Shown: positions 1 to 56,475 of the stretch, in pieces | How the letters are laid out: each line of letters starts with the position of its first letter | Numbering within the stretch: position 1 is the first letter of the stretch | Origin: a virus | Lineage: Duplodnaviria > Caudoviricetes | DNA: 56,475 nucleotides | Strand: one strand, 5' to 3' | Virus record (IMG/VR): IMGVR_UViG_3300029319_007564 | Span: 1 to 56,475 of that record | Notes under the pieces: generated by a model | What the model saw: only the letters and a program-made list of their open reading frames with translations | Told to the model about the DNA's origin: nothing | Databases searched by the model: none | Program-made: the position numbers and the translations under genes

Positions 1-1
1 A

Positions 2-3000
2 GACAACACGGGTTAAATGAGGGGTGCCGGCGCGCTCCATTTCGTGCGCATCACGACTAACTCCCAAAACCATATCACTATTTCTAACTCTTCTATATTC
101 TTTGAAATTTCCTTTTTTATCGTATTCTTTAATTTGAAGATCTATCATAAGGTTTGCGCCGGAACCTTCAGGATCGTCTTGGTATTCGCTGTCGTCTCGA
201 ATTGACTGCGGGACAACGTAATCAAACATGTTTGGTGTTATTGCATCTAATTCTGCTCCGTATATGAATGCTGGAGGTACCACATATCCTGGGTGCTTCA
301 CACCTGCTGATGTTTCATCTAGACGCTCAACTAAGCCTGCATCACGGGCAAGTATTGTATCCAAAAACTTTTTGTACACGCTATTCATGACTCTATTGTG
401 GAGTCCGTAACACTCAATAACTGACAAGCCTGTCAAATCTGAGAGGAGTCTTACCTGCGGCATTTCATTTTGTTCTGAAACAAAGCAATCATAAAATTGA
501 GGGAATCTGCTGGCGTCAATACCATTTAAGGTGTCGTCTACTCCCATAAATTCGTATTTCAAACTTTTCATTTGAGAGACAGTGCTAAGATCGTCACCTG
601 TTTTATCCTCTTCTCTTTCCATAATACCTGCAGCTGCTGCGCCGGCAGCGTCTGAATTAAAGTTTACCAAGTCGAATATTTCTAATCTAATATTGTCTGT
701 TGGAAGGTTAAAGGGAACCACTTCTGGTGGTGTTGTCGGTGCTTCTACGGTTTCTCCAGGTCGCGGAGGTGGTGGAGGCTTAGGTCTTGGGTTTACCAAG
801 TCTGAAAAATACATATTTATCTGACTACCCAACGTATAGCTTTGAATAGTGTCGCCGCGGTCTGTGGATGGGCGTGCACCATCTTCAGGATACAGTTTTG
901 ACTCAAGGGTTTCTCCTCCACTGTCAGTTCTAAGTCCATATCCATTATCTGCAAAATTTAGCCTCATATCTGGGTTGTGTTTTCTTGCATTTCTAATGAA
1001 TCTAACATATCCACCCCCAGACTTAGCTGGATCCATTTTTATTAAAGACGTTACATTATATCCCAAATCAGGCATCGAAAGAGGATCTGGATCTGGCCCG
1101 TAAGGTCCGTCAAAGCCCAGATCCTTAAACGATTTGATAATCAGCCTATCTCTCATACAGGTATTTGACGAAACAAATTTCGATCCACCAGCATTCTCAT
1201 GTCTGGGATCTGTTGCGTCCGTTGCGCCGGCACCAGCAACTTGGTTTCTAATATCCATTAGCTGGGTATATAAGTGCTCGGCAACATACAGCGGGTATGC
1301 GCCACGTTGATTCTGAATTGGTTCTACGCTGCGACCTTTCTCATGAGGGCTTCCAAAAATTTGTATTCCAAAAATTGAAAGTGGTTCTTGGTTTGCAGCA
1401 GGAGGCAACTCAGTCGTGTTGATATAATAATCAACATAATTGTCACTAGCAAAAACCTTCCTATGGTGAACGGACAACGGATTACCCATTGTATCTGACA
1501 TTACCATATTCAACAATCCCCAATTTGAGTTTCTATTCGGACTCCCCTGTCCGGTACCAAGCATATCGGTAGAATATGCAATCTTCAATTGTTCCCAGCT
1601 ACCTCCAAATCCATTTTTAGACAGTTCTGTTATTTCTGCCGGCTCAAACGGAAGAAGGCCATTGTCACATCCAGGATCGGAAACTAGTGGAGGCATCATG
1701 TCCTCCATATATTTTGGAATTCCGTCTTGCATCATTTGTGTCAAATCTTCTAAGTCGGATAAGAATCCGGGGTTATCTGGATCATTTCCTCTGAGTGCGT
1801 CAAACATTGTGTCGCATTGCTCTTTTGTGGCTCTTCCTTCAAGAAGACTACATCTTAACTCTTTGAACTGCTCTATTTGTCCTGGGGTCGCACAGAGTGT
1901 GGGGTTGGCTGGCATTTCATCATCAGGTGGTAGGCCTTCCAAAAAGTTTCTCATATCATCTTTAAACTCGGCCGGCATCAGGTTTCCGCAGTTACCTAAA
2001 AGAGAGCCAATTGCTCTTTTGTTAGGCAGACCTTCACGAAGTTCTGGATATTCAAAATCAATCAGTTGGTCGATGACGCTAAGAACTTGATCGCTTGGTT
2101 CTCCCAAGAAAGATTCCATCAATTCTGATCGTGTAGTTGACGATGATATATCTTCTGCAAATTGAATCAATCGATCTCTGTTACCCATCGCTGCAGCACC
2201 ATCTGGTGAGATTGATGTTGCTCCAAGGCTTTCCATCATATCTACAATTGTGTCATTGACTTGCTCGTCTGATGCATCGGGTCCGCAAATAGATTCTCGA
2301 ATGACACTAGCAAATGTCTCCTTGCCGCTAATAATATCAGGTAAGGATGCGGCCAGATTTCCAACAGTTGCTAACGCCTTACATATGATATCTGAGAACA
2401 ATTCACATAGCCTGATTAAAATCATCATAATGATTTTCATAATAAGTTGTTGAATTACCCACAATGCAATAAGCCATAACAGGTACAAGATATCTTTTAA
2501 GTTTGCTATTTCAGCAAATGGATTTTCAAATCTCGGGAATGTTAAGTCTGTCATGTTTCGACAGAAGGGTAAGGAAAGATCTTTGAGCCAGTCAAAAAGA
2601 CCTGGATTAAAAATTGGCGGCATTGGACAATCTAGTGTCGCAAATATTTTAGCTACAAATTGTGCTCCTGGAAACTTATTAAGTTCATCTAGTAATCCCA
2701 TTAAATCTTGAGAATAAACTTCAATCAGTGCCTTAATATAGGCTTCCATTATGTTATCATCACTTAGAGTATTATCTGCATCTTGTGCTATAGAACCAAA
2801 CTGCTGAGCCAAAGTTCTTTCGTTTCTTTGCCCCGTAATCGCATTTTCGTTTTTTGGAACACCCGGTACCTCAGCATCACCACCTCCAGTACGTCGGTTT
2901 TCTCTTTCTGCTTCAATTACCTCTTCTTTTTCCCAAGGTTTTGTCCAAACCACCTGACCTCTGTTTTGTGCGTCGTTTCTTGAGCCGGTACCGCCGCCTT

Positions 3001-4747
3001 CGATTGCATCACTGAGCTTTTGAAGATCTGAACCTTCTGCAAATATATCTCCGCTGTTTAGTTTCCTTTGGACTAAAGCATCAAGCTCGGCTTGTTTTTC
3101 CGGAGGCAATCCTACAAATAAGGCGCCAAAGTTCTCAACCCCCATAGCATTTAATGCAGATCTGATCATTCCAGCCAACGCCTCTTCAAGAGTAAGGCCG
3201 TTCAAAAGACACTTAAGCATGTCCAAAATCAAATCGAATAATCCACAAATTTTTATTTCATCAAACCCGTGATACCAAACATCATCTAAGCTTCCCACAG
3301 GGCTTCCACCAACACCGATTGATGAACCAATAAAATTAGCACACATTCTAACAAACACGTCATCACTAGCTATGAGTTCTTTGTAAGCCTGCTCTGCCCC
3401 CATTGAGGCAACATCGCCAAAGTTTCCATTTTCTCCGATTGTGTCTGCCCAATCTTCTAATACTTCAGATAAGTTTTCTCTACAAAGGTTCTTGTGAAAT
3501 TGGTATGCGATAGCATCACCAATACTAAAGGCTTCATCTAATATATCTTGGCCGAGTTGTTTTGCCTCGCTCATTAGACTGTCGCCTACACAACTAAGGG
3601 CTGTTTTCTTTTTCTTAGACTTTTTAGATGGATTTTCTGGATCTTCATCTTCGTCTATTGTTGAGTCGGTTGAGTAAATTTTTGGATAAGTGTGTTCTTC
3701 TAGAAACTGGAGCCATGGCTTTGGCACTCGCGCAAGTAGATCTCTTTCCATCTCGAACAATTTAATAAGATAGTTACAAGCCGTTGGATCTTTCCAGGCA
3801 GATCTTCTGTTTAATGATTTTAGTTTTTTGCGACCCCACGTCTTTGGTTTATTGGGGCACCCAGCAGTCCAAGCACGAAGCTTCTTTAATTTCCTTTTAC
3901 CTGTAAAAGTAAACTCTAATTTAGTAACTTTTTTTGCATAATATCCCGACACTCCTGCGCCTGGAATATTGTAGCCTTTTTGATTTAAAAATGAATCTAG
4001 TTGTATCAGCAGATCTGCCATTTCGCAATCTGCAAAAAACCCTATGTCTCCGTAATTTCCTAAATTGAATATTGCGCCGGTATCTTCGTACCATATATTT
4101 CCGCCTTCAATGGCTCGATAAACTTTTAAATATCTATTATATAATCCTAAACCTTTTCTGATTCTTATCAACTTAATCGCCATATCAGCCGCATTATATT
4201 TTACAGTAATGTCGTCTAATTCTGGTTCTGGTTCTTCATCTGGCTCTTCGTCTTCATCAAGGTTATTTAACATTGTGAATGATACAGAATAAAGTAGTTT
4301 TACTCTTGATTTTGGTCGAGGATCTAAGTCAAATGCAGTGAACTCCAAAGCACCTCTTAAAGTTTCTTTATTTGAAGTTGACATAGATTTGTCATATTCA
4401 TTAAGGAGACTTTCTACTGCTTCATCCGCATACATTTCAAATTTCTTTTTTAATTGAGTATCTTGTATGTCGGCTGGAACGTCTTGGCCGGTGTTTTCAT
4501 AGGCTCTTATAGTAGAAGAATCTATAATTTCTGTGAATGGGGTTACCTTTGTTACCTGAAATTTGCAACTTTTCTCATTAAGAAATGGCTCAGTAATGTC
4601 TCTTTTTTTCCATTTTGGAACCAGTGCCTTTGGATTTGGTTTGCAATCGGGACAAACATTCTGCTCTAATACAATGTCGACTGGACAATCATCATTTATG
4701 CCATCATTGTTTCTATCTTGGTACGGTAAGAATGTAGATACTGCCAT
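2..4747 (-). CDS. Very large (>1580 aa, 3' end outside window) probable virion structural protein
   Basis: Not in the ORF track. Open frame read by hand from ATG 4747 (MAVSTFLPYQDRNNDGINDDC..., GAGG upstream) to the window edge. Hydrophobic stretch ILYLLWLIALWVIQQLIMKIIMMILIRL and a Pro-rich linker. Function inferred from position next to baseplate-like genes. Confidence 0.75.
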   Translation of the reverse strand, partial: MAVSTFLPYQDRNNDGINDDCPVDIVLEQNVCPDCKPNPKALVPKWKKRDITEPFLNEKSCKFQVTKVTPFTEIIDSSTIRAYENTGQDVPADIQDTQLKKKFEMYADEAVESLLNEYDKSMSTSNKETLRGALEFTAFDLDPRPKSRVKLLYSVSFTMLNNLDEDEEPDEEPEPELDDITVKYNAADMAIKLIRIRKGLGLYNRYLKVYRAIEGGNIWYEDTGAIFNLGNYGDIGFFADCEMADLLIQLDSFLNQKGYNIPGAGVSGYYAKKVTKLEFTFTGKRKLKKLRAWTAGCPNKPKTWGRKKLKSLNRRSAWKDPTACNYLIKLFEMERDLLARVPKPWLQFLEEHTYPKIYSTDSTIDEDEDPENPSKKSKKKKTALSCVGDSLMSEAKQLGQDILDEAFSIGDAIAYQFHKNLCRENLSEVLEDWADTIGENGNFGDVASMGAEQAYKELIASDDVFVRMCANFIGSSIGVGGSPVGSLDDVWYHGFDEIKICGLFDLILDMLKCLLNGLTLEEALAGMIRSALNAMGVENFGALFVGLPPEKQAELDALVQRKLNSGDIFAEGSDLQKLSDAIEGGGTGSRNDAQNRGQVVWTKPWEKEEVIEAERENRRTGGGDAEVPGVPKNENAITGQRNERTLAQQFGSIAQDADNTLSDDNIMEAYIKALIEVYSQDLMGLLDELNKFPGAQFVAKIFATLDCPMPPIFNPGLFDWLKDLSLPFCRNMTDLTFPRFENPFAEIANLKDILYLLWLIALWVIQQLIMKIIMMILIRLCELFSDIICKALATVGNLAASLPDIISGKETFASVIRESICGPDASDEQVNDTIVDMMESLGATSISPDGAAAMGNRDRLIQFAEDISSSTTRSELMESFLGEPSDQVLSVIDQLIDFEYPELREGLPNKRAIGSLLGNCGNLMPAEFKDDMRNFLEGLPPDDEMPANPTLCATPGQIEQFKELRCSLLEGRATKEQCDTMFDALRGNDPDNPGFLSDLEDLTQMMQDGIPKYMEDMMPPLVSDPGCDNGLLPFEPAEITELSKNGFGGSWEQLKIAYSTDMLGTGQGSPNRNSNWGLLNMVMSDTMGNPLSVHHRKVFASDNYVDYYINTTELPPAANQEPLSIFGIQIFGSPHEKGRSVEPIQNQRGAYPLYVAEHLYTQLMDIRNQVAGAGATDATDPRHENAGGSKFVSSNTCMRDRLIIKSFKDLGFDGPYGPDPDPLSMPDLGYNVTSLIKMDPAKSGGGYVRFIRNARKHNPDMRLNFADNGYGLRTDSGGETLESKLYPEDGARPSTDRGDTIQSYTLGSQINMYFSDLVNPRPKPPPPPRPGETVEAPTTPPEVVPFNLPTDNIRLEIFDLVNFNSDAAGAAAAGIMEREEDKTGDDLSTVSQMKSLKYEFMGVDDTLNGIDASRFPQFYDCFVSEQNEMPQVRLLSDLTGLSVIECYGLHNRVMNSVYKKFLDTILARDAGLVERLDETSAGVKHPGYVVPPAFIYGAELDAITPNMFDYVVPQSIRDDSEYQDDPEGSGANLMIDLQIKEYDKKGNFKEYRRVRNSDMVLGVSRDAHEMERAGTPHLTRVV

Positions 4748-4765
4748 ATTAAACCTCTTAAATAA

Positions 4766-5806
4766 TTACGTTGTTCTAACGTTTCTGCTGCAAATATATT
4801 TGTAGCCAAACGGCTGTAAGTAGTTGACTTCCCACTCTAATTTTTGAGTTCTCATACTGTAAAGAGGCTCCGCAACCCAAGGTATAATCATAGCTGCTGC
4901 AAACGAGGCAGCTATACCATGTTGAGCTGTGTCGAATGGATAACTGGTGATTCCAACAATTGAATTATATATGCCTTGTATGAACATAAAATTAAAGACC
5001 GCTGCCCATAATTTGTCTACTAAGAAACTAAGCTCTCTAAATGCATCTCTAGTCTGAAATCCCAAAGTAACTGGCTGCATATAAGGGATATACTCAAATC
5101 CAGGCTTCCTAAAGCCACCCCAAACTTTTCTTGTACCAGTGTTGTTTCCAGCTAAAAGCTCAATACCTGGAGAGGGGCGGACAATCTTGCCGCCTAAAGA
5201 ATTTTGTTCACCTTTCATAAAACCATATTTGCAACCATCACATTTACCGGTAACAATCTTTACGCCTTCGCGACCAATAATTCTAACACCATCTGCCTTT
5301 ATTCCGATACCAGAGCGTGCAATCGCACTACCAATTTTGCCAGATGCTAAACCGAAATTTCTGTCTATATCGGTCAATTGGCTAATATATACTCTTGCAG
5401 CATCACAGCCAAACATATTGTCGACGTGAGTTCCGTCTTTTGGCCCTTTTCCATTTCGTGCACATGACATTCGGCCGACGACCAAGTCAATTGTGTTTGC
5501 TCTATTGGCGCCTTTGCCGCCATATCCAGACTTTAAAGAGTCCGGACGATCAGAACCTAATATGATGAATGCATTATGTTTGCCATTTCTTAAACCTTGG
5601 GAGTCAAGAAGCGAAGCGCCCGGGGCCATTTTAAATTCCAATAAGGGCTCGGGAACGTCAGAGTTATAAAGTCCGCTTTGGAATGGCATTTGATTTGGCC
5701 AGTCTTTATCAGCAACTCCTTCAAAATTTTTAGCCGCGTTATCTATAAATTCTCGACGACTCTTGTTAATAAACTTATCATCAATAAGTTTTGTCTTTTT
5801 TCTCAT
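4766..5806 (-). CDS. Putative baseplate hub/spike-associated protein (gp5-like region)
   Basis: 346-aa ORF with Gly/beta-strand-rich segment DAARVYISQLTDID...GIGIKADGVRIIGREGVKI, reminiscent of phage baseplate hub proteins; adjacent to a peptidoglycan hydrolase. Confidence 0.45.
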   Translation of the reverse strand: MRKKTKLIDDKFINKSRREFIDNAAKNFEGVADKDWPNQMPFQSGLYNSDVPEPLLEFKMAPGASLLDSQGLRNGKHNAFIILGSDRPDSLKSGYGGKGANRANTIDLVVGRMSCARNGKGPKDGTHVDNMFGCDAARVYISQLTDIDRNFGLASGKIGSAIARSGIGIKADGVRIIGREGVKIVTGKCDGCKYGFMKGEQNSLGGKIVRPSPGIELLAGNNTGTRKVWGGFRKPGFEYIPYMQPVTLGFQTRDAFRELSFLVDKLWAAVFNFMFIQGIYNSIVGITSYPFDTAQHGIAASFAAAMIIPWVAEPLYSMRTQKLEWEVNYLQPFGYKYICSRNVRTT

Positions 5807-5815
5807 AAATCCTTC

Positions 5816-7093
5816 TTATGTTACAGGTATTTCTTTCCATTGGCCCTTGGCCTTATTGATCCAAACAAAATTTCTTCCTTCAACCCATTCTCCTCCTCCT
5901 ACTGGTCCTGGGCCATCAGTGTCTGTCCTTGTGGTGCCGACTGGGTATTCATCAGGAGTTGCGGCTGCAGCCGTCGCAGATGTAGGTCTGGGGCGTAGAC
6001 CTGCTTTCTTTCTTGCCGTGATAAGTGAGTTAACATTCCTATGTTCCATATGCCAAGCCTCCGGGTTTGAACCGCCGGGTTTTGCCCAATTAGGGTGAAC
6101 CCAGTTATACTTATGCGCGTTAGAACTCATCCAATTATAAAACCTCCCGTTGAAGCCGCCCTTTGTATCATAATCAAATGCAAGTCCCCAACCGTGTTGT
6201 GACTGTCCTGGTGTTGATGCTTTTCTACCTTTTCTGCATTTCAACTCTACTTGGCAATGTTTACCACCGCTATAGCATCTAAAGCCTCCGGTGGGCCTAA
6301 GAGGTTCCCCCATTTCTGCGTGAAATGCCGCGGCCAATCTATTAAAATCGTCAACAACATCGGCCAGAAGTTTAATTGGAGCTGTGCTGTGTTCTGTTGA
6401 GACTTTTCGTAGTATAGAGTCTGGGTAATTTCCATTTTCTACAATCATTCCTGCGCCTTGACCATAGGCGCCCTGATAAATCGCCGTCATCGGTCCAGGG
6501 TCTAAGGCTGGCTGTGGACCAGAGCCCGGGCAAGAGGGCCCGCCGGCATGGCCAATACCCCCATTAGCTGTGATTTGTTGTATATCTGGACAGGCGCCAC
6601 CGGGTGTATAATCTGATGGTGTTATAGAAGCGTTGGGAGTTATTGCTATCACAGTGCCGTGGCCATTAGGAACCTCTTCTCCACCAATCAACCTAACAGG
6701 CACTTGTGCAGTTACATACCCAAACTTTTTTGGCCTCAGACCTTCTTCTGTTACAAACAGTATATGACCGCCAACCAGTTGATTGTTCAGTTTTGTGTTC
6801 GTAGCGTAGGTTGGGTTACAAGGATCTGCAGGCTGTACTGGTGCGCGTCGATCTCTTATTCTACCAAAAAATTGATATTTTCCTATGGCACTCGAACCCT
6901 CAGCCGGGTTTGGTATTCTTCCTTCCATTGCCGCGGCAGCTCTTGCGTCTAGTGGAATAGGATCTGTCAGCACCTGTACAAGCTTGTAGGTTGCAACTCG
7001 ATCTTGAAGATGGTTGCTTTTCATCGAATCACCAAAGGCCTTAGCCATGATGTCCATTCCAGTCAAATCATCAAAATCAATACCGTAAGACAT
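5816..7093 (-). CDS. Protein with C-terminal M15 (VanY-like) Zn peptidoglycan peptidase domain; likely virion-associated lysin
   Basis: Motifs GGFR, PGQSQHGWGLAFD (SxHxxGxAxD) and EAWH. Confidence 0.85.
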   Translation of the reverse strand: MSYGIDFDDLTGMDIMAKAFGDSMKSNHLQDRVATYKLVQVLTDPIPLDARAAAAMEGRIPNPAEGSSAIGKYQFFGRIRDRRAPVQPADPCNPTYATNTKLNNQLVGGHILFVTEEGLRPKKFGYVTAQVPVRLIGGEEVPNGHGTVIAITPNASITPSDYTPGGACPDIQQITANGGIGHAGGPSCPGSGPQPALDPGPMTAIYQGAYGQGAGMIVENGNYPDSILRKVSTEHSTAPIKLLADVVDDFNRLAAAFHAEMGEPLRPTGGFRCYSGGKHCQVELKCRKGRKASTPGQSQHGWGLAFDYDTKGGFNGRFYNWMSSNAHKYNWVHPNWAKPGGSNPEAWHMEHRNVNSLITARKKAGLRPRPTSATAAAATPDEYPVGTTRTDTDGPGPVGGGEWVEGRNFVWINKAKGQWKEIPVT

Positions 7094-7094
7094 T

Positions 7095-7391
7095 TTAGTT
7101 ACTTTCTCCTTGTATTAAATCGAATAAGTTATTCTTATCGTCTTCCGAAAGCTCTACTGAGTTTTTTGCATTTTTGTGTCTAAGGCTAATCAGCTTAACA
7201 AGTTGCTCATTAGAGCGTTGCATTGTTTCTATATGTTTTGCAGCCACAGGGCTGAGGTATTTGTTTTGGTCTGCATCGTTTGCAATTTGATTTGCGATTT
7301 CGTTTAAAAATTCGCGTGCGGCCTTTCGGTCGCTTCTTATATTAATTAACGCCTCATCCATCAATGAATCTAAATCTTTGTTATTGCTCAT
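7095..7391 (-). CDS. Hypothetical helical protein
   Basis: 98-aa ORF coupled to both neighbours. Confidence 0.7.
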   Translation of the reverse strand: MSNNKDLDSLMDEALINIRSDRKAAREFLNEIANQIANDADQNKYLSPVAAKHIETMQRSNEQLVKLISLRHKNAKNSVELSEDDKNNLFDLIQGESN

Positions 7392-8089
7392 AAACCACCC
7401 TTTTCCCAGTCATGTTTAAAATTGTAATATTTCTTTCTAAATTTTTTTAGAGAATTTACAATTTGTTTTGTGTTAAGACCGGTTATCTCTCGAAGATATA
7501 GATAAATAGCTTTTTTGTTAAAAATTTCTATGTCTTCTTTTGATTCAAATAGAATATTTATAGCCTTGTATACTTTTAAATCATTGTCCTTCATAGTTGA
7601 TGAATCCCACGACTTTAATTCTTTATAAAATGAATCCCAGAATTCTTTTTCTTCTCTCTCGGTAATATACGACTCATCGGTGGATAAATATTTTTCTTCG
7701 TAATTTTTAGATAAGTTGTCGTAATCAATTTCTCTTTGATTTCTTTTTTGTTGTCTTTTGACTTTGTGTATAAACCAATTTTTTGTTATAACACTAAAAT
7801 ACGAAAAGGCCTTGGAGCCTTTTGCTGGGTCATACTTATCAACAACTGTCATTAGCCAGACTTTACATTCATCTCTCAGGTAATCGATGTTTGGCAAATT
7901 AGTAAACTTATATGTAAAAACAATTTTATCCACCATTTCATTAAATGCTGGTTCAATCCAACGTACATATAATTCTGTTCTTTCTCTAATACAGCTACTT
8001 TTGGTGTATTGAATTATCGCGTTTTCGTGATCTTTTGTAAAGTAATGATTCTTCTTACGTCTCTTCTTCGGCGGATTCTTCTGCGTCAT
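7388..8089 (-). CDS. Phage RNA polymerase sigma factor (sigma70 region 2-like; probable late sigma)
   Basis: KYDPAKGSKAFSYFSVITKNW resembles sigma region 2.2-2.4; C-terminal HTH-like YLREITGLNTKQIVNSL. Confidence 0.75.
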   Translation of the reverse strand: MTQKNPPKKRRKKNHYFTKDHENAIIQYTKSSCIRERTELYVRWIEPAFNEMVDKIVFTYKFTNLPNIDYLRDECKVWLMTVVDKYDPAKGSKAFSYFSVITKNWFIHKVKRQQKRNQREIDYDNLSKNYEEKYLSTDESYITEREEKEFWDSFYKELKSWDSSTMKDNDLKVYKAINILFESKEDIEIFNKKAIYLYLREITGLNTKQIVNSLKKFRKKYYNFKHDWEKGGL

Positions 8090-8399
8090 CCTGCGGTGCT
8101 CCTTCTTCAGTTTCTGGAGCCGTTAAAGAATAAATGTATTCAAAAGTTTCTAATTGTTCATTAAAAGATATAGCGTGATTTAGTAACGACCTAAGCGTTT
8201 CGTCACCATAAAAAGAATCCAATTGGTACACTGCCTGTAAATGCGAGGCAAATGCATTAACCATGTCTTGTAAATCTCCGAGTTCTTCAGAAATAGATAA
8301 CAACCTAACAACAACGCCTCTAGAGTAGAGCACTAATCCTATATTTAAAAGTATAGAAATTGTGGTTATTGCCGACAAAGCTATTTCAAGTCGGCTCAT
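8055..8399 (-). CDS. Hypothetical membrane-anchored protein
   Basis: N-terminal TM helix, helical body, acidic tail. Confidence 0.65.
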   Translation of the reverse strand: MSRLEIALSAITTISILLNIGLVLYSRGVVVRLLSISEELGDLQDMVNAFASHLQAVYQLDSFYGDETLRSLLNHAISFNEQLETFEYIYSLTAPETEEGAPQDDAEESAEEET

Positions 8400-8658
8400 G
8401 TTTTTTATTCCTTAGTTCTTCTTTTTCTTTTTTTAACAACTCTCTGTTTTCCTCAATATATTTTTTCGTTATCTCTCCAACTTTAGACTCTTGATTATTG
8501 TTTGTTTTTCCTACTTTAAAAATATGAACATTGGCTAATACTTTTTCCATAGAGCCTGTAGTTTCACATTCTTCGCAATCGGTATAAACCTCTTCTAGTG
8601 TATGAAAAACATTTACAGTATTTCCGCAAGCCTTGCAGTTGTATTTGTAACGTGGCAT
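8386..8658 (-). CDS. FmdB-like zinc-ribbon protein
   Basis: MPRYKYNCKACG...CEEC signature. Confidence 0.85.
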   Translation of the reverse strand: MPRYKYNCKACGNTVNVFHTLEEVYTDCEECETTGSMEKVLANVHIFKVGKTNNNQESKVGEITKKYIEENRELLKKEKEELRNKKHEPT

Positions 8659-8885
8659 TATTTTACCATATTTTCTAAATCTTCATTAGTAATTGCTTGA
8701 TCGTTAGTAACACGAACAGTTGGCGGATTTGTTACAACCAAACCATCTTCTGTCTCTAAAAGTTCAAATCCTTTTAGAATGGGTACAATATCAAGTTCAT
8801 TCAATAAAGACTCTTGAAGCGCCATCATTATTGCACCAAGTGCTTGATTCGATAGTTTGTGTGCTTCAGTTTCATTTTGTTCCAT
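8658..8885 (-). CDS. Hypothetical protein
   Basis: 75-aa coupled ORF with GGAG RBS. Confidence 0.7.
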   Translation of the reverse strand: MEQNETEAHKLSNQALGAIMMALQESLLNELDIVPILKGFELLETEDGLVVTNPPTVRVTNDQAITNEDLENMVK

Positions 8886-8887
8886 CT

Positions 8888-9247
8888 TTAATCTCCTTTT
8901 TCTAATCTATAGCTATCGCTATCAAAATGTTGTGTTGAAAATTCAAAAAGCTCCGTGTCTTCGAGCGCAATCATTCTATGCCGCAATCCTCGATAAACGT
9001 GAAAATTGTCACCTCTACCAAGAATCACTTCTTTTGCAGTTTCTAAATCATCATTATCAGAATATTTTACCAGAATTTTTCCTGATTGTATATAAAACAC
9101 TTCGTCCTTTAGCTTGTGGTAGTGCCAAGAGCACTTCTTGCCCTTAACAAAATACAGTAACTTGCCACAATATTCTTCATTGTTGACAATCCATTTTTCA
9201 AAGCCCCAGCCTTTAGGTACGAAATTCATTTCTAAAGAAGTCTTCAT
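8888..9247 (-). CDS. Cupin protein (sugar isomerase-like)
   Basis: KGWGFE...CSWHYHKLKDEVFY...HRM cupin metal ligands. Confidence 0.8.
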   Translation of the reverse strand: MKTSLEMNFVPKGWGFEKWIVNNEEYCGKLLYFVKGKKCSWHYHKLKDEVFYIQSGKILVKYSDNDDLETAKEVILGRGDNFHVYRGLRHRMIALEDTELFEFSTQHFDSDSYRLEKGD

Positions 9248-9548
9248 CTCTTATTCCTTTGTCATCGACATAAATATCACCAGCAGGTTTTCCTAAAAAT
9301 AGCATATGATATTTAACCCCCCAGCTTTTAAGTTGTTCTGCAGTTAGCGCATAGAATCCTTCAATTGCTTTTTGTGGGTTATTATCATGTCTTCCCATTC
9401 CACGTGCTGTTTGCATAATAATAGTGTTTCCTTGTTCGTACAATTGATTCACTATGTCTATTCTCTCTTTAATCGGTTTAGAGGTTTCATAATCATAGCC
9501 CTCTATCTTTGTACAAAGCGTACCATCAATATCAAAAACGTAAGTCAT
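9213..9548 (-). CDS. Small HAD phosphatase (capsule-biosynthesis type)
   Basis: FDIDGTL, TARG, GKP..DIYVDDK. Confidence 0.85.
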   Translation of the reverse strand: MTYVFDIDGTLCTKIEGYDYETSKPIKERIDIVNQLYEQGNTIIMQTARGMGRHDNNPQKAIEGFYALTAEQLKSWGVKYHMLFLGKPAGDIYVDDKGIRDEDFFRNEFRT

Positions 9549-9940
9549 CTTTTAGACTCCAATATGTTTGTTGTTGAGTAGTTATCAATTCTATCAAAAA
9601 ACTTTAATTCTCCACAAAACTTCTCACCAATCACCGGCTTACCTTTCCAATCTGAACCAATCACCATAAAATGAGGTGATACGCTACGGATGATAGTTTC
9701 AAGCTGCTCAGGAGAATCAAACTTTACAACCTCATCTACCGGCTTTAAAGCTTTCAATAAAAACTTTCGGTCCTCATAGGTGTTGTATGGTCTCTTTGGT
9801 CCTTTGTCTTTGGCAACTTTATCATCGGAATCTATGCCAACAATAAGATAGTCACCCAAAGATTTAGCATACTGAAGCATCTCTACGTGTCCGCGGTGGA
9901 GAACATCAAAGCAGCCATTTGTCCATACTACTTGTGTCAT
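9545..9940 (-). CDS. HldE/RfaE domain II-like sugar-phosphate nucleotidyltransferase (HldC-like)
   Basis: WTNGCFDVLHRGH, KGPKRP, YSTTNI. Confidence 0.85.
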   Translation of the reverse strand: MTQVVWTNGCFDVLHRGHVEMLQYAKSLGDYLIVGIDSDDKVAKDKGPKRPYNTYEDRKFLLKALKPVDEVVKFDSPEQLETIIRSVSPHFMVIGSDWKGKPVIGEKFCGELKFFDRIDNYSTTNILESKR

Positions 9941-10677
9941 GCGGTACTGACACCTTTTTTTTGCACTACCTTGGTGGCGCTAGCGTTTGCACGCTGTATT
10001 GCTTTGAATATGTCATTAGATATAACATAATTGGCTGCCAAGGAAGCTATAAACGTGTCGCCGGCGCCGGAAGTATCTTTAATTTCCACCTCTGGTACAG
10101 GAAACTCCACGCCCCTGTGTCTAGCTCCTTTGGGTCCAAGTGTGATTATCATTTTTTCTATTAACTCTGGAGTTAGTTTATGTTTGGTTTTTTCATATTC
10201 AAACTCGTTTATTTTTATAAACTTAATATCTTCACACCAGTTTCCTAATATTTTCTTAGTATCTAAAAAAGTAACTTGATGTTTCTTTGAAATTTTCTGG
10301 ATATCTTCCTCAGTTAAAAATCCTTTATTGTAGTCAGATATGACAACCGCATCATATGTATCAAACTCTACAGAGTCAATATCAAATCTTCCATATTGTT
10401 CATCATTTTCGTCGATTCTAACAATAATATAATTTGTTCTATTGTCTACAAACCTTGTTTTTTTTATATCTTTCCAGTTGTCATTAGTTTTTATATCTAC
10501 TTCGGCTTCGCGGTGCATTTTTAATATGTTTCTCCACACATTCAAAGCCATGCCTGGATTTTCTGTTTTCTTATCGGTTGCCTTAAATACAGGAACAGGA
10601 GCTTCTGGACACAGCCTTACGCAGTCTCCATACTGATATATGTCCCTACAACTTTCTCCAACAACCAAAATACGCAT
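9937..10677 (-). CDS. HldE/RfaE domain I-like PfkB sugar kinase (HldA-like)
   Basis: RLCPEAPVPV, ISDYNKG, DTSGAGDTF. Confidence 0.85.
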   Translation of the reverse strand: MRILVVGESCRDIYQYGDCVRLCPEAPVPVFKATDKKTENPGMALNVWRNILKMHREAEVDIKTNDNWKDIKKTRFVDNRTNYIIVRIDENDEQYGRFDIDSVEFDTYDAVVISDYNKGFLTEEDIQKISKKHQVTFLDTKKILGNWCEDIKFIKINEFEYEKTKHKLTPELIEKMIITLGPKGARHRGVEFPVPEVEIKDTSGAGDTFIASLAANYVISNDIFKAIQRANASATKVVQKKGVSTA

Positions 10678-11846
10678 CAGATAGATACACCCTTTACAAC
10701 ATTACAAATAAAGTTTATTTCTTGTTCAGTTAATTCAGGATAATTTGGCAAAAAGAATCCGCGAGAGTGAATTTTATCGCTTTGTTCCTCTCTATATTCA
10801 TCGTATGAATCTGTCCAAAAGGGATGGCGACCAAGATTTCCGGCACTATAAATTCTAGTTTCAATACCTTGCTCAACAAGTCTACTGACGATTTCTCTCC
10901 GATGCTCAGTGCTGTCAGCAATTGCCCCAAAAGAAATTGAAACTGGGTTGTTCTCACCCCAATCCTGGAACTCTACGTAGCCTTTAAGTTTTTCAGCGTA
11001 AAGCAGATGATTTTTGTTGCGCTGTGTTGAAGCCCACTCTGCTTTTTTGATCTGCCTAATACCAAGAAAGGCCTGCAGGTCTGTAGATCTAAGATTATAG
11101 CCGGCTACAAAAAATGTGAACGGGGAATGAAAATCATCAATTCCATACTTATCCATCATATCACTATAGGTTTCTTTATCCAGATCCTTGGCCCAGCCAT
11201 GGCTTCTGAGCATAAGAAGCATATCATACAGTTTCTTATCGTTTACATTTACCATACCGCCTTCGATTGTTGAAAGCTGGTGGCCAAAGTAAAAGGAGAA
11301 GGAAGCCATATCGCCAATTGTTCCAACCATTGTGCCATCTGCATATGATGCACCGAGCGCAGCACACGCGTCCTCAAGTAAAAGAAATCCGTACTTTTCT
11401 TTAAGTTGTAGTAATCTTTCTTTGTGATGTGGAACGCCAAGAACTTGCACAAATATCACAGCATCAGGACGTTCTCTTTCGCAGATGTCCTCAAGTTCAT
11501 CAAGGTCAATACCAAATGTTTCAGGATCTGCGCCACACATAATCGGTTCTAGACCCAGTTGCATGGCCGGAGATATAGTTGTAACCCAGCCGACTGAGGG
11601 CACTACAATCTTTTTATTGGGGATTAAACCACATTCAACTGCAGTAGCTACCATCAGCAGGTTAGCTGACGAACCTGAATTATTGAAAACGGCGTAATCC
11701 GTACCGATATATTCAGCCCAATCTTTTTCGACTTGAAGAGTAAGCTCACCTTTTGTTAATCTTGGATAGCTCTTAAGCCATTCACAAAGTGCATTGATAT
11801 CCTCTTCGTTAATGGTTTCTTTTGCAAGAGGGTATTTAATATTCAT
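10677..11846 (-). CDS. DegT/DnrJ-family PLP enzyme, ColD-like (GDP-4-keto-6-deoxymannose 3-dehydratase)
   Basis: NSGSSANLL, EDACAALGA; FYFGHQLSTIEGG has His where aminotransferases have Lys; RSHGW...GYN region lacks the Fe-S Cys insert of DdhC/RfbH. Confidence 0.75.
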   Translation of the reverse strand: MNIKYPLAKETINEEDINALCEWLKSYPRLTKGELTLQVEKDWAEYIGTDYAVFNNSGSSANLLMVATAVECGLIPNKKIVVPSVGWVTTISPAMQLGLEPIMCGADPETFGIDLDELEDICERERPDAVIFVQVLGVPHHKERLLQLKEKYGFLLLEDACAALGASYADGTMVGTIGDMASFSFYFGHQLSTIEGGMVNVNDKKLYDMLLMLRSHGWAKDLDKETYSDMMDKYGIDDFHSPFTFFVAGYNLRSTDLQAFLGIRQIKKAEWASTQRNKNHLLYAEKLKGYVEFQDWGENNPVSISFGAIADSTEHRREIVSRLVEQGIETRIYSAGNLGRHPFWTDSYDEYREEQSDKIHSRGFFLPNYPELTEQEINFICNVVKGVSI

Positions 11847-11856
11847 ATTTTTTCCT

Positions 11857-12408
11857 TTATTTAATTGCTTGTATGTTCAAACTCATTAGTTTGCCATTCT
11901 TTTTATCCATATGTGGAAGGTATGACTGACTGTAATCGTCAACATAAAAATGTTCGGTCTTCGACCAATCGTATCTCTCTACTTTTTCAAAACCTGTATT
12001 TAAAAGAGCTTCAGTAAGTGTGTCTTCACTCCAGGCATGATAATGAAAATCAAAGTCATATTTTTGGCCACCATAAAAAAGCGCCTGTACGGATTTAAAA
12101 TCATTTGTCATAAGATAGTACTCACACGCTGCCTTTATATCCGGTACCGCTAATCTTAATACACCACCTTTTTTTAGTGTGGCATACCAATTATCAAGAA
12201 CATCTTGCCAAGTTCTTTTTTGATATTCAAATGGTTTGGTTGGGAAATGCTCCAAAACGTGACACGCGTAAATTAAATCTACGTCCTTGAACTTTTGATT
12301 TATAAGAGTCACGTCACAAACAACATCAGGATTTGTATCTGATCTGGCATCAACATTTATAAATCCGTGCATCTTTCTATCGCCACACCCTAAATTTAAT
12401 TTTGTCAT
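11857..12408 (-). CDS. Class I SAM-dependent methyltransferase
   Basis: KLNLGCG, HVLEHF, LKKGGVLRLAVPD. Confidence 0.85.
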   Translation of the reverse strand: MTKLNLGCGDRKMHGFINVDARSDTNPDVVCDVTLINQKFKDVDLIYACHVLEHFPTKPFEYQKRTWQDVLDNWYATLKKGGVLRLAVPDIKAACEYYLMTNDFKSVQALFYGGQKYDFDFHYHAWSEDTLTEALLNTGFEKVERYDWSKTEHFYVDDYSQSYLPHMDKKNGKLMSLNIQAIK

Positions 12409-13379
12409 TACAGTCTTACCATCCAGTGTTCAATCATTTCATCTATCATTTTATCAAAAGTATATTCAAAGTTTAAATCAATAACATTTGCTAATTTTGC
12501 GGGGTCTCCTTTTAGATCAACTAATTCTGTGGGTCTGAAAAATTTCTCGTCTTGAACCACATAATCTTGGTAATTCATTCCCAATTGACTAAATGTATAA
12601 TCACACAATTCTCTAACGGAATGGGAAACACCTGTTGCGCAAACATAATCATCAGGCTCCTCTAATTGTAGGATCTGCCACATAATTTTTACATAATCTT
12701 TGGCGTGTCCCCAATCTCGGGTGCTATCTAAATTTCCTAAAACTAGCTCTTTTTGTAGTCCCTTCTTTATTCTTACCGCTCCCATCACAACCTTGTTTGT
12801 TACAAAGTTGCCGCCGCGGCGAGGGGACTCATGATTGAACAAAATTCCGTTTGAAGCAAACATATCATAAGATTCTCGATAGCACTTAATAAGATTATAA
12901 GCTAATAGCTTTGCACAAGCATAAGGGCTTACTGGGTTCATTGGAGTCGATTCTCTTTGGAAGCCGTCTGGATCAATTGAATTCCCAAACATTTCAGAAG
13001 AACTTGCTTGATAAATCTTTGCGTCACAACCAGTTAGTTGAGCAACTTCAAGTAAATTCAAGGTACCTGTACCAATAGAGTTTAACGTATATATCGGCTG
13101 ATCAAAGCTAATTCTAACATGACTTTGCGCTGCTAAGTTGTAAATCTCATCTGGTTCGACATCGTTTATTACAGATAACAAAGAGGACATATCACAGACA
13201 TCTGCGTGATATATGTTGTTTTTAATTTCATCATAAATGTGCTGGATCCTAGCTGTTTGGTTTTCTGGTATTGAGTTTCTTCTTACAATGCCGTGAACAT
13301 CATAACCTTTCTCTAATAAAAACTCAGCCAAGTATGAACCATCTTGACCATTGATTCCTGTAATTAATGCTGTTTTCAT
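12408..13379 (-). CDS. gmd: GDP-mannose 4,6-dehydratase
   Basis: ITGINGQDGSYLAE, NLAAQSHV, YQASSSEMFG, SPYACAK, FNHESPRRG, RDWGHAKDYV. Confidence 0.95.
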   Translation of the reverse strand: MKTALITGINGQDGSYLAEFLLEKGYDVHGIVRRNSIPENQTARIQHIYDEIKNNIYHADVCDMSSLLSVINDVEPDEIYNLAAQSHVRISFDQPIYTLNSIGTGTLNLLEVAQLTGCDAKIYQASSSEMFGNSIDPDGFQRESTPMNPVSPYACAKLLAYNLIKCYRESYDMFASNGILFNHESPRRGGNFVTNKVVMGAVRIKKGLQKELVLGNLDSTRDWGHAKDYVKIMWQILQLEEPDDYVCATGVSHSVRELCDYTFSQLGMNYQDYVVQDEKFFRPTELVDLKGDPAKLANVIDLNFEYTFDKMIDEMIEHWMVRL

Positions 13380-14308
13380 AATCTCACATCGGGATAATTT
13401 TTCTCAAACCATTTTACTGTGTTTTTCATAGCTTTTTTCAAACTAGTATATTGAAAATCTGGTAGTGTGTTCGTAAATATTTCTTTGTTTGTTGGTCTTC
13501 TTAGTTGTCCGTTTGGCTTATCTGTTAACCACTCTACGTTATGGTAATCAAAAGCATCGCAGACCAACTTTACTAAATCCTTGATTTGTGTTTCTCGCTC
13601 TCCAGATACAATTACTCTTTGCGGTAGCTGTCCATCTAATTGTAACAAGTCAACACAAGCGCGTGCAACATCTTTTGCGTACAAAAACTCTCTATAAGGT
13701 GTTCCATCTCCCCACACTTGCAGGGGGGTGCCTTCTTTTTTGGCCTTATAACACTTGTGTACGAGCGAAGGAACAACATGTCCATCTTCTAAATTAAAAT
13801 TATCGTTTTCGCCAAAAATATTCCCAGGAATAACAGAGCAATAATTAACTCCATATTGCTGGTTGTAAGCTTTTATTTGAACATCTACCATCCTCTTTGA
13901 ATACGCATATGAGTAATGCGCAGGATATGGCTCACCATCGTGCAGAATGTCTTCGTGAAGGCTTTCTGCACCTGCAGGGAAGGCACACACTGATGAGAAG
14001 GCTAGAAGCTTTTCTACACCGCTTAACTGAGCGTAATGAATAACAAAAGCATTCATAAGTATATTGGCGTAATACTGTTGTGCGGGAGTTGCGAGATTTC
14101 TTCCGATACCCCCCACTCTTGCTGCTGTGTGTATAACATAGTCTGGCTTTACTTCTTCAAACAAAGCTTTTACATCACTTTCACAAGTTAGGTCATGTGC
14201 TTGACGACCTGTGAATATAAAGTTTAGTTCTTTGTAGTCGTTCTTCAGTGCTTTAATTGCAGAACCCACAAGGCCGCGACCTCCAGTAACCAATACAGTT
14301 TTAGCCAT
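13376..14308 (-). CDS. fcl: GDP-fucose synthase / GDP-colitose synthase (Fcl/ColC-like)
   Basis: VTGGRGLVG, AARVGGI, YAYSKR, DNFNLEDGHVVPSL, WGDGTPYREFLY. Start moved to ATG 14308 (GGAG RBS). Confidence 0.88.
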   Translation of the reverse strand: MAKTVLVTGGRGLVGSAIKALKNDYKELNFIFTGRQAHDLTCESDVKALFEEVKPDYVIHTAARVGGIGRNLATPAQQYYANILMNAFVIHYAQLSGVEKLLAFSSVCAFPAGAESLHEDILHDGEPYPAHYSYAYSKRMVDVQIKAYNQQYGVNYCSVIPGNIFGENDNFNLEDGHVVPSLVHKCYKAKKEGTPLQVWGDGTPYREFLYAKDVARACVDLLQLDGQLPQRVIVSGERETQIKDLVKLVCDAFDYHNVEWLTDKPNGQLRRPTNKEIFTNTLPDFQYTSLKKAMKNTVKWFEKNYPDVRL

Positions 14309-15080
14309 TCCCAAATCTCCTCTTCCAGATTCTATCAGCTCTTTCCCAGTTAAAATAATCAATTCTTATTCTTTGTGGCCTAGGTACACTGTAAAGCGCT
14401 TGAAATAGCGGGGCGTCATTTTGTTCATATGCAGCTTGAACTGGTACATGATCCCCTTCGTTTGGATTCCAGTCACAGGTTAATACCAAACTTGGGGAGA
14501 AATGTATTCTAGCACCGTCTCGTTGCGCTCTAAAAGAAAGATCGTGCGTGTTCATATTCAAATGCTCAAAAGAACAATCAAAGCCGCCTAAATGCCTAAA
14601 GTACCTTAAATCATACATTGCTAATAAAGTAATTTTATAATCTTGCGGTACACCAGGAAGCCTAAGATCTGGATGAGTCCAGGCTGTCCAGTAGCTGTCT
14701 TCTGGGCATTGTCCACTAATCCCTCTCCCTTCTGCATATTTGATAATTATAATATCTCTTTGACCTAAACCCTGCGTCCTTCTCATATCTAAACATTCTT
14801 TGATCGAATCTTTAAGAAAATACCCATCGTCGGAGCCCCACATCATAAGCTCTCCTTCTGCCAATGAAGTGGCAATTTGTGCACAACGTGATGGGTGGCC
14901 AAAATCTTTGAAGAACTTAAAATTGTCTTTTTTAATTAAAGATTCAGGAGGGTCATTCGGACCTACCATAATTAATTCCCAAGTATATTTATCTCCAATA
15001 GCTTCAATTGCAGATTCATATAATCTTTCCCACAAGTGTGTTCTATGTGCGGGTAAACATATTGATAAATCGTAGTGCAT
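14301..15080 (-). CDS. GT-A fold (GT2-like) glycosyltransferase, paralog 1
   Basis: SICLPA, WGSDDG, GGFDCSFE..HDLSFR, C-terminal WKRRF shared with two paralogs. Confidence 0.75.
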   Translation of the reverse strand: MHYDLSICLPAHRTHLWERLYESAIEAIGDKYTWELIMVGPNDPPESLIKKDNFKFFKDFGHPSRCAQIATSLAEGELMMWGSDDGYFLKDSIKECLDMRRTQGLGQRDIIIIKYAEGRGISGQCPEDSYWTAWTHPDLRLPGVPQDYKITLLAMYDLRYFRHLGGFDCSFEHLNMNTHDLSFRAQRDGARIHFSPSLVLTCDWNPNEGDHVPVQAAYEQNDAPLFQALYSVPRPQRIRIDYFNWERADRIWKRRFGNG

Positions 15081-15868
15081 TATTCAAATCTCCTTTTCCA
15101 AACCGCGGGGGCTTCTTTCCAGTTTTCTAATTTAAGTTTTGGTCTAACGTTCAATGTCCAATTTGGATCTCTATATTTTTCTTGTAGCAGAGGTTCATCA
15201 TGTTGGTGCTGACAAATAAAGATGGGCATATGATCACCGGTACCTCCGGGCATATGATCACAGACAAAAAGCGGAACGTCGGCCATTTTCACATTTGCTC
15301 CTAAGTATTGAGCACGGATTGCCATATCAGCGTGAGAAGCCCAAGTGCCTTCATAACTGCAATCCCAGCCTCCAAGAGAATTAAAGAAATCAGCATACAT
15401 AAATCCAATATTAAATAACCACCACTCATTTGGTATATGTGGAGATCCTGCGGGTGTGCTGTTTACTCTAAAATAACTGTCTGGCTGTAATGTTTGTCTT
15501 TCCGTACTTCCCTCTTGTCCTTCGAAATATTTTGCAACAAGAACATTGTTCTTAGCCGTACCCATATCATAAAACATATCTAAGCATTTGTCAAGTGAAT
15601 CATCAAAAAACAAACAATCATCTGCTAGCCAAGTGTAAACTTTGCCCTCACACAATGACGCGGCTATGTTAGATGCACGCACTGGTGAACCATAATCTTT
15701 TACGTATTTGACATTTCTCTTCTCTTTTAGTTCTTCTGGTAGAGGGTTTGGGCCGCAGATCACTAATTCAAAATCTCTCTTTGTAGATTTTAGAATTGTT
15801 TCATATAATTTTGGTAATCTCTCGGTCCTGATGCTGGGCAGAATTAAAGATACTTCTGGTTTACTCAC
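15080..15868 (-). CDS. GT-A fold (GT2-like) glycosyltransferase, paralog 2
   Basis: VSLILPSIR, LADDC, GGWDCSYE..DMAIR, WKRRF. Confidence 0.75.
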   Translation of the reverse strand: MSKPEVSLILPSIRTERLPKLYETILKSTKRDFELVICGPNPLPEELKEKRNVKYVKDYGSPVRASNIAASLCEGKVYTWLADDCLFFDDSLDKCLDMFYDMGTAKNNVLVAKYFEGQEGSTERQTLQPDSYFRVNSTPAGSPHIPNEWWLFNIGFMYADFFNSLGGWDCSYEGTWASHADMAIRAQYLGANVKMADVPLFVCDHMPGGTGDHMPIFICQHQHDEPLLQEKYRDPNWTLNVRPKLKLENWKEAPAVWKRRFE

Positions 15869-16877
15869 TTTGTTGCCTCATATATTCAATTACTTCTCGG
15901 ACAGATTCTTCCAAACCTATCTCCGCTTCAAAACCAATTACCTCTTTTGCTTTGTTAGTATTGGGAATTCGCTTCTGGACATCATATTCGTAGGCTTCGT
16001 CTGAGACAAACGCAAACTCTTTGCCGGGGTTTAGAATACTCCATACCAACTGTGATAATTCTATAACAGAAGTAGCTACAGATGTTGAAATATTAAAGTC
16101 TTCATTGATTGCCGCTTCGCTTTCAAGACACATTCTCACGCCTCTTGCAATGTCTTTTCCGTTTGTGTAGCAGCGAATTTGTTCACCAGTTCCAAGAACG
16201 TGAAGCGGGTCTTGGCCCTTCAATATTTTGTTTATGATGTCGGGAAGAACATGGCTCATCATCAACTTGATGTTGCCAGACTTTACTTCATGTTCTCCGA
16301 TAGCATCCTCTTCTCCTACACCGACACAATTGAATGGTCGAATAATAGTGTAAGGAACACCGTACTGCTCAAGTGCGCCTTTTGCAAAATACTCAACTGC
16401 AAGCTTTTGGAATCCATATGTGCTCAGTGGTGGTGCGCACACCTTGATGTTTTCTTCTGGTGTTGGGTATACTTCGGTGTTTTCAAACACCATACTGCTT
16501 GATGCCACAAGAATTCTTTTTAATACTCCAAGCTGGTGCAACTTGATTGCAACGTCATAAGTCGACGCCATAATCCTTTCATTTGTTGCCAATAAATCAT
16601 AAGCATATTTATGAAAATATGTGATGCCTCCAATCATTGCAGCACCAGCAATAATGTATTCAACATCTAAAAGCTGCTCTGGCAAATTTTCTGGATCCAA
16701 ATCAATTACATCCATCTCAATCAATTCGAAATTTGGATGATTATCATGTGGTCGTGTGATAGGGCCGTATTTAGAAAAATTATCAATACCGATAACTTTG
16801 TATCCCTTATCTAAAAATTCAGCGCAAAGGTATGAACCTATAAACCCCTGGCTACCTGTGATTAATACTTTACTCAT
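15861..16877 (-). CDS. NAD-dependent nucleotide-sugar epimerase/dehydratase
   Basis: ITGSQGFIG, YGFQK (YxxxK), RPFNCVG. Confidence 0.9.
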   Translation of the reverse strand: MSKVLITGSQGFIGSYLCAEFLDKGYKVIGIDNFSKYGPITRPHDNHPNFELIEMDVIDLDPENLPEQLLDVEYIIAGAAMIGGITYFHKYAYDLLATNERIMASTYDVAIKLHQLGVLKRILVASSSMVFENTEVYPTPEENIKVCAPPLSTYGFQKLAVEYFAKGALEQYGVPYTIIRPFNCVGVGEEDAIGEHEVKSGNIKLMMSHVLPDIINKILKGQDPLHVLGTGEQIRCYTNGKDIARGVRMCLESEAAINEDFNISTSVATSVIELSQLVWSILNPGKEFAFVSDEAYEYDVQKRIPNTNKAKEVIGFEAEIGLEESVREVIEYMRQQSE

Positions 16878-17848
16878 CTGTTCTCCTTTTTATATCCTAA
16901 GAGTTCAAAATCTTCCTTTCTGATTCTGTGAATATCTTCAATATTTTTATCCGTATACCAATCTAAAATATTTTCTGGTATGTGTTTTTTCCATTTACTG
17001 CTATTATTCAAGAGGTGTGGCACGGGGCCTTTTACTTTGATACCCATTGCATTGCAAAAATCGTTGTAATCTTGCTCAAGTGATTCTGCTCTAATATATG
17101 TTGAAACCATTGGCTGCTGTCCGGATCCCTGTGCAATTAGGTATGAAGCTTGGCTAGATATATAGGTGTCTGGATTAGATGGGGGATTAATAATGAGAGA
17201 ATATTCCTGACCAAGATCTTGCCATCTAGACGTCCAAAGTTCCCATTCTTTTTGGATTAATTTTGATATTTCGTTTTTTGCAAGTCCCTTAGATTTATCT
17301 TGCAAAAATTTATTTTTTGAATATAAAAATACTGAAAATTCTCTCTTATAGGGATTTCTAATTGTTGCAAAAGCTACATAAGATTTTTTAAAACTTTTAT
17401 ATGCTGCAAACCTTGGATCGTTCATAAGTTGATACCAAACATAAAAGGGAAAATGTTTTATATTACCTTGCCATCCAGATGTACCAAATGCGTTAGATAT
17501 TGCGTCTGGATTTGAGGGTAAAAATAAATCTTCCAATCCATAATTTATTTTGATATTATGTAAAGCTCTCATATGAAATTTATCTGCTTCTAGTGTTTTC
17601 GCAACCCAATGCTCCCACCAAGGAAAATCTATTCTAGATGGTGCAACGTGGGTTATTTCATCTCCGTATTCTGCTGCGGGGAGAGCCGGGGTACCGTACT
17701 TTTCATTATCTTTAAAAATTTTTTCGTAGTCTTTTGCGGTGGCCAGTAAACATTCTTGTTCTATGTCACGATGTAAGGCTGTGTGTATCGATGTTCCTCC
17801 AGTCTTTGGTGGGTGTATAAATACAAATCCATATTTGTTTGATATCAT
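16874..17848 (-). CDS. Sulfotransferase (family 2-like)
   Basis: FIHPPKTGGTSI (5'-PSB) and IRNPYKREFS (3'-PB). Confidence 0.8.
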   Translation of the reverse strand: MISNKYGFVFIHPPKTGGTSIHTALHRDIEQECLLATAKDYEKIFKDNEKYGTPALPAAEYGDEITHVAPSRIDFPWWEHWVAKTLEADKFHMRALHNIKINYGLEDLFLPSNPDAISNAFGTSGWQGNIKHFPFYVWYQLMNDPRFAAYKSFKKSYVAFATIRNPYKREFSVFLYSKNKFLQDKSKGLAKNEISKLIQKEWELWTSRWQDLGQEYSLIINPPSNPDTYISSQASYLIAQGSGQQPMVSTYIRAESLEQDYNDFCNAMGIKVKGPVPHLLNNSSKWKKHIPENILDWYTDKNIEDIHRIRKEDFELLGYKKENR

Positions 17849-18630
17849 TTGCGCATGCCTTTAAAAACAGTTACTTTATATTTGCTATTTTCATCTAAAA
17901 GATCTTCAAAAAAATCTACATCGCTATTTTCCATTAACTTGGCCATAGCGGACACATCTTTAGGTAAACACATACCACCAAAACCTCTGAAATTATCATT
18001 ACATTCAAGGTAGTTTCCGTGAATATGTTTGCGATTAACAACTGCATTCTTAACATTGGTATAATTTACTCCACTGATTTTACAGGCTTCGTAGAAACTA
18101 TTGGCAAAAATGATCAACATCGCATTGTATACATTGTTGAAATACTTACAAAACTCCGCTTCGGCGTGTGTCAATCTAACAAACTTTTCTGGCAACGAGC
18201 CGTGACAAGCTTTTAGTAACTCATATGTCTCATCGTCACTGCATCCTATAATGCATACATCGTGATTTTCGGTAAAATCAGTTATTGCGCAGCGCTCTCT
18301 CAAAAACTCTGGAACAAAACAAACATTCAACCCAGTCTCTTCTCTGAGGGATTCTGTTGTTCCGGGAACAACTGTTGACTTTATCGCTACTACGCCAGTG
18401 TATCCACGTTCTTTTAGTTCTAATATTACTTCTCGGACAATGCTGATATCGCAAGAGCCGTCATCTGCTCGGGGGGTCGGAACGCAAATATACACAACCT
18501 CTGAGTCCATTACATCAGTTAAGGTGGTATCAAGTCTAATATCGTGGACTGATACATTGTGCCCTAACAATTCAAAGCCGAATTTGCAAGCTCCGCCGAC
18601 TACCCCAACTCCTACAACGCCTATATCCAT
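17845..18630 (-). CDS. UDP-glucose/GDP-mannose dehydrogenase family (short form without C-terminal domain)
   Basis: GVGVVG, ICVPTP, KSTVVPGT, PEFLRE, GFGGMCLPKD. Confidence 0.9.
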   Translation of the reverse strand: MDIGVVGVGVVGGACKFGFELLGHNVSVHDIRLDTTLTDVMDSEVVYICVPTPRADDGSCDISIVREVILELKERGYTGVVAIKSTVVPGTTESLREETGLNVCFVPEFLRERCAITDFTENHDVCIIGCSDDETYELLKACHGSLPEKFVRLTHAEAEFCKYFNNVYNAMLIIFANSFYEACKISGVNYTNVKNAVVNRKHIHGNYLECNDNFRGFGGMCLPKDVSAMAKLMENSDVDFFEDLLDENSKYKVTVFKGMRK

Positions 18631-19460
18631 TAATATCCAAGCTCCTTATAACTTTGTGGAAGCTTTCCATCTTTGAACTCAAAACGTCGCTTCCAGATTG
18701 GTGGTGTTTGTTGCCAATTGTCTAAATCTATTTTAATTCTTGTCGAGGCTGGATTTCCAGGCTGTGTGTAAATCGCATCAAACTTGGGCTTATCTGAAAA
18801 CGTTTGTGCATCGTAGATTGGTGCGTGGTCTACTGACTTATTAACGTAGTGATTGCACGTCGTTGCATCTGTGGGAGAATCAAAGAGTCGGCCACCGTCA
18901 GCTTGAACTCTAAACATAAGATCATGCAGGGGGTGGTTGATGTATTCATAAGAACAATCCCAGCCGCCAAGCTCCTTGAAATAATCCATTCTCATAAAAT
19001 GATGTAGAGAAATCTTATAGTCTCTGGGTATTCCCGGAAGTTGTAACTCTCCGTGAAAATGAGCAGTCCAAAAACCCATTGGCAATGTTTGGCCAGAATA
19101 CATAGCACCTTCACGATATCTCATATTGACCACATCTTTTCTAGTGCCGTGAGTTCTCAGAATTTTGACAGCGGTATCTATTGCGTCTGGTAAAAAGATT
19201 GCATCATCCACACAGTGATACATATACTCGCCTTCGCACTGTAGCGCGCCGATTTGCGCTGCTCTGGTTGGTGCGCCATAATCTTTGATTAGCTTTACAT
19301 TGTCAAAGTGTTGCATTTCCGGTGGCAAATCGAACGGGCTGACCAACACTAACTCCCAAGTGTGTTCTTTGCAGGCGTTAAAAAGACTACCATACATCAT
19401 CAACCATTGGTGTGTTCTAATTGCCGGCATCAAGACCGAAACATCATATTTATAACTCAT
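18630..19460 (-). CDS. GT-A fold (GT2-like) glycosyltransferase, paralog 3
   Basis: VSVLMPAIR, CVDDA, GGWDCSYE..HDLMFR, WKRRF. Confidence 0.75.
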   Translation of the reverse strand: MSYKYDVSVLMPAIRTHQWLMMYGSLFNACKEHTWELVLVSPFDLPPEMQHFDNVKLIKDYGAPTRAAQIGALQCEGEYMYHCVDDAIFLPDAIDTAVKILRTHGTRKDVVNMRYREGAMYSGQTLPMGFWTAHFHGELQLPGIPRDYKISLHHFMRMDYFKELGGWDCSYEYINHPLHDLMFRVQADGGRLFDSPTDATTCNHYVNKSVDHAPIYDAQTFSDKPKFDAIYTQPGNPASTRIKIDLDNWQQTPPIWKRRFEFKDGKLPQSYKELGY

Positions 19461-20416
19461 CCTAATTTCTCCATAATCGTATTCCAGAATACTCTTGCAT
19501 TGTATTTTTCTTTGTAAATGTTATATCCGTTTTGTGCAATATAACTTCTTTCTTCTGGGTTGTCGAGATAATAGTTTATTTTGTCTATTAAATCATTTTC
19601 GTCTTTAAACTCAACGTAGTGCTCGCCCGGTACCAGAAAGTTCTTAGTTGCCTCATTTGCTCTTTCAAGCAGGAGGGACTTTGTTGCTAAAATTTCCCAA
19701 ACTCTTCCTTTGCACTGGTCGTTACCTTCAGGACCTTCGGGAAAATTTAGATTAATCCTTGAATTTCTCATTAATTCTGCATACTTAATTGCTGGCAATC
19801 CTTCTTCTCTCTGGCCGCCACCAATGTTAACCTCGGTTCCGCTAGTTAATAAATGTGTCAAGTATCTTTGTCTCTCGGCATAGCGCGGGGATCCCAAAAA
19901 ACTAACATTAATCGTCCTTTCAGAATCTTCGACTGGATAGTACATTGTCTCATCTTGGGGCGCCCATAGCCAAATCAGATTATTATATTCCTGCAAGAGA
20001 TTCCTCTCTGAGCCCCAGCAAACATGTAAATCAGCAAAGCCTGCATCATTAAATTCTTCTATCTGCGGTATGCCCCAACCCTCAAACATGTCGGGCCACA
20101 TAAAAACTGTCTTACAGCCTTTGGACTTAATGTGCTCATAGCTGCTCTCTGTGGGATTTAAGTGAGATTTTCCCAGAAGAGAAAAGATAACAATATCTGG
20201 TTCAAGCCTATCAACAAGAATCGGCAAGAATCCATCTATGTGCTTCTTTTTGACTGCTGAATACTCATCCAAGTGTATGATACTAAACTTTGCATCCGGG
20301 AGAACTGTAGAGAATGTCTTGAATAAGTTGTGATAGTTATTTGTCAACCCTTTCGCTGGGTCTGCGTCACACCACTTCTCGGTTACAAATAGGACTTTTG
20401 GGTTATTTTTCTCCAT
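19457..20416 (-). CDS. GT-B glycosyltransferase (CgeB-like C-terminal domain)
   Basis: SRINLNF...RVWEILATKSLLL...PGEHYVEF...IAQNG. Confidence 0.8.
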   Translation of the reverse strand: MEKNNPKVLFVTEKWCDADPAKGLTNNYHNLFKTFSTVLPDAKFSIIHLDEYSAVKKKHIDGFLPILVDRLEPDIVIFSLLGKSHLNPTESSYEHIKSKGCKTVFMWPDMFEGWGIPQIEEFNDAGFADLHVCWGSERNLLQEYNNLIWLWAPQDETMYYPVEDSERTINVSFLGSPRYAERQRYLTHLLTSGTEVNIGGGQREEGLPAIKYAELMRNSRINLNFPEGPEGNDQCKGRVWEILATKSLLLERANEATKNFLVPGEHYVEFKDENDLIDKINYYLDNPEERSYIAQNGYNIYKEKYNARVFWNTIMEKLG

Positions 20417-20942
20417 AATAGTCTCCGTATTCTACAATAATTGTGCTTTTACCATCGGTTCTGTTGTATGCCTTGTAGTATGCAGGGAAAATATCTTCTG
20501 GCTCCTCACATCTAATAACCTCGGTGTTGCGCAACATTCCTCTAAAAACTTGTGTAAAATCGCCAGTGTGTTGTACTTGAGGATTTAAAGGTCGGACCGA
20601 GCCAATCCCAACACGAATGATTGCTTTCGGTACATATTCTCCGTGAGAAAATTCCTTCATTCTATCGAGATGGTTTACTAGTTGATTTACTGCACACAAA
20701 AGAAAGTTCCATCTCGGGTAGATGCTAACTGGTACTGTTCCATTAACTGCTAGTCCCGTGGTCATTCCCATTTGCATCTCTTCATCGACTGGCATTTCAA
20801 TCAACTTTTGTCGATCTACATCTGATAAAGTGTTGGTCATTGCTGTGCCCTTATAAGCAACGGCTTGGCCTATAAACAAGGTGTCTTGTTGTTCACCTAG
20901 GTAAGTCATTGCTCTTTTTAATTCGTCGAAATAAGCTCCCAT
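20403..20942 (-). CDS. TPP enzyme E1-beta-like pyrimidine-binding subunit (truncated)
   Basis: FIGQAV, IEMPVDEEMQMGMTTGLA, QHTGD; lacks the usual C-terminal domain. Confidence 0.8.
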   Translation of the reverse strand: MGAYFDELKRAMTYLGEQQDTLFIGQAVAYKGTAMTNTLSDVDRQKLIEMPVDEEMQMGMTTGLAVNGTVPVSIYPRWNFLLCAVNQLVNHLDRMKEFSHGEYVPKAIIRVGIGSVRPLNPQVQHTGDFTQVFRGMLRNTEVIRCEEPEDIFPAYYKAYNRTDGKSTIIVEYGDYYGEK

Positions 20943-20943
20943 T

Positions 20944-21573
20944 TTATTTTTCCTCTTTTTTGTTGTTATATCTACTCAAATATTTTTCATATAAATAAGA
21001 ATTTATATTGTTCTTTATGCCATCATTAACTGCGGCTAATCTGCGTGGAGACTGGTTTTTCTTTATTGATGGCGAGTGTCCAGATGAGCAGTATAATTTC
21101 ATAACCTGTTCTCTTAATTTAGTAAAATTTGTTTTCAAATCATGATTGATACCTATAAAATTTATAGCTTCTATGAAGGCATTATTGCTTGAGATCAAGT
21201 CCTCATAATAAAGCACCATTTTTGACGACTTTAAGCTTTCAAATTTATGTATTTGACTTGTGTATCCAAAAATGTCTAAGCCTTCAGGTCTTCCATCAAT
21301 CATATTAAAATCTATTTGCGTATCAGTATGTCGAGACGTGCTAGCTAAATCTTTATAATCTCTTAGTAGGAGAATGTGTTTTTTGAATTTTTTGTCCGAT
21401 TCTTCTGGAGTTATATTGGTAAAAAAATGATCATAGGAGGGCACATTGTGGCTAGCCCACAGATCTGAATATGTGTCGTTTTCACTAAATTTTTTTGTCA
21501 TTCCATATAGTCCGAGAGATAGTAAATGTAGTCCGCTACGAGGATGTGAGTATATGATTACATTATCTCTCAA
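20944..21573 (-). CDS. Sulfotransferase-like protein
   Basis: YSHPRSGLHLL, LLLRD, LYYEDL. Confidence 0.6.
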   Translation of the reverse strand: MRDNVIIYSHPRSGLHLLSLGLYGMTKKFSENDTYSDLWASHNVPSYDHFFTNITPEESDKKFKKHILLLRDYKDLASTSRHTDTQIDFNMIDGRPEGLDIFGYTSQIHKFESLKSSKMVLYYEDLISSNNAFIEAINFIGINHDLKTNFTKLREQVMKLYCSSGHSPSIKKNQSPRRLAAVNDGIKNNINSYLYEKYLSRYNNKKEEK

Positions 21574-22181
21574 AATTGTACTCTTTTTCCAGCACCAGCA
21601 TGCGGATATTTGTCTAGATTATATTTGTAATATGTGATGTATTCATCATTTACATCTTCATATGTAAGTTTTTCCATTGCCCAAGTTGCGCGGGTATCAG
21701 TGCATACTGACTTTCCGTTATCTTCAACAATGAAGTGAATTGGAAGTTTATGGTTTCTAGCATACTTGATGCACTCATGAGCCACGCCTGTTTCAGATGT
21801 CATCTCTCCCATAAAGCAATACACCTTGTTTTTGCCACCCTGGCGCTTAATATCCATTGCGATACCAGTTGCAATAGGCAGAACACCGGTAACGATACCA
21901 GATGAAAGTACTCGATACTTCGAAAAACAAAGAGAGATTGAGCGACCTTGCAAGATTGCTGATTTTAATTCTTCTGGTGGTACTCCCTTCAAAAGACACT
22001 GATAGTGGCTTCTCCAAGAACAAAGAACCCAATCTTCGGGCCCTATATTATTATCCTTAAATACTTTGATAATCTGTTCCTCGTTTCCGTGATAAAGGTG
22101 CACGGGAGCACGAATCATAGCTGCATCAAAGCAAGCAGCCATTTCAGTTTCAAATTCTATTAGTTGTTCTTTTGAAAGCAT
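21570..22181 (-). CDS. TPP enzyme E1-alpha-like subunit (truncated)
   Basis: APVHLYHGNEE, WRSHY, IVTGVLPIATG, degenerate TPP motif GEM...VEDN. Confidence 0.8.
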   Translation of the reverse strand: MLSKEQLIEFETEMAACFDAAMIRAPVHLYHGNEEQIIKVFKDNNIGPEDWVLCSWRSHYQCLLKGVPPEELKSAILQGRSISLCFSKYRVLSSGIVTGVLPIATGIAMDIKRQGGKNKVYCFMGEMTSETGVAHECIKYARNHKLPIHFIVEDNGKSVCTDTRATWAMEKLTYEDVNDEYITYYKYNLDKYPHAGAGKRVQF

Positions 22182-22192
22182 TTTATCTCCTA

Positions 22193-22411
22193 TTATATTT
22201 TAACCAAATCTTCCGGCATAAAGACCAACACATCTTTATGTTTGTTTCGATATACATTGTAATTTGTATGTTTCATATCTCCGCTATATAACAGATAAGT
22301 TTTCTCACTCAAAATAATACCTATTCCAGTATCTTTGGTCATAGAAAGATCATCAGCATATGATTCATACCAGCGAACCAAATCTCCAGAATTAAATTTT
22401 TTATTTTGCAT
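22193..22411 (-). CDS. Small G-D-L-V beta-barrel (SH3/KOW-like) family protein
   Basis: FNSGDLVRW...GIGIIL...YNVY...EDLVKI. Confidence 0.6.
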   Translation of the reverse strand: MQNKKFNSGDLVRWYESYADDLSMTKDTGIGIILSEKTYLLYSGDMKHTNYNVYRNKHKDVLVFMPEDLVKI

Positions 22412-23923
22412 TTAATCTCCTAAGATTTTTCTTTTTAGCTTAATCTTAGTCATGTCTTCGATACCCAAACGAGTTCTTTTGCCAAACTTGTCTTCTATCA
22501 TATCAAGATATTTTGGATTTTTATAGTATTTTAAAAATGCCTCGTCGCGAAATTTTAGAACTTCTGCTGCTGATATGTGTTTAGTCGGTAGAGGTGTTGT
22601 TTCATAAGAATGTTGTGAATATCCTACGTAAGTCTCTGGCAGCTGCCAATCTTCTTTCAGTGCGTCTAAATACAGTTTCGAGCCAGGATAAGCCATAGCA
22701 GAATAAAAGTTTGCAAATTCACAATTTAAATCAATAGACATATCTAAAGTGTCTTGCATACTATTATGGTCGTCTTCTGGAAGTCCAAAGATGTAGTTTC
22801 CAATTACGTTGATGTCATGATCTTGAATTTTCTTAACTAAATCTATAATATTTACTTCAGTAAATCGACCCTTTACAACGTCCTTGCGAACAACAGAGTT
22901 TCCAGATTCAATACCCAGCGCAAGCCAATTGACGCCTGCTTTTTTAAGAGTTTCTAAATACTCTTCTCTTACCGTATCAATTCTAGCATATGCCCAGATA
23001 TTGAAGTCATAACCTCTTTCGGTAATCAATTCACAAAGTTTCATAAAATGATTTTTATATAAAACAAACATTTCATCAGCTAATTTTACATTTCTTATTC
23101 CCATATTATGAAGTTGTTCAAACTCTTTAATAATATATTCAGGATCCCAATATCTGAATTTGTTTCGTCCGTAATCCCAGTTTTCTAAATTGTTATTTCC
23201 AAATGGAGCATTGATACAGCAAAAACTACATTTGAATGGACAACCAAGACTTGTGTAAAGAGATGCAAAGGGCATCCTATCATCGTTATTGGTCATCGCG
23301 TGCCAATTAGCTGTACGATACTTACTCATCGGCAGTAAATCCCAGGCCATACCTGGAAGTTCTTCTGGTAGCTCTTCTTGCGAAATCAGCGGGGCTGGCT
23401 TCGTATAACATATGTTTCCATCTTCTCTATACCAAAGACCCGGAACATTAGCCAATTGACTTGTATCATCCATGTTTACTGTCAAAAGTCCGTTAATTGT
23501 ATGTGGCCCTTCGCCTTGACAAACAAAATCTGATTGTTCATCCTGCATTGTTCCGCGAGAAACAGCAGACGGGTGAAGACCAATTAAAACCGTCTTAAGG
23601 TGGCCGTAGCGCCCTTTTAACTCAGCAAGAAGGGCGTTGGTGCCAATCATATTTTGAGTGGAAGCAGAGGGCTGCTGGCCATAGATAACGATTGCTACCA
23701 ATCTTGGATTGTAATCATTGATTGTATCAGCCGATGCCATAGCGTTTAGACGTTCAGCTTCGCAATCTAAAATTCTAGCCGACCATCCATTTTTGCGTGC
23801 ATTGTTAGCTAGCAAAGCAGCCCAGATTGGCGGCTCGATAGCCGAATATGTTTTACTTAATTCTTGATAAATAATTGGTGCGCCGTTAGGATGCACAAAT
23901 AATACGTCTAATTGTTTGCTCAT
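22412..23923 (-). CDS. B12-binding radical SAM protein (class B methylase-like)
   Basis: GCPFKCSFC (CxxxCxxC), N-terminal cobalamin-binding-like domain, LGIESG. Start placed at ATG 23923. Confidence 0.88.
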   Translation of the reverse strand: MSKQLDVLFVHPNGAPIIYQELSKTYSAIEPPIWAALLANNARKNGWSARILDCEAERLNAMASADTINDYNPRLVAIVIYGQQPSASTQNMIGTNALLAELKGRYGHLKTVLIGLHPSAVSRGTMQDEQSDFVCQGEGPHTINGLLTVNMDDTSQLANVPGLWYREDGNICYTKPAPLISQEELPEELPGMAWDLLPMSKYRTANWHAMTNNDDRMPFASLYTSLGCPFKCSFCCINAPFGNNNLENWDYGRNKFRYWDPEYIIKEFEQLHNMGIRNVKLADEMFVLYKNHFMKLCELITERGYDFNIWAYARIDTVREEYLETLKKAGVNWLALGIESGNSVVRKDVVKGRFTEVNIIDLVKKIQDHDINVIGNYIFGLPEDDHNSMQDTLDMSIDLNCEFANFYSAMAYPGSKLYLDALKEDWQLPETYVGYSQHSYETTPLPTKHISAAEVLKFRDEAFLKYYKNPKYLDMIEDKFGKRTRLGIEDMTKIKLKRKILGD

Positions 23924-23927
23924 AACT

Positions 23928-24857
23928 TTAATAATTCGCATACCACGGCGATTCAATAATACTGTATGCCGTGATAAGCTGTCTAATTCCATCGTCTAGG
24001 TCGTATTTACACTCAAAGCCAGTATCATAAAACTTTTGACTACTAACTGTATAGTCACGAGTATCTGGATCTGTGGTAAACTCTGCTTTAATGATCTCCA
24101 GCGGAAGATGCTCTTGGATCTTTTGTGCTAGCTGAAGCTTATTCATGTTGAGTGAATCGTTGCCCATATTGTAGGTGTCGTTCTTTACAACATCCCAATT
24201 GTTAATAACCCACCTAAAGGCACGACAAACATCTTGAAGGTGCCCGTAGTTTCTCATAAACTCACACTCATAAAGAACCAAAACACGCTCTCTAAGCGCC
24301 TTGAGAACAAAATTGTTGACCAACAGGTCTGTCCTCATTCTAGAACCAGGACCAAATACAGTCGCCAACCTAAAGGTAACGTGATTTTCAACGTTTCTAT
24401 ATTCACGTTCGCCGGCTACCTTTGTTCTGCCATACAGAGATACGGGATTCAAAGGCGAATCCTCAGTGACCACGGAACCGTCAGCACTTGTTCCATATCC
24501 AGAGTTGGTGCAAGGATAGATAACCAATTGGTCAACTGATTTGTTTTTTGCAATCCAAGCATTTACTTCATGATTAATTTCGTGGGCTCCGCGGACATCT
24601 TTATCACACAAGGGAAACCCAACCAACGCGGCCAAAGGAATGATAATATCAGCCTTTGCAGTGTACTTTTTCAATAATCCTAAATCCCTAACATCTCCTT
24701 TCACAAAAGAAAAGTTAGGATTGTTTGTATATCTCAATAATGATGTTGGATCGTACATTAAATTATCATACGCAACAACTTTATGGCCGTCGTCTAGAAG
24801 GTATTGTATTAATTCGCTACCGATATAACCAGCACCGCCTGTAATTAAAATATTCAT
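23928..24857 (-). CDS. NAD-dependent epimerase/dehydratase
   Basis: ITGGAGYIG, YGRTK, FRLATVFG, RTDLLVN. ATGA-coupled start 24857. Confidence 0.9.
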   Translation of the reverse strand: MNILITGGAGYIGSELIQYLLDDGHKVVAYDNLMYDPTSLLRYTNNPNFSFVKGDVRDLGLLKKYTAKADIIIPLAALVGFPLCDKDVRGAHEINHEVNAWIAKNKSVDQLVIYPCTNSGYGTSADGSVVTEDSPLNPVSLYGRTKVAGEREYRNVENHVTFRLATVFGPGSRMRTDLLVNNFVLKALRERVLVLYECEFMRNYGHLQDVCRAFRWVINNWDVVKNDTYNMGNDSLNMNKLQLAQKIQEHLPLEIIKAEFTTDPDTRDYTVSSQKFYDTGFECKYDLDDGIRQLITAYSIIESPWYANY

Positions 24858-25162
24858 AATTCTATCTTTCCTGTTAATATATCTTTTAGCATTACCCAGT
24901 CGCAAGCTTTGGCCCATATCGGTCTAGAAAAAGCGGCTGGTTCGTTTTTTTCAAATACGTAATGCCCAGTCCAAGCAAAAGGGTAAACCACAAATGGTGC
25001 TACCAACAAAAGTAGCCACATTTTAGTGCTAATAACAAACCACAAAAACGCCACGGTTGCTATTTGACCTAAAACGTGCATCCTGCGCGTCCACTTATTC
25101 TGATGAAGTGTGAGATAATACTGATAGTATTGATCGAATGTCATTAATTCTTCATCACTCAT
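24854..25162 (-). CDS. DUF962/Mpo1-like membrane protein
   Basis: YLTLHQNKWTRRMHVLG...AWTGHYVFEKNEPAAF. Confidence 0.85.
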   Translation of the reverse strand: MSDEELMTFDQYYQYYLTLHQNKWTRRMHVLGQIATVAFLWFVISTKMWLLLLVAPFVVYPFAWTGHYVFEKNEPAAFSRPIWAKACDWVMLKDILTGKIEL

Positions 25163-25565
25163 CCCAGCTAATCTCCCAATCTTTAAAATCAGCCGCAAGA
25201 CAATCGATCTTATAATCTTTTCGGCCGCCGGCTAACTCTTGAATTCTATTTTTAGAGGTATTTCTTATACCGTTCAAACCATGGGTTAATTCAAGATTGT
25301 TTCCGTCCTTAATTCCCTTGCGGTAGTTGGTCTCATTATGCCAAATATGCAAGTTCATTTGAGACAGAACAACAATAGCACGGATTGCTCTTGCATCCAT
25401 TATAACATTATTTTCTTCCAGCGTCAAATCAATATCGTGTAAAATATCAGATATTTCCTGCGCATACTCAGATTTGTGTTCTGTGATAAACACTTCTTTT
25501 AGTTGTACGATAGACAACCTATCTACTAATTCCGACAATGTCGGTAAATACTTTCTTTCGCTCAT
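25155..25565 (-). CDS. Helical protein (DUF6165/DUF4254-like) typical of glycan clusters
   Basis: TLSELVDRLSIVQLK...NLHIWHNE...NGIRNTSKNRI. Confidence 0.55.
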   Translation of the reverse strand: MSERKYLPTLSELVDRLSIVQLKEVFITEHKSEYAQEISDILHDIDLTLEENNVIMDARAIRAIVVLSQMNLHIWHNETNYRKGIKDGNNLELTHGLNGIRNTSKNRIQELAGGRKDYKIDCLAADFKDWEISWDE

Positions 25566-27212
25566 TTATGCCTCAATAAATTGTTTAAAATAATTTTCAT
25601 ATGTTTTGAAGTTTCTTTCTCCAAATACGTCTTTATATTTGAAAAATACTTCAGCCTCTTCTTTTCCTCTTTCAACTGCGTGCTCCGAGGAAGTTGATAG
25701 GCCGTCTGAGTTATAGTAATACAATCCCAGCGGTCTGTCAATCTTTTTAAATTTTGATCCTGCTTCTACCATTCTCAAAAACATCTCCCAATCTCCGGCA
25801 TATTTCATATTTTCATTAAAATATCCCACTTTTTTATGTACAGAAGTTCTCCACATTGGCATTGGTCCTGGTAAACATTTAATCATATTTTCCGCCGAGA
25901 ATTCATTTCTAGAATGTTCATATGTTCTGCCTCTTGAAGAGTTGTTTTCATAAGTTTCTAGAGCATTTGGAGTCTGGTAGCAATCAGAATACACCAGATC
26001 GACATCATCTGTAAAATATAAATGCTTCGCTAATGTCTCTATGTAATCTTTTGCGTGTGCATCGTCGACACATGTTTGTGCAAAATACTCTCCGGTTGCC
26101 ATCTGCAGTGCCATATTTTCTGTTTCCATAACGCTAGCTCTATAATCTAATTTTTTGTAAATTACATTGCTATGTTTTTCCATAAATTTTTCAATGTACT
26201 TATCTTCGTTTTGTGGAGAATTAGCATTTATTATTATCAATTCACAACAATCAAATACAGTTTGGTTTGATATGTCATCTAGGTAGCTTTCAATGTACTT
26301 TTCTGCATTGTAAATTGGACAAAAAATAGTTACTTTTGGCAACACAATTGGTTCTATATAGTCTACCTTTTTGTTGTCAATTAAATTTATCCATCGATTG
26401 ATGATTGTATTGTTGTTTTCTTTTATTTTCTGTAGAAGTGGTTCACCTTTTAATTTGAAATATTCTTCACTTGCTGCGCCAAGTAGATTATTTGTTACAA
26501 GCTTGCAACCAACTATTCTAGCTTCAATGGCCAGTCTGCTATATGATTCTAGCCACTGTGGGAAGAAAATTAAATGCTGTATCCTTGACATGTTTTCAAT
26601 ATATTCTGGAAACGGCGCTGGATTCAGATATTTGAAAGGTAATTTATTGTTATTGCAAAAATCTATCGCTGCCGGCATTCCCTTGTTTTTATTTTGAGAA
26701 TTTAGTATAGCAAATTCAACAGTCTTTTTGGTATTTAAGTTTTTTTCTAAAACTTGCAACTGTTCTGGGGTCCATATATTTCCAGCAGAATTAACTACAT
26801 TATCTAAAAGTAAATTCTTTTGTACAACCTCTGAATGTTTTTTGCTTTGACATATTACCGCTAATGCGTTTCTAAAGAAAGTTTGATTCTGTAACTGGCT
26901 CTCTGGAGCCAGAAAATTTTTATAAAGTGACGGGTTGTTAGATCTTATATATTTGTGATCGTGCTCAAATATGACATACGTTTTGTTTGCCAACTCTGTT
27001 TTTGACTCTTCAGACAAAAGGAAGAAATTAGCAACAATAAAAAAACAATCAGAATTATCTTTTATATACTCTGGTGTGACTGTTTGTGATTTTTTACGCT
27101 CAAATGAGTAACGATGCGATAATGAATCCATCAAAGCATCGTTACAAAATTCGGCTCCTCCTCTTATTTCTTCAATGAAATAATCGGAAATAAATATTAC
27201 TTTATCATTCAT
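25566..27212 (-). CDS. Two-domain glycosyltransferase (GT-B-like N-terminus plus GT2 C-terminus)
   Basis: GGAE and ESYSRLAIEARIVGC in the N-half; KVTIFCPIYNAEKYI, CVDD and AGDWEMFLR in the C-half. Confidence 0.85.
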   Translation of the reverse strand: MNDKVIFISDYFIEEIRGGAEFCNDALMDSLSHRYSFERKKSQTVTPEYIKDNSDCFFIVANFFLLSEESKTELANKTYVIFEHDHKYIRSNNPSLYKNFLAPESQLQNQTFFRNALAVICQSKKHSEVVQKNLLLDNVVNSAGNIWTPEQLQVLEKNLNTKKTVEFAILNSQNKNKGMPAAIDFCNNNKLPFKYLNPAPFPEYIENMSRIQHLIFFPQWLESYSRLAIEARIVGCKLVTNNLLGAASEEYFKLKGEPLLQKIKENNNTIINRWINLIDNKKVDYIEPIVLPKVTIFCPIYNAEKYIESYLDDISNQTVFDCCELIIINANSPQNEDKYIEKFMEKHSNVIYKKLDYRASVMETENMALQMATGEYFAQTCVDDAHAKDYIETLAKHLYFTDDVDLVYSDCYQTPNALETYENNSSRGRTYEHSRNEFSAENMIKCLPGPMPMWRTSVHKKVGYFNENMKYAGDWEMFLRMVEAGSKFKKIDRPLGLYYYNSDGLSTSSEHAVERGKEEAEVFFKYKDVFGERNFKTYENYFKQFIEA

Positions 27213-28467
27213 ATTCTACGACTTGATCTAAAAGCCCGCGCCATTCCTTTTCTTCTTCTGTTTCAATAAACTCCAAAACAGGTGCTACCATTTCAGCGTA
27301 TTGTTTTTCTTCATTGAATCTTTCTTGTACTTCATTTGCAAAATTACAAGCATCGCAAGCTATACTTCCTTCTACTTTGTTGAACAAATCATCATAGCAT
27401 TGACGCATTTTTTGTTTTGCTGACTGTTCTCTTGGGTACGCCCACATAGATTCTTTAATCAATACACCTTCCCAAACAACCTGATCCGGGACATGATTCA
27501 AATCAAAAGCAACATTATAAAATCTATCATTTGCAGACTCATCAACTAAAAAGTCTAACTGACCCGACCAGCCGGTTGCTACAACCGGTAGGCCACTATA
27601 TGCTGATTCAAAAAGCGGCAATCCAAAACCTTCACCGTGTGCCAAGTGAACTAATGCGGAAATTTTATCATGAGTGTACATTGAGTGCATTTCCTCATCA
27701 TCCATATCTCCGTGGAGAAGGTAAACTTTGCATTTTCTGTCCGGATATTGATCTAGGAGTTCTTTAAGTTGTCCTTGGACCCTGACTCTGTCAATAAGAC
27801 AGTTTTTTGCCAAATTAGTTTTAACGACTAAGCCTACCTCATCATCCATAAATTCTTCAACAAACCACTTAACTGTGTTTGGAACATTCTTTCGTGGGCC
27901 CCATTGTGAAACACAAAGAAAGTTAATATCAAAATCAAGCTCAAGATCTAAGCTTGGTAAGTTTTCAAACTTTTTAGCCGGGTAGTTCACAGTTACAATT
28001 GGAGTTTGCAACTGCAGTTGTAATGTCTGCCCTGTTTCATTGTGAACTGCTTGATATACAGTATCTTGAAATACATTTTTTGCGTGATTAGAAACAACAA
28101 TTATCTTGTTTACTTCGTGTGATTTTTCTATCCACTGGTGTGCGACTTTGGTTGTTTCAATTCCTGCTGTATAACCTATATTGATTGGTGCAATTCTCTC
28201 CCATTCGTTTGGAATTGTCACCTGGAAAGATATATCAAATTGACCTCCCTGTTGGACATATGCAACAGTCTTTTCTATGCAATTGTCAATCCATTCTCTT
28301 TCAGGGCTGTCTGTGTTTATCCATGAGGTGGCGCCCCACGATAATGGTTGAATATAGATATCAAACAAATCTTCTCTAGAACGTAATGCTCTCAGGGCAA
28401 ATCTAGATTGTTCTCCATAACCAGATCTAGTTAAAACAGGAGCTTTAAAAATAAGTTTCTTTTTCAC
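27205..28467 (-). CDS. GT4-like glycosyltransferase
   Basis: SGYG, RKNV, GEGFGLPLFESAYSGLPV. GTGA-coupled start 28467. Confidence 0.88.
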   Translation of the reverse strand: MKKKLIFKAPVLTRSGYGEQSRFALRALRSREDLFDIYIQPLSWGATSWINTDSPEREWIDNCIEKTVAYVQQGGQFDISFQVTIPNEWERIAPINIGYTAGIETTKVAHQWIEKSHEVNKIIVVSNHAKNVFQDTVYQAVHNETGQTLQLQLQTPIVTVNYPAKKFENLPSLDLELDFDINFLCVSQWGPRKNVPNTVKWFVEEFMDDEVGLVVKTNLAKNCLIDRVRVQGQLKELLDQYPDRKCKVYLLHGDMDDEEMHSMYTHDKISALVHLAHGEGFGLPLFESAYSGLPVVATGWSGQLDFLVDESANDRFYNVAFDLNHVPDQVVWEGVLIKESMWAYPREQSAKQKMRQCYDDLFNKVEGSIACDACNFANEVQERFNEEKQYAEMVAPVLEFIETEEEKEWRGLLDQVVEYE

Positions 28468-29747
28468 GCTACCTCCATCAAGTGCCAGCGTTGGTGGCCC
28501 TTTCTTGTCTCCCAAGAGCCGTGTTTCTCAATTATACTATCCATCAATTCAACCCATCTTTTCTCGTACTTTTCAAAATTATAATTTTTAGTTACGTGTT
28601 GTATTCCCATTTCAGACATTTTCTTGTACTTTGCAGGGCTCAATTTTATTGCTTTTTTCAAGGTGCTGATAAAGTCTTCTTTAGAGACTCTATCCTCATA
28701 AATATAGGGCACCTGCAGGGAACCTATAACAGCTTTTGAAGCCGGCTGAATACCCCATCCAAACCAATTTTTTCCATCGGTCACTTGTTCTTGTAAGCCC
28801 CCTGTCATATTTACAATAATTGGGCTACCACAGGAAAGAGACTCAAGTGTTCCAAGACCAAATCCTTCTGCATCTGCTATATTTATTGTAAAATCTGCGG
28901 CATTATACATTACTGCTAAATCTTCGGGACTTACTTTATTGGTTGAAAGTAAAACTTGCCCATCACCAACATTTAAATGATTTATTAGATGTGGTAAGTC
29001 TTGGCCGTGTGGATCTTGAGCATCCGTGTGCATTAAAAGTACTGCTTGATCATGACCAACTTCATCTAAAAATTCTTTGAACCACCATATTAAAGTTCCA
29101 CTTTGTTTTCTTCTAGCATTTCTATTATTCCAGAAGAAAATCTTTTTGTTCGGATTTTTTAGATTGACTGTGGAATCTAAGATTTTTTGTTTTACTTCCT
29201 TTACTTTCGCTAATTGTTCACCGGTTTTCATTTTATAAAAAATGTTATCATTTACCGCATGCGGAAGATAAGTGCTGTTAACTTCTGGTGCTACAGTTTG
29301 TACAATTTCGTGAGTTACTTTTGAAATGCAAACAACTTCATCATTTGAATTATAGTATTGCGCATTAAAATAAGGCGCAGGGAAGTTATCCCACACGTGA
29401 TAATAAACCATAGGAACATTATTTCTAACTTCGTTTTCTATTTCCCACAACCAAGTATAAAACCGTGGATCAGTCATAAACCAAAGCATGTCAGGTTTTT
29501 CCTTAGCCAATACAGATCTAATTATTTCGTGGGTTCCATATCCATCTACTGGATAGATAACCCAATCTTCCTCGTACGGCTGAATTCTTTGTGGGGTGTA
29601 GTCTTCGTGTTTTATTGCGCCACCTAGGCATATAAACTGATATCTCCCTGTTCTTAGTAGAGATTCTATCATATACTTTGTTTGTGTGCCTACCCCAGAT
29701 GGCGAAAGGGGATGGTCAGATAATACTAATATCTTCTTTTTCTTCAT
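28464..29747 (-). CDS. GT4-like glycosyltransferase
   Basis: SGVG, RNARRK, AEGFGLGTLESLSCG. Confidence 0.88.
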   Translation of the reverse strand: MKKKKILVLSDHPLSPSGVGTQTKYMIESLLRTGRYQFICLGGAIKHEDYTPQRIQPYEEDWVIYPVDGYGTHEIIRSVLAKEKPDMLWFMTDPRFYTWLWEIENEVRNNVPMVYYHVWDNFPAPYFNAQYYNSNDEVVCISKVTHEIVQTVAPEVNSTYLPHAVNDNIFYKMKTGEQLAKVKEVKQKILDSTVNLKNPNKKIFFWNNRNARRKQSGTLIWWFKEFLDEVGHDQAVLLMHTDAQDPHGQDLPHLINHLNVGDGQVLLSTNKVSPEDLAVMYNAADFTINIADAEGFGLGTLESLSCGSPIIVNMTGGLQEQVTDGKNWFGWGIQPASKAVIGSLQVPYIYEDRVSKEDFISTLKKAIKLSPAKYKKMSEMGIQHVTKNYNFEKYEKRWVELMDSIIEKHGSWETRKGHQRWHLMEVA

Positions 29748-29754
29748 TTATTCC

Positions 29755-30525
29755 TCATGGACAGTGTTCTGTCTTATAAAATTTGCAGCCATAGCCGCCA
29801 GTACAAGATAGGCGATTTTTAATGTAACGCTGATTTTTTATATTGTACAGTGCCGTGTTCAAAAGTTTAAGGGCATTTTCTGTTTTTCTTGGACCACTGG
29901 TAACTCTAAAAAATTCAACCTGATTTTTCTTGGCTGTTCTCTTAAGTAGTGCAAAATGAGTTTCTACGTCCTTTGGATCAACGTTCATTTTTTGACAAAA
30001 ATACTTCTTATACAACGTAAGCTGGTACGTCACCATTTTGTCACTTTTCTTCTGCGCATTCCAGCCCCAAGAACAAGTTTTCCAATCAAAAATATGGATT
30101 TTGCCATCAGGAGTTGTTACCACTGCATCAATATAACCTTTGAATTTGTAGTCTTCGTGACCTTCAATATCTTCCATTAGTGGCATCTCTACCGCTAATA
30201 CTTCATATTCTTCAAAATAGTTATTAAGAGATTCTTCAATCTCAGGAATGATTCTTTTTCCTTGGCCCATCATATCAAGAACAAGACGTTGATCAACTTT
30301 TACATCATCCGGTAATTCAGCTATATTCTTTTTTAACTCTTTCACAAAAAAATCTTCTTTCATATCTTCTTTAAGAAGCTTTTTTTCGCAAACTGAATGC
30401 ATCGCTGTTCCAAACGCTGTGTATGCATTTCCTTTGAATCCATCGATTCCATCTACACGCGTAAGTTTATGATAAAACGGGCAAAAGCTCCAGTCTTTTA
30501 AAGCTGAATATGATATGTGTGACAC
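29755..30525 (-). CDS. PD-(D/E)XK nuclease, Cas4/AddB-like with 4-Cys cluster
   Basis: ISYSAL..CP, GTAMH, GYID, FDWKT, QLTLY, C-terminal C..C..C. Confidence 0.85.
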   Translation of the reverse strand: MSHISYSALKDWSFCPFYHKLTRVDGIDGFKGNAYTAFGTAMHSVCEKKLLKEDMKEDFFVKELKKNIAELPDDVKVDQRLVLDMMGQGKRIIPEIEESLNNYFEEYEVLAVEMPLMEDIEGHEDYKFKGYIDAVVTTPDGKIHIFDWKTCSWGWNAQKKSDKMVTYQLTLYKKYFCQKMNVDPKDVETHFALLKRTAKKNQVEFFRVTSGPRKTENALKLLNTALYNIKNQRYIKNRLSCTGGYGCKFYKTEHCP

Positions 30526-30547
30526 ATTTTCTCCATAGTTAAGTTAT

Positions 30548-30576
30548 ATTATAACCACTATTTTAGGTGTTGTCAA
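30548..30576 (-). promoter_or_regulatory. sigma70-type promoter
   Basis: Minus strand TTGACA-N17-TATAAT (perfect consensus) upstream of the nuclease gene. Confidence 0.85.
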
Positions 30577-31258
30577 GTGTTTCTGGTTTTTGAAGCATTA
30601 CAAGCTTGTTATATAATTGAGGACTTACTTTGCTTAAAAAATTATGGTTTGGATCTAAATAAAATTCTGTAAAACCTGTTGCAAAATACTCTTCGATAGA
30701 CGTCGCAGCATAGGGACTTATAAAAAGGCCTTTTATTAATTCGGATAACTGCCCATAACCAACTGTTTTATAAAGAAAATCATCAAATTCTTGATTGTAT
30801 TCAGAATCCATAAACGTTGAAAGTGGCGCTTTTGTGCCGGTTGCCCAAAGAATATCATGAAGGTGTTTTCTTTTTCTTAAGAATTCTTCTTTTATTTTTT
30901 GGTCTCCATATATTTCATAACCATATATGGGTTCTAAAGAGTGTGCTATTTCGTGAACAATATCATCAAACATATCTTCTTCGTCATCTTGAACGTTTGA
31001 TATGTAAAGGGCACCATCTTTATAGAATGCATTGATAGACCTTTTTTCAAATTCTTCAAACCACCCAATTATGATCATCTCAACTTCTTCTATCAAGTGT
31101 TGAGGTACTACATCTTCTACTCTACCTATGACTGCCTCAACATTAATTGGGCTTTGCATTGGTTCTTTAAAATATATATGTAGCCCTGAAGGCGTGTAGA
31201 AATCAGCTTGTTTCTGTTGTAGTTTCTTCTGACTCTCTTGTATATAAGCTTTCAGCAT
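30563..31258 (-). CDS. Zincin-like metallopeptidase domain protein
   Basis: HEIAH plus downstream EEYFATGF. Confidence 0.6.
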   Translation of the reverse strand: MLKAYIQESQKKLQQKQADFYTPSGLHIYFKEPMQSPINVEAVIGRVEDVVPQHLIEEVEMIIIGWFEEFEKRSINAFYKDGALYISNVQDDEEDMFDDIVHEIAHSLEPIYGYEIYGDQKIKEEFLRKRKHLHDILWATGTKAPLSTFMDSEYNQEFDDFLYKTVGYGQLSELIKGLFISPYAATSIEEYFATGFTEFYLDPNHNFLSKVSPQLYNKLVMLQKPETLDNT

Positions 31259-31505
31259 CGTCTAATCCTAGTTGGTATCCACGTAAAAAGTTTTCTTCTG
31301 CAAAGGCAAATGTAAATTCTGGAAAGTCACTTGCTAGAACTTCTGCAATCATATTGACTGTAACTTCTTCGTTATCAAGCTTTGTCCCAACATACTGAAC
31401 TAAATATTCTTTTAGTTCTGAATCTTTTTCGACTCTCATAGCCAACATAGGATTTGTATGCAGCTCTTCTTCTGTTTTAGCGTTTTCTTTTTCAGTATCA
31501 CTCAT
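31203..31505 (-). CDS. Hypothetical protein
   Basis: AAGGAG RBS and its own promoter. Confidence 0.75.
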   Translation of the reverse strand: MSDTEKENAKTEEELHTNPMLAMRVEKDSELKEYLVQYVGTKLDNEEVTVNMIAEVLASDFPEFTFAFAEENFLRGYQLGLDDAESLYTRESEETTTETS

Positions 31506-31525
31506 AATATCTCCTTTGTAATAAT

Positions 31526-31554
31526 ACTATACCATTTATTGTTTACTGTGTCAA
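31526..31554 (-). promoter_or_regulatory. sigma70-type promoter
   Basis: TTGACA-N17-TATAGT upstream of ATG 31505. Confidence 0.8.
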
Positions 31555-31559
31555 ATAAA

Positions 31560-32894
31560 CTATAATACTTTTGATGCTAGCGTTGCGACGTCACTTCTTT
31601 CGCCCTTAGTAAAGGTAACGTGGCCGGCAATTGGGAATTCTTTAAATTTTTCTACAGCATGCGCTAGGCCGTTAGAAGTTTCATTTACGTATGCATTGTC
31701 TATCTGCTCGATGTCTCCAGTCAAAACAATCTTGGTTCCCTCACCTATTCTTGTGATTATTGTTTTAACTTCGTGCATTGTCAAGTTCTGAGCCTCATCA
31801 ATGATAATAAACGCATTTGCTATTGACCGGCCGCGAATATAAGTCAACGCTTCAAGCTCAATTTTTCCTTTTTCCATATACATCTGCAGTGCATTCTTAT
31901 CATTGCCCATAAGAAACTTTAGATTGTCTTGAATTGGCATAAGCCAGGGCATCATTTTCTCTTCCATTGTTCCAGGAAGAAATCCAATATCCTTACCCAT
32001 AGGCTCAACAGGTCTGGATACAATCATTCTAGAATAGTGATTTTCTCTCAGCCCTATTGTTTGTTGAAGACCAGCGGCTATCGCACAAAGTGTTTTTCCT
32101 GATCCGGCGCGGCCGACAAGAGTAATAATCTTGATATTTGGATCCATCAGCATATCAATTGCAAATGCCTGCTCTTTATTACGAGAGTTTATTTTCCAAT
32201 CTGGAAGCTTATCGTGATAAATTTTTCTTAATGGCTGAAAGTGGCTTTCAAACCTGGCAATTGCTGTTTTCTTTTGATTAGCATTCGATACAAGCATCAC
32301 ATATTGATTTGGGTGCCAAATTTCATCTACTTCGTCTTTGTCGATATATACGTCATGACCATTGTAAAACAAATCAATTTTCTGATCATCAACAAGATAT
32401 TCTACAAATCCGGGATATAACTGATCAGAAGAAACAACAGCTTTTTCGTTGTCATAGTCTTCTGATTTCAAACCCAAAGAATCACATATAACACGCATAT
32501 TGATATCACGTGAAACTACGGTTGTTTTTCTTTTCGGATCTGATTCGCGAACAGCCATAGCAGTAGCTATGATTGCGTGATCTGGTATGCGCATATCCAA
32601 GTCGGACGGGAACACTGAATTTTTAAGGCACTCATAAGACATTACAGTTAATATTCCCTTACCTTTACCTAATCTAACACCGACCTGAAGCGTTCCTTTT
32701 TCTCTTAGCTCATCAAGACTTCGGATTATTTTTCTAGCGTTAATTCCTACCGAATCTTGTCTTTTTTTGTGATTATCTATTTCCTCAAGAACTTTCAAAG
32801 GAATGAATATATCATGATTATCGAACTTATAAATTGCCTCTGCATCCGTCAGGCAAACACTAGTATCTAAGACATAATTTTTCTTTGGGGCCAT
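31560..32894 (-). CDS. phoH: PIN-domain PhoH-family ATPase
   Basis: YVLDTSV (PIN), GRAGSGKT, GFLPG, YIRGRS, IIDEAQN, TGDIEQID. Confidence 0.93.
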   Translation of the reverse strand: MAPKKNYVLDTSVCLTDAEAIYKFDNHDIFIPLKVLEEIDNHKKRQDSVGINARKIIRSLDELREKGTLQVGVRLGKGKGILTVMSYECLKNSVFPSDLDMRIPDHAIIATAMAVRESDPKRKTTVVSRDINMRVICDSLGLKSEDYDNEKAVVSSDQLYPGFVEYLVDDQKIDLFYNGHDVYIDKDEVDEIWHPNQYVMLVSNANQKKTAIARFESHFQPLRKIYHDKLPDWKINSRNKEQAFAIDMLMDPNIKIITLVGRAGSGKTLCAIAAGLQQTIGLRENHYSRMIVSRPVEPMGKDIGFLPGTMEEKMMPWLMPIQDNLKFLMGNDKNALQMYMEKGKIELEALTYIRGRSIANAFIIIDEAQNLTMHEVKTIITRIGEGTKIVLTGDIEQIDNAYVNETSNGLAHAVEKFKEFPIAGHVTFTKGERSDVATLASKVL

Positions 32895-32927
32895 ATTTGA
32901 CTCTGGTACCAATAAGTAGTTGTTGGG

Positions 32928-33194
32928 CTACTTTGAACTCTTTACTTTTTTGATTATTTCCCAATCAAAAACCCAAACCATTGGTCTCTCTCCTTTCTTA
33001 TATGGTACACCACGTTTACGAAGTTTTTCAACTTCTTTTTGAGAATTTATCTGAGCCTCCCAGCCATCCACTCCAAGTTTGAGTTCGGATTGCTTAGCAA
33101 TGTATCTTTTTTTAAGAATCACACATACATTAGGACCAGCAAATGATTTAACCAAAACTTTATCGTTCTTGGTATATCGCTTCTTCGACTTCAT
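32928..33194 (-). CDS. Small beta-barrel-like hypothetical protein
   Basis: YTKNDKVLVK...WVFDWEIIKKV; loosely like the G-D-L-V family. Confidence 0.6.
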   Translation of the reverse strand: MKSKKRYTKNDKVLVKSFAGPNVCVILKKRYIAKQSELKLGVDGWEAQINSQKEVEKLRKRGVPYKKGERPMVWVFDWEIIKKVKSSK

Positions 33195-33309
33195 AAATTT
33201 TGTCTATGGTTTTTGTAGCTGAATCAGGTATAAATAATACTTTCAAACAAAAGAAAGCCGCTAAAAACATACTCATAGCTAATATCGTTAATTCTGCCAC
33301 TGTTTCCAC
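33160..33309 (-). CDS. 49-aa membrane peptide
   Basis: GTG start just downstream of a TAGTTA motif; METVAELTILAMSMFLAAFFCLKVLFIPDS... Confidence 0.5.
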   Translation of the reverse strand: METVAELTILAMSMFLAAFFCLKVLFIPDSATKTIDKIYEVEEAIYQER

Positions 33310-33337
33310 ATAAGTAACTATGGCTTAAAATAAAAAA

Positions 33338-33414
33338 TGGCTGGGGCGGTTGGACTCGAACCAACAACGGCCGGGGTAACAACCCGGTGCACCTGCCTGT
33401 GGCACTTCACCCCA
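33338..33414 (-). tRNA. tRNA-Asn (GTT), CCA encoded
   Basis: Acceptor TGGGGTG/CGCCCCA + G + CCA; anticodon arm CCGGG-TTGTTAC-CCCGG; T arm GTTGG-TTCGAGT-CCAAC. Confidence 0.9.
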
Positions 33415-33429
33415 ATAACGACTTTTATG

Positions 33430-33505
33430 CCATGGACTAGGTAAGTCGACAACCTCTGCCTACGTGACGATCGGCAGCCACGTCCTGCTTATAAGGCGAG
33501 CAGAA
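33430..33505 (-). ncRNA. Candidate structured RNA between the Cys peptide and the tRNA
   Basis: GC-richer intergenic segment with stems CTGCT/AGCAG, GGAC/GTCC, CTGCC/GGCAG, AGGT/ACCT. Confidence 0.3.
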
Positions 33506-33514
33506 CAGCGCAAG

Positions 33515-33577
33515 CTATTTACAGCAACATTCGCATTCACAAGGACACGAACATCCGCACTTGTCACAATTTTTCAT
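33515..33577 (-). CDS. 20-aa cysteine-rich, metallothionein-like peptide
   Basis: MKNCDKCGCSCPCECECCCK* (9 Cys); AGGAGG RBS; TAGTTA motif at 33597-33602. Confidence 0.75.
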   Translation of the reverse strand: MKNCDKCGCSCPCECECCCK

Positions 33578-33609
33578 ATTTTGAACCCTCCTAATATAAC
33601 TAGATGGCT

Positions 33610-33864
33610 TTACTTTTCATTGTTGTTTATGACGTCAAGAATGTTTCGCATATCTCTTGCGACACCCTTTTTAAAGCCGTTTAGGTCATTTTTTAACAAT
33701 GTTATTTCATCACTAATATCACTAATTCTTTGGCTAAGTCTAGAAATTCTTTCTGTGTGGTTTTTTATCACAGCAACCATTTCTTCGTTTGTTTCTTCAT
33801 TTGTGTTTTTTGGCATTGAACTCTCCTTTTTTCTAAATAAATAATACCACATTTTTCTTATCAT
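33610..33864 (-). CDS. Coiled-coil hypothetical protein
   Basis: Heptad pattern ISRLSQRISDISDEITLLKNDL. Confidence 0.6.
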   Translation of the reverse strand: MIRKMWYYLFRKKESSMPKNTNEETNEEMVAVIKNHTERISRLSQRISDISDEITLLKNDLNGFKKGVARDMRNILDVINNNEK

Positions 33865-33865
33865 T

Positions 33866-34378
33866 TCAATTGAAGTCCCATAAATAATTTTTCCACAGTG
33901 GACTTATCTGTTCTTTTTTTAATCTTCTCAAGATACTATCTTTAGGGCAAACTGGTTTTTTTATCGGATACATACCCGATTCTTCATTTGTTCGACTACC
34001 TTTTTTTTGATTACATTTTTTGCACGATGCAACTAAATTTGTCCACGTATTTTTGCCGCCTCTAGATTTTGGCAACACATGATCTAAAGTCAACTTTTCA
34101 CTTTTAAAAAAATTTGCACAATACTGGCATTGGTTTTGATCTCGCCAGAGAATGTTTTCTCTATTGCAAGGAACTGTTGTAAATCTAAACTTTATATATC
34201 TTTTTAGAACAATTACTGCTGGGAGTTTAAAACTGTCTGATACTGACTTGATTTCTTTTTTATGATTTTCTATAGCATTTGCTTTACCAACCAAACAAAG
34301 AACAAGAGCTTCGACCGCATCAATAACATCAATAGGACGAAAAGAAGAATCTAGCTTCAATGCTTTTATACCCTTCAT
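33866..34378 (-). CDS. HNH endonuclease (McrA-like)
   Basis: RDQNQCQYC...TLDHVLPKSRGG..WTNLVASCKKCNQKKG. Confidence 0.9.
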   Translation of the reverse strand: MKGIKALKLDSSFRPIDVIDAVEALVLCLVGKANAIENHKKEIKSVSDSFKLPAVIVLKRYIKFRFTTVPCNRENILWRDQNQCQYCANFFKSEKLTLDHVLPKSRGGKNTWTNLVASCKKCNQKKGSRTNEESGMYPIKKPVCPKDSILRRLKKEQISPLWKNYLWDFN

Positions 34379-34409
34379 AAACATAACTATGTTATTCGTC
34401 TCGGTAATA

Positions 34410-34919
34410 CTATCTTTGTGATTCTTTATCGCTATATCTGATCGGCGGACTGTCTTTTTTAGCTGAGTTTTTTCTTGCTCTTTCTACTAATTCAGATGAT
34501 GCAGCAACTTTTTCTTCTCCGCCAATACCCCAAAGCAATTCAACGCCAATCGATTCACAAACGTCTTGTTCCGGAGTATTACTACGACCCCTATCACCAC
34601 CATTTGCAAAGTATGTTGGCCTGTGGCGCCTAATAGCCTCGCAGACAGTCCCATCGGAATCGTCTACAGAGTCTACCAAGATTACTCCTTTGATAGAATC
34701 TAAAATTTCACGCCGTGATTCAAAATCCATAAAGTTGAATCCCTTTTTGCGATATAGCCATTCATCTGAGTTTGCAACAACTATTACATCACCATATTTT
34801 GCGGCTTCTCTAATCATTCTAATATGGCCGACATGTACCGGATCAAATCCACCACTGACCATTACTGTTGGCTTTTCGTCTTCTACTGTTTTATCAAACA
34901 TATCTTTATGTATTACCAT
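34410..34919 (-). CDS. Cytidylyltransferase-family nucleotidyltransferase
   Basis: SGGFDPVHVGH, FANGGDR, ASSEL. Confidence 0.85.
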   Translation of the reverse strand: MVIHKDMFDKTVEDEKPTVMVSGGFDPVHVGHIRMIREAAKYGDVIVVANSDEWLYRKKGFNFMDFESRREILDSIKGVILVDSVDDSDGTVCEAIRRHRPTYFANGGDRGRSNTPEQDVCESIGVELLWGIGGEEKVAASSELVERARKNSAKKDSPPIRYSDKESQR

Positions 34920-34924
34920 TTATT

Positions 34925-35017
34925 TTACCGTTTTCTGCTCTTTCTACGGTTCTTTCTTCTCTTAGAACCCATTTTTCTTCGCCTTCTAAATTTGCGATGC
35001 GGCTCTTTCCGACTCAT
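34925..35017 (-). CDS. 30-aa highly basic peptide
   Basis: MSRKEPHRKFRRRRKMGSKRRKNRRKSRKR*; GAGG RBS; fills the intergenic gap. Confidence 0.7.
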   Translation of the reverse strand: MSRKEPHRKFRRRRKMGSKRRKNRRKSRKR

Positions 35018-35025
35018 ATTATCCT

Positions 35026-35274
35026 CTAATTAATTTGTCTTAGTCTTATCCAACTATTTTCTTTTTCAGAAAAAACTAATTTTTGTCTTGACAACTCATC
35101 AATAACGTTTTTTCGAATATCGTTGTCGGATACTACTTCTTTTATCATAACATCTTTGTTTAATATTTGCAAATTAATTTTATTTTTTTTGTGAGTCCAG
35201 TATGAGTATGCGCTGATGGCTCCTAAAAAGTATACTAAAGCGATAAATAAAATTTCATATATTGTTATAATCAT
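35026..35274 (-). CDS. Small membrane protein
   Basis: N-terminal TM helix. Confidence 0.6.
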   Translation of the reverse strand: MIITIYEILFIALVYFLGAISAYSYWTHKKNKINLQILNKDVMIKEVVSDNDIRKNVIDELSRQKLVFSEKENSWIRLRQIN

Positions 35275-35326
35275 TTAAATCTCTTGATACTATAAATAGT
35301 TCAAGAGAAAAATTATATTATTGACC

Positions 35327-35785
35327 TTATGTTGTCACTATATTGTAAAGAACCTGTGGTGATAGGTCACATCGATCGTAAATTTTTATCTTTTTCCAAT
35401 CTACAACACAAGCTATTCTAAGTGCATATGCAATCCACTCGCTGCAATACCAGCAGCTTTTTCTTTTTATGCAAAACGGAACAAATTGAGACAAAAGCAT
35501 ACCTACCCAATCGTAGCCGCAGCCTTTAGTTTGTTCATAAAATTCCATTATAGTATTAAGCTGTTCTTCTGTAACCTGTACACTTACCAAGTCCCACTTT
35601 GCTTTATCGTATGTGAGTTTGGTTCTTTTAGCAACTTTTGAAGTTAGAAATGGACTTATGCTAATCCAGGTTTTCCCATCGGGCAGCACTAATTCAGCAT
35701 GACTATATGGACTTTTAGTCCACCATCTGACGATGTGGTTATGCCAATCGCCGTCACCCTTAAAAAACGCCACCTTTATTTCCAT
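35327..35785 (-). CDS. Permuted papain-like (YiiX/YebB, C92-like) amidase
   Basis: YSHAELV (His first), GYD, WYCSEW (Cys last). Confidence 0.75.
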   Translation of the reverse strand: MEIKVAFFKGDGDWHNHIVRWWTKSPYSHAELVLPDGKTWISISPFLTSKVAKRTKLTYDKAKWDLVSVQVTEEQLNTIMEFYEQTKGCGYDWVGMLLSQFVPFCIKRKSCWYCSEWIAYALRIACVVDWKKIKIYDRCDLSPQVLYNIVTT

Positions 35786-35793
35786 TTCTTATA

Positions 35794-36150
35794 CTATAAA
35801 CGCTCCCTTATGTAAATGACAGCTGCAGGGTCAACACAAAATTCCATTGTTCCCGGAGGTTTACCCAACTGATGATCAGTTACTATAAAAAACGTAAATT
35901 TGTCCCAAGGACTGTTTTTAGTTTTTGCTTGATGGCATTGTGCAGCTGTCATAACGCCGTGGCCTTGAAGTTCTACAAGCGTAGCACAACTATTTCCCAA
36001 GTTAACCATTAGGCCATCGATACAGGGGCTATTTGAGGAATCAAATGCTGAACCAGGGTATTCTGAAAGATCGTACATGTTTGGCACGGGAGGTCCAATA
36101 GGTTTTGCGCACCCGACTAAAAATAGTGTAAAAAATAAAGTTTTTAGCAT
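35794..36150 (-). CDS. Lipoprotein
   Basis: Start revised to 36150 (GGAG RBS); MLKTLFFTLFLVGC lipobox. Confidence 0.7.
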   Translation of the reverse strand: MLKTLFFTLFLVGCAKPIGPPVPNMYDLSEYPGSAFDSSNSPCIDGLMVNLGNSCATLVELQGHGVMTAAQCHQAKTKNSPWDKFTFFIVTDHQLGKPPGTMEFCVDPAAVIYIRERL

Positions 36151-36223
36151 ACGCAATCTCCAGAAAGTTGTTTTTTTGTCTCTATTATTACATACCCATA
36201 TTATACAATTAAGGACATTAAAT

Positions 36224-36454
36224 TTATAAATTATTTTTTTGGAGCACTTCAATAAGTTGAGCCTTATTAAATCTTGAAGTTCCAGTTATATTTCTTTCTG
36301 CACACAGTGCTCTCAGATCGACGACTCTAAGAGATTTAAAATCAATGTTTTCTTCAGTGGAGTTTTCGGTTGATTCTGTGCTATTTTCATCTATTTCTAA
36401 AATTTTGTGTCTAAGGCTATGTAATTCCTTTAACATTCCTGATATCCAACTCAT
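36224..36454 (-). CDS. Rho-N/SAP-like domain protein
   Basis: FKSLRVVDLRALCAERNITGTSRFNKAQLIEVL. Confidence 0.75.
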   Translation of the reverse strand: MSWISGMLKELHSLRHKILEIDENSTESTENSTEENIDFKSLRVVDLRALCAERNITGTSRFNKAQLIEVLQKNNL

Positions 36455-36474
36455 GTTTTTATTTTCTCCTTGTT

Positions 36475-36729
36475 TTAGTAAGATTCTTTAATTAATTTTG
36501 TTATTGTTCTTCTATCCATACCTTTGTAATTCCCATTAGCAAGGCTTCTAGATGCTGCTAATTCACGCAACTCTGGCATTCTCATTGCTGCAAGTTCTTC
36601 ATTAGTCGGGCACGGCTCGGCCGGCGGTTCAGGTGCAGTTTCTTCTGTTTCTTGTTCGTGGATACCGCAATCTGTATCACAACTAACAGCGTGAAATATG
36701 TTTTTTATTTTATCTAATAACCAACTCAT
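36475..36729 (-). CDS. Rho-N-like domain protein
   Basis: LAAMRMPELRELAASRSL..YKGMDRRTITKLI. Confidence 0.6.
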   Translation of the reverse strand: MSWLLDKIKNIFHAVSCDTDCGIHEQETEETAPEPPAEPCPTNEELAAMRMPELRELAASRSLANGNYKGMDRRTITKLIKESY

Positions 36730-36731
36730 AT

Positions 36732-36932
36732 TTATTCCTTATTTTTCTTAAATATCATTTCATGCATATGCTGAAAATTCTTTCTCTTAGATTCTACCAT
36801 GATATCAACTTCTTCTGTAGCTAAATCATATTCTTCTTTAATCTCCCACAAAGATTCTTCTATCTCATCTTGAGTATCACGTATTACTATTGTGGGCATA
36901 TTCTCTTCTTTTCTTTTAAACCAACTAAACAT
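36732..36932 (-). CDS. Hypothetical protein
   Basis: AAGGA RBS; MFSWFKRK N-terminus. Confidence 0.65.
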   Translation of the reverse strand: MFSWFKRKEENMPTIVIRDTQDEIEESLWEIKEEYDLATEEVDIMVESKRKNFQHMHEMIFKKNKE

Positions 36933-36946
36933 ATTATTCCTTTAAA

Positions 36947-37296
36947 TGGTGGAGGCGGCGGGAGTCGAACCCGCGTCCGTAACATATCCATAGTTAAGTC
37001 ATTCACAAGCTTATTCAGATTACTATCACAATCTGACAAAGATAGATGGAAAATAAGATATCACCCCCATCAAGCTGGTGATAAATGTTTGGTGGTTTTT
37101 AGATACCGCTTACCACCCTGTTGCAGTAAATACTCAAATTGGATAGAAGGCTTTGAGCGACCTCCCTACTAAGCGGCTAAGCGCTGTTCGAAGTGTAAGT
37201 TGTTATTTGCAACTAAAGTTTTTGAACTGTTAAGGTCGTATCTAACCTGCTTGCACTCGACTCTTTCAATGCCACGTCGAAGCCTAAATCACCCCC
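36947..37296 (-). ncRNA. ssrA: tmRNA; tag (A)ANNNLHFEQRLAA
   Basis: 5' GGGGGTG pairs with 3' CGCCTCC-ACCA including G3.U70; T arm GCGGGTTCGACTCCCGC; tag ORF 37210-37169 ending LAA-TAG-TAG. Confidence 0.95.
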
Positions 37297-37498
37297 GAGA
37301 TCTTTTAACGATAACTCCAACTGGTGTATGATCTGTGCCATCCAGCCAAATTAAAGTTTCTTTTCCTCTCTTCACCTTCTCTGCAAAAGTGAAATCAATT
37401 TCTTTTGCTGCTTTTTTCAATGCAGCGTCTTCACTACTATGTTTACTAATAAAATCGCCCTGAATATAGTGACCATTCCATTTATAAATTTTCCACAT
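37289..37498 (-). CDS. Hypothetical protein
   Basis: 69-aa coupled ORF; its stop lies in the tmRNA 5' end. Confidence 0.65.
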   Translation of the reverse strand: MWKIYKWNGHYIQGDFISKHSSEDAALKKAAKEIDFTFAEKVKRGKETLIWLDGTDHTPVGVIVKRSRG

Positions 37499-38118
37499 TA
37501 TAGACCTTCCTCAATTTTTTGTCTCATATACTCTTCACTAAAGCCAACATGTCCTGAATAAAATTTCATATCTTTACCAATATAAATATATGTGGGATAA
37601 GCATTCAAAAGATAGCCTGTAGCTCCTGGCTCGGCAACAGTACCATCTTGTGGGTCAATCATTTTTTCTTTGCTTCCTTGCAATACTGGTGCTGTTGTTA
37701 TCATATGATCATTAACCCAAGTATCGATATCGTATTCAGAGGGATCCTCAGCATATTTATTTTCTAATAATACTGTCACAAACTCAAATCCTCTGTCTGC
37801 ATATTCATCCTGAATAGTTTGTGTATAAGCACCTGCGGCTTGACACGGGCCACACCACATAGTAGAAAAATCTAGTAATATTACTTTTCCTTCGTGTGCA
37901 TAAAGTTCCCATATATCTCCATTTTGGTCTAAAAGACTAAAATTGCATGCTTTATCACCAATATCAATTTGCTGACAATCATCTGCTGGCATTACTCCTA
38001 CCGGTGGCGGTGGAGGTTCCACAGCATTACCGGTATCTTTATTGTTTGTTTTTAATTTTGCCGGTGCACAGCAAGTCATAGTTAGTGCAAGACCGATCAT
38101 AAAAAACAGCTTTTTCAT
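37498..38118 (-). CDS. TlpA-like thioredoxin-fold lipoprotein
   Basis: FSLLDQNG, LLDFSTMWCGPC, YPT. Start revised to 38118 (GAGGTG RBS); signal peptide ending TMTCC. Confidence 0.88.
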   Translation of the reverse strand: MKKLFFMIGLALTMTCCAPAKLKTNNKDTGNAVEPPPPPVGVMPADDCQQIDIGDKACNFSLLDQNGDIWELYAHEGKVILLDFSTMWCGPCQAAGAYTQTIQDEYADRGFEFVTVLLENKYAEDPSEYDIDTWVNDHMITTAPVLQGSKEKMIDPQDGTVAEPGATGYLLNAYPTYIYIGKDMKFYSGHVGFSEEYMRQKIEEGL

Positions 38119-38159
38119 ATTCACCTCACAAATAAATAGGCTTTTTTTGAAAAAATTAC

Positions 38160-38280
38160 ATCCGGTTGTGGATCTTTTGCTCACCACAGCTAACCTATAG
38201 TTGATTTGATTTTACCTCGCTGGTGTGGAGGCTCTTAGTAGGTATGGAGCCACCGTTACCTTAGTATATTTATACCGAAT
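38160..38280 (-). ncRNA. Candidate ~120-nt structured RNA
   Basis: Terminal pairing ATTCGGT/ACCGGAT; inner stems GGCTC/GAGCC and TGTGG/CCACA. Confidence 0.35.
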
Positions 38281-38291
38281 GGTTTTGGTTT

Positions 38292-38627
38292 TCAAATATC
38301 GTCTGAAAAGTAATCTTTTACTTTATAAGTAGATAAAACTTTTTTGAATTCAGAATATGTTAATCCTAAAAATCTAGCTGCATCTTTTTTTGAATTAGTA
38401 GTTGATATAGCAAATTTTAAAAGAGCTTCTTTTACAATGTATCCTGAATTTCTCCAAATGTCAAATCCATAAAGCCTATTATTAATGTTATTCGCTGAAA
38501 GTTCAAACTTTATTGCAATCAAGTCTTCAATTGACAAAGAGTTAATACATGTTAGTAATTCATCATTTATTAAGTTTTTATTCTTTAGTAACTTTATAAC
38601 ACTTTTATTAACTGTAGTAGCTTTCAT
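38292..38627 (-). CDS. Fis-like helix-turn-helix protein
   Basis: KEALLKFAISTTNSKKDAARFLGLTYSEFKKVL matches the Fis HTH pattern. Confidence 0.7.
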   Translation of the reverse strand: MKATTVNKSVIKLLKNKNLINDELLTCINSLSIEDLIAIKFELSANNINNRLYGFDIWRNSGYIVKEALLKFAISTTNSKKDAARFLGLTYSEFKKVLSTYKVKDYFSDDI

Positions 38628-38643
38628 TCGCAGTCACAACTTT

Positions 38644-38672
38644 AGTATAATGTTGATTTTCAAAATTGTCAA
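38644..38672 (-). promoter_or_regulatory. sigma70-type promoter
   Basis: TTGACA-N17-TATACT upstream of the Fis-like gene. Confidence 0.8.
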
Positions 38673-38679
38673 GTAATTT

Positions 38680-39228
38680 TTAGCTAACATCGTAAATTGA
38701 GCTAATTGAGTCCTTAACGTCATCTTCTTCACTCCAGCGATCATCAATTTCACCTGCTACAGTTACAGCTCGATCACCCTCAATCATTCCGCCGCTAGGA
38801 CTTTCATGATTATGAGTTCTGTCGCCACTTGACATATCATAATAATATGGCGGGCGCGCCACAGACTGTGAATCGTCGTGAAGAACATTTTCGTGAGCAT
38901 ATATAATCATCTGCTTACACATCAGACCTATCAATAATGCTTGTGCAGAGGCAATATCTTGCGATTTAAGTGTTCGCTCGCGAGGTTCCATCCTGCGTAC
39001 GCGTTTTGTTGGTGAAGGTTCAACATATGATGAAACTTTGCTTTTAGCTTCTGATATTGAATCATACTCATATATCATTTCACCATCTAGCATCTCGCTA
39101 GATCTAGGATCAATTCCCATATACATTACTTTTAAACACGTATCAACGGTTTCCATTATAGTATCTACGTTGGACGTCGCTGAGAAATTAACGGAACTTT
39201 TTATCCATTGTACGTATGAAAACTCCAT
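38680..39228 (-). CDS. Hypothetical protein
   Basis: 182-aa ORF, AGGT RBS. Confidence 0.65.
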   Translation of the reverse strand: MEFSYVQWIKSSVNFSATSNVDTIMETVDTCLKVMYMGIDPRSSEMLDGEMIYEYDSISEAKSKVSSYVEPSPTKRVRRMEPRERTLKSQDIASAQALLIGLMCKQMIIYAHENVLHDDSQSVARPPYYYDMSSGDRTHNHESPSGGMIEGDRAVTVAGEIDDRWSEEDDVKDSISSIYDVS

Positions 39229-39241
39229 TTTTACACCTATT

Positions 39242-40039
39242 TTATAATTCTAATTCTGGCGCTGAATCTTGTGCATCTGGCCCAGGATCTGATTTTGCCA
39301 TATCATAAGCTTGATTTGTAGGCTCATCGACCTGATCTGCTAATTCTGTTTCAAACTTATCAAAATAAAGCTTCAAGTTTGCAATCAAATAATCATAAAA
39401 AAGTTCTTGATCTTCTTCGTTCGAAAGTAGCTCATAGGAGTCAATAACACTAGTTTCAATTTTTTTGAAGCTTTGATAAGCCATATTGCGACCAGTTTCA
39501 TCTTCACCGTCGATTCCAAAAGAGTCGACTGGATCCTCTTCTTCTTGTTCATCATCGGCTGCTTTTTCTGCATCTGTGCGAATGTCAATAAATTTTCCGT
39601 CTTCACCACCTTCATCACCAACATCAATTTCAATTTCTTCATCCATATCGATGAATTCATCAAATTCTTGCAGTTGGTCCACTTCATCATCTGCTTCATT
39701 ATTTGTGATTGCTGGTGTCAGAGTTCCAACAACAGCTTGTATTACGTGTGATCTAAATGATTTTCTTTGTTCAGAACTTGTTGTTAAAAGCTTGTAATCT
39801 GTTTCCAAAACTGGTATAATCTTTTTAAGGAGATCTTCTAGAACGTTAATTCCAGTTGATTTATTTGGAGTTGGGCTGTTGTCTGGGGTTTGTGCCTCTT
39901 TTAAGCTTTTAAGTTCAATGTCAATAAATGAACGAATAACCTCACGAAGTTGTTGTTCTTCGTCTGATCTTTTTTGCTTGACATGTCTGATCATATGTCT
40001 TATACTTTCTCTGAGGGTTTCTTCTTCTTTTTGATTCAT
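39242..40039 (-). CDS. Acidic hypothetical protein (possible head-associated/scaffold-like)
   Basis: Repeated LRExIR helices and a long acidic linker. Confidence 0.6.
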   Translation of the reverse strand: MNQKEEETLRESIRHMIRHVKQKRSDEEQQLREVIRSFIDIELKSLKEAQTPDNSPTPNKSTGINVLEDLLKKIIPVLETDYKLLTTSSEQRKSFRSHVIQAVVGTLTPAITNNEADDEVDQLQEFDEFIDMDEEIEIDVGDEGGEDGKFIDIRTDAEKAADDEQEEEDPVDSFGIDGEDETGRNMAYQSFKKIETSVIDSYELLSNEEDQELFYDYLIANLKLYFDKFETELADQVDEPTNQAYDMAKSDPGPDAQDSAPELEL

Positions 40040-42048
40040 CTCATAATTCCTTTTTCCATAATTAGTCTCATAACATCATCTATCGTGCTTATGTCAACAT
40101 TTTCTTTTATAGCAAGATTCTTGCCAGTAAGCTTGCTTATTTCTTTTTGTTTTTTATTAAATTTCTTTGTCGCGTCTGAATTCCAAGAAGTTCCATCAGA
40201 ACCGACCATAGCGCCCTGGACAGCGCCGGATGCCATTGAAGAGATTTCATTCATTCCACTATCAATATCAAATATTGAGAGCAAATCAAATATGTTGGCT
40301 TCGCCAACAAAGTCTTCAAGCAACTCAATCGCTTCCTCATCTTCATCGGCTTTACCGAGAAGATATCTCATATCAGAGGCGTGGAACGCTAAAGGGTTCT
40401 TGCCTGATTTAACACTTGGCATATCATCTTTCAGAGGAGACACATTTAATAATCCCATATATTGGGAAGAATGTGCAACTGGTTGTACAGCAGCGCTAGA
40501 TAAATCACGCAACAGAACTCCATCCTTGACATATTTAGCAGCTTCTTTAAACCTTGCTGCGTCCCCTCCCTTGGTGCTAACTCCAAGTATTACTTCTGTT
40601 CCGGGTTCAACCGGCCCATCTTTTCCTATGAATTCGTATGTGGCTGTAATAGGTGATGCATGCCCAGATACTTGCACGTCTACGTTTGGAAGCTGTCTAG
40701 TTAGTAACTCCCACACTCTTTTGGAATCACCACTCGTTATCTCTCGTCCATTTGGTAATTTGCGAGAAGATTTAAGTGGAGCAGAAATCAATACAATAAC
40801 TTCGTCTGCTTGCGAAGCATATTCTTCGACCATTGCAAGATGCCCCTTGTGAGGTGGTTTGAATGCACCAGGAACAACAGCAATAACTTTTGAAGGACCA
40901 ACAGGATCAGCATCCTCGTCCTCTATTTCTATTTCGTCGTCCTCCTCGTTTAGCGACGTATCCGCTTGAAAAGCGGATCCCATTCCACCGAGAATAAACT
41001 CACCGGTAATTTTTACTGGATTTGGACCAAATAATTTTTCATCACGCAAAACAACACCTTCGTGGTCCATTACATTACCCATTGGACTGGTTAATCCTCT
41101 GAGAACATCATTTCCTAACATACGAGTTGCATGCATCATGATAGCGCCATATATTGCAGCTTCTGCATCGGAATCTTCAATTAGTTCCACAATTGGTACA
41201 GAACCGTCTAGAATGGCTTTGTAAAGCTCTTTGTGTAGTGGGTGGGTCTTCTTACCATTCTTGAGCTTAACGCTCTTGTAGCGCGGATTAGAGGCCTCTG
41301 ATAGCCATTCTCTTAATGACTTGGTAATCTCACGGTCATCTGACACTCTTATTGTTAATGGTTCGCTAAGCGTACTCTCAAAATCTATTTCTGAGTCTTG
41401 TAATCTTTCTGTTGGTACAGAACCATATACTTCAAATCCGTACTCATTTGCCACTACATTTAATTTCGAAATTAGTTTTTCCATCACTAGCGGATCAAAA
41501 GGAACTTCAACGCTTGGAGCTTTTACTCCTTCGGGTCGTTCTGCTCCAGGTCTCTCTTGACCTGTTCGACTGTGAACCTTATGATAAAATTGATTTAGCC
41601 CATGGATAGCTAAGAAATTTTCATCATATTGAGTTACATTCGTTGTGCCGGCAACATACTCGGTATTTAGAAACATTGAAGGATTGTCAAGCATCCCCAA
41701 TTCTTGCAATTCATTTTTTATTGATGGGAGAGCTGTATTTAAAATTGTTAGTAGCGTTCTAATTGCAGGCCGCATTCCGTGTCCTTCCGGAAATCTGTCA
41801 TCAACTCGGGCCATTGTTATGCCCTCAATGTCAATTGGCTTTAAGGACCCTCTATCTACTGCAAATTGTTTTGCTTCTTCGTCTCCAACAACTTTGAAAG
41901 ACACATTAACACCGTCGATTTTTACGGCGCCAGCACCTTTTTTTTCAACAAATGTTTTTGCTCTTCCAAAAAAATCTATTAAATCATTACCGCTGTTAAC
42001 CCACCCTAAATCAAAAGGGTGGTTCATGTGTCCCGCTGCACCGCCCAT
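40036..42048 (-). CDS. Fusion of a ligase-like nucleotidyltransferase domain and a HIGH-motif nucleotidyltransferase domain
   Basis: VKIDGVN (KxDG), HEGVVLR, PVKITG; acidic linker; then PGAFKPPHKGH and HASDMR. Confidence 0.75.
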   Translation of the reverse strand: MGGAAGHMNHPFDLGWVNSGNDLIDFFGRAKTFVEKKGAGAVKIDGVNVSFKVVGDEEAKQFAVDRGSLKPIDIEGITMARVDDRFPEGHGMRPAIRTLLTILNTALPSIKNELQELGMLDNPSMFLNTEYVAGTTNVTQYDENFLAIHGLNQFYHKVHSRTGQERPGAERPEGVKAPSVEVPFDPLVMEKLISKLNVVANEYGFEVYGSVPTERLQDSEIDFESTLSEPLTIRVSDDREITKSLREWLSEASNPRYKSVKLKNGKKTHPLHKELYKAILDGSVPIVELIEDSDAEAAIYGAIMMHATRMLGNDVLRGLTSPMGNVMDHEGVVLRDEKLFGPNPVKITGEFILGGMGSAFQADTSLNEEDDEIEIEDEDADPVGPSKVIAVVPGAFKPPHKGHLAMVEEYASQADEVIVLISAPLKSSRKLPNGREITSGDSKRVWELLTRQLPNVDVQVSGHASPITATYEFIGKDGPVEPGTEVILGVSTKGGDAARFKEAAKYVKDGVLLRDLSSAAVQPVAHSSQYMGLLNVSPLKDDMPSVKSGKNPLAFHASDMRYLLGKADEDEEAIELLEDFVGEANIFDLLSIFDIDSGMNEISSMASGAVQGAMVGSDGTSWNSDATKKFNKKQKEISKLTGKNLAIKENVDISTIDDVMRLIMEKGIMR

Positions 42049-42299
42049 TACTCGTCTCCCTTAGACTCTTCTAAAATACTAAGTTTTTCTTGTAAGACTC
42101 GCATATCGCCCTGCATACGTCGAGCATATCTCTTAACTTCTCTTAAATGTTGTTTAGCTAAAGACATTCTTCTTTTCTCAGTCACGGTTCGTGGTTTGAG
42201 ATTGGAAATAATTTCTTCGAGACCTTGAATGTAAGTAAAAATAGTCTTTTCATCTAAACTCTCATAGAGAAAATCTTGCCAGTTTTTTTCTAAAGACAC
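42048..42299 (-). CDS. Coiled-coil protein with NWQDFLYE leader
   Basis: Start revised to GTG 42299 (GGAGG RBS). Confidence 0.65.
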   Translation of the reverse strand: MSLEKNWQDFLYESLDEKTIFTYIQGLEEIISNLKPRTVTEKRRMSLAKQHLREVKRYARRMQGDMRVLQEKLSILEESKGDE

Positions 42300-42385
42300 T
42301 TGTGCGCCCTCCATTTGTTGAAGCCATAATAAGTCCAAAATAAATTTTTGTTTAAGTTTTTTGAGTTCGATTCGAGTCTCAACTT

Positions 42386-43501
42386 TTACTTTTCCTGCCC
42401 ATTTGCTTTTCTTTCCTTGACTATGCTAATAGCTTTCATCAAAGCTTCTTTGACTTGCTTGTCACTCAAGTTAGAGTTTTTGATAATTTCCTCAACACGC
42501 TCACCAGTTCCTTTCTTTACTCTACGACCTGTTGCACGTGCGCCTTCTCTATCTTCTGCAGGGTGCGAAGGTGATTCATCAAGATCTTCCTTATCATCCT
42601 CGTCATCATCTCTTTTTGCCATAGAGTGACTGTGGCCTTCTGCTAATGAAGCGTTTGTTACCTGAATACTATCAAATGGAACGTTTTCCATTATAGTACC
42701 ATCTTCAAACTTCATATCATAATGAGTAACCTTTCCAAGCTCTTGGTCGAAGTTATGGTTGACTGCTTCTGCCATTTCAACAGTTCCATTTCTCTCCACA
42801 CCACCGTGATGAACACAATAATGGTTTGGTGAAAAAGCGCCTTCGTCCATGCCTTTCTTTTCCTTTTTATCAGCTGCAGCTTTTTTCATCGACTCTTCCT
42901 TATCGCCATCACCATCAATATCAATGTAGTCTGGCTTTTCAGCTTCTTCTTGAACTTCGGCTTCTTCCTGCACTTCTCCAGCACCGTCAAATTCCTCAAA
43001 CTCCTGCAGGGTGTTAAATTTAAAACCCCAGGCTTCGTTAAGAAGCTTATTTAATTCTCTGTTTTTCCAATCTCTCGTAGACATCTTTTTTTCTCCTTTT
43101 TGTAGATGTTCAAAATAAATAGTACTTTTTAGTCCGTCTTCCCAATCACGAAAGCACATATTGCCAATTTCGTATGCTTGACGTTCCATTTCTCTCAAAT
43201 GCTCATCATTTTGAGCATAACCTTCACCCATTTCTCCGACCTCATTAAACTGACCATCACAGTTTTGCTTATGATGTACAAGCTCATGAGATAAAGAGCG
43301 CATAATATCCTTTGGGTGTCGACCGGTGATGTATAAAGTAATCGACTTTTGACCGGGATCATAATGCGCTGTTTTTCCTAAAGGATTTTTAGCATTCTCA
43401 GAATCTCCTTTCAAAAAAAGTCTTGGAGGATCCGCAAATCCCATCCTTTTTTTTGCGAAAGGCATAAATTTCTTTATCAACGGCATCAAAGTGTCAATCA
43501 T
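42386..43501 (-). CDS. Modular protein: N-terminal HExxH metallopeptidase plus acidic-linked C-terminal modules
   Basis: SHELVH...EMERQAYE; DIDGDGD EF-hand-like loop; His-rich HYCVHH...HYD module. Confidence 0.7.
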   Translation of the reverse strand: MIDTLMPLIKKFMPFAKKRMGFADPPRLFLKGDSENAKNPLGKTAHYDPGQKSITLYITGRHPKDIMRSLSHELVHHKQNCDGQFNEVGEMGEGYAQNDEHLREMERQAYEIGNMCFRDWEDGLKSTIYFEHLQKGEKKMSTRDWKNRELNKLLNEAWGFKFNTLQEFEEFDGAGEVQEEAEVQEEAEKPDYIDIDGDGDKEESMKKAAADKKEKKGMDEGAFSPNHYCVHHGGVERNGTVEMAEAVNHNFDQELGKVTHYDMKFEDGTIMENVPFDSIQVTNASLAEGHSHSMAKRDDDEDDKEDLDESPSHPAEDREGARATGRRVKKGTGERVEEIIKNSNLSDKQVKEALMKAISIVKERKANGQEK

Positions 43502-43544
43502 ACATAACCTAAAGTCAATACAATAAATAGTATTGAATGTTCAT

Positions 43545-43808
43545 TTACGTCAGATGACTTTTATCTGACTTAGAAACGAGCTTTAAACTCATTGTAAAAA
43601 ACTCTAATTCAATTTTTGGACCGCTTAGTGGCATAACTTTTGAAACTGAAATCATACGATTAGATTTGATCTGATTTTTTATCTCAATAATTATACCGTA
43701 ATTAGATTCCCAGAGACTATCTTGACTATTCCATGTTTGCCATTCAACAATATCACCGGCACATAAATCTTGAGCGGCTAGTTCTCCAAAACTTAGTTCT
43801 TTTTCCAT
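43545..43808 (-). CDS. G-D-L-V family small beta-barrel protein
   Basis: LCAGDIVEW...YGIII...SLKLVS. Confidence 0.65.
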   Translation of the reverse strand: MEKELSFGELAAQDLCAGDIVEWQTWNSQDSLWESNYGIIIEIKNQIKSNRMISVSKVMPLSGPKIELEFFTMSLKLVSKSDKSHLT

Positions 43809-43936
43809 ATCATAATTAAAGCTATAGCAGCTAATAAAGTAACTACAGTAAATTCATAACCGCACAACCCATAAATAGCCCACGAACTAGCTAAAATTAA
43901 AATACTTTTCCAAATATTATCAAAAGCAAATAACAT
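43793..43936 (-). CDS. 47-aa two-TM peptide
   Basis: TAATG-coupled start; MLFAFDNIWKSILILASSWAIYGLCGYEFTVVTLLAAIALIMIWKKN*. Confidence 0.55.
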   Translation of the reverse strand: MLFAFDNIWKSILILASSWAIYGLCGYEFTVVTLLAAIALIMIWKKN

Positions 43937-44226
43937 TAATTAAATCCTAACACTAAAAGTTCATCTTGTTCAATTAAAGCTATTTCTCCAGTTTCAGCAT
44001 ATATCATAACTCTTCCTTCAGGATCAATTCTGGAATCAACAATAAAAACTTTAGTTCCCCTGAGAATCCTGATCATATCTCTGTCTTTTGGGTTATAACA
44101 CCAGATGTGGCCTTTTCCTGAAATTATACACGGAACAACCAGTGGACCATCTTCTGGTTCTAGTTTACCAGAAATTTGTCTGATTATTCTTTTGATTTCA
44201 TCTATGTCTAGCGGTTTAGGTGGCAT
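43936..44226 (-). CDS. Hypothetical protein
   Basis: Start revised to ATG 44226, 5 nt after TAGTTA. Confidence 0.6.
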   Translation of the reverse strand: MPPKPLDIDEIKRIIRQISGKLEPEDGPLVVPCIISGKGHIWCYNPKDRDMIRILRGTKVFIVDSRIDPEGRVMIYAETGEIALIEQDELLVLGFN

Positions 44227-44491
44227 ATAAGTAACTAGAATTTGCATTACTCAATATTTCTATGCAAATATCGTCACTTTTTTTAGTATATTCAACAATA
44301 CCTATAATATATTTTTTATTTAAATTTTTAGCATCGTTAAATTTATCTTCCAAATAGAAAGATTTGTTATACCAGAACCATTTTACAGTGAAGGTGTTTT
44401 TTGAATTATTTAGTATTACTCCAACTCGCAAAGGTTTATTAAAACCTGGCCATTTAAAGCTTACTAAATCTCCTACTTTATAATCGTCCAC
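44216..44491 (-). CDS. G-D-L-V family small beta-barrel protein
   Basis: YKVGDLVSF...VGVIL...FTVKW. Confidence 0.65.
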   Translation of the reverse strand: MDDYKVGDLVSFKWPGFNKPLRVGVILNNSKNTFTVKWFWYNKSFYLEDKFNDAKNLNKKYIIGIVEYTKKSDDICIEILSNANSSYLYAT

Positions 44492-44525
44492 AATACCTTA
44501 TAACATGTCTTGCGAAAAAAGCAAA

Positions 44526-44849
44526 TTAAATTACGTGAGTGTAAGCTAAAATAAATCCAGTCAATGCTTGTACAACTAAGAAAATTGTAATTGCTTTTGT
44601 TTTAAATTCTTTCAAGTCTTCCAGTTGATCAAACATAGATTTAAGCTGCGGTGGGGATGCAACTTCGTCAATACGATCTTTCCAAGCTTTTAACTCTACT
44701 ACGCGATCTTCGCGGGCCTTCATCAAGGTCATTTCTTGTTTTATCTCTTGAAGCTCGTCTCTTAAAGAATCAATACCAACAGAGAGTGTTTCAAGCTGTT
44801 CTAAAACAAGCCTTGAATATTCATTCCATCCATTTTCACTAGGCGCCAT
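44526..44849 (-). CDS. Coiled-coil protein with C-terminal TM (holin/XhlA-like architecture)
   Basis: Heptads followed by ITIFLVVQALTGFILAY; GGAGG RBS. Confidence 0.55.
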   Translation of the reverse strand: MAPSENGWNEYSRLVLEQLETLSVGIDSLRDELQEIKQEMTLMKAREDRVVELKAWKDRIDEVASPPQLKSMFDQLEDLKEFKTKAITIFLVVQALTGFILAYTHVI

Positions 44850-44884
44850 GTCTCGTCCTCCAACTCTCTTAATTAGTTAGCAGA

Positions 44885-45571
44885 CTAGCATTTAATCTTC
44901 TGGATGTCATACTGGCCATCATTATTGATAACTTTGTTTATGACCAATTCAAAATCTAATGGTTTAACGTCATTTATTTCGGGATTATCGCAAACTTTTG
45001 CTAGCACGTCGTCAATATTTTTTTGAGAATCTTCATAATATTCAATACGATTAATGTTTGATTTTCCATCAGGCATAATTTTATTACTTAACATTTTTAC
45101 CATAACATCACCCTTCGATTCTCCGGCAGTTGCAATCGGTCTAATTTTAGATGAATCAATTCCTATTTCATCAAGGTAGTCTAAAATTGGCCCAAGAGAC
45201 TTACCCCTTCGAGCTGTTAAAATATAGGTTCTAGAGTTTTCTGAAAAGTTTCTTAGTACGTCAGTGACTAATTTAATCTCAAGAGGATTTTTTACAATAG
45301 AAAAGTCACTAAGGTCTATCTTGTATCCAGCATTAATTAATCCATCAACTGCGTCGAAAGCATCTATGCCTTCTTTTTCTGCAGCTGCGTTCATGTATTC
45401 TTCAAATTCTTTTTGATCTCGCAATGTGGCTGTCGAACCATCCGGCGCCGTGACACGTGTTTCTGATTCGGTATGTGCTATTGTTTCATCAAAATCAAAA
45501 ATACGCAGAGTAGTCACGGGCTCATAATTTTCCGCGATAAACTTTCGCCAATTTTCAAGTAGGAGTTTCAC
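44885..45571 (-). CDS. HAD-family phosphatase with MKLLLENWRKFIAE leader
   Basis: IFDFDETIAHT, ILTARR, K, YYEDS. Confidence 0.8.
   Translation of the reverse strand: MKLLLENWRKFIAENYEPVTTLRIFDFDETIAHTESETRVTAPDGSTATLRDQKEFEEYMNAAAEKEGIDAFDAVDGLINAGYKIDLSDFSIVKNPLEIKLVTDVLRNFSENSRTYILTARRGKSLGPILDYLDEIGIDSSKIRPIATAGESKGDVMVKMLSNKIMPDGKSNINRIEYYEDSQKNIDDVLAKVCDNPEINDVKPLDFELVINKVINNDGQYDIQKIKC
45545..45571 (-). repeat. 27-bp exact repeat copy 1 (encodes start-KLLLENWR)
   Basis: GTGAAACTCCTACTTGAAAATTGGCGA, identical to 46234-46260. Confidence 0.95.
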
Positions 45572-46260
45572 GCGCTAGCAATACCTTTTTCAAAACCCTT
45601 GAAAGGGTTTTTTAAATCACTTCTTAAATCAATCAAAGTTTGTAACCAGCCTTGAGATTCTGCTACATCCTTCAGCATTGATAAAATACCACTTGGATCT
45701 AATGCAGTAACAACTGTTTGAATTAATAGCTTTATTTTTTCTAGATTTTGTTGTACAAAGGCAGCAATTTTTGCTGCACTAGCAACTCCCCCAGACATGG
45801 TATCTAATATAGCTTTAGCTCCAAGTTCAACTAGTTTTTGCAAAACTATCGCTAATATCGCCGCACCAGCTTTTAAATATTTTGGACTTCTCAACACTCC
45901 AAAAGCTTGAACTATTTGCCTGGATCTATATTTTGGAAATAGCTTTAAAAGAATATTGTTTTTTGTTTTTACTGCAATTGTTCGCATGCTGGAAAAAAAG
46001 CTTTGTAATTTTTTTAGTGACGCGTCAACAAAGGACATCAACTGGTTATCCTTCCAATTGTTGAAACTTTGTATTTGTTTTTTTACTGAGTTGAAAGAAT
46101 TACTAAAAAACGATCCAATACTCTCATCAAGCAATCTCTGCTGCTCTTCTATTATGAGCATTTCAGTAACATAATTACCTGCCCAAATTTCTTCTACAAG
46201 ATTTTCGGCAGATCTCTGCTCGTTTAAATAATCTCGCCAATTTTCAAGTAGGAGTTTCAC
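45568..46260 (-). CDS. Helical/amphipathic protein with MKLLLENWRDYLNE leader
   Basis: Start revised to GTG 46260 (GTGA-coupled, repeat copy). Confidence 0.7.
   Translation of the reverse strand: MKLLLENWRDYLNEQRSAENLVEEIWAGNYVTEMLIIEEQQRLLDESIGSFFSNSFNSVKKQIQSFNNWKDNQLMSFVDASLKKLQSFFSSMRTIAVKTKNNILLKLFPKYRSRQIVQAFGVLRSPKYLKAGAAILAIVLQKLVELGAKAILDTMSGGVASAAKIAAFVQQNLEKIKLLIQTVVTALDPSGILSMLKDVAESQGWLQTLIDLRSDLKNPFKGFEKGIASA
46234..46260 (-). repeat. 27-bp exact repeat copy 2
   Basis: Identical to 45545-45571. Confidence 0.95.
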
Positions 46261-46610
46261 ATCTCTTTCCAATATTTTATCCAGGCATATGCCTTTCTTT
46301 CATTTAAGTAGTTTTCTTTTTCGTCGTTATCATATGCCTCAAGCTCAAAAGGATTAACATAATATGCCTCTTTACCTCCGAGTCCCGACAATAAACCGTT
46401 TAAATGAAAATAAGCATACATAATCCATTGAAAAATAAACAACATTTCAACTTGCTGTTTGTAGTGAATTGTTTCATGTCTTCTTACTCTTTCATCTAAT
46501 TCTCCTCGCGAGAAAACAAAAATAAAAAAACTTAGCGCATTTATTTCAATTGGAGCCAGCTTGGATAACCAAACTGGTATTTTGCTATTTTCAAAAAATA
46601 AAGGAAACAT
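46257..46610 (-). CDS. Small HExxH metallopeptidase-like protein
   Basis: RRHETIHYKQQ...NPFELEAY. Confidence 0.7.
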   Translation of the reverse strand: MFPLFFENSKIPVWLSKLAPIEINALSFFIFVFSRGELDERVRRHETIHYKQQVEMLFIFQWIMYAYFHLNGLLSGLGGKEAYYVNPFELEAYDNDEKENYLNERKAYAWIKYWKEM

Positions 46611-46852
46611 TATTTAACTTCCTCTACTGATTTATCCATTTCATTATCAAAATCAGATCTAATCCAAACCATTGAATTGAATTGTGCTCTTTTTCTTTCC
46701 AACACTAAAGATCCTTGTGGTTTAACCAATTCTCCTTGTACCTCCACACTTTCAAAATCAATTTCAGTTTTTTGTTTATAAACAACGCGAGGCTCCTCCT
46801 CGTCGTTTGCATATGCAACACTCGATAGTAAAAATATTAAAATGTATCTCAC
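46610..46852 (-). CDS. cglF: CglF/GltF-like (adventurous gliding motility) secreted protein
   Basis: Signal peptide ending AYA, then VVYKQKTEIDFESVEVQGELVKPQGSLVLERKRAQFNSMVWIRSDFDNEMDKS, matching my recollection of the myxobacterial CglF pattern; AAGGAGG RBS. Confidence 0.75.
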   Translation of the reverse strand: MRYILIFLLSSVAYANDEEEPRVVYKQKTEIDFESVEVQGELVKPQGSLVLERKRAQFNSMVWIRSDFDNEMDKSVEEVK

Positions 46853-46971
46853 TCCGATTCCTCCTTTATTTGTACAGATTTTGCCTCTGCCGGCTTATCA
46901 TCCGGTAAATCCTTGGTACTTATAAAAGCAGCTAGGCTTAAGCAAGCAAATCCAATTATAATTAGTTCCAT
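46849..46971 (-). CDS. 40-aa membrane/signal-anchored peptide
   Basis: MELIIIGFACLSLAAFISTKDLPDDKPAEAKSVQIKEESE*; stop overlaps the cglF-like start. Confidence 0.55.
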   Translation of the reverse strand: MELIIIGFACLSLAAFISTKDLPDDKPAEAKSVQIKEESE

Positions 46972-47214
46972 TTAGTTATCATAGTTCCTGTCAATATCGT
47001 CTCTTACCATTGTAGTAGCTTTTAACATATCTTCCGAATTAACCTCTTTAAGTATTAAACTACCTGTTTTTGGTTCGTAATACATACCGATTAAATCACC
47101 TTTTGATATACTTTTCATCTCTTCTTCGGTTAATGTAATTTTTCCGCCATTCTTTTTTACTAACATTGTAATGATGCTAAAAAGATATTCTGGGTCTTTT
47201 AGGTATTTGCTCAT
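46972..47214 (-). CDS. Hypothetical protein
   Basis: ATGA-coupled start 47214. Confidence 0.65.
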   Translation of the reverse strand: MSKYLKDPEYLFSIITMLVKKNGGKITLTEEEMKSISKGDLIGMYYEPKTGSLILKEVNSEDMLKATTMVRDDIDRNYDN

Positions 47215-49763
47215 GAGTTTAAAAATCCTTTCCACGTTTTTACGAGGTTTTCGTTTGTTTGCATAAATGATGGCTGGCGAGAATTAACAAACTGAGCTAA
47301 TACTCTATTAAATACCACCTTAAGGTTGTCTTCATCGTCCATTTCACCTTCTACAAGCTCTTGAAACAACTGAGCCATAATGTCAGGCTCGTCAGCATTA
47401 ATGGAAAATACAGCGGTATATCCAATCTCACCGCCTTTTTCAACTGTTACAGCATCCATAGATAAGTAGTATCGTGTATTTATTGCTTTTCTTGGCTCTT
47501 CTAAAAGTTGTTTTCTCAATTCAATTTTAAAGTCGCGAGAATCAACGATCTGCTTTAGTACCTCGATACCTAATCCTAAATCTTCCGGATCGTAGTAATG
47601 TGTATAACGTGCTGTAGACTCATACGACTCAGAGTATTGTCCATCAGTGTCGAGATCCCATTCATATGAGGTAAGTGCCCTGTCTTCGATGGACATGGCG
47701 AGTTCCATATATCTACCGCCTTCCATTTGCCCTTCGCGTTTGAAATAATCAGTGAGCACAGCTTCAAACTGATCTCTTCTGTCATCGATTATCACATCGA
47801 TGTTTTCAAGTGCTTCTCTGTATTCGTCTGGCATAGCCATATAACCGTTACCATAAATGTCAGGATGCTCAAAGTTAATTTTCATAGTTAAGTGTATTTC
47901 TTCACGAACACGACGTATAACAGGTGTATAGTTGTTGGAGTCTTCAAATATATCACCATATACCGCAATCACCTCATCGACTGAGTTCCAAACAACTTCT
48001 TCGTGGTTACCGGGCAGTCTTTTCCACTCATCAACCGGCCACTTAGCAATAAACGCTGCGAAAGGTCTAATATAAGCGCTATCGGCACCATCATCTTGAA
48101 CTTCATAATCAGAATATGTTTGAGCCATTCTGTTATTGAACTCATTCATTATTTCTTCGCACTGTGCATTATATTGTGCAATGATATCGCCAACCAAATT
48201 AGCGTCTAATGCGTCTTCTGTGTCGGTGTTTTGCTTCATTGAACCTTCGACATCTACACCGGGACCAACTAGTTGACGCACCAATTTGCGACGGCCCTCT
48301 TTACCAGAAGTATCTTCATATGATCCGCCAAACAACATAAATTTACTGAGATCAATCATTCCATCTTGTTTTGGCATATTTGCGATGACTTCTTCTTGGC
48401 TATTTCTTGCCCAATCAGTAACTCTATTAACTAAACCGGGAATATCCATACCATAAACACGCTTTTCAGGCATTCCAACGTCTTGTCCATCATCCCAGCG
48501 CTTCGGAGGCTCGTCACCTTCGTAATATCTAACATGACGGATGCGTGTGCGAGAAATTGGCTCAATATCGCCAGTAAATGGGCGTTTATCGTCAGCAAAT
48601 ATCTCACCTTCTTGTATTTCTTGCTCTGCGCTGTCTATATTACCCGTGTTAGTGGCGCTCAGAAGGTCTTCTGTCTCAACCACGTATGCTACCGCTCCGT
48701 GGCCCTGTGCCTCGGCTACAGCGCATTTATAGTACGATTGATAGGCATTTTGGCGACTAGCTGGAGAGTGACAAGAGGTAATCGTATCAAAATCACTCAT
48801 TCTGAGCACATCTATCGGATGTCGAGTAATGATAATGGAATATTTGTCATTATCGAGGTTATTTATCTCTTTTTTGATGAATCCGGCGTTCTTTTTCCAA
48901 TATTCACCGTATTCAGTGGCTAAATCGGTTAAATTGTAACCTGCTGGGCCTGCAACGCCCGGATTTACGACATATAAGTAAATTTGAGTGTTAATTCTCT
49001 GAAAATTCTCATATTCTTTCTCGTCAAGCGCTGCTTTGAGCATTTTTCCGGTAACTCGGTTTGGTGTCCTAACTGGTTCGCCATCTGCTAATTTATAGTT
49101 GATATTCGCCATATGTTTGTAGACTTTTTGGTATATTTCGTCTTTTCTTCGGCTTAAATCAGCTAATTTAGAGAAAAGTTTGCCGATTTTCATCTGAATC
49201 TTCTTTGTTTTCTTCTTTTCGGGCTGCCCACCCTGCATACCAATTAAAGTATCAAGTAAATCCTCGGCTGTACGTAGATCTCGCTCGGCATACACCATAC
49301 CTTTCTCCCAATCTACGTCATATTCTTGAGATCTGAAGAATTCTGAGAACTTTCCAAGATCTGAACTTGGATCAGTGGTCGGAAACGGTATAACAACGCG
49401 CATTTTGTTGCTAAAAAGGTCATTTAAGGGCAAATTTGCTGGATTTAGGTCATCCAACACGTCTTCAAGCACTCGCATCTCGTCTTCGGTGACTTCTCGG
49501 AGCACTTTTTCGTTAACAGGGACACAATTTGGCACCATCCGGCCACCTTTGTCCTTCATACCAACCTGTTTATAGCCATCCCAGCATTTTTCTACCAAAG
49601 GTTCGACTTCTTCGTTCTTTTTCTTGCTTTTTTTGACACAATTTGGGTATCTTTTCCCAAACATGGTCTTCATACCCTTTTTTTCATATCCAGGCCAACA
49701 CTTTTCTTGTAAAGTATCTAAAAGTGCCTCTGTTTTAGCTAAAATTTGCTCATCAGTGGCCAT
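47211..49763 (-). CDS. 850-aa protein with two N-terminal CW-x-GY...PNCV modules and a large acidic domain
   Basis: KCWPGYEKKGMKTMFGKRYPNCVK and KCWDGYKQVGMKDKGGRMVPNCVP; C-terminus TWKGFLNS. Confidence 0.75.
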   Translation of the reverse strand: MATDEQILAKTEALLDTLQEKCWPGYEKKGMKTMFGKRYPNCVKKSKKKNEEVEPLVEKCWDGYKQVGMKDKGGRMVPNCVPVNEKVLREVTEDEMRVLEDVLDDLNPANLPLNDLFSNKMRVVIPFPTTDPSSDLGKFSEFFRSQEYDVDWEKGMVYAERDLRTAEDLLDTLIGMQGGQPEKKKTKKIQMKIGKLFSKLADLSRRKDEIYQKVYKHMANINYKLADGEPVRTPNRVTGKMLKAALDEKEYENFQRINTQIYLYVVNPGVAGPAGYNLTDLATEYGEYWKKNAGFIKKEINNLDNDKYSIIITRHPIDVLRMSDFDTITSCHSPASRQNAYQSYYKCAVAEAQGHGAVAYVVETEDLLSATNTGNIDSAEQEIQEGEIFADDKRPFTGDIEPISRTRIRHVRYYEGDEPPKRWDDGQDVGMPEKRVYGMDIPGLVNRVTDWARNSQEEVIANMPKQDGMIDLSKFMLFGGSYEDTSGKEGRRKLVRQLVGPGVDVEGSMKQNTDTEDALDANLVGDIIAQYNAQCEEIMNEFNNRMAQTYSDYEVQDDGADSAYIRPFAAFIAKWPVDEWKRLPGNHEEVVWNSVDEVIAVYGDIFEDSNNYTPVIRRVREEIHLTMKINFEHPDIYGNGYMAMPDEYREALENIDVIIDDRRDQFEAVLTDYFKREGQMEGGRYMELAMSIEDRALTSYEWDLDTDGQYSESYESTARYTHYYDPEDLGLGIEVLKQIVDSRDFKIELRKQLLEEPRKAINTRYYLSMDAVTVEKGGEIGYTAVFSINADEPDIMAQLFQELVEGEMDDEDNLKVVFNRVLAQFVNSRQPSFMQTNENLVKTWKGFLNS

Positions 49764-49764
49764 T

Positions 49765-50892
49765 TCACTTTCCTTTGCGAGAATATTTACCTGAACATTT
49801 CCATTTTTGACGAGAAAGACATAATGGACTACTTCTGTCCTTACCAGAACAGTCTTTTCCGTGAGATTTCATATCTCCATACGATCTTGCGCAGTAAGAA
49901 TCACCTTTTGAGGTACCAGGAGAGATAGAATAACCTTTTGCGCCGTAAGAAACACATTTTCCTTTAACTCTGCGTGCATATTTCTTGCCTTTTGACGGTG
50001 TACATCCTTTTTTCTTCTTCTCATTAAGAGCATCTTCATCTTCAGTCAATCCATAGTATAAAGATTCTTCAAGATAAGCCTCAGTTTCTTCATAAGAGTA
50101 TAATTCAGCTAAATCTGCTACTATTTTGTTCTCTTCCTCGATTTGAACTGCTTCTTTTTTAGAGTTGCCCCAGTTTTTAGCTCCAACTTTACGGCATTTT
50201 ACAAGGGCACCGGAGGCGTATGCACTGGGCCAGACTTTATAACGTGATTTTACCTTGTGATAGCAGGCATCTTTTGAGCCTTTCTTTTCTGTCAGATATT
50301 CTTGAAGCTCTTTTTTAATGATAACTTTTAATTTTTCATTATTTTTGCCATAAGTTCGACATGGTTTTTGTCCGCAACCACAATTCATACCTTCGTTGAC
50401 TTCATTTTCTTCTTTTAAATCGTCATCTTCGGTGCTATCAAGAATTTTATCAATTCTTTCTGCCTGTCCTTTGTGCATTTTTGAAGCTCCGTGCAGTTCT
50501 TTAGATATTTTTTCAAGTTCTTTTTCGTCTTCTTTTGAGTGAGACTCTAAAAAAACTGCTTCAAGTTCTTCACGAACAATTTTTTCTAAATCCATTTGTA
50601 ATTCCTCATTTTTTTTAGATTTTCCTTTCTTTCCCCACGATTTTCCCTTGCCTCTTTCTTTGCAAGCGCCAGGTGTTGGCCTACAAGCGGGGTATTTTTT
50701 GCGACTTTCACCGGATCCGCGGCCGCAAGACTTGTAACCACCCTTTCCATCTGGCGCATTACAGTCAACCCAGCCTTTTTTTGAGCCTTTAGCTCCTTTT
50801 CTTCCGAACCAATCCCTTAGAGAAGACTCTTTGCTGGACTCAGTGCCGGCTTTTTTTCTTTTTTCATCAAGATTATCATATAAATCATTCAT
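49765..50892 (-). CDS. Modular protein of basic Cys-containing mini-domains separated by acidic linkers
   Basis: LRDWF..WVDC..KYPACRP; CGCGQKPC; DACYHKVKSRYKVWPSAYASGALVKCR; KGDSYCARS. Confidence 0.75.
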   Translation of the reverse strand: MNDLYDNLDEKRKKAGTESSKESSLRDWFGRKGAKGSKKGWVDCNAPDGKGGYKSCGRGSGESRKKYPACRPTPGACKERGKGKSWGKKGKSKKNEELQMDLEKIVREELEAVFLESHSKEDEKELEKISKELHGASKMHKGQAERIDKILDSTEDDDLKEENEVNEGMNCGCGQKPCRTYGKNNEKLKVIIKKELQEYLTEKKGSKDACYHKVKSRYKVWPSAYASGALVKCRKVGAKNWGNSKKEAVQIEEENKIVADLAELYSYEETEAYLEESLYYGLTEDEDALNEKKKKGCTPSKGKKYARRVKGKCVSYGAKGYSISPGTSKGDSYCARSYGDMKSHGKDCSGKDRSSPLCLSRQKWKCSGKYSRKGK

Positions 50893-51334
50893 TTTTAGAC
50901 ATTTCCAAAGCTTTCTCCAATAAATAGATCGGAATTTCAGTATCTTCTATGTCTTTTATATCATTAATTGTTAACCACTTGTATGCGTCATGCTCTATTT
51001 CACCTGTTTCTGGATTTGGGATGTCCACATTTACCTCTCCAGTCCAATTTTGAGTTAAAAAATAGTGCTTACCTTTCTTTGGCTCTCCAAGATATTTTAA
51101 ATCACCCAACTTACAAGATAGGCCGGCTTCCTCTTCAAGTTCTCTAACTGCGCCGGCTTCTATTGAATTATCTTTATCATCAATATGCCCACCTGGCATT
51201 GTCCAAGAACCAGCTCTATCATCAATATTAGAGCGTCTTAAAATTAAAAATTGCTGATTATCATTAAGACAAACAACAATTCCTACTGTTTTCTTCTCAC
51301 CTTCTGTGAGAAATTTATTCCATTTATATTTCAT
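50885..51334 (-). CDS. Nudix hydrolase with MKYKWNKFLTE leader
   Basis: WTMPGGHIDDKDNSIEAGAVRELEEEAGL Nudix box; ATGA-coupled start. Confidence 0.88.
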   Translation of the reverse strand: MKYKWNKFLTEGEKKTVGIVVCLNDNQQFLILRRSNIDDRAGSWTMPGGHIDDKDNSIEAGAVRELEEEAGLSCKLGDLKYLGEPKKGKHYFLTQNWTGEVNVDIPNPETGEIEHDAYKWLTINDIKDIEDTEIPIYLLEKALEMSKNE

Positions 51335-52065
51335 TTGCAAGCTTTGGGATCTTTTCCTTGATACCCCCTACAGAAACTTCTAAGCGCCCTATCTATATTG
51401 ACTTTTGTTATTGGCGCTACCCAAATCATGTTTTCTTGAACTTGTATCTCTGGATAGTACTCAACGTCTACGCCATATAATATACCTACTTGGCGTCCTT
51501 TTGTATCATAAATTACAGAACCTGAGCACCCAAACCACCCATATGTTTGAAGTATTATATGGTTTCCAATACCTGGACCATCAGCATAGCCGGCAACTCT
51601 GCCGCTAAATGACATAAGCTTGTGAGATGAAGGATATCCTGAATATATTATATTTGTCCCAACGCTGGCAATTTTACCTAGGGGTTCATATTTCATTGGC
51701 TCAATTGTTCTAAAGGGAGTTCTTAAATATAATATAGCTATATCGTTTGCTTTATCTGCATATATGAGAGTACCTATGTGAGACTCCTGCTTGTGTATAA
51801 CTAAATATTTCATTCCCAGTATGCCATCTGCAACATGTTGTGCTGTAAATACCAAATTGACATCTTTATATTTTATATAAGATCCTGATCCGTGCCCCCC
51901 AGAAAAAGCTTCCGTGACTCTTACGGCAGCAGAACGTACCTTCTTTTCAACTGAGCTGTTTATTGTTTCAAAACGATCTACAGGTAAAGAAGGAGTGTAA
52001 TCAGATACATTCGCTTGCGCCGTTCCTGTTAATAAAAATAAAATGATTGTAAATAACTTAAGCAC
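51331..52065 (-). CDS. Secreted trypsin-like serine protease
   Basis: TAQHV, DIAIL, FGCSGS triad; signal peptide from GTG 52065. Confidence 0.82.
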   Translation of the reverse strand: MLKLFTIILFLLTGTAQANVSDYTPSLPVDRFETINSSVEKKVRSAAVRVTEAFSGGHGSGSYIKYKDVNLVFTAQHVADGILGMKYLVIHKQESHIGTLIYADKANDIAILYLRTPFRTIEPMKYEPLGKIASVGTNIIYSGYPSSHKLMSFSGRVAGYADGPGIGNHIILQTYGWFGCSGSVIYDTKGRQVGILYGVDVEYYPEIQVQENMIWVAPITKVNIDRALRSFCRGYQGKDPKACK

Positions 52066-53110
52066 CGGTGTCGTCCTCTTCTTCGTAATACCTGTATCCA
52101 ATTTCTACTAATGTGCTGCCAGGTGGTATTGTACTGAAATAAACGGTATTATCAAATTCAGAATACGACCAAGTTGTAATTCCAGGCTCAATAAGCGCCC
52201 CATTCATAAAGACGCGAACAGATTCTGGAATTGCTTCGTGACTTAATTTCCAAGATTCATGAGGCTCAATAGATGCAGCTGCATCAGCAACTCCAGCAGT
52301 CCAATCGTCAGCGCATATGTCAATTACATTTCCGCTAAATGCATTAGTAGCATCCATATATCGTGTTCCCACATCTATTGGGCTAACCCAAGTATCACAT
52401 AATGACTCAGTTGGCTCTTGGTTTACAATGCTAGCAAGAAATACAGAGCCACCTCGTAAGGCGCCATACCAACTAATAAAGTCATATTCATCAGTAAAAT
52501 GATCATTACTCTGTTCTTGCTCATCAGAAACAAACACTACTAGTAGACCAGCATCGGGTCTCATCCAGGTGCCAGAGTAAGAATTGTTGACAATATATTC
52601 ATAAACCGCATCAAAACCTTCTTCAAAGCCACCTCGACCCATAGCACTATACATTGCTTCAGCATCTAAAACATCATCTCCTGGCACTAATGGAAATTGG
52701 TTTTCCATAACTGCGCGAGATGGATCGTTTGAAATCATAGCCAATCGCCAGCTAGTAGGCGGCAAAGCTCCGAGCATTGCGCTTATGCCGGCCATCAACT
52801 GTGGATCATACCGATGCATTGAGCCGGAGGTATCAATAACCCACAGGATATCAATTCCGTCGACAGTATTTGGTTGAGTAAAAGAATCTACCCAAACCAA
52901 TCCAGGATCGTCAAATCCAGTGTCTATATAAACCGGTACTTCTACCTCTATATAAACAGGTACCTCGACCTCCTCAACAACAGTTTCGGTTTCAACTACA
53001 GTTTTTGTTTCTACAATTGTTTTTGTTTCGCCCGTTATAATACTATAATCAGGGCTGCATCCAAATACAGTTAAAATGCCAAGTAAAATATATAGAAATT
53101 TGTGTACCAT
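52058..53110 (-). CDS. vWA-domain lipoprotein (CglB-like architecture)
   Basis: Lipobox VFGC, V/E/T-rich stalk, MIDAS DILWVIDTSGSM, VVFVSDE. Confidence 0.8.
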   Translation of the reverse strand: MVHKFLYILLGILTVFGCSPDYSIITGETKTIVETKTVVETETVVEEVEVPVYIEVEVPVYIDTGFDDPGLVWVDSFTQPNTVDGIDILWVIDTSGSMHRYDPQLMAGISAMLGALPPTSWRLAMISNDPSRAVMENQFPLVPGDDVLDAEAMYSAMGRGGFEEGFDAVYEYIVNNSYSGTWMRPDAGLLVVFVSDEQEQSNDHFTDEYDFISWYGALRGGSVFLASIVNQEPTESLCDTWVSPIDVGTRYMDATNAFSGNVIDICADDWTAGVADAAASIEPHESWKLSHEAIPESVRVFMNGALIEPGITTWSYSEFDNTVYFSTIPPGSTLVEIGYRYYEEEDDTGA

Positions 53111-53123
53111 CCATTAATAACTA

Positions 53124-53321
53124 TCACGATTTTTGATTTGGTTCCCTTAATAAAACAAAACTTAGCAACATCATATTGATAATTGACAAGCAAGAAAGCT
53201 CAAAAGCAGCCTCTCCGGACATTGCAACACTAGCAAAAACAAAGAGAAATATGTTAACAAAAAAAGCCACCACACTTGCGATGAAGAGTGCGCGGTTAAA
53301 TTTTGAAAACAATCCTCTCAC
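53124..53321 (-). CDS. Two-TM small protein
   Basis: Two hydrophobic helices; start 4 nt after TAGTTA. Confidence 0.6.
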   Translation of the reverse strand: MRGLFSKFNRALFIASVVAFFVNIFLFVFASVAMSGEAAFELSCLSIINMMLLSFVLLREPNQKS

Positions 53322-53343
53322 ATAGTAACTATCAAATACGCTT

Positions 53344-53547
53344 TCAAGAAGATATTATTTCTAAACTCAGAGGGTAGTGCAATTGAATTTCAGAATAATC
53401 AAAAACATAAACCGGCAACATAGGAAACATCGACAATTGTTCTATTTCTTGCTCTCCGACAATAAAGCCATACTTGAATTCAGTATCACCTCTATAGTTC
53501 GTAATACGCACCTTGACAAGATCACCAACTTTATGATCAAATTCCAT
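53344..53547 (-). CDS. G-D-L-V family small beta-barrel protein (start uncertain)
   Basis: HKVGDLVKV...YGFIV...SLEIIS. Confidence 0.6.
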   Translation of the reverse strand: MEFDHKVGDLVKVRITNYRGDTEFKYGFIVGEQEIEQLSMFPMLPVYVFDYSEIQLHYPLSLEIISS

Positions 53548-53629
53548 ACGTGGTCCAATATTGCAGACCTCTCCGTCTAAATCGCGAAATTTTTTACTCA
53601 AATTTTTTCCCAAAATTTTTCATTTTAAA

Positions 53630-53887
53630 TTAACTTGCGTAGTGCCCAAATACACCCGCAATAACAAGGTTTATTAATCCAGACTCAGTATATGGTGATC
53701 GTCTATTTCTAGCATCAGTCGCAGGACCAGACCACAAAATATCCCAAGCCCAAATTTTCACCTCATCATCTTCGTATATATCATGTAACACGTCATAGCG
53801 AAAAAGCAACAATCCTACATCACCGGTAGTTTTGTCAATAACAATATCGCCTGCCTTCAATTGCAGCTTGTAAGCGTGCTCGGACAT
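53630..53887 (-). CDS. G-D-L-V family small beta-barrel protein
   Basis: LKAGDIVID...VGLLL...WDILW. Confidence 0.65.
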   Translation of the reverse strand: MSEHAYKLQLKAGDIVIDKTTGDVGLLLFRYDVLHDIYEDDEVKIWAWDILWSGPATDARNRRSPYTESGLINLVIAGVFGHYAS

Positions 53888-53920
53888 ATGCCATAATTAG
53901 CACATTTAAAAGCTTTCTAA

Positions 53921-54187
53921 TTATACTTTAATTCTATCGATAATATAAGGGTGTTGTAAAGAAAGGTCCTTATAAAGTTTTTTCATCACCTTTTTTGTAA
54001 CGTCGGCGACGGTTTCTTTAGTTTCCTTTGAACTCAAGGCTTTTTCTAGTTCTTCTTCTAAAGCTTTCTTTAGTTCTCTCTTGAGTGATTTTTCAAGTTC
54101 TTTCGCAATTAAAGTTTTAATTTCGCTTTTGTCAGCGGCAGAAAGTTCTTCTAATAAAATTGTTTCGATATCGCTTTTAGACAGCAT
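53921..54187 (-). CDS. Charged coiled-coil protein
   Basis: IETILLEEL, KELEKSLKRELKKALEEELEKAL. Confidence 0.7.
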   Translation of the reverse strand: MLSKSDIETILLEELSAADKSEIKTLIAKELEKSLKRELKKALEEELEKALSSKETKETVADVTKKVMKKLYKDLSLQHPYIIDRIKV

Positions 54188-54223
54188 GCTTTCAACTCCC
54201 TCTATAAATAGTACGAAAAATCT

Positions 54224-54457
54224 TTAAGATGCACGATGCACCAGCTTTAAATTACTTACTACCGCTGGTTCGACTTTATTTCGCTTAAACCAGTAAATTT
54301 CGTACATAATATCTGATAAATATCCTGGTACGGTACCGAGGACAATCCCCAGTGTTTCTTCCCGTCTGGTAACATACACATAATCTGGTGAGTACTTATA
54401 CCCTATGAATGTCACTAAATCGCCAATTTGGTACGTATAGTCAGCAGAACCGGTCAC
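54224..54457 (-). CDS. G-D-L-V family small beta-barrel protein
   Basis: YQIGDLVTF...LGIVL...YEIYW...NLKLV. Confidence 0.65.
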   Translation of the reverse strand: MTGSADYTYQIGDLVTFIGYKYSPDYVYVTRREETLGIVLGTVPGYLSDIMYEIYWFKRNKVEPAVVSNLKLVHRAS

Positions 54458-54513
54458 ATATTATATATGCACAATATCCAGAAATTTCCCCGGCGCCGTT
54501 TTCGCGCACGGGT

Positions 54514-54774
54514 TTAATCTTTCACCAATTGACCGTATGGTCTTAGGCGCTTTATACTGTGCATCCATACACGCTCCATATTTGGATACGTACGCTTAAT
54601 CCACCATATCTTTGCCATATTCATTTTAGGATCGCTATGGTCGACTGGCTTGTCGTATAGCTCCATTACAATTGCTATACCACCGTGGCAGCTGCATGTC
54701 ACTAAGTCGCCAACTTTCAAATTATGCTTAGGCGGTATCTCGAAAAAGTCTTTCACGTTTTCTAGGAATTCCAC
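54514..54774 (-). CDS. G-D-L-V family small beta-barrel protein
   Basis: LKVGDLVTC...IAIVM...AKIWW. Confidence 0.65.
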   Translation of the reverse strand: MEFLENVKDFFEIPPKHNLKVGDLVTCSCHGGIAIVMELYDKPVDHSDPKMNMAKIWWIKRTYPNMERVWMHSIKRLRPYGQLVKD

Positions 54775-54777
54775 CTA

Positions 54778-54912
54778 TTAACTAGCTGATGACTTTTTCT
54801 TTTTTACCTCTTCGGTTAAAGTACGCTCACATTCCGGACAGACTGCCGGCAATTTTATTACCATACCTGTCCCGCAATGCCAACACGTGTATTTGTATTT
54901 GCTCTCGCTCAT
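54778..54912 (-). CDS. 44-aa zinc-ribbon protein
   Basis: MSESKYKYTCWHCG...CPECE; start 4 nt after TAGTTA. Confidence 0.65.
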   Translation of the reverse strand: MSESKYKYTCWHCGTGMVIKLPAVCPECERTLTEEVKKKKSSAS

Positions 54913-54975
54913 ATAATAACTAGCTCTTAATATCTCAAAAATTCTCAGCGGTATTGAAAACGACCTTAGCCGGCT

Positions 54976-55062
54976 TGTCAGGGATATGTCAAGTGCAGGG
55001 ACATACATCCCGGGTAGGGGGGTAGGGGGTACCACCACCCGGCACCTGTCAAGAAACTGTCA
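54976..55062. repeat. Two pairs of TGTCA direct repeats (11-bp period) flanking G-rich hairpins
   Basis: TGTCA at 54976, 54987, 55047 and 55058; GGGTAGGGGGTAGGGGG tract between the pairs. Confidence 0.75.
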
Positions 55063-55064
55063 AA

Positions 55065-55208
55065 TCATTTAGCATAACTGTTTACATTCTTATTACGTAT
55101 ACTGTCTACTATCACATAACTGTACACGTATAATACTATCGGTGCATAACACATGACGATAGTGCAGGTTTCCCCTGCTCTTTTTAATAATGTTCTTAGT
55201 CTCGGCAT
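55065..55208 (-). CDS. 47-aa membrane peptide
   Basis: GAGG RBS; MPRLRTLLKRAGETCTIVMCYAPIVLYVYSYVIVDS... Confidence 0.45.
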   Translation of the reverse strand: MPRLRTLLKRAGETCTIVMCYAPIVLYVYSYVIVDSIRNKNVNSYAK

Positions 55209-55331
55209 TGTTTCCCTCGCTACCTAAACAGTTATTGTATTAATAAACTGTATTCGTTTACGTATTCTCGCGCACAAATCCATTCGCTTTAAGGCGAACA
55301 CTAACTAAGTGCTTGGAATCGTTGACGTTTC

Positions 55332-55418
55332 TCAATAAGCCATAAGCAGGTACAGCATAGCCGTCCACATAATCGCGCCCAATGCATCGTAAACTTTCAT
55401 CTCGGTCGTGTAGTTCAT
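55332..55418 (-). CDS. 28-aa hydrophobic peptide
   Basis: MNYTTEMKVYDALGAIMWTAMLYLLMAY*; AAGGAG RBS and its own promoter. Confidence 0.6.
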   Translation of the reverse strand: MNYTTEMKVYDALGAIMWTAMLYLLMAY

Positions 55419-55442
55419 AGCTATCTCTCCTTGCTATACTAT

Positions 55443-55471
55443 AATATAATCACCCTCGCGCATGCCGTCAA
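55443..55471 (-). promoter_or_regulatory. sigma70-type promoter
   Basis: TTGACG-N17-TATATT. Confidence 0.65.
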
Positions 55472-55650
55472 GGGGCACAGTGCAATAAAAGCGGACATAT
55501 TCTGACTTGACACGATAAATGTGTTGCGCGATAGTGTGTGTGCGTATATACTAAACTCCATCACAATATAAAGCACATAAACACACAGCACCATCGAACA
55601 ATAACAAAAACAATCACATAGCCAGTTTGTCAGACACTACCTAAACACAC

Positions 55651-55827
55651 TTATGTATGTTTTGTGTATAGACTGTTTATTACTACACACGCAACTGTTT
55701 GCAAAGTCTGTAGAGAGTTATTGTAAATAATATAGTTATCCTCAGACTTGTTAACAATAACGCATAACGCTTTTGCTTTACCATCTGATAACGTCTTTCT
55801 TTTTACTAACTCTCCAACCTCAAACAT
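55651..55827 (-). CDS. G-D-L-V family small protein (58 aa)
   Basis: MFEVGELVKRK...LCVIV...YIIY; start abuts the upstream stop; below the ORF-track cutoff. Confidence 0.55.
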   Translation of the reverse strand: MFEVGELVKRKTLSDGKAKALCVIVNKSEDNYIIYNNSLQTLQTVACVVINSLYTKHT

Positions 55828-56004
55828 CTACAGTTCTACACCTTTCCTTTTATAAGGGTTCTCGCTCTCAACAGGTACACGCTCAAGTTGGTACTGAGTC
55901 TCAAAGACAGAACGCAAGCCGCGCACTTCCTTTGCAACCTCGTTGATTGCAACAATAACAAAAATGACAGCGAACACCGTTGCCACAAAAACAATAAACT
56001 CCAT
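55828..56004 (-). CDS. Small membrane protein
   Basis: AAGGAGGTG RBS before ATG 56004; N-terminal TM. Confidence 0.65.
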   Translation of the reverse strand: MEFIVFVATVFAVIFVIVAINEVAKEVRGLRSVFETQYQLERVPVESENPYKRKGVEL

Positions 56005-56005
56005 C

Positions 56006-56167
56006 CTATTCACCTCCTTGTTTTGAGAATAGATCGTTTACAGTATCGTCAGGAAGTTTATGCTTCCGCGTAAACAGTTCCCGCAATCCATCCTGATCGA
56101 GCGTTGAAGGATCTGGATGACTCCGTGGTTCCCTACGTTCAAACAGTCTTTTCAAATCTTTAATCAT
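56006..56167 (-). CDS. 53-aa hypothetical protein
   Basis: MIKDLKRLFERR...GLRELFTRK...VNDLFSKQGGE*; fills the gap and overlaps the upstream gene. Confidence 0.5.
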   Translation of the reverse strand: MIKDLKRLFERREPRSHPDPSTLDQDGLRELFTRKHKLPDDTVNDLFSKQGGE

Positions 56168-56444
56168 TTTCTTCATCCTCTTTCGCTTGCGCGGTCATCC
56201 GTGCAATATCGGCAACGGTTAAAGGGTTTTCTTTCCTGCGTTTGTTTTGTTCTCGGAGAAGTTTATTGTAACGCTTCTTCTCATGTTTGTTTACGTGTAC
56301 GTTCTCGACTCCAAGCGCACGGAAGCGGCGAGCGCCTTCGGTGGCTGCGGCCTTGTCGCTTGGCTTTGTCAGAATAGTCTCAGTGCAATCAAGTTTACCC
56401 TCGATGTATGTGACTTCTGTTTTTGATACGTAATACTTTGACAT
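56160..56444 (-). CDS. Hypothetical protein
   Basis: 94-aa ORF on the coding strand. Confidence 0.6.
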   Translation of the reverse strand: MSKYYVSKTEVTYIEGKLDCTETILTKPSDKAAATEGARRFRALGVENVHVNKHEKKRYNKLLREQNKRRKENPLTVADIARMTAQAKEDEEND

Positions 56445-56475
56445 AATAAAAGGGGGGATCTTTATTTTAATACTC

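Follow-up and report, generated by a model that had tools for sequence, protein, structure and literature searches.

A gltF-like gene on a fragment of a T4-like phage

The minus strand of the window, the whole 56,475-nucleotide stretch of DNA analyzed here and itself an IMG/VR record, carries two short overlapping open reading frames (ORFs). The downstream ORF is a gltF-like (cglF-like) gene for a putative exported protein of 80 amino acids, and the upstream ORF encodes a candidate membrane peptide of 40 amino acids. The features of the locus are as follows.

46849..46971, minus strand: 40-amino-acid ORF, with a single hydrophobic helix and an acidic tail (ORF list and sequence reading)
46860..46866, minus strand: Shine-Dalgarno sequence AAGGAGG, 7 nt upstream of the gltF GTG start and within the 40-amino-acid ORF (read off the sequence)
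46610..46852, minus strand: gltF/cglF-like gene for a predicted exported protein of 80 amino acids; GTG start, TAA stop
46808..46852, minus strand: codons of the putative signal peptide, residues 1–15, with the end A-Y-A (read off the sequence)
46730..46783, minus strand: residues 24–41, with the conserved pattern Y-K-x-K-T-E-I-D-F-E...G-E and a predicted pairing with the TonB-like domain at the C terminus of GltG
46613..46681, minus strand: residues 58–80, the C-terminal helices, predicted to sit in the groove of GltC

The N terminus of the 80-residue protein comprises a basic residue, a hydrophobic stretch and an A-Y-A end followed by N16, a pattern that fits a type I (Sec-type) signal peptide. 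Both A13 and A15 are conserved in 92–100% of the cellular and syntenic phage rows of an alignment of 119 homologs. Cysteine is absent from the whole protein, which is therefore neither a lipoprotein nor an o-spanin. A first-pass annotation of the DNA had described a secreted protein of this length with a series of conserved motifs, and the ORF, the signal peptide and every listed motif could be located: K28-T-E-I-D-F33, V38-x-G-E-L-x-K-P-x-G47, R53-K...F58-x-S60 and R65-x-x-F68-x-x-E71-x-x-K74-S75. The coupling to a 40-residue membrane peptide that it also proposed is borne out by a GTGA overlap, in which the TGA stop of the upstream ORF meets the GTG start of gltF, though only part of the phage family has the peptide. 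Profile searches returned no family match for the peptide itself. Related membrane peptides of 36–56 residues adjoin gltF in 14 of 30 syntenic rows, and in 4 further rows a nuclease-like gene is inserted between the two; no such peptide was recognized in the 26 other viral gltF loci. Outside this phage family the peptide is not a conserved neighbor of gltF.

This arrangement bears on a possible role in lysis or envelope remodeling, in which the protein would act late on a trans-envelope link, together with the upstream membrane peptide, to separate or fuse membranes. The coupling in 14 of the 30 family rows would suit such a helper, as would the other membrane-protein ORFs that lie upstream of gltF in three viral loci (L108, L111 and L121). 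The peptide is, however, missing from most lineages, no endolysin, holin or spanin was recognized beside gltF in the window, and a protein that lacks a lipobox cysteine cannot be an o-spanin, so that we regard a lysis function as very unlikely.

The T4-type late promoter TATAAATA has 9 matches in the window versus 5.6 expected, none of them close to gltF, and sigma-70-like sites are rarer in the window than in shuffles. The sole RNA run with part of the stretch yielded contigs over positions 48472–49800, inside a gene for an 850-amino-acid protein, and gltF is outside the covered part. This neighboring 850-residue protein has only a short N-terminal C-W-x-G-Y...P-N-C-V motif in common with cyanophage proteins.

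The window represents part of a T4-like phage genome of roughly 190 kb. Its CheckV completeness is 31%, and neither a capsid gene nor a terminase gene was recognized in it, as might be expected if cellular DNA had been miscalled as viral or if gltF were a decaying passenger. Against such an artefact, the window is gene-for-gene syntenic with 29 viral loci, including 196- and 203-kb records that are rated 100% complete and carry Gp23 and terminase. More broadly, a T4-type Gp23 is present in 8 of the 10 GltF-carrying records that were inspected (the other two are fragments, 37% and 52% complete) and a terminase in 4 of 5; the nearest cultured relatives of the family capsid are only 34–45% identical. 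All 55 viral loci, spread over several phage lineages, carry gltF alone; no further glt gene was found either in the window or flanking any of these loci. The GC content of the gene (0.33) is that of the phage (0.33–0.38). Together with the low dN/dS described below, the synteny, the GC match and the absence of glt neighbors refute the artefact, to which we assign a negligible probability.

Family membership, cellular relatives and purifying selection

In the myxobacterial envelope-spanning machine of the Glt/Nfs type, GltF is a small linker located in the periplasm. The first-pass annotation had proposed a match to CglF/GltF and had named the lack of a significant profile hit as refuting it. 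A profile search gave such a hit and confirms the match: the phage protein matches NCBIfam NF033764 (gliding_CglF) with an E value of 9.1e-15 and 54.5 bits, below the NCBI equivalog cut-off of 90 bits, and its nearest cellular relatives occupy the gltF position. The match pairs residues 15–78 with profile positions 24–87 of 88, and a six-frame profile search of the record gave an E value of 1.4e-15. The gltF genes within glt clusters of the nearest metagenome-assembled genomes (MAGs) score 51–59 bits, also below the cut-off, and of the 201 genomes sampled from that phylum, 151 have a match but only 3 exceed 90 bits; the cut-off therefore marks the close kin of Myxococcus rather than the whole family. 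Scores of 43–56 bits were obtained for six representatives of other phage lineages with GltF. On the evidence of its sequence, the phage gene encodes a member of the GltF/CglF family. PHROGs and Pfam hold no family for the protein, and tblastn against 50,697 records of cultured phages found no match. A set of 5.8 billion proteins contains 354 homologs, and we collected 75 cellular and 55 viral gltF-type loci.

The closest cellular gltF genes reach 71% identity to the phage protein. They belong to marine Myxococcota-type MAG loci, L002–L007 (e.g., "Deltaproteobacteria bacterium UBA796/UBA2957"), which are 62–71% identical over 72–73 residues and resemble the phage copy in length, layout and profile score. 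In one of these, L005 (67% identity by tblastn; 51.7 bits against NF033764), the cluster runs in the order outer-membrane barrel, GltC, TPR, GltE, GltF, GltG, CglE. Glt neighbors are found in 73 of the 75 cellular loci, and the closest copies lie between gltE and gltG. The cellular genes differ from the phage gene in belonging to contiguous glt clusters and in GC content, which is 0.52–0.64 in L002–L007-type clusters and 0.52–0.72 across all 75 loci. In the tree, the phage family forms a separate clade that is not nested in the L002–L007-type sequences. One viral locus, L106, has a weak 27% match to a choice-of-anchor-D protein of the L005 cluster.

The nfs operon, like the clusters of the candidate hosts, is contiguous, and therefore gliding itself cannot be assumed for those hosts. 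NfsF, a GltF paralog from the Nfs spore-coat machine, is a member of the same protein family; the machine comprises NfsA-H (PMC4488436).

Compared with M. xanthus GltF/CglF (MXAN_4868; NF033764), the phage protein is likewise small (about 80–90 residues), has a putative type I signal peptide, lacks a Pfam domain and retains the common conserved core. It differs in being encoded alone in a T4-like phage rather than between gltE and gltG, in its sub-threshold profile score, in the low GC content of its gene and in the substitutions described below. [quoted passage not shown] In the passages concerned, these three sources agree with what had been noted initially about the role and transfer of CglF.

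Selection on phage gltF is strongly purifying: among 400 pairs, the 186 in which dS is unsaturated have a median dN/dS of 0.066 and a maximum of 0.18. The 119-row alignment has 7 invariant positions (Y25, F33, G40, L42, P45, F58 and R65) and 17 that are nearly invariant. The protein encoded in the window keeps all of the former and departs from the latter at two, P60 to S and I62 to V. Per-column variability in cellular copies correlates with that in phage copies, with a Spearman coefficient of 0.36 in the syntenic family and, in the remaining phage lineages, of 0.76. Changes fixed in the phage family are L61M, N69D and D52E, and in the subclade of the window the segment N-P-L-I-K-L has become N-S-M-V-W-I, with loss of the otherwise invariant P60. 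The C-terminal helices are conserved in all phage lineages as much as in cells.

Predicted bridging of GltG and GltC

The monomer model of phage GltF contains helices at residues 60–64 and 68–79 (pLDDT 82–83) and is otherwise mostly unstructured; residues 24–41 have no fixed structure. We modeled residues 16–80 in complex with GltC residues 25–628 and the C-terminal domain of GltG (residues 540–653), both taken from a marine MAG rather than from the true host; the GltF of that MAG is 64–67% identical to the phage protein. The complex scored 0.83, a measure of the model's own confidence, in all three runs, versus 0.27 for the best of three controls. The runs showed contact agreement of at least 63% and partner pLDDT of at least 51. 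In calibration, 58 of the 80 solved complexes reached the mark, as did 2 of the 110 mismatched pairs; unlike our job, that set involved neither custom alignments nor three chains. Sequence searches found no solved relative of GltF (best E value 0.26) or of the GltG domain, and the pass is thus not obviously a product of model memory.

In the best run, residues 24–41 of phage GltF contact GltG at residues 555–565, 576–592 and 636–652. Residues 58–80 contact GltC at residues 263–416, 488–491 and 560–567, with expected errors of ∼1 Å. Phage GltF is therefore predicted to bridge the TonB-like domain of GltG and the groove of GltC. These contacts agree with an AlphaFold model of M. xanthus GltF, in which a strand lies on the TonB-like domain of GltG and the C-terminal helix in a crevice of GltC; the relevant passages of that report describe native GltF as mostly unstructured apart from the C-terminal helix and its periplasmic complex as "only predicted" (PMC11761067). 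Disorder with a C-terminal helix and a predicted GltG-GltC bridge would thus be common to the phage and M. xanthus proteins. Both L61M and N69D, as well as the N-S-M-V-W-I change of the subclade, fall in the predicted GltC interface (residues 58–80), and such altered GltC-facing residues could mean that binding is altered rather than equivalent.

A well-preserved, putatively exported GltF suggests insertion of a phage-made component into a host machine, and a marine myxobacterium as the host. In the reading that we favor, with a probability of about 0.5, phage GltF supplies the GltG-GltC linker and so keeps the machine of a marine Glt-bearing host coupled; its export, its host and above all its purpose are what we infer here. 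The protein would be made in the infected cell, exported through its Sec signal peptide and, as a largely unfolded chain, bind two host parts simultaneously. Residues 24–41 would extend the sheet in the TonB-like domain at the C terminus of inner-membrane GltG, while the C-terminal helices (residues 58–80) would occupy the groove of GltC, a periplasmic TPR protein that hangs below the outer-membrane platform. The phage would in this way both provide and control what connects the two sides of the machine, that of the proton-driven motor and that of the outer membrane, most probably so that the machine stays coupled once host gene expression stops.

The logic would follow the psbA gene of cyanophages, a viral copy of the host gene for photosystem II protein D1 whose product is supplied during infection, and phage GltF would stand in for a subunit expected to be short-lived. 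This likeness, a phage carrying one subunit of a large host machine, applies only if the purpose is to supply a spare part; D1 is an unrelated protein of an unrelated machine, and its turnover has been measured.

The predicted GltG and GltC contacts would suit a competitor as well as a substitute. An excess of the linker, or an altered one, might occupy or lock GltG and GltC and uncouple the motor from the outer-membrane platform, with the result that gliding stops, proton-motive force is saved or, as the first-pass annotation had proposed, a receptor on the Glt platform is masked against superinfection. The location of L61M, N69D and the subclade loss of P60 in the predicted interface is consistent with such jamming, as is the fact that the bridging subunit is the one glt product that these phages carry. 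Phage proteins that shut a motility machine for exclusion do exist: the Pseudomonas phage proteins Tip and Aqs1 act on the pilus ATPase PilB. They would be analogous only if phage GltF jams its target, and they are unrelated cytoplasmic binders of an ATPase, whereas phage GltF is, by sequence, a homolog of a machine subunit and probably periplasmic. Nearly all positions that are constrained in cells are equally constrained in phages, which is at least as compatible with a working part as with an inhibitor, and we consider jamming possible but on balance unlikely.

Host assignment and significance

The proposal of a coupling linker calls for a Glt-bearing host, and gltF is the one feature of the phage sequence that points to such a host, probably a marine member of Myxococcota or of another Glt-bearing lineage. 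The initial suggestion of a Myxococcota/Bdellovibrionota host is reasonable given this gene, but four independent attempts to link phage and host gave nothing. The donor lineage of the phage Gmd, judged from 45 cellular relatives, includes Acidobacteriota, Bacteroidota, Marinimicrobia, Prochlorococcus and others, and none of the 45 is titled Myxococcota. When 20 kb of the window was compared at the DNA level with 182 genomes of the candidate class, 135 of them gave matches. The matches listed were confined to the universal tmRNA 3′ end, gltF itself in one member of the class (G008) and a single contig; no spacer-like match was among them. The contig, of 1,755 bp and GC 0.41 in a Myxococcota bin, has tmRNA pieces ∼80% identical to those of the phage and a tRNA-Gly. 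It resembles a fragment of a related phage that strayed into that bin, and we do not count it as a host link. The tmRNA was likewise rejected as a host marker: the phage tmRNA and those of four candidate-host MAGs have only the universal 3′ end in common. A scan of 185,579 species genomes for the family capsid found none, and a scan of the same genomes for the 850-residue protein family found no phage contig in a Myxococcota bin; made with an alignment, the latter scan gave a single contig of 3.4 kb with 34% identity, which lies in an archaeal bin.

These empty searches, and a phage GC content of 0.33–0.38 that lies far from that of all 75 cellular gltF loci, would also be expected if the host had no Glt machine at all. 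The homology to GltF would then be a mere old capture, and the strand segment would bind another TonB- or TolA-type C-terminal domain, for example blocking the TonB-dependent entry of rivals. Strand addition to a TonB-like domain is a general mode of binding, and the control in which an unrelated protein replaced GltC, for all its score of 0.27, still gave 85 confident contacts. A binder of TonB-like domains only would, however, be free to lose the GltC-facing helices, which are conserved in all phage lineages. A low GC content relative to the host is also common in T4-like phages, often by a wide margin, as in T4 and E. coli or cyanomyophages and Synechococcus. Moreover, gltF has been reported only from Myxococcales and Bdellovibrionales (1180 genomes, 2011; PMC3169522). 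We judge a target outside the Glt machine to be unlikely.

A further reading, which we consider equally improbable, would make the phage linker a control device and not a spare part. It would set how GltG, on the motor side, is coupled through GltC to the outer-membrane platform, hide or expose the surface face of that platform and so block the adsorption of further phages, and the whole clade would be specialized on Glt-bearing Myxococcota through this one gene. Because CglF activity can pass between touching Myxococcus cells, GltF made by the phage might spread to uninfected kin as well, with effects on their motility or susceptibility. The clade in question comprises deep-branching T4-like aquatic phages of 185 to about 290 kb, with GC contents of 0.33–0.57.

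If phage GltF does serve as a linker, its gene would be an auxiliary phage gene of a new sort, encoding a structural subunit of a motor that drives motility or spans the envelope. A full-text search of a limited library found no published phage-borne subunit of this kind, phage GltF included. The phage copies are in addition natural GltF variants, which show the residues that matter for the predicted bridging role. Phage gltF also provides a host lead for a widespread uncultured clade of large marine T4-like phages. Viruses of marine Myxococcota are almost unknown. A CRISPR-linked myxophage preprint (2026) states that classes such as UBA796 yielded few viruses, and its relevant passages contain no mention of phage glt genes (10.64898/2026.09.14.751636). 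The stretch analyzed here was found in 20 run rows from 12 studies, and 16 of these rows are labeled as marine or seawater metagenomes.

A CglF/GltF-like protein in a block of overlapping genes

By sequence, the 80-residue product of the phage gltF gene is a homolog of the gliding protein CglF, which is the same protein as GltF (PMC4488436). The first-pass annotation had proposed this relationship, and a profile search confirms it: residues 15–78 match the 88-position NCBIfam model NF033764 (gliding_CglF) with an E value of 9.1e-15 and 54.5 bits, and no Pfam or PHROGs family matches the phage protein. The score lies below the 90-bit equivalog cut-off that NCBI sets for NF033764. Among 201 sampled genomes from the phylum of the nearest cellular match, 151 match the model and only 3 exceed 90 bits, and the five nearest cellular genomes score 51–59 bits, so the cut-off marks only close kin of Myxococcus. 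GltF (MXAN_4868), 89 residues long, carries a signal peptide, lacks Pfam domains, is required for gliding, is recruited to focal adhesions and, as of 2011, was reported only from Myxococcales and Bdellovibrionales (PMC3169522). CglF bears a type I signal sequence, and the CglF phenotype can be passed on when cells touch (PMC3824092); the earlier statement that CglF is needed for gliding and can pass between cells agrees with these two sources.

The gene and its upstream elements were read from the sequence:

46849–46971, minus strand: 40-codon ORF encoding a single hydrophobic helix plus an acidic tail
7 nt upstream of the gltF GTG start, minus strand: Shine-Dalgarno sequence AAGGAGG
46610–46852, minus strand: gltF ORF, 80 codons, GTG start

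The stop of the 40-codon ORF overlaps the gltF start in GTGA, and the gltF stop shares one base with the ATG of the next, 117-codon ORF. An 80-residue protein coupled to a 40-residue membrane peptide had been described at the outset, and every motif listed for it is present in the translated ORF, which is cysteine-free and starts with a basic residue followed by a hydrophobic stretch up to A-Y-A. All genes of the window share one orientation, with GC of 0.35–0.43. Of the 30 rows that make up the syntenic phage family, 14 have a related peptide of 36–56 residues with the same four-base overlap onto gltF, and in four further rows (L083–L085 and L102) the small peptide is split from gltF by an inserted nuclease-like gene; no relative was recognized at the 26 other viral loci. 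The 40-residue peptide often accompanies gltF inside the syntenic family but does not make up a conserved two-gene module with it.

The inserted ORF, which we take to be staphylococcal-nuclease-like from its Y-G-I-N/D-T-P-E motif, lies directly upstream of gltF at viral loci L082–L085 and L102. At L083–L085 and L102 it separates the small membrane peptide from gltF, and at L082 no such peptide was recognized. The 117-residue ORF right after gltF (46257–46610, minus strand) combines hydrophobic segments with an H-E-T-I-H (HExxH) motif, had no match in family searches and is confined to L077, L078 and L083–L085. On a viral contig of GC 0.56, the ORF directly upstream of gltF (L124, 5783–5984, plus strand) resembles a Flp-type pilin, presumably so given its G-x-x-x-x-E-Y motif followed by a hydrophobic helix.

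Phage carriers, cellular relatives and selection

gltF genuinely belongs to the phage and is under selection. The window, which IMG/VR records as a virus and which is rated 31% complete, encodes PhoH, a NUDIX hydrolase, a large sugar-nucleotide/glycan cluster, a tRNA and a tmRNA, and contains no capsid gene. GltF relatives occur at 55 viral loci, 29 of which (L077–L105) are syntenic with the window across many genes, two of them in records rated complete (195,690 and 203,368 bp). Of 10 records with GltF that were inspected, 8 encode a T4-type Gp23 capsid protein and the other two are fragments rated 52% and 37% complete; a terminase is present in 4 of 5. The closest cultured capsid relatives, 34–45% identical, are those of Microcystis phage Mel-JY01, Rhodothermus phage RM378 and the Flavobacterium “immuto” phages; gltF is absent from all cultured phage records searched. 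No other glt genes were found in the window or in the flanks of the 55 viral loci, and viral locus L106 gave a weak, 27% match to a choice-of-anchor-D protein. The viral loci span GC 0.33–0.57, so several phage lineages have gltF.

All or part of the stretch is contained in 20 run rows from 12 studies, and the best-matching row may be the source sample itself; 16 rows are labeled marine or seawater metagenome, and the sole RNA run with part of the stretch covers another gene. Searches of a limited full-text literature turned up no publication that describes glt genes in phages, nor were any seen in a 2026 myxophage preprint (10.64898/2026.09.14.751636).

A search of 185,579 species, each represented by a single genome, gave 75 cellular loci with a GltF relative, 47–71% identical by best segment. 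When cluster proteins from L005, a locus in a marine Myxococcota-type metagenome-assembled genome (MAG), were used as probes around each match, other glt genes surrounded it at 73 of the 75. The gltF gene is preceded by those for GltC, a long TPR protein and GltE and followed by those for GltG and CglE. L005 itself encodes GltC (E 1e-73, full-length ORF), GltE (5e-44), a GltF-like protein (51.7 bits), GltG (9e-103, with an AgmX/PglI C-terminal domain) and CglE (2e-29), with an OMP_myx_plus barrel upstream of GltC. Because the cellular cluster is contiguous, as in nfs operons, we refer to the machine as Glt/Nfs-type. L073 and L075, the two of the 75 loci that lack glt neighbors, encode longer proteins with the strand motif only. 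These second proteins (419 and 275 residues) occur in two MAGs alongside a normal gltF; their N-terminal part contains the GltF strand motif, T-E-I-D-F...G-E-L-V-K-P-Q-G, without a C-terminal helix. Many cellular loci are titled Myxococcota or “Deltaproteobacteria”, and some bulk-pipeline titles (Enterobacterales, Klebsiella) are plainly wrong, given contigs of GC 0.6–0.7 with glt clusters.

A quick maximum-likelihood tree was built from 119 distinct sequences and 86 columns, with identical rows merged and the fused forms (L073 and L075) and L101, truncated at a contig end, left out; with so few columns, its resolution is low. The syntenic family forms one clade (SH-aLRT 81), and the remaining viral sequences fall into about five groups. 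Cellular sequences (73 rows) lie almost entirely on one side, with phage rows L110 and L115 nested among them. Phages possibly acquired gltF more than once. Of 400 pairs from the syntenic family, 214 show saturation at synonymous sites; the other 186 give a median dN/dS of 0.066 (maximum 0.18). The GC of gltF, 0.33, resembles that of the phage; gltF is therefore old and has been maintained in the phage.

The window protein keeps all seven family-invariant positions (Y25, F33, G40, L42, P45, F58 and R65), and column variability in phage and cellular copies is correlated, with Spearman coefficients of 0.36 (syntenic family) and 0.76 (other phage lineages). The syntenic family differs from cells by L61M (100% versus 100%), N69D and D52E. 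In the window's subclade, N-P-L-I-K-L is replaced by N-S-M-V-W-I, with loss of P60, an invariant position among cellular sequences and the other phage lineages.

Predicted docking on GltG and GltC

In the published AlphaFold model from M. xanthus, GltF is mostly disordered; one of its strands pairs with GltG at the TonB-like C-terminal domain, and its C-terminal helix lies in a crevice of GltC, such that GltF bridges GltC, GltD and GltG; its authors describe this periplasmic complex as lacking biochemical support (PMC11761067). Our monomer model of phage GltF, likewise largely unstructured, has helices only at residues 60–64 and 68–79 (mean pLDDT 67.5). We then modeled phage GltF 16–80, with a supplied 119-row alignment, together with GltC 25–628 and the GltG C-terminal domain 540–653 from the L005 MAG. 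The complex scored 0.83 in three runs, compared with 0.00, 0.00 and 0.27 for controls. Calibration had placed 58 of 80 solved complexes at or above the mark, along with 2 of 110 mismatched pairs; user-supplied alignments and three chains depart from that calibration, and the score is support and not proof. Contact agreement between runs was at least 63%, with partner pLDDT of 51–65. The model places residues 24–41 on GltG and residues 58–80 on GltC, the same contacts as in the M. xanthus model (PMC11761067). Phage GltF probably bridges GltG and GltC, as judged from structure prediction. No solved structure resembling GltF or the GltG domain by sequence was found. Strand addition to TonB domains, however, is well known from solved structures.

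For a lytic T4-like phage that retains the bridging subunit alone and keeps every interface position under constraint, the simplest role would be to supply a working linker between the machine parts. We favor a role in which phage GltF would keep a Glt/Nfs-type machine of the host coupled once host synthesis stops. Less favored is that it jams or resets the coupling, so as to halt motility, spare proton-motive force or hide a receptor; the predicted contacts with GltG and GltC fit such an action equally well, and it could also account for the altered GltC-facing segment.

Candidate host and other genes of the window

The presence of gltF points to a host with a Glt/Nfs-type machine, which would place it in Myxococcota (or Bdellovibrionota). 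Genomes with the closest cellular copies measure 3.5–4.8 Mb with GC of 0.52–0.64, against 0.38 for the phage; gaps of this size between host and T4-like phage are known. No host link was found through the donor lineage of the phage GDP-mannose 4,6-dehydratase (best cellular relatives in Acidobacteriota and Bacteroidota, not Myxococcota), tmRNA comparison, species-genome scans for the phage-family capsid protein and an 850-residue family protein or, among the matches listed, a DNA search with 20 kb of the window against 182 candidate-class genomes. A 1,755-bp contig (L214, GC 0.41) in a Myxococcota-class MAG carries a tRNA-Gly and tmRNA pieces ∼80% identical to those of the phage; it probably strayed into the bin from a related phage, and we do not take it as a host link.

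Other features of the window are as follows:

36947–37296, minus strand: full tmRNA, tag peptide ending in L-A-A (Rfam RF00023, 109 bits)
33338–33414, minus strand: tRNA-Asn
25566–29747: additional glycosyltransferases
10677–23992, minus strand: large sugar-nucleotide/glycan gene cluster

The cluster encodes an aminotransferase, GDP-mannose 4,6-dehydratase, two more epimerase/dehydratases, sulfotransferase-like and UDP-glucose dehydrogenase-like proteins, a glycosyltransferase and a B12-binding radical SAM enzyme. Two adjacent genes (44885–45571 and 45568–46272, minus strand) downstream of the gltF block begin with an identical L-L-L-E-N-W-R leader, and the gene at 45570–46220 is skipped in some metagenome contigs. 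The 850-residue family-specific protein (47211–49763, minus strand) is without a cultured relative outside a C-W-x-G-Y...P-N-C-V motif, which occurs in two copies near its N terminus and also in small hypothetical proteins of cyanomyophages.

Follow-up and report, generated by a model that had tools for sequence, protein, structure and literature searches.

Two neighbouring minus-strand genes in a 56,475-nt phage fragment (the window, meaning the whole stretch of DNA analysed), which belongs to an uncultured marine relative of phage T4, encode chains of small basic cysteine modules joined at hydrophobic-x-Glu sites. The modules with their joint architecture, the enrichment of the motif at the joints, the exchange of cassettes and the interchangeable leaders are direct observations, and cyanophage relatives of the 375-aa protein are virion-associated. 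Both genes are predicted to encode precursors of head cargo that would be cut at the joints, a proposal whose chances we judge to be evenly balanced. Loading into the head and cutting into small DNA-associated proteins are considered probable because the joints carry the motif of the T4-type head protease. A preliminary description had proposed that the prohead protease releases small cationic peptides inside the capsid, as DNA-condensing factors or injected effectors. This interpretation is partly supported, with release by the prohead protease and roles in the capsid interior remaining predictions.

Organization of the two genes

Basic Cys modules had been described directly after (L/V)-x-E in both minus-strand ORFs (375 and 850 aa), and this is confirmed. 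All the strings quoted are present (a slash marks the joint): LDE/KRKK, VNE/GMNCGCGQKPC, LTE/KKGSKDACYHKVK and LNE/KKKKGC in the 375-aa protein, and LQE/KCWPGY..PNCV and LVE/KCWDGY..PNCV in the 850-aa protein, together with the spacer helices LEKIVREEL and LKVIIKKEL. The features are collected in Table 1.

Table 1. Features of the two genes and of their neighbours in the window
Feature	Position	Strand	Basis
850-aa gene: 20-residue leader, CW cassettes 1 and 2, conserved 760-aa body	47211..49763	-	ORF
20-residue leader MATDEQILAKTEALLDTLQE, L-Q-E end	49704..49763	-	kept in close homologs
CW cassette 1, KCWPGYEKKGMKTMFGKRYPNCVKK + Lys tail, L-V-E end	49590..49703	-	sequence
CW cassette 2, KCWDGYKQVGMKDKGGRMVPNCVP, V-N-E end	49509..49589	-	sequence
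Conserved 760-aa body of 850-aa protein, start KVLRE/VTEDE	47214..49508	-	homolog alignment
Invariant core motif in body, RHPxDxxRMSDFDxIxSCHS ... C.AEA.GHG	48678..48839	-	75-sequence alignment
375-aa gene, putative mosaic precursor (T4-GC119 / phrog_727 family)	49765..50892	-	ORF, phrog_727 match, BLASTP
10-residue N-terminal leader MNDLYDNLDE, L-D-E end, then KRKK	50863..50892	-	sequence
Basic module A, SLRDWF..GWVDC..C..C..C, 4 Cys, poly-Lys head and tail	50608..50862	-	sequence
Acidic linker 1, no Cys, contains spacer helix DLEKIVREELEAVFLE, VNE end	50392..50607	-	sequence
Basic module B, GMNCGCGQKPCRTYGKN, 3 Cys	50338..50391	-	sequence
Spacer helix 2, EKLKVIIKKELQEYLTE, L-T-E end	50287..50337	-	sequence
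Basic module C, KDACYHKVKSRYKVWPSAYASGALVKCRKVGAKNWG, 2 Cys	50152..50286	-	sequence
Acidic linker 2, no Cys, L-N-E end	50020..50151	-	sequence
Basic module D, KKKKGCTPSKGKKYARRVKGKC..YCARS.., 6 Cys, net +21	49768..50019	-	sequence
NUDIX hydrolase gene, directly upstream of 375-aa gene	50885..51340	-	Pfam NUDIX 2.7e-20
Trypsin_2-family peptidase gene, two genes upstream	51331-52101		Trypsin_2 8.4e-11
Small HExxH protein gene, downstream	46257-46610		
234-aa neighbour gene, leader ..KLLLENWRDYLNE/	45568..46272	-	sequence
228-aa neighbour gene, leader MKLLLENWRKFIAE/	44885..45571	-	sequence
96-aa gene, ..EKNWQDFLYESLDE/K close to N-terminus	42048..42338	-	sequence

The 375-aa protein matches phrog_727 over residues 5-372 in a PHROG profile search (E=9.5e-25). 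Its BLASTP match to SSM1_115, a virion protein of S-SM1, covers modules C and D (E=2e-22), and PSSM2_123 of P-SSM2 matches with E=4e-15. Cut in silico at every [LIVMF]xE, it yields four basic pieces that contain Cys (net +4 to +21, pI 9.3-10.1) and nine acidic pieces free of Cys (net -1 to -5). Pfam and NCBIfam searches found no peptidase domain in either protein. The CW and C modules retain just two Cys, as do the cyanophage versions of module A. The suggestion of Zn/disulfide peptides is therefore kept in its disulfide half, which fits better, while zinc binding is unsupported: with no more than two Cys left in the majority of modules, a four-ligand site fits less well.

In the 850-aa protein, PHROG matches are confined to the region of CW cassette 1. 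The 760-aa body has homologs in 880 clusters at E<=0.001 and belongs to no recognisable family, searches of Pfam, NCBIfam and PDB having given no match; Pfam at E<=1 returned a sub-threshold ACP match only. Residue E90 (850-aa numbering), the Glu of KVLRE, is at least 90% conserved in the family alignment, and columns R314, P316, D318, R321, D324, S330, C331, H332, C347 and G356 are invariant (n=75 sequences). PcfJ-like, EcoRI_methylase-like and PBECR4-like domains were considered for the body and gave no significant profile match; their Atlas feature scores (0.81-0.90) are at lead level only, and structural comparison, using a model of pLDDT 0.46, gave them TM scores under 0.5.

Hydrophobic-x-Glu at the module junctions

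To keep boundaries from being picked post hoc, each module was given a fixed internal anchor, and P3 was scored for the nearest Glu preceding that anchor. L or V occupies P3 at 5/6 of these positions in the window, the exception being module A, whose nearest Glu lies in SKE; by hand calculation, P(>=5/6) is about 0.011 against a background of about 0.3. The preliminary description had made its reading depend on enrichment of the motif at module boundaries in homologs, and this enrichment was found. Among 302 related proteins, P3 is hydrophobic in 289/358 unique junction contexts, compared with 1249/4529 for the other Glu of the same proteins, and with 833/2764 acidic-linker Glu and 193/567 Glu followed by K or G as matched controls. 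The non-junction frequency is thus 28-34% overall, and junctions are enriched 2.4-2.9-fold over matched Glu (Fisher p=3e-89, a value that overstates independence because the junction contexts share ancestry). The junctions differ among themselves: the motif precedes module D in 71/72 contexts and the NCGC of module B in 43/57 across homologs, and is missed by module A in 15/32 and by module C in 34/103.

These frequencies bear on the possibility that the chains are never cut, being basic virion or DNA-binding proteins of several domains with acidic amphipathic helices between the modules, and with hydrophobic-x-Glu followed by Lys as the ordinary end of a helix ahead of a basic segment. We regard this as unlikely, although far from negligible. 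Glu and Leu abound in the linkers, and the motif has a low information content, so about 30% of linker Glu satisfy it anyway; against this stand its excess at the exact module start and its retention after non-helical Gly/Asn-rich linkers, as in GGTVSE/EGLRDWF and LFGE/ACW.

The joints might also be recombination scars, with GAA and A-rich Lys codons serving as microhomology and the protein motif as a by-product. Cassette exchange is indeed common, and poly-Lys (poly-A-rich DNA) follows many joints. However, in a protein-level comparison P3 can be L, V, I or F, P2 is almost unconstrained (D 26%, E 20%, K 12% and N 9%, among others) and P1' is K, G, A or S, mostly Lys or Gly, with Gly, Ala or Ser in 41%. 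The conserved item is therefore a residue class and not a DNA word, and scars are a quite improbable explanation. At the three T4 IP sites compared P1' is Ala, unlike the Lys or Gly that prevails here.

Exchange and autonomy of the modules

Shuffling of modules across phages, a check proposed in the preliminary description, is evident: homologs show permuted module order and additional inserted modules, and whole cassettes are swapped. In the 850-aa family the slot of CW cassette 2 is variable among the 120 closest homologs, holding a CW module in 45, CW with a poly-Lys tail in 22, an unrelated two-Cys 'F' module in 17, a CW.GH module in two and another content in two; it is empty in 29, and three sequences are truncated. 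A hydrophobic-x-Glu followed by Lys precedes 86/86 of the slot cassettes. Module C has matches in 366 phage records, of which almost all are from T4-like cyanophages.

Modules also occur alone. In records L004 and L050, module D stands as a gene by itself and is preceded by a leader helix of the same type as the spacer helix in linker 1, so that a spacer within one chain is the N-terminal leader of another, which argues against uncut chains. In Roseobacter phages, module C forms a free-standing 47-aa gene (CRP-7) and module A a free-standing open frame (CRP-901; 48% identity over 65 aa, E=3e-10), both without acidic leader or hydrophobic-x-Glu, and neither complete genome has a Peptidase_S77 match (0/2). 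These phages are a sequence-level natural control for module autonomy, and free, leaderless modules in phages lacking the protease likewise speak against chains that stay intact.

N-terminal leaders

According to a review (PMC9026906), T4 gp21 cleaves after L/I-x-E, as the preliminary description also stated, and removes N-terminal targeting peptides of 10-19 residues; in the T4 capsid targeting sequence (CTS), positions 4 and 7 serve targeting, and 8 and 10 processing. The putative propeptides here measure 10 (375-aa protein, LDE end) and 20 residues (850-aa protein, LQE end). The window leaders MKLLLENWRKFIAE, MKYKWNKFLTE and MNDLYDNLDE resemble the T4 leader MKTYQEFIAE. Neighbour leaders (..NWRKFIAE) place aromatic, aromatic, aliphatic and Glu at the T4 spacing, and MNDLYDNLDE agrees with the CTS at positions 8 and 10 only. 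The 228-aa and 234-aa neighbours are alike in their first 15 residues only, and the NUDIX protein, read from an internal ATG, begins MKYKWNKFLTE/GEKK, with eight additional N-terminal residues relative to T4 NudE. The leader DNA pattern occurs three times in the window (0.01 expected), always at gene starts. Within the 375-aa protein, the end of spacer helix 2, QEYLTE, parallels QEFIAE, the leader end of T4 IPII/IPIII.

The MNDLYDNLDE-type leader is found in 112/120 closest homologs, the remaining eight carrying variants that also end in L-x-E. On the same 850-aa body, a W-x-x-[FY]-h-x-E leader (h, hydrophobic) replaces the 20-residue one in 32/101 long distant homologs; in 32/101 a Trp-aromatic leader is not immediately followed by h-x-E, and 29/101 have neither type. 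Many cyanophage members have no targeting-like N-terminus: the S-SM1 protein starts with MPLVNQEAERIARG, and others open with a Cys module. As judged from these alignments, the N-terminal leaders resemble the T4 CTS, are interchangeable on the 850-aa family and appear again on unrelated genes nearby.

Protease, virion association and gene position

The window is a fragment (about 31% complete) in which no protease or capsid gene of the head was found. A complete 203-kb relative with an 850-aa homolog encodes Peptidase_S77 (gp21; 5.2e-34) and Gp23 (2.9e-62), and the propeptide of its major capsid protein shares homology with that of T4 and has LLRE at its end, immediately ahead of the conserved mature portion. 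Peptidase_S77 was matched in 1/3 relative records, the two without a match being fragmentary. In the 203-kb genome the gene for the 850-aa homolog (about 10-13 kb) and the head genes (112-131 kb) are far apart.

Another protease might cut the chains outside the capsid, the candidates being the Trypsin_2-family protein, the small HExxH protein or a host enzyme. Some S1-family enzymes are Glu-specific; the two genes lie between the Trypsin_2 peptidase (8.4e-11) and a phrog_15610 'protease' (2.2e-20), in a synteny preserved in relatives L003, L056 and L013. The N-terminus of the Trypsin_2 protein looks like a signal peptide and the two precursors have none, so that enzyme and precursors would be in different compartments; no such neighbour stands beside the cyanophage members in the stretches examined, and the motif agrees with the known specificity of gp21. 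We consider cutting by such an enzyme very improbable.

Purified S-SM1 virions contained T4-GC119 with 13 peptide counts (PMC3037559, Tables S1 and S8), as reported for whole virions, so that the head interior and other virion locations are not distinguished; in the same source, a T4-GC119 member annotated in Syn9 was undetected in virions. These peptides are equally compatible with an intact protein, and large cargo can be packaged unprocessed, as the virion RNA polymerase of N4 shows (PMC5512222), both points in favour of chains that are never cut. The S-SCSM1 homolog ORF29 carries a 'virion protein' annotation.

No T4-type late promoter was found upstream of the two genes, the promoter motif being unenriched in the window, and no head or packaging gene was found near the 375-aa gene there. 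Cyanophage T4-GC119 genes, in contrast, occupy the gap between gp15/gp16 and gp17, among head and packaging genes, whereas the window gene follows the NUDIX gene. The T4 order is nudE, e, ipIII, ipII, and a NUDIX gene thus lies beside the locus in both phages.

Comparison with known systems

The closest parallel to the proposed head-cargo precursors is the T4 system of IPI, IPII, IPIII and Alt, which likewise have a short N-terminal leader with an aliphatic-x-Glu end (MKTYQEFIAE/), leaders on unrelated and basic cargo, and a T4-type lineage with Peptidase_S77. It differs in that here a single chain holds several cargo modules, between which lie joints and leader-like helices; leaders are of three or more types, and each module is a mini-domain of 20-85 residues that contains Cys. 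Packaging and cleavage are proven in T4 and here predicted. Searches of PHROG, Pfam and NCBIfam hit no named family that would link the cargo to T4 IPs or Alt, and the likeness to T4 IP sequences, judged by reading them, is confined to the leader.

T4-GC119 (SSM1_115, PSSM2_123; phrog_727) is a true homolog that shares modules A, C, CW and D-like, although module content and order differ. In the consulted parts of PMC3037559 (section 26, Tables S1 and S8) it is given only as hypothetical/structural, with modules, joints and processing unmentioned.

Polyvalent proteins, which Iyer et al. 2017 liken to viral polyproteins, also combine several unrelated domains in one polypeptide with predicted capsid packaging and delivery with the DNA (PMC5512222). 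They carry enzymatic effector domains and, where processed, an embedded peptidase (e.g. MPTase); the modules here are instead tiny, basic and Cys-bearing, and their joints fit a trans-acting prohead protease. Several distinct mini-domains do share one chain here, but they are not among the catalogued polyvalent effector domains. In PMC5512222, 'Cyanophage' is absent and 'T4-like' is used for Alt alone.

Head proteins of phiKZ, 201phi2-1 and SPN3US are also cut C-terminal to Glu by a gp21-like protease, and the review describes multi-site propeptides and some DNA-associated head proteins in giant phages (PMC9026906). There, however, P3 preference differs (S/A-x-E in phiKZ), and the substrates described, large proteins of the inner body or of ejection, do not consist of linked mini-modules.

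No published description of such a jointed polyprotein was found in the literature. A functional analogy is offered by adenovirus pVII and pX (mu), core-protein precursors cut by the viral protease within the capsid to release DNA-condensing peptides that are small and strongly basic. The analogy does not extend to the virus, the protease or the sequences, none of which is related to those here, and the adenovirus precursors are not multi-module.

Proposed maturation pathway

By analogy with the T4 capsid targeting sequence, which plays this role for IPI-III and Alt, the short acidic N-terminal leader would direct each precursor into the prohead scaffolding core, and internal copies of a similar helix may share in this targeting in the 375-aa protein. 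In the cytoplasm, the acidic, Cys-free leaders and spacers would mask the charge of the strongly basic modules. A gp21-type prohead protease would then cleave after the Glu of hydrophobic-x-Glu at each joint, and leaders and spacers would be lost. The 760-aa body would remain in the head with the DNA, as would the small Lys-rich modules of about 2-10 kDa, which are probably stapled by disulfides; body and modules may be ejected together with the DNA.

Two Adjacent Genes Encode Strings of Basic Cysteine Modules

The window comprises the entire IMG/VR record of 56,475 bases, with an estimated completeness of about 31% and with almost all of its genes on the minus strand. The preliminary description had proposed polyprotein-like strings of basic Cys mini-domains, and all of the sequence strings quoted in it are found in two neighbouring ORFs, of 375 and 850 aa. 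The 375-aa protein contains 17.6% Lys, 15 Cys and 11 [LIV]xE sites, while the 850-aa protein has 17 such sites and seven Cys, four of them within residues 1-80. In silico cutting of the 375-aa chain at every [LIVMF]xE generates two clean classes of piece: four basic, Cys-bearing pieces of 98, 31, 51 and 84 aa (net charge +17, +4, +9 and +21; pI 9.3-10.1) and nine acidic, Cys-free pieces (net charge -1 to -5). Only two Cys are retained in most modules, a pattern that would point to a disulfide rather than to zinc binding. Neither protein gave a usable match to Pfam, NCBIfam or PDB profiles.

The chains could represent cargo of the phage head, with the joints between modules serving as cutting sites for a prohead protease of the T4 gp21 type (the head-cargo reading). 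The coordinates of the relevant features are collected in the table.

Features of the window and of two loci from related phages
Feature	Coordinates	Strand	Remarks
375-aa ORF	49765-50892	minus	One of exactly two adjacent ORFs bearing the finding
850-aa ORF	47211-49763	minus	One of exactly two adjacent ORFs bearing the finding
NUDIX hydrolase gene	50885-51340	minus	Directly upstream
Tagged genes	44885-45571; 45568-46272; 42048-42338	minus	Tag MKLLxENWRxFLxE on otherwise unrelated genes
Tagged genes, locus L046	11487-16968		Same tag
74-aa ORF, locus L084 (genome G001)	4994-5218		Head-gene region; basic two-Cys segment and C-terminal helix
87-aa ORF	46972-47235	minus	Overlap with the 850-aa gene at its stop
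Trypsin_2-family peptidase	51331-52101	minus	Signal-peptide-like N-terminus; just upstream of the two ORFs
Lipoprotein-like 350-aa protein	52058-53110	minus	Same tightly packed gene run as the Trypsin_2 peptidase
HETIH protein	46257-46610	minus	Small, hydrophobic; HETIH motif; phrog_15610 'protease', 2.2e-20
80-aa protein	46610-46852	minus	Signal-peptide-like start; adjoins the HETIH protein
tmRNA gene	36947-37296	minus	Tag peptide ANNNLHFEQRLAA (ARAGORN)
tRNA-Asn	33338-33414	minus	ARAGORN
Sugar-nucleotide/glycan biosynthesis cluster	about 8888-29747	minus	About 20 kb; resembles LPS clusters of large cyanophages
670-aa protein	40036-42048	minus	Cytidylyltransferase/NMNAT-like stretch
425-aa protein	5816-7093	minus	VanY (D-Ala-D-Ala carboxypeptidase) domain

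A Hydrophobic-x-Glu Motif at the Module Joints

Because the module starts had been set after the fact in the preliminary description, junctions were assigned by a rule blind to P3: a fixed anchor was chosen within each module, and the nearest Glu preceding it was taken. By this rule, P3 is Leu or Val at five of the six junctions in the window (P about 0.011 by hand calculation, against a background near 0.3). The exception is module A, whose closest Glu sits in ..SKE/SSLRDWF (the slash marks the joint).

The analysis was extended to 302 anchor-bearing proteins of relatives, pooled from homolog searches and from the ORFs of fetched loci. P3 is Leu, Ile, Val, Met or Phe in 289 of 358 unique junction contexts versus 1249 of the 4529 remaining Glu in the same proteins, a contrast for which the Fisher p-value is inflated because the contexts share descent. 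Enrichment of hydrophobic-x-Glu at the module boundaries of homologs, on which the original proposal depended, is present. In matched controls, a hydrophobic P3 occurs in 833/2764 Glu within acidic windows and in 193/567 Glu followed by Lys or Gly. The effect is seen for every module type (CW, 66/67; D2, 71/72; F, 9/10; D1, 11/14; B, 43/57; E, 3/3), being weaker for C (69/103) and A (17/32). A logo of 290 unique 10-mers gives Leu 49%, Val 16%, Ile 10% and Phe 2% at P3, a nearly free P2, Glu at P1, and Lys 50%, Gly 26%, Ala 9% and Ser 6% at P1'.

Such joints might be viewed as mere helix caps. However, Gly/Asn-rich low-complexity linkers also end in the motif (..GGTVSE/EGLRDWF, ..PDLFGE/ACWAGY and ..GGGVSE/GNLRKWF), which argues against this view. 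The rivals to the head-cargo reading include uncut multi-domain proteins and cutting by another protease. The motif has a low information content, with about 30% of linker Glu fitting it, and P1' at the joints is unlike that of the T4 internal protein sites; both points count against the head-cargo reading.

Leaders and Spacer Helices as Exchangeable Tags

The internal proteins (IPs) of T4 are the textbook example of proteins accompanying phage DNA, IPI being an anti-restriction weapon. The N-terminus of IPII and IPIII is MKTYQEFIAE/A, and IPI has a 19-residue leader ending in ITE/A. In the window, the 375-aa protein starts with MNDLYDNLDE/K and the 850-aa protein has a 20-residue leader ending in LQE/K. 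The leaders of two genes downstream, MKLLLENWRKFIAE and ..KLLLENWRDYLNE, each end at a joint, and these two genes have only their first 15 residues in common. The DNA pattern for N-W-x-x-[FY]-h-x-E is found three times in the window (0.01 expected), every time at a gene start, and three related records contain it five times each; in G001, a complete relative, its occurrences cluster beside the 850-aa homolog. Genes with the MKLLxENWRxFLxE tag number three in the window and at least six in G001, all adjoining the 850-aa homolog, and one G001 member looks DnaJ-like.

The likely ATG start of the NUDIX protein, MKYKWNKFLTE/GEKK, resembles the IPII/IPIII leader, and its N-terminus is eight residues longer than that of T4 NudE. 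The gene order in T4 is nudE, e, ipIII, ipII, so that the ip genes adjoin nudE; here, the NUDIX gene abuts both ORFs.

Among 101 distant homologs of the 850-aa body, the N-W-x-x-[FY]-h-x-E-type leader replaces the DEQIL leader of the window protein in 32 (strict form), a further 32 have the Trp-aromatic part with no Glu directly after it, eight carry a DEQIL-type leader and 29 carry neither. Since distant bodies bear another leader type, the leaders behave as exchangeable tags, although the Glu-ended form is not universal. Furthermore, module D is encoded by a separate gene of 125 or 105 aa in two loci of relatives (L004 and L050), where its leader is the internal spacer helix of the window protein (..IQEELEAYLEE.. 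and ..IREELEAVLDE/KKKK). As the same helix is N-terminal on these separate genes, the spacer helices behave as leaders. In the 74-aa ORF of G001, the C-terminal helix (..MRLIIREELQEYLKE..) is almost identical to spacer helix 2 of the 375-aa protein.

Cassette Exchange in the Two Families

In the 850-aa protein, a leader is followed by a cassette slot and then by a body whose start, ..VLREVTEDE.., is found in 117 of the 120 closest homologs. In these 120, the slot is filled by a CW module in 45, by CW followed by a poly-Lys tail in 22, by a two-Cys 'F' module of unrelated type in 17, by a CW.GH module in two and by other content in two, and 29 have no Cys cassette. The motif h-x-E/K stands directly before the cassette in 86 of 86 cases. 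Two CW modules occur in the window protein and in 0/120 of these homologs.

The mosaic family of the 375-aa protein is very large, with E<=0.001 for 7989 among 8000 scored candidates. Module shuffling across phages, which the preliminary description had put forward as a check, is borne out in these homologs, where modules appear in permuted order and with additional ones set between joints. A rival explanation for the joints is that they are recombination scars. Module C is a free small frame in the Roseobacter phages CRP-7 and CRP-901, and so is module A (48% identical, E=3e-10); these frames open straight in basic sequence, with neither an acidic leader nor h-x-E. No Peptidase_S77 match was found in the complete genomes of CRP-7 and CRP-901, while S-SCSM1 has one; this no-protease control comprises two genomes only, and the CRP-901 frames are unannotated. 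Taken with the permuted orders and the separate module D genes of L004 and L050, it is evidence that each module is an autonomous unit and that joints go with a T4-type setting. CRP-901 gp67 ('HVA1 family') was considered as a module D relative and set aside, as relatedness is not demonstrable at E=2.3.

The 850-aa body has homologs in 880 clusters (50% identity) at E<=0.001. Against 50,697 cultured-phage records the body gave no match, residues 3-114 alone finding matches there. Its invariant core, RHPxDxxRMSDFDxIxSCHS...C.AEA.GHG, looks enzyme-like, and Pfam, PDB profile and Atlas searches of the body yielded no reliable family. The Atlas scores for EcoRI_methylase-like (0.90), PcfJ (0.81-0.86) and PBECR4 (0.85) are leads only, as are GNAT-like folds with TM below 0.5. 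One distant homolog, P0328, has a C-terminal PG_binding_1 domain (6.5e-17), the sole case in 20 distant homologs scanned; this domain hints at a possible action at the cell envelope.

Virion Association and the Prohead Protease

The phrog_727 profile matches the 375-aa protein at 9.5e-25, and the 384 phage records matched by this protein include 363 cyanophages. In S-RIM2, P-SSM2 and S-SM1, the homolog is located between the gp15/gp16 and gp17 genes, and the cyanophage homolog corresponds to the T4-GC119 gene cluster defined by Sullivan et al. 2010. In the available text and tables of that study (PMC3037559), T4-GC119 is present in 15/16 cyanophages compared, ranging from 276 to 2985 nt, and is absent from the S-PM2 genome; Table S8 lists it as a 'structural protein', with 13 peptide counts in purified S-SM1 virions. 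The S-SM1 protein, SSM1_115, carries modules A, C, CW and D-like and is similar to the 375-aa protein (E=2e-22). The Syn9 member is annotated and, in the same available text (PMC3037559), not detected in virions, a point against the head-cargo reading, as is the lack of a targeting-like N-terminus in many cyanophage members. GenBank describes ORF29, the 517-aa homolog of S-SCSM1, as a 'virion protein' in a record whose authors ran virion mass spectrometry. Its detection could not be confirmed in the supplementary PDF, where the ORF table has no mass-spectrometry column, so its virion status derives only from that label.

The complete G001 genome (203,368 bases), which has an 850-aa homolog, encodes Peptidase_S77 (5.2e-34) and Gp23 (2.9e-62), while neither was found in the two fragmentary relatives searched. 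The propeptide of its capsid protein aligns with that of T4, and its end, ..KELLRE, abuts the conserved mature region, consistent with a putative L-x-E maturation site. According to the available text of PMC9026906, T4 gp21 cleaves after L/I-x-E, and proteins are directed to the core by IP propeptides 10-19 residues long. Within the targeting sequence, positions 4 and 7 serve targeting and positions 8 and 10 processing; a Glu-to-Asp exchange at the T4 site abolishes processing and leaves targeting intact. Most scaffold fragments exit the head. Two further observations count against the head-cargo reading. The 850-family genes of G001 are distant from the head module, and the late-promoter signal is missing: neither TATAAATA (9 observed in the window versus 5.6 expected) nor ATAAATA (32 versus 23.7) lies in the intergenic DNA that precedes the operon.

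Other Genes of the Window

The 87-aa ORF occupies the same position in L003, L013, L046 and L056, and its product is a possible partner or chaperone for the 850-aa protein. The HETIH and 80-aa proteins are both kept beside the 850-aa gene in relatives, and the synteny of the Trypsin_2 and lipoprotein-like genes is maintained in L003, L056 and L013. The glycan cluster contains heptose-pathway enzymes, four epimerase/dehydratase-like genes, glycosyltransferases, an aminotransferase, a B12-binding radical SAM enzyme and a sulfotransferase-like gene. The cytidylyltransferase/NMNAT and VanY enzyme classes have both been reported in cyanophage virion proteomes (S-SCSM1 paper, PMC9602691). A close relationship of the 670-aa protein to the cyanophage virion cytidylyltransferase was rejected, its sole phage matches being four Flavobacterium phage NMNAT genes.

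Proposed Mechanism and Significance

In the mechanism proposed, leaders would bring the chains into the prohead core, where a gp21-type protease would cleave at the joints. The acidic pieces, which until then would shield the charge on the basic modules, would be lost, and the basic, probably disulfide-stapled peptides would stay with the DNA together with the 760-aa body and might be ejected. It is a possible, if doubtful, reading that a sequence-readable 'cargo code' is used by T4-like phages of the sea, the abundant cyanomyoviruses among them, and that it consists of interchangeable acidic leader helices (..NWRxFLxE, ..DEQIL..LxE, ..DLYxxLDE and internal ..EELEAxLxE) and hydrophobic-x-Glu joints. 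Polyproteins would thereby be loaded into the prohead and their charge-masking acidic spacers trimmed by the head protease, leaving swappable Lys-rich peptides, protamine-like and stapled by disulfides, which would neutralise or organise the packaged DNA, together with co-ejected enzymes. A role of the modules as DNA counter-ions or effectors is speculation.

The closest known system by mechanism is the targeting sequence and internal proteins of T4, and by homology it is T4-GC119/phrog_727. The closest concept is that of 'polyvalent proteins' (Iyer et al. 2017), which in the available text (PMC5512222) have embedded peptidases and enzymatic domains; a further parallel is offered by giant-phage head proteins cleaved after Glu (available text of PMC9026906). 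Searches of the literature on capsid targeting sequences, cyanophages and T4-like prohead proteases or internal proteins found no account of basic mini-modules strung together by protease joints.

If the chains are uncut, they would still be an unusually clear case of domain-cassette shuffling in virion proteins. If marine T4-like phages do build their cargo as protease-jointed polyproteins whose cassettes and leaders are exchangeable, a large class of 'hypothetical' proteins would gain a role, and the idea that small basic peptides act as counter-ions to DNA in the phage head could be tested with existing cyanophage cultures and mass-spectrometry data. The packaged, and possibly injected, proteins of uncultured phages would then be predictable from sequence alone.
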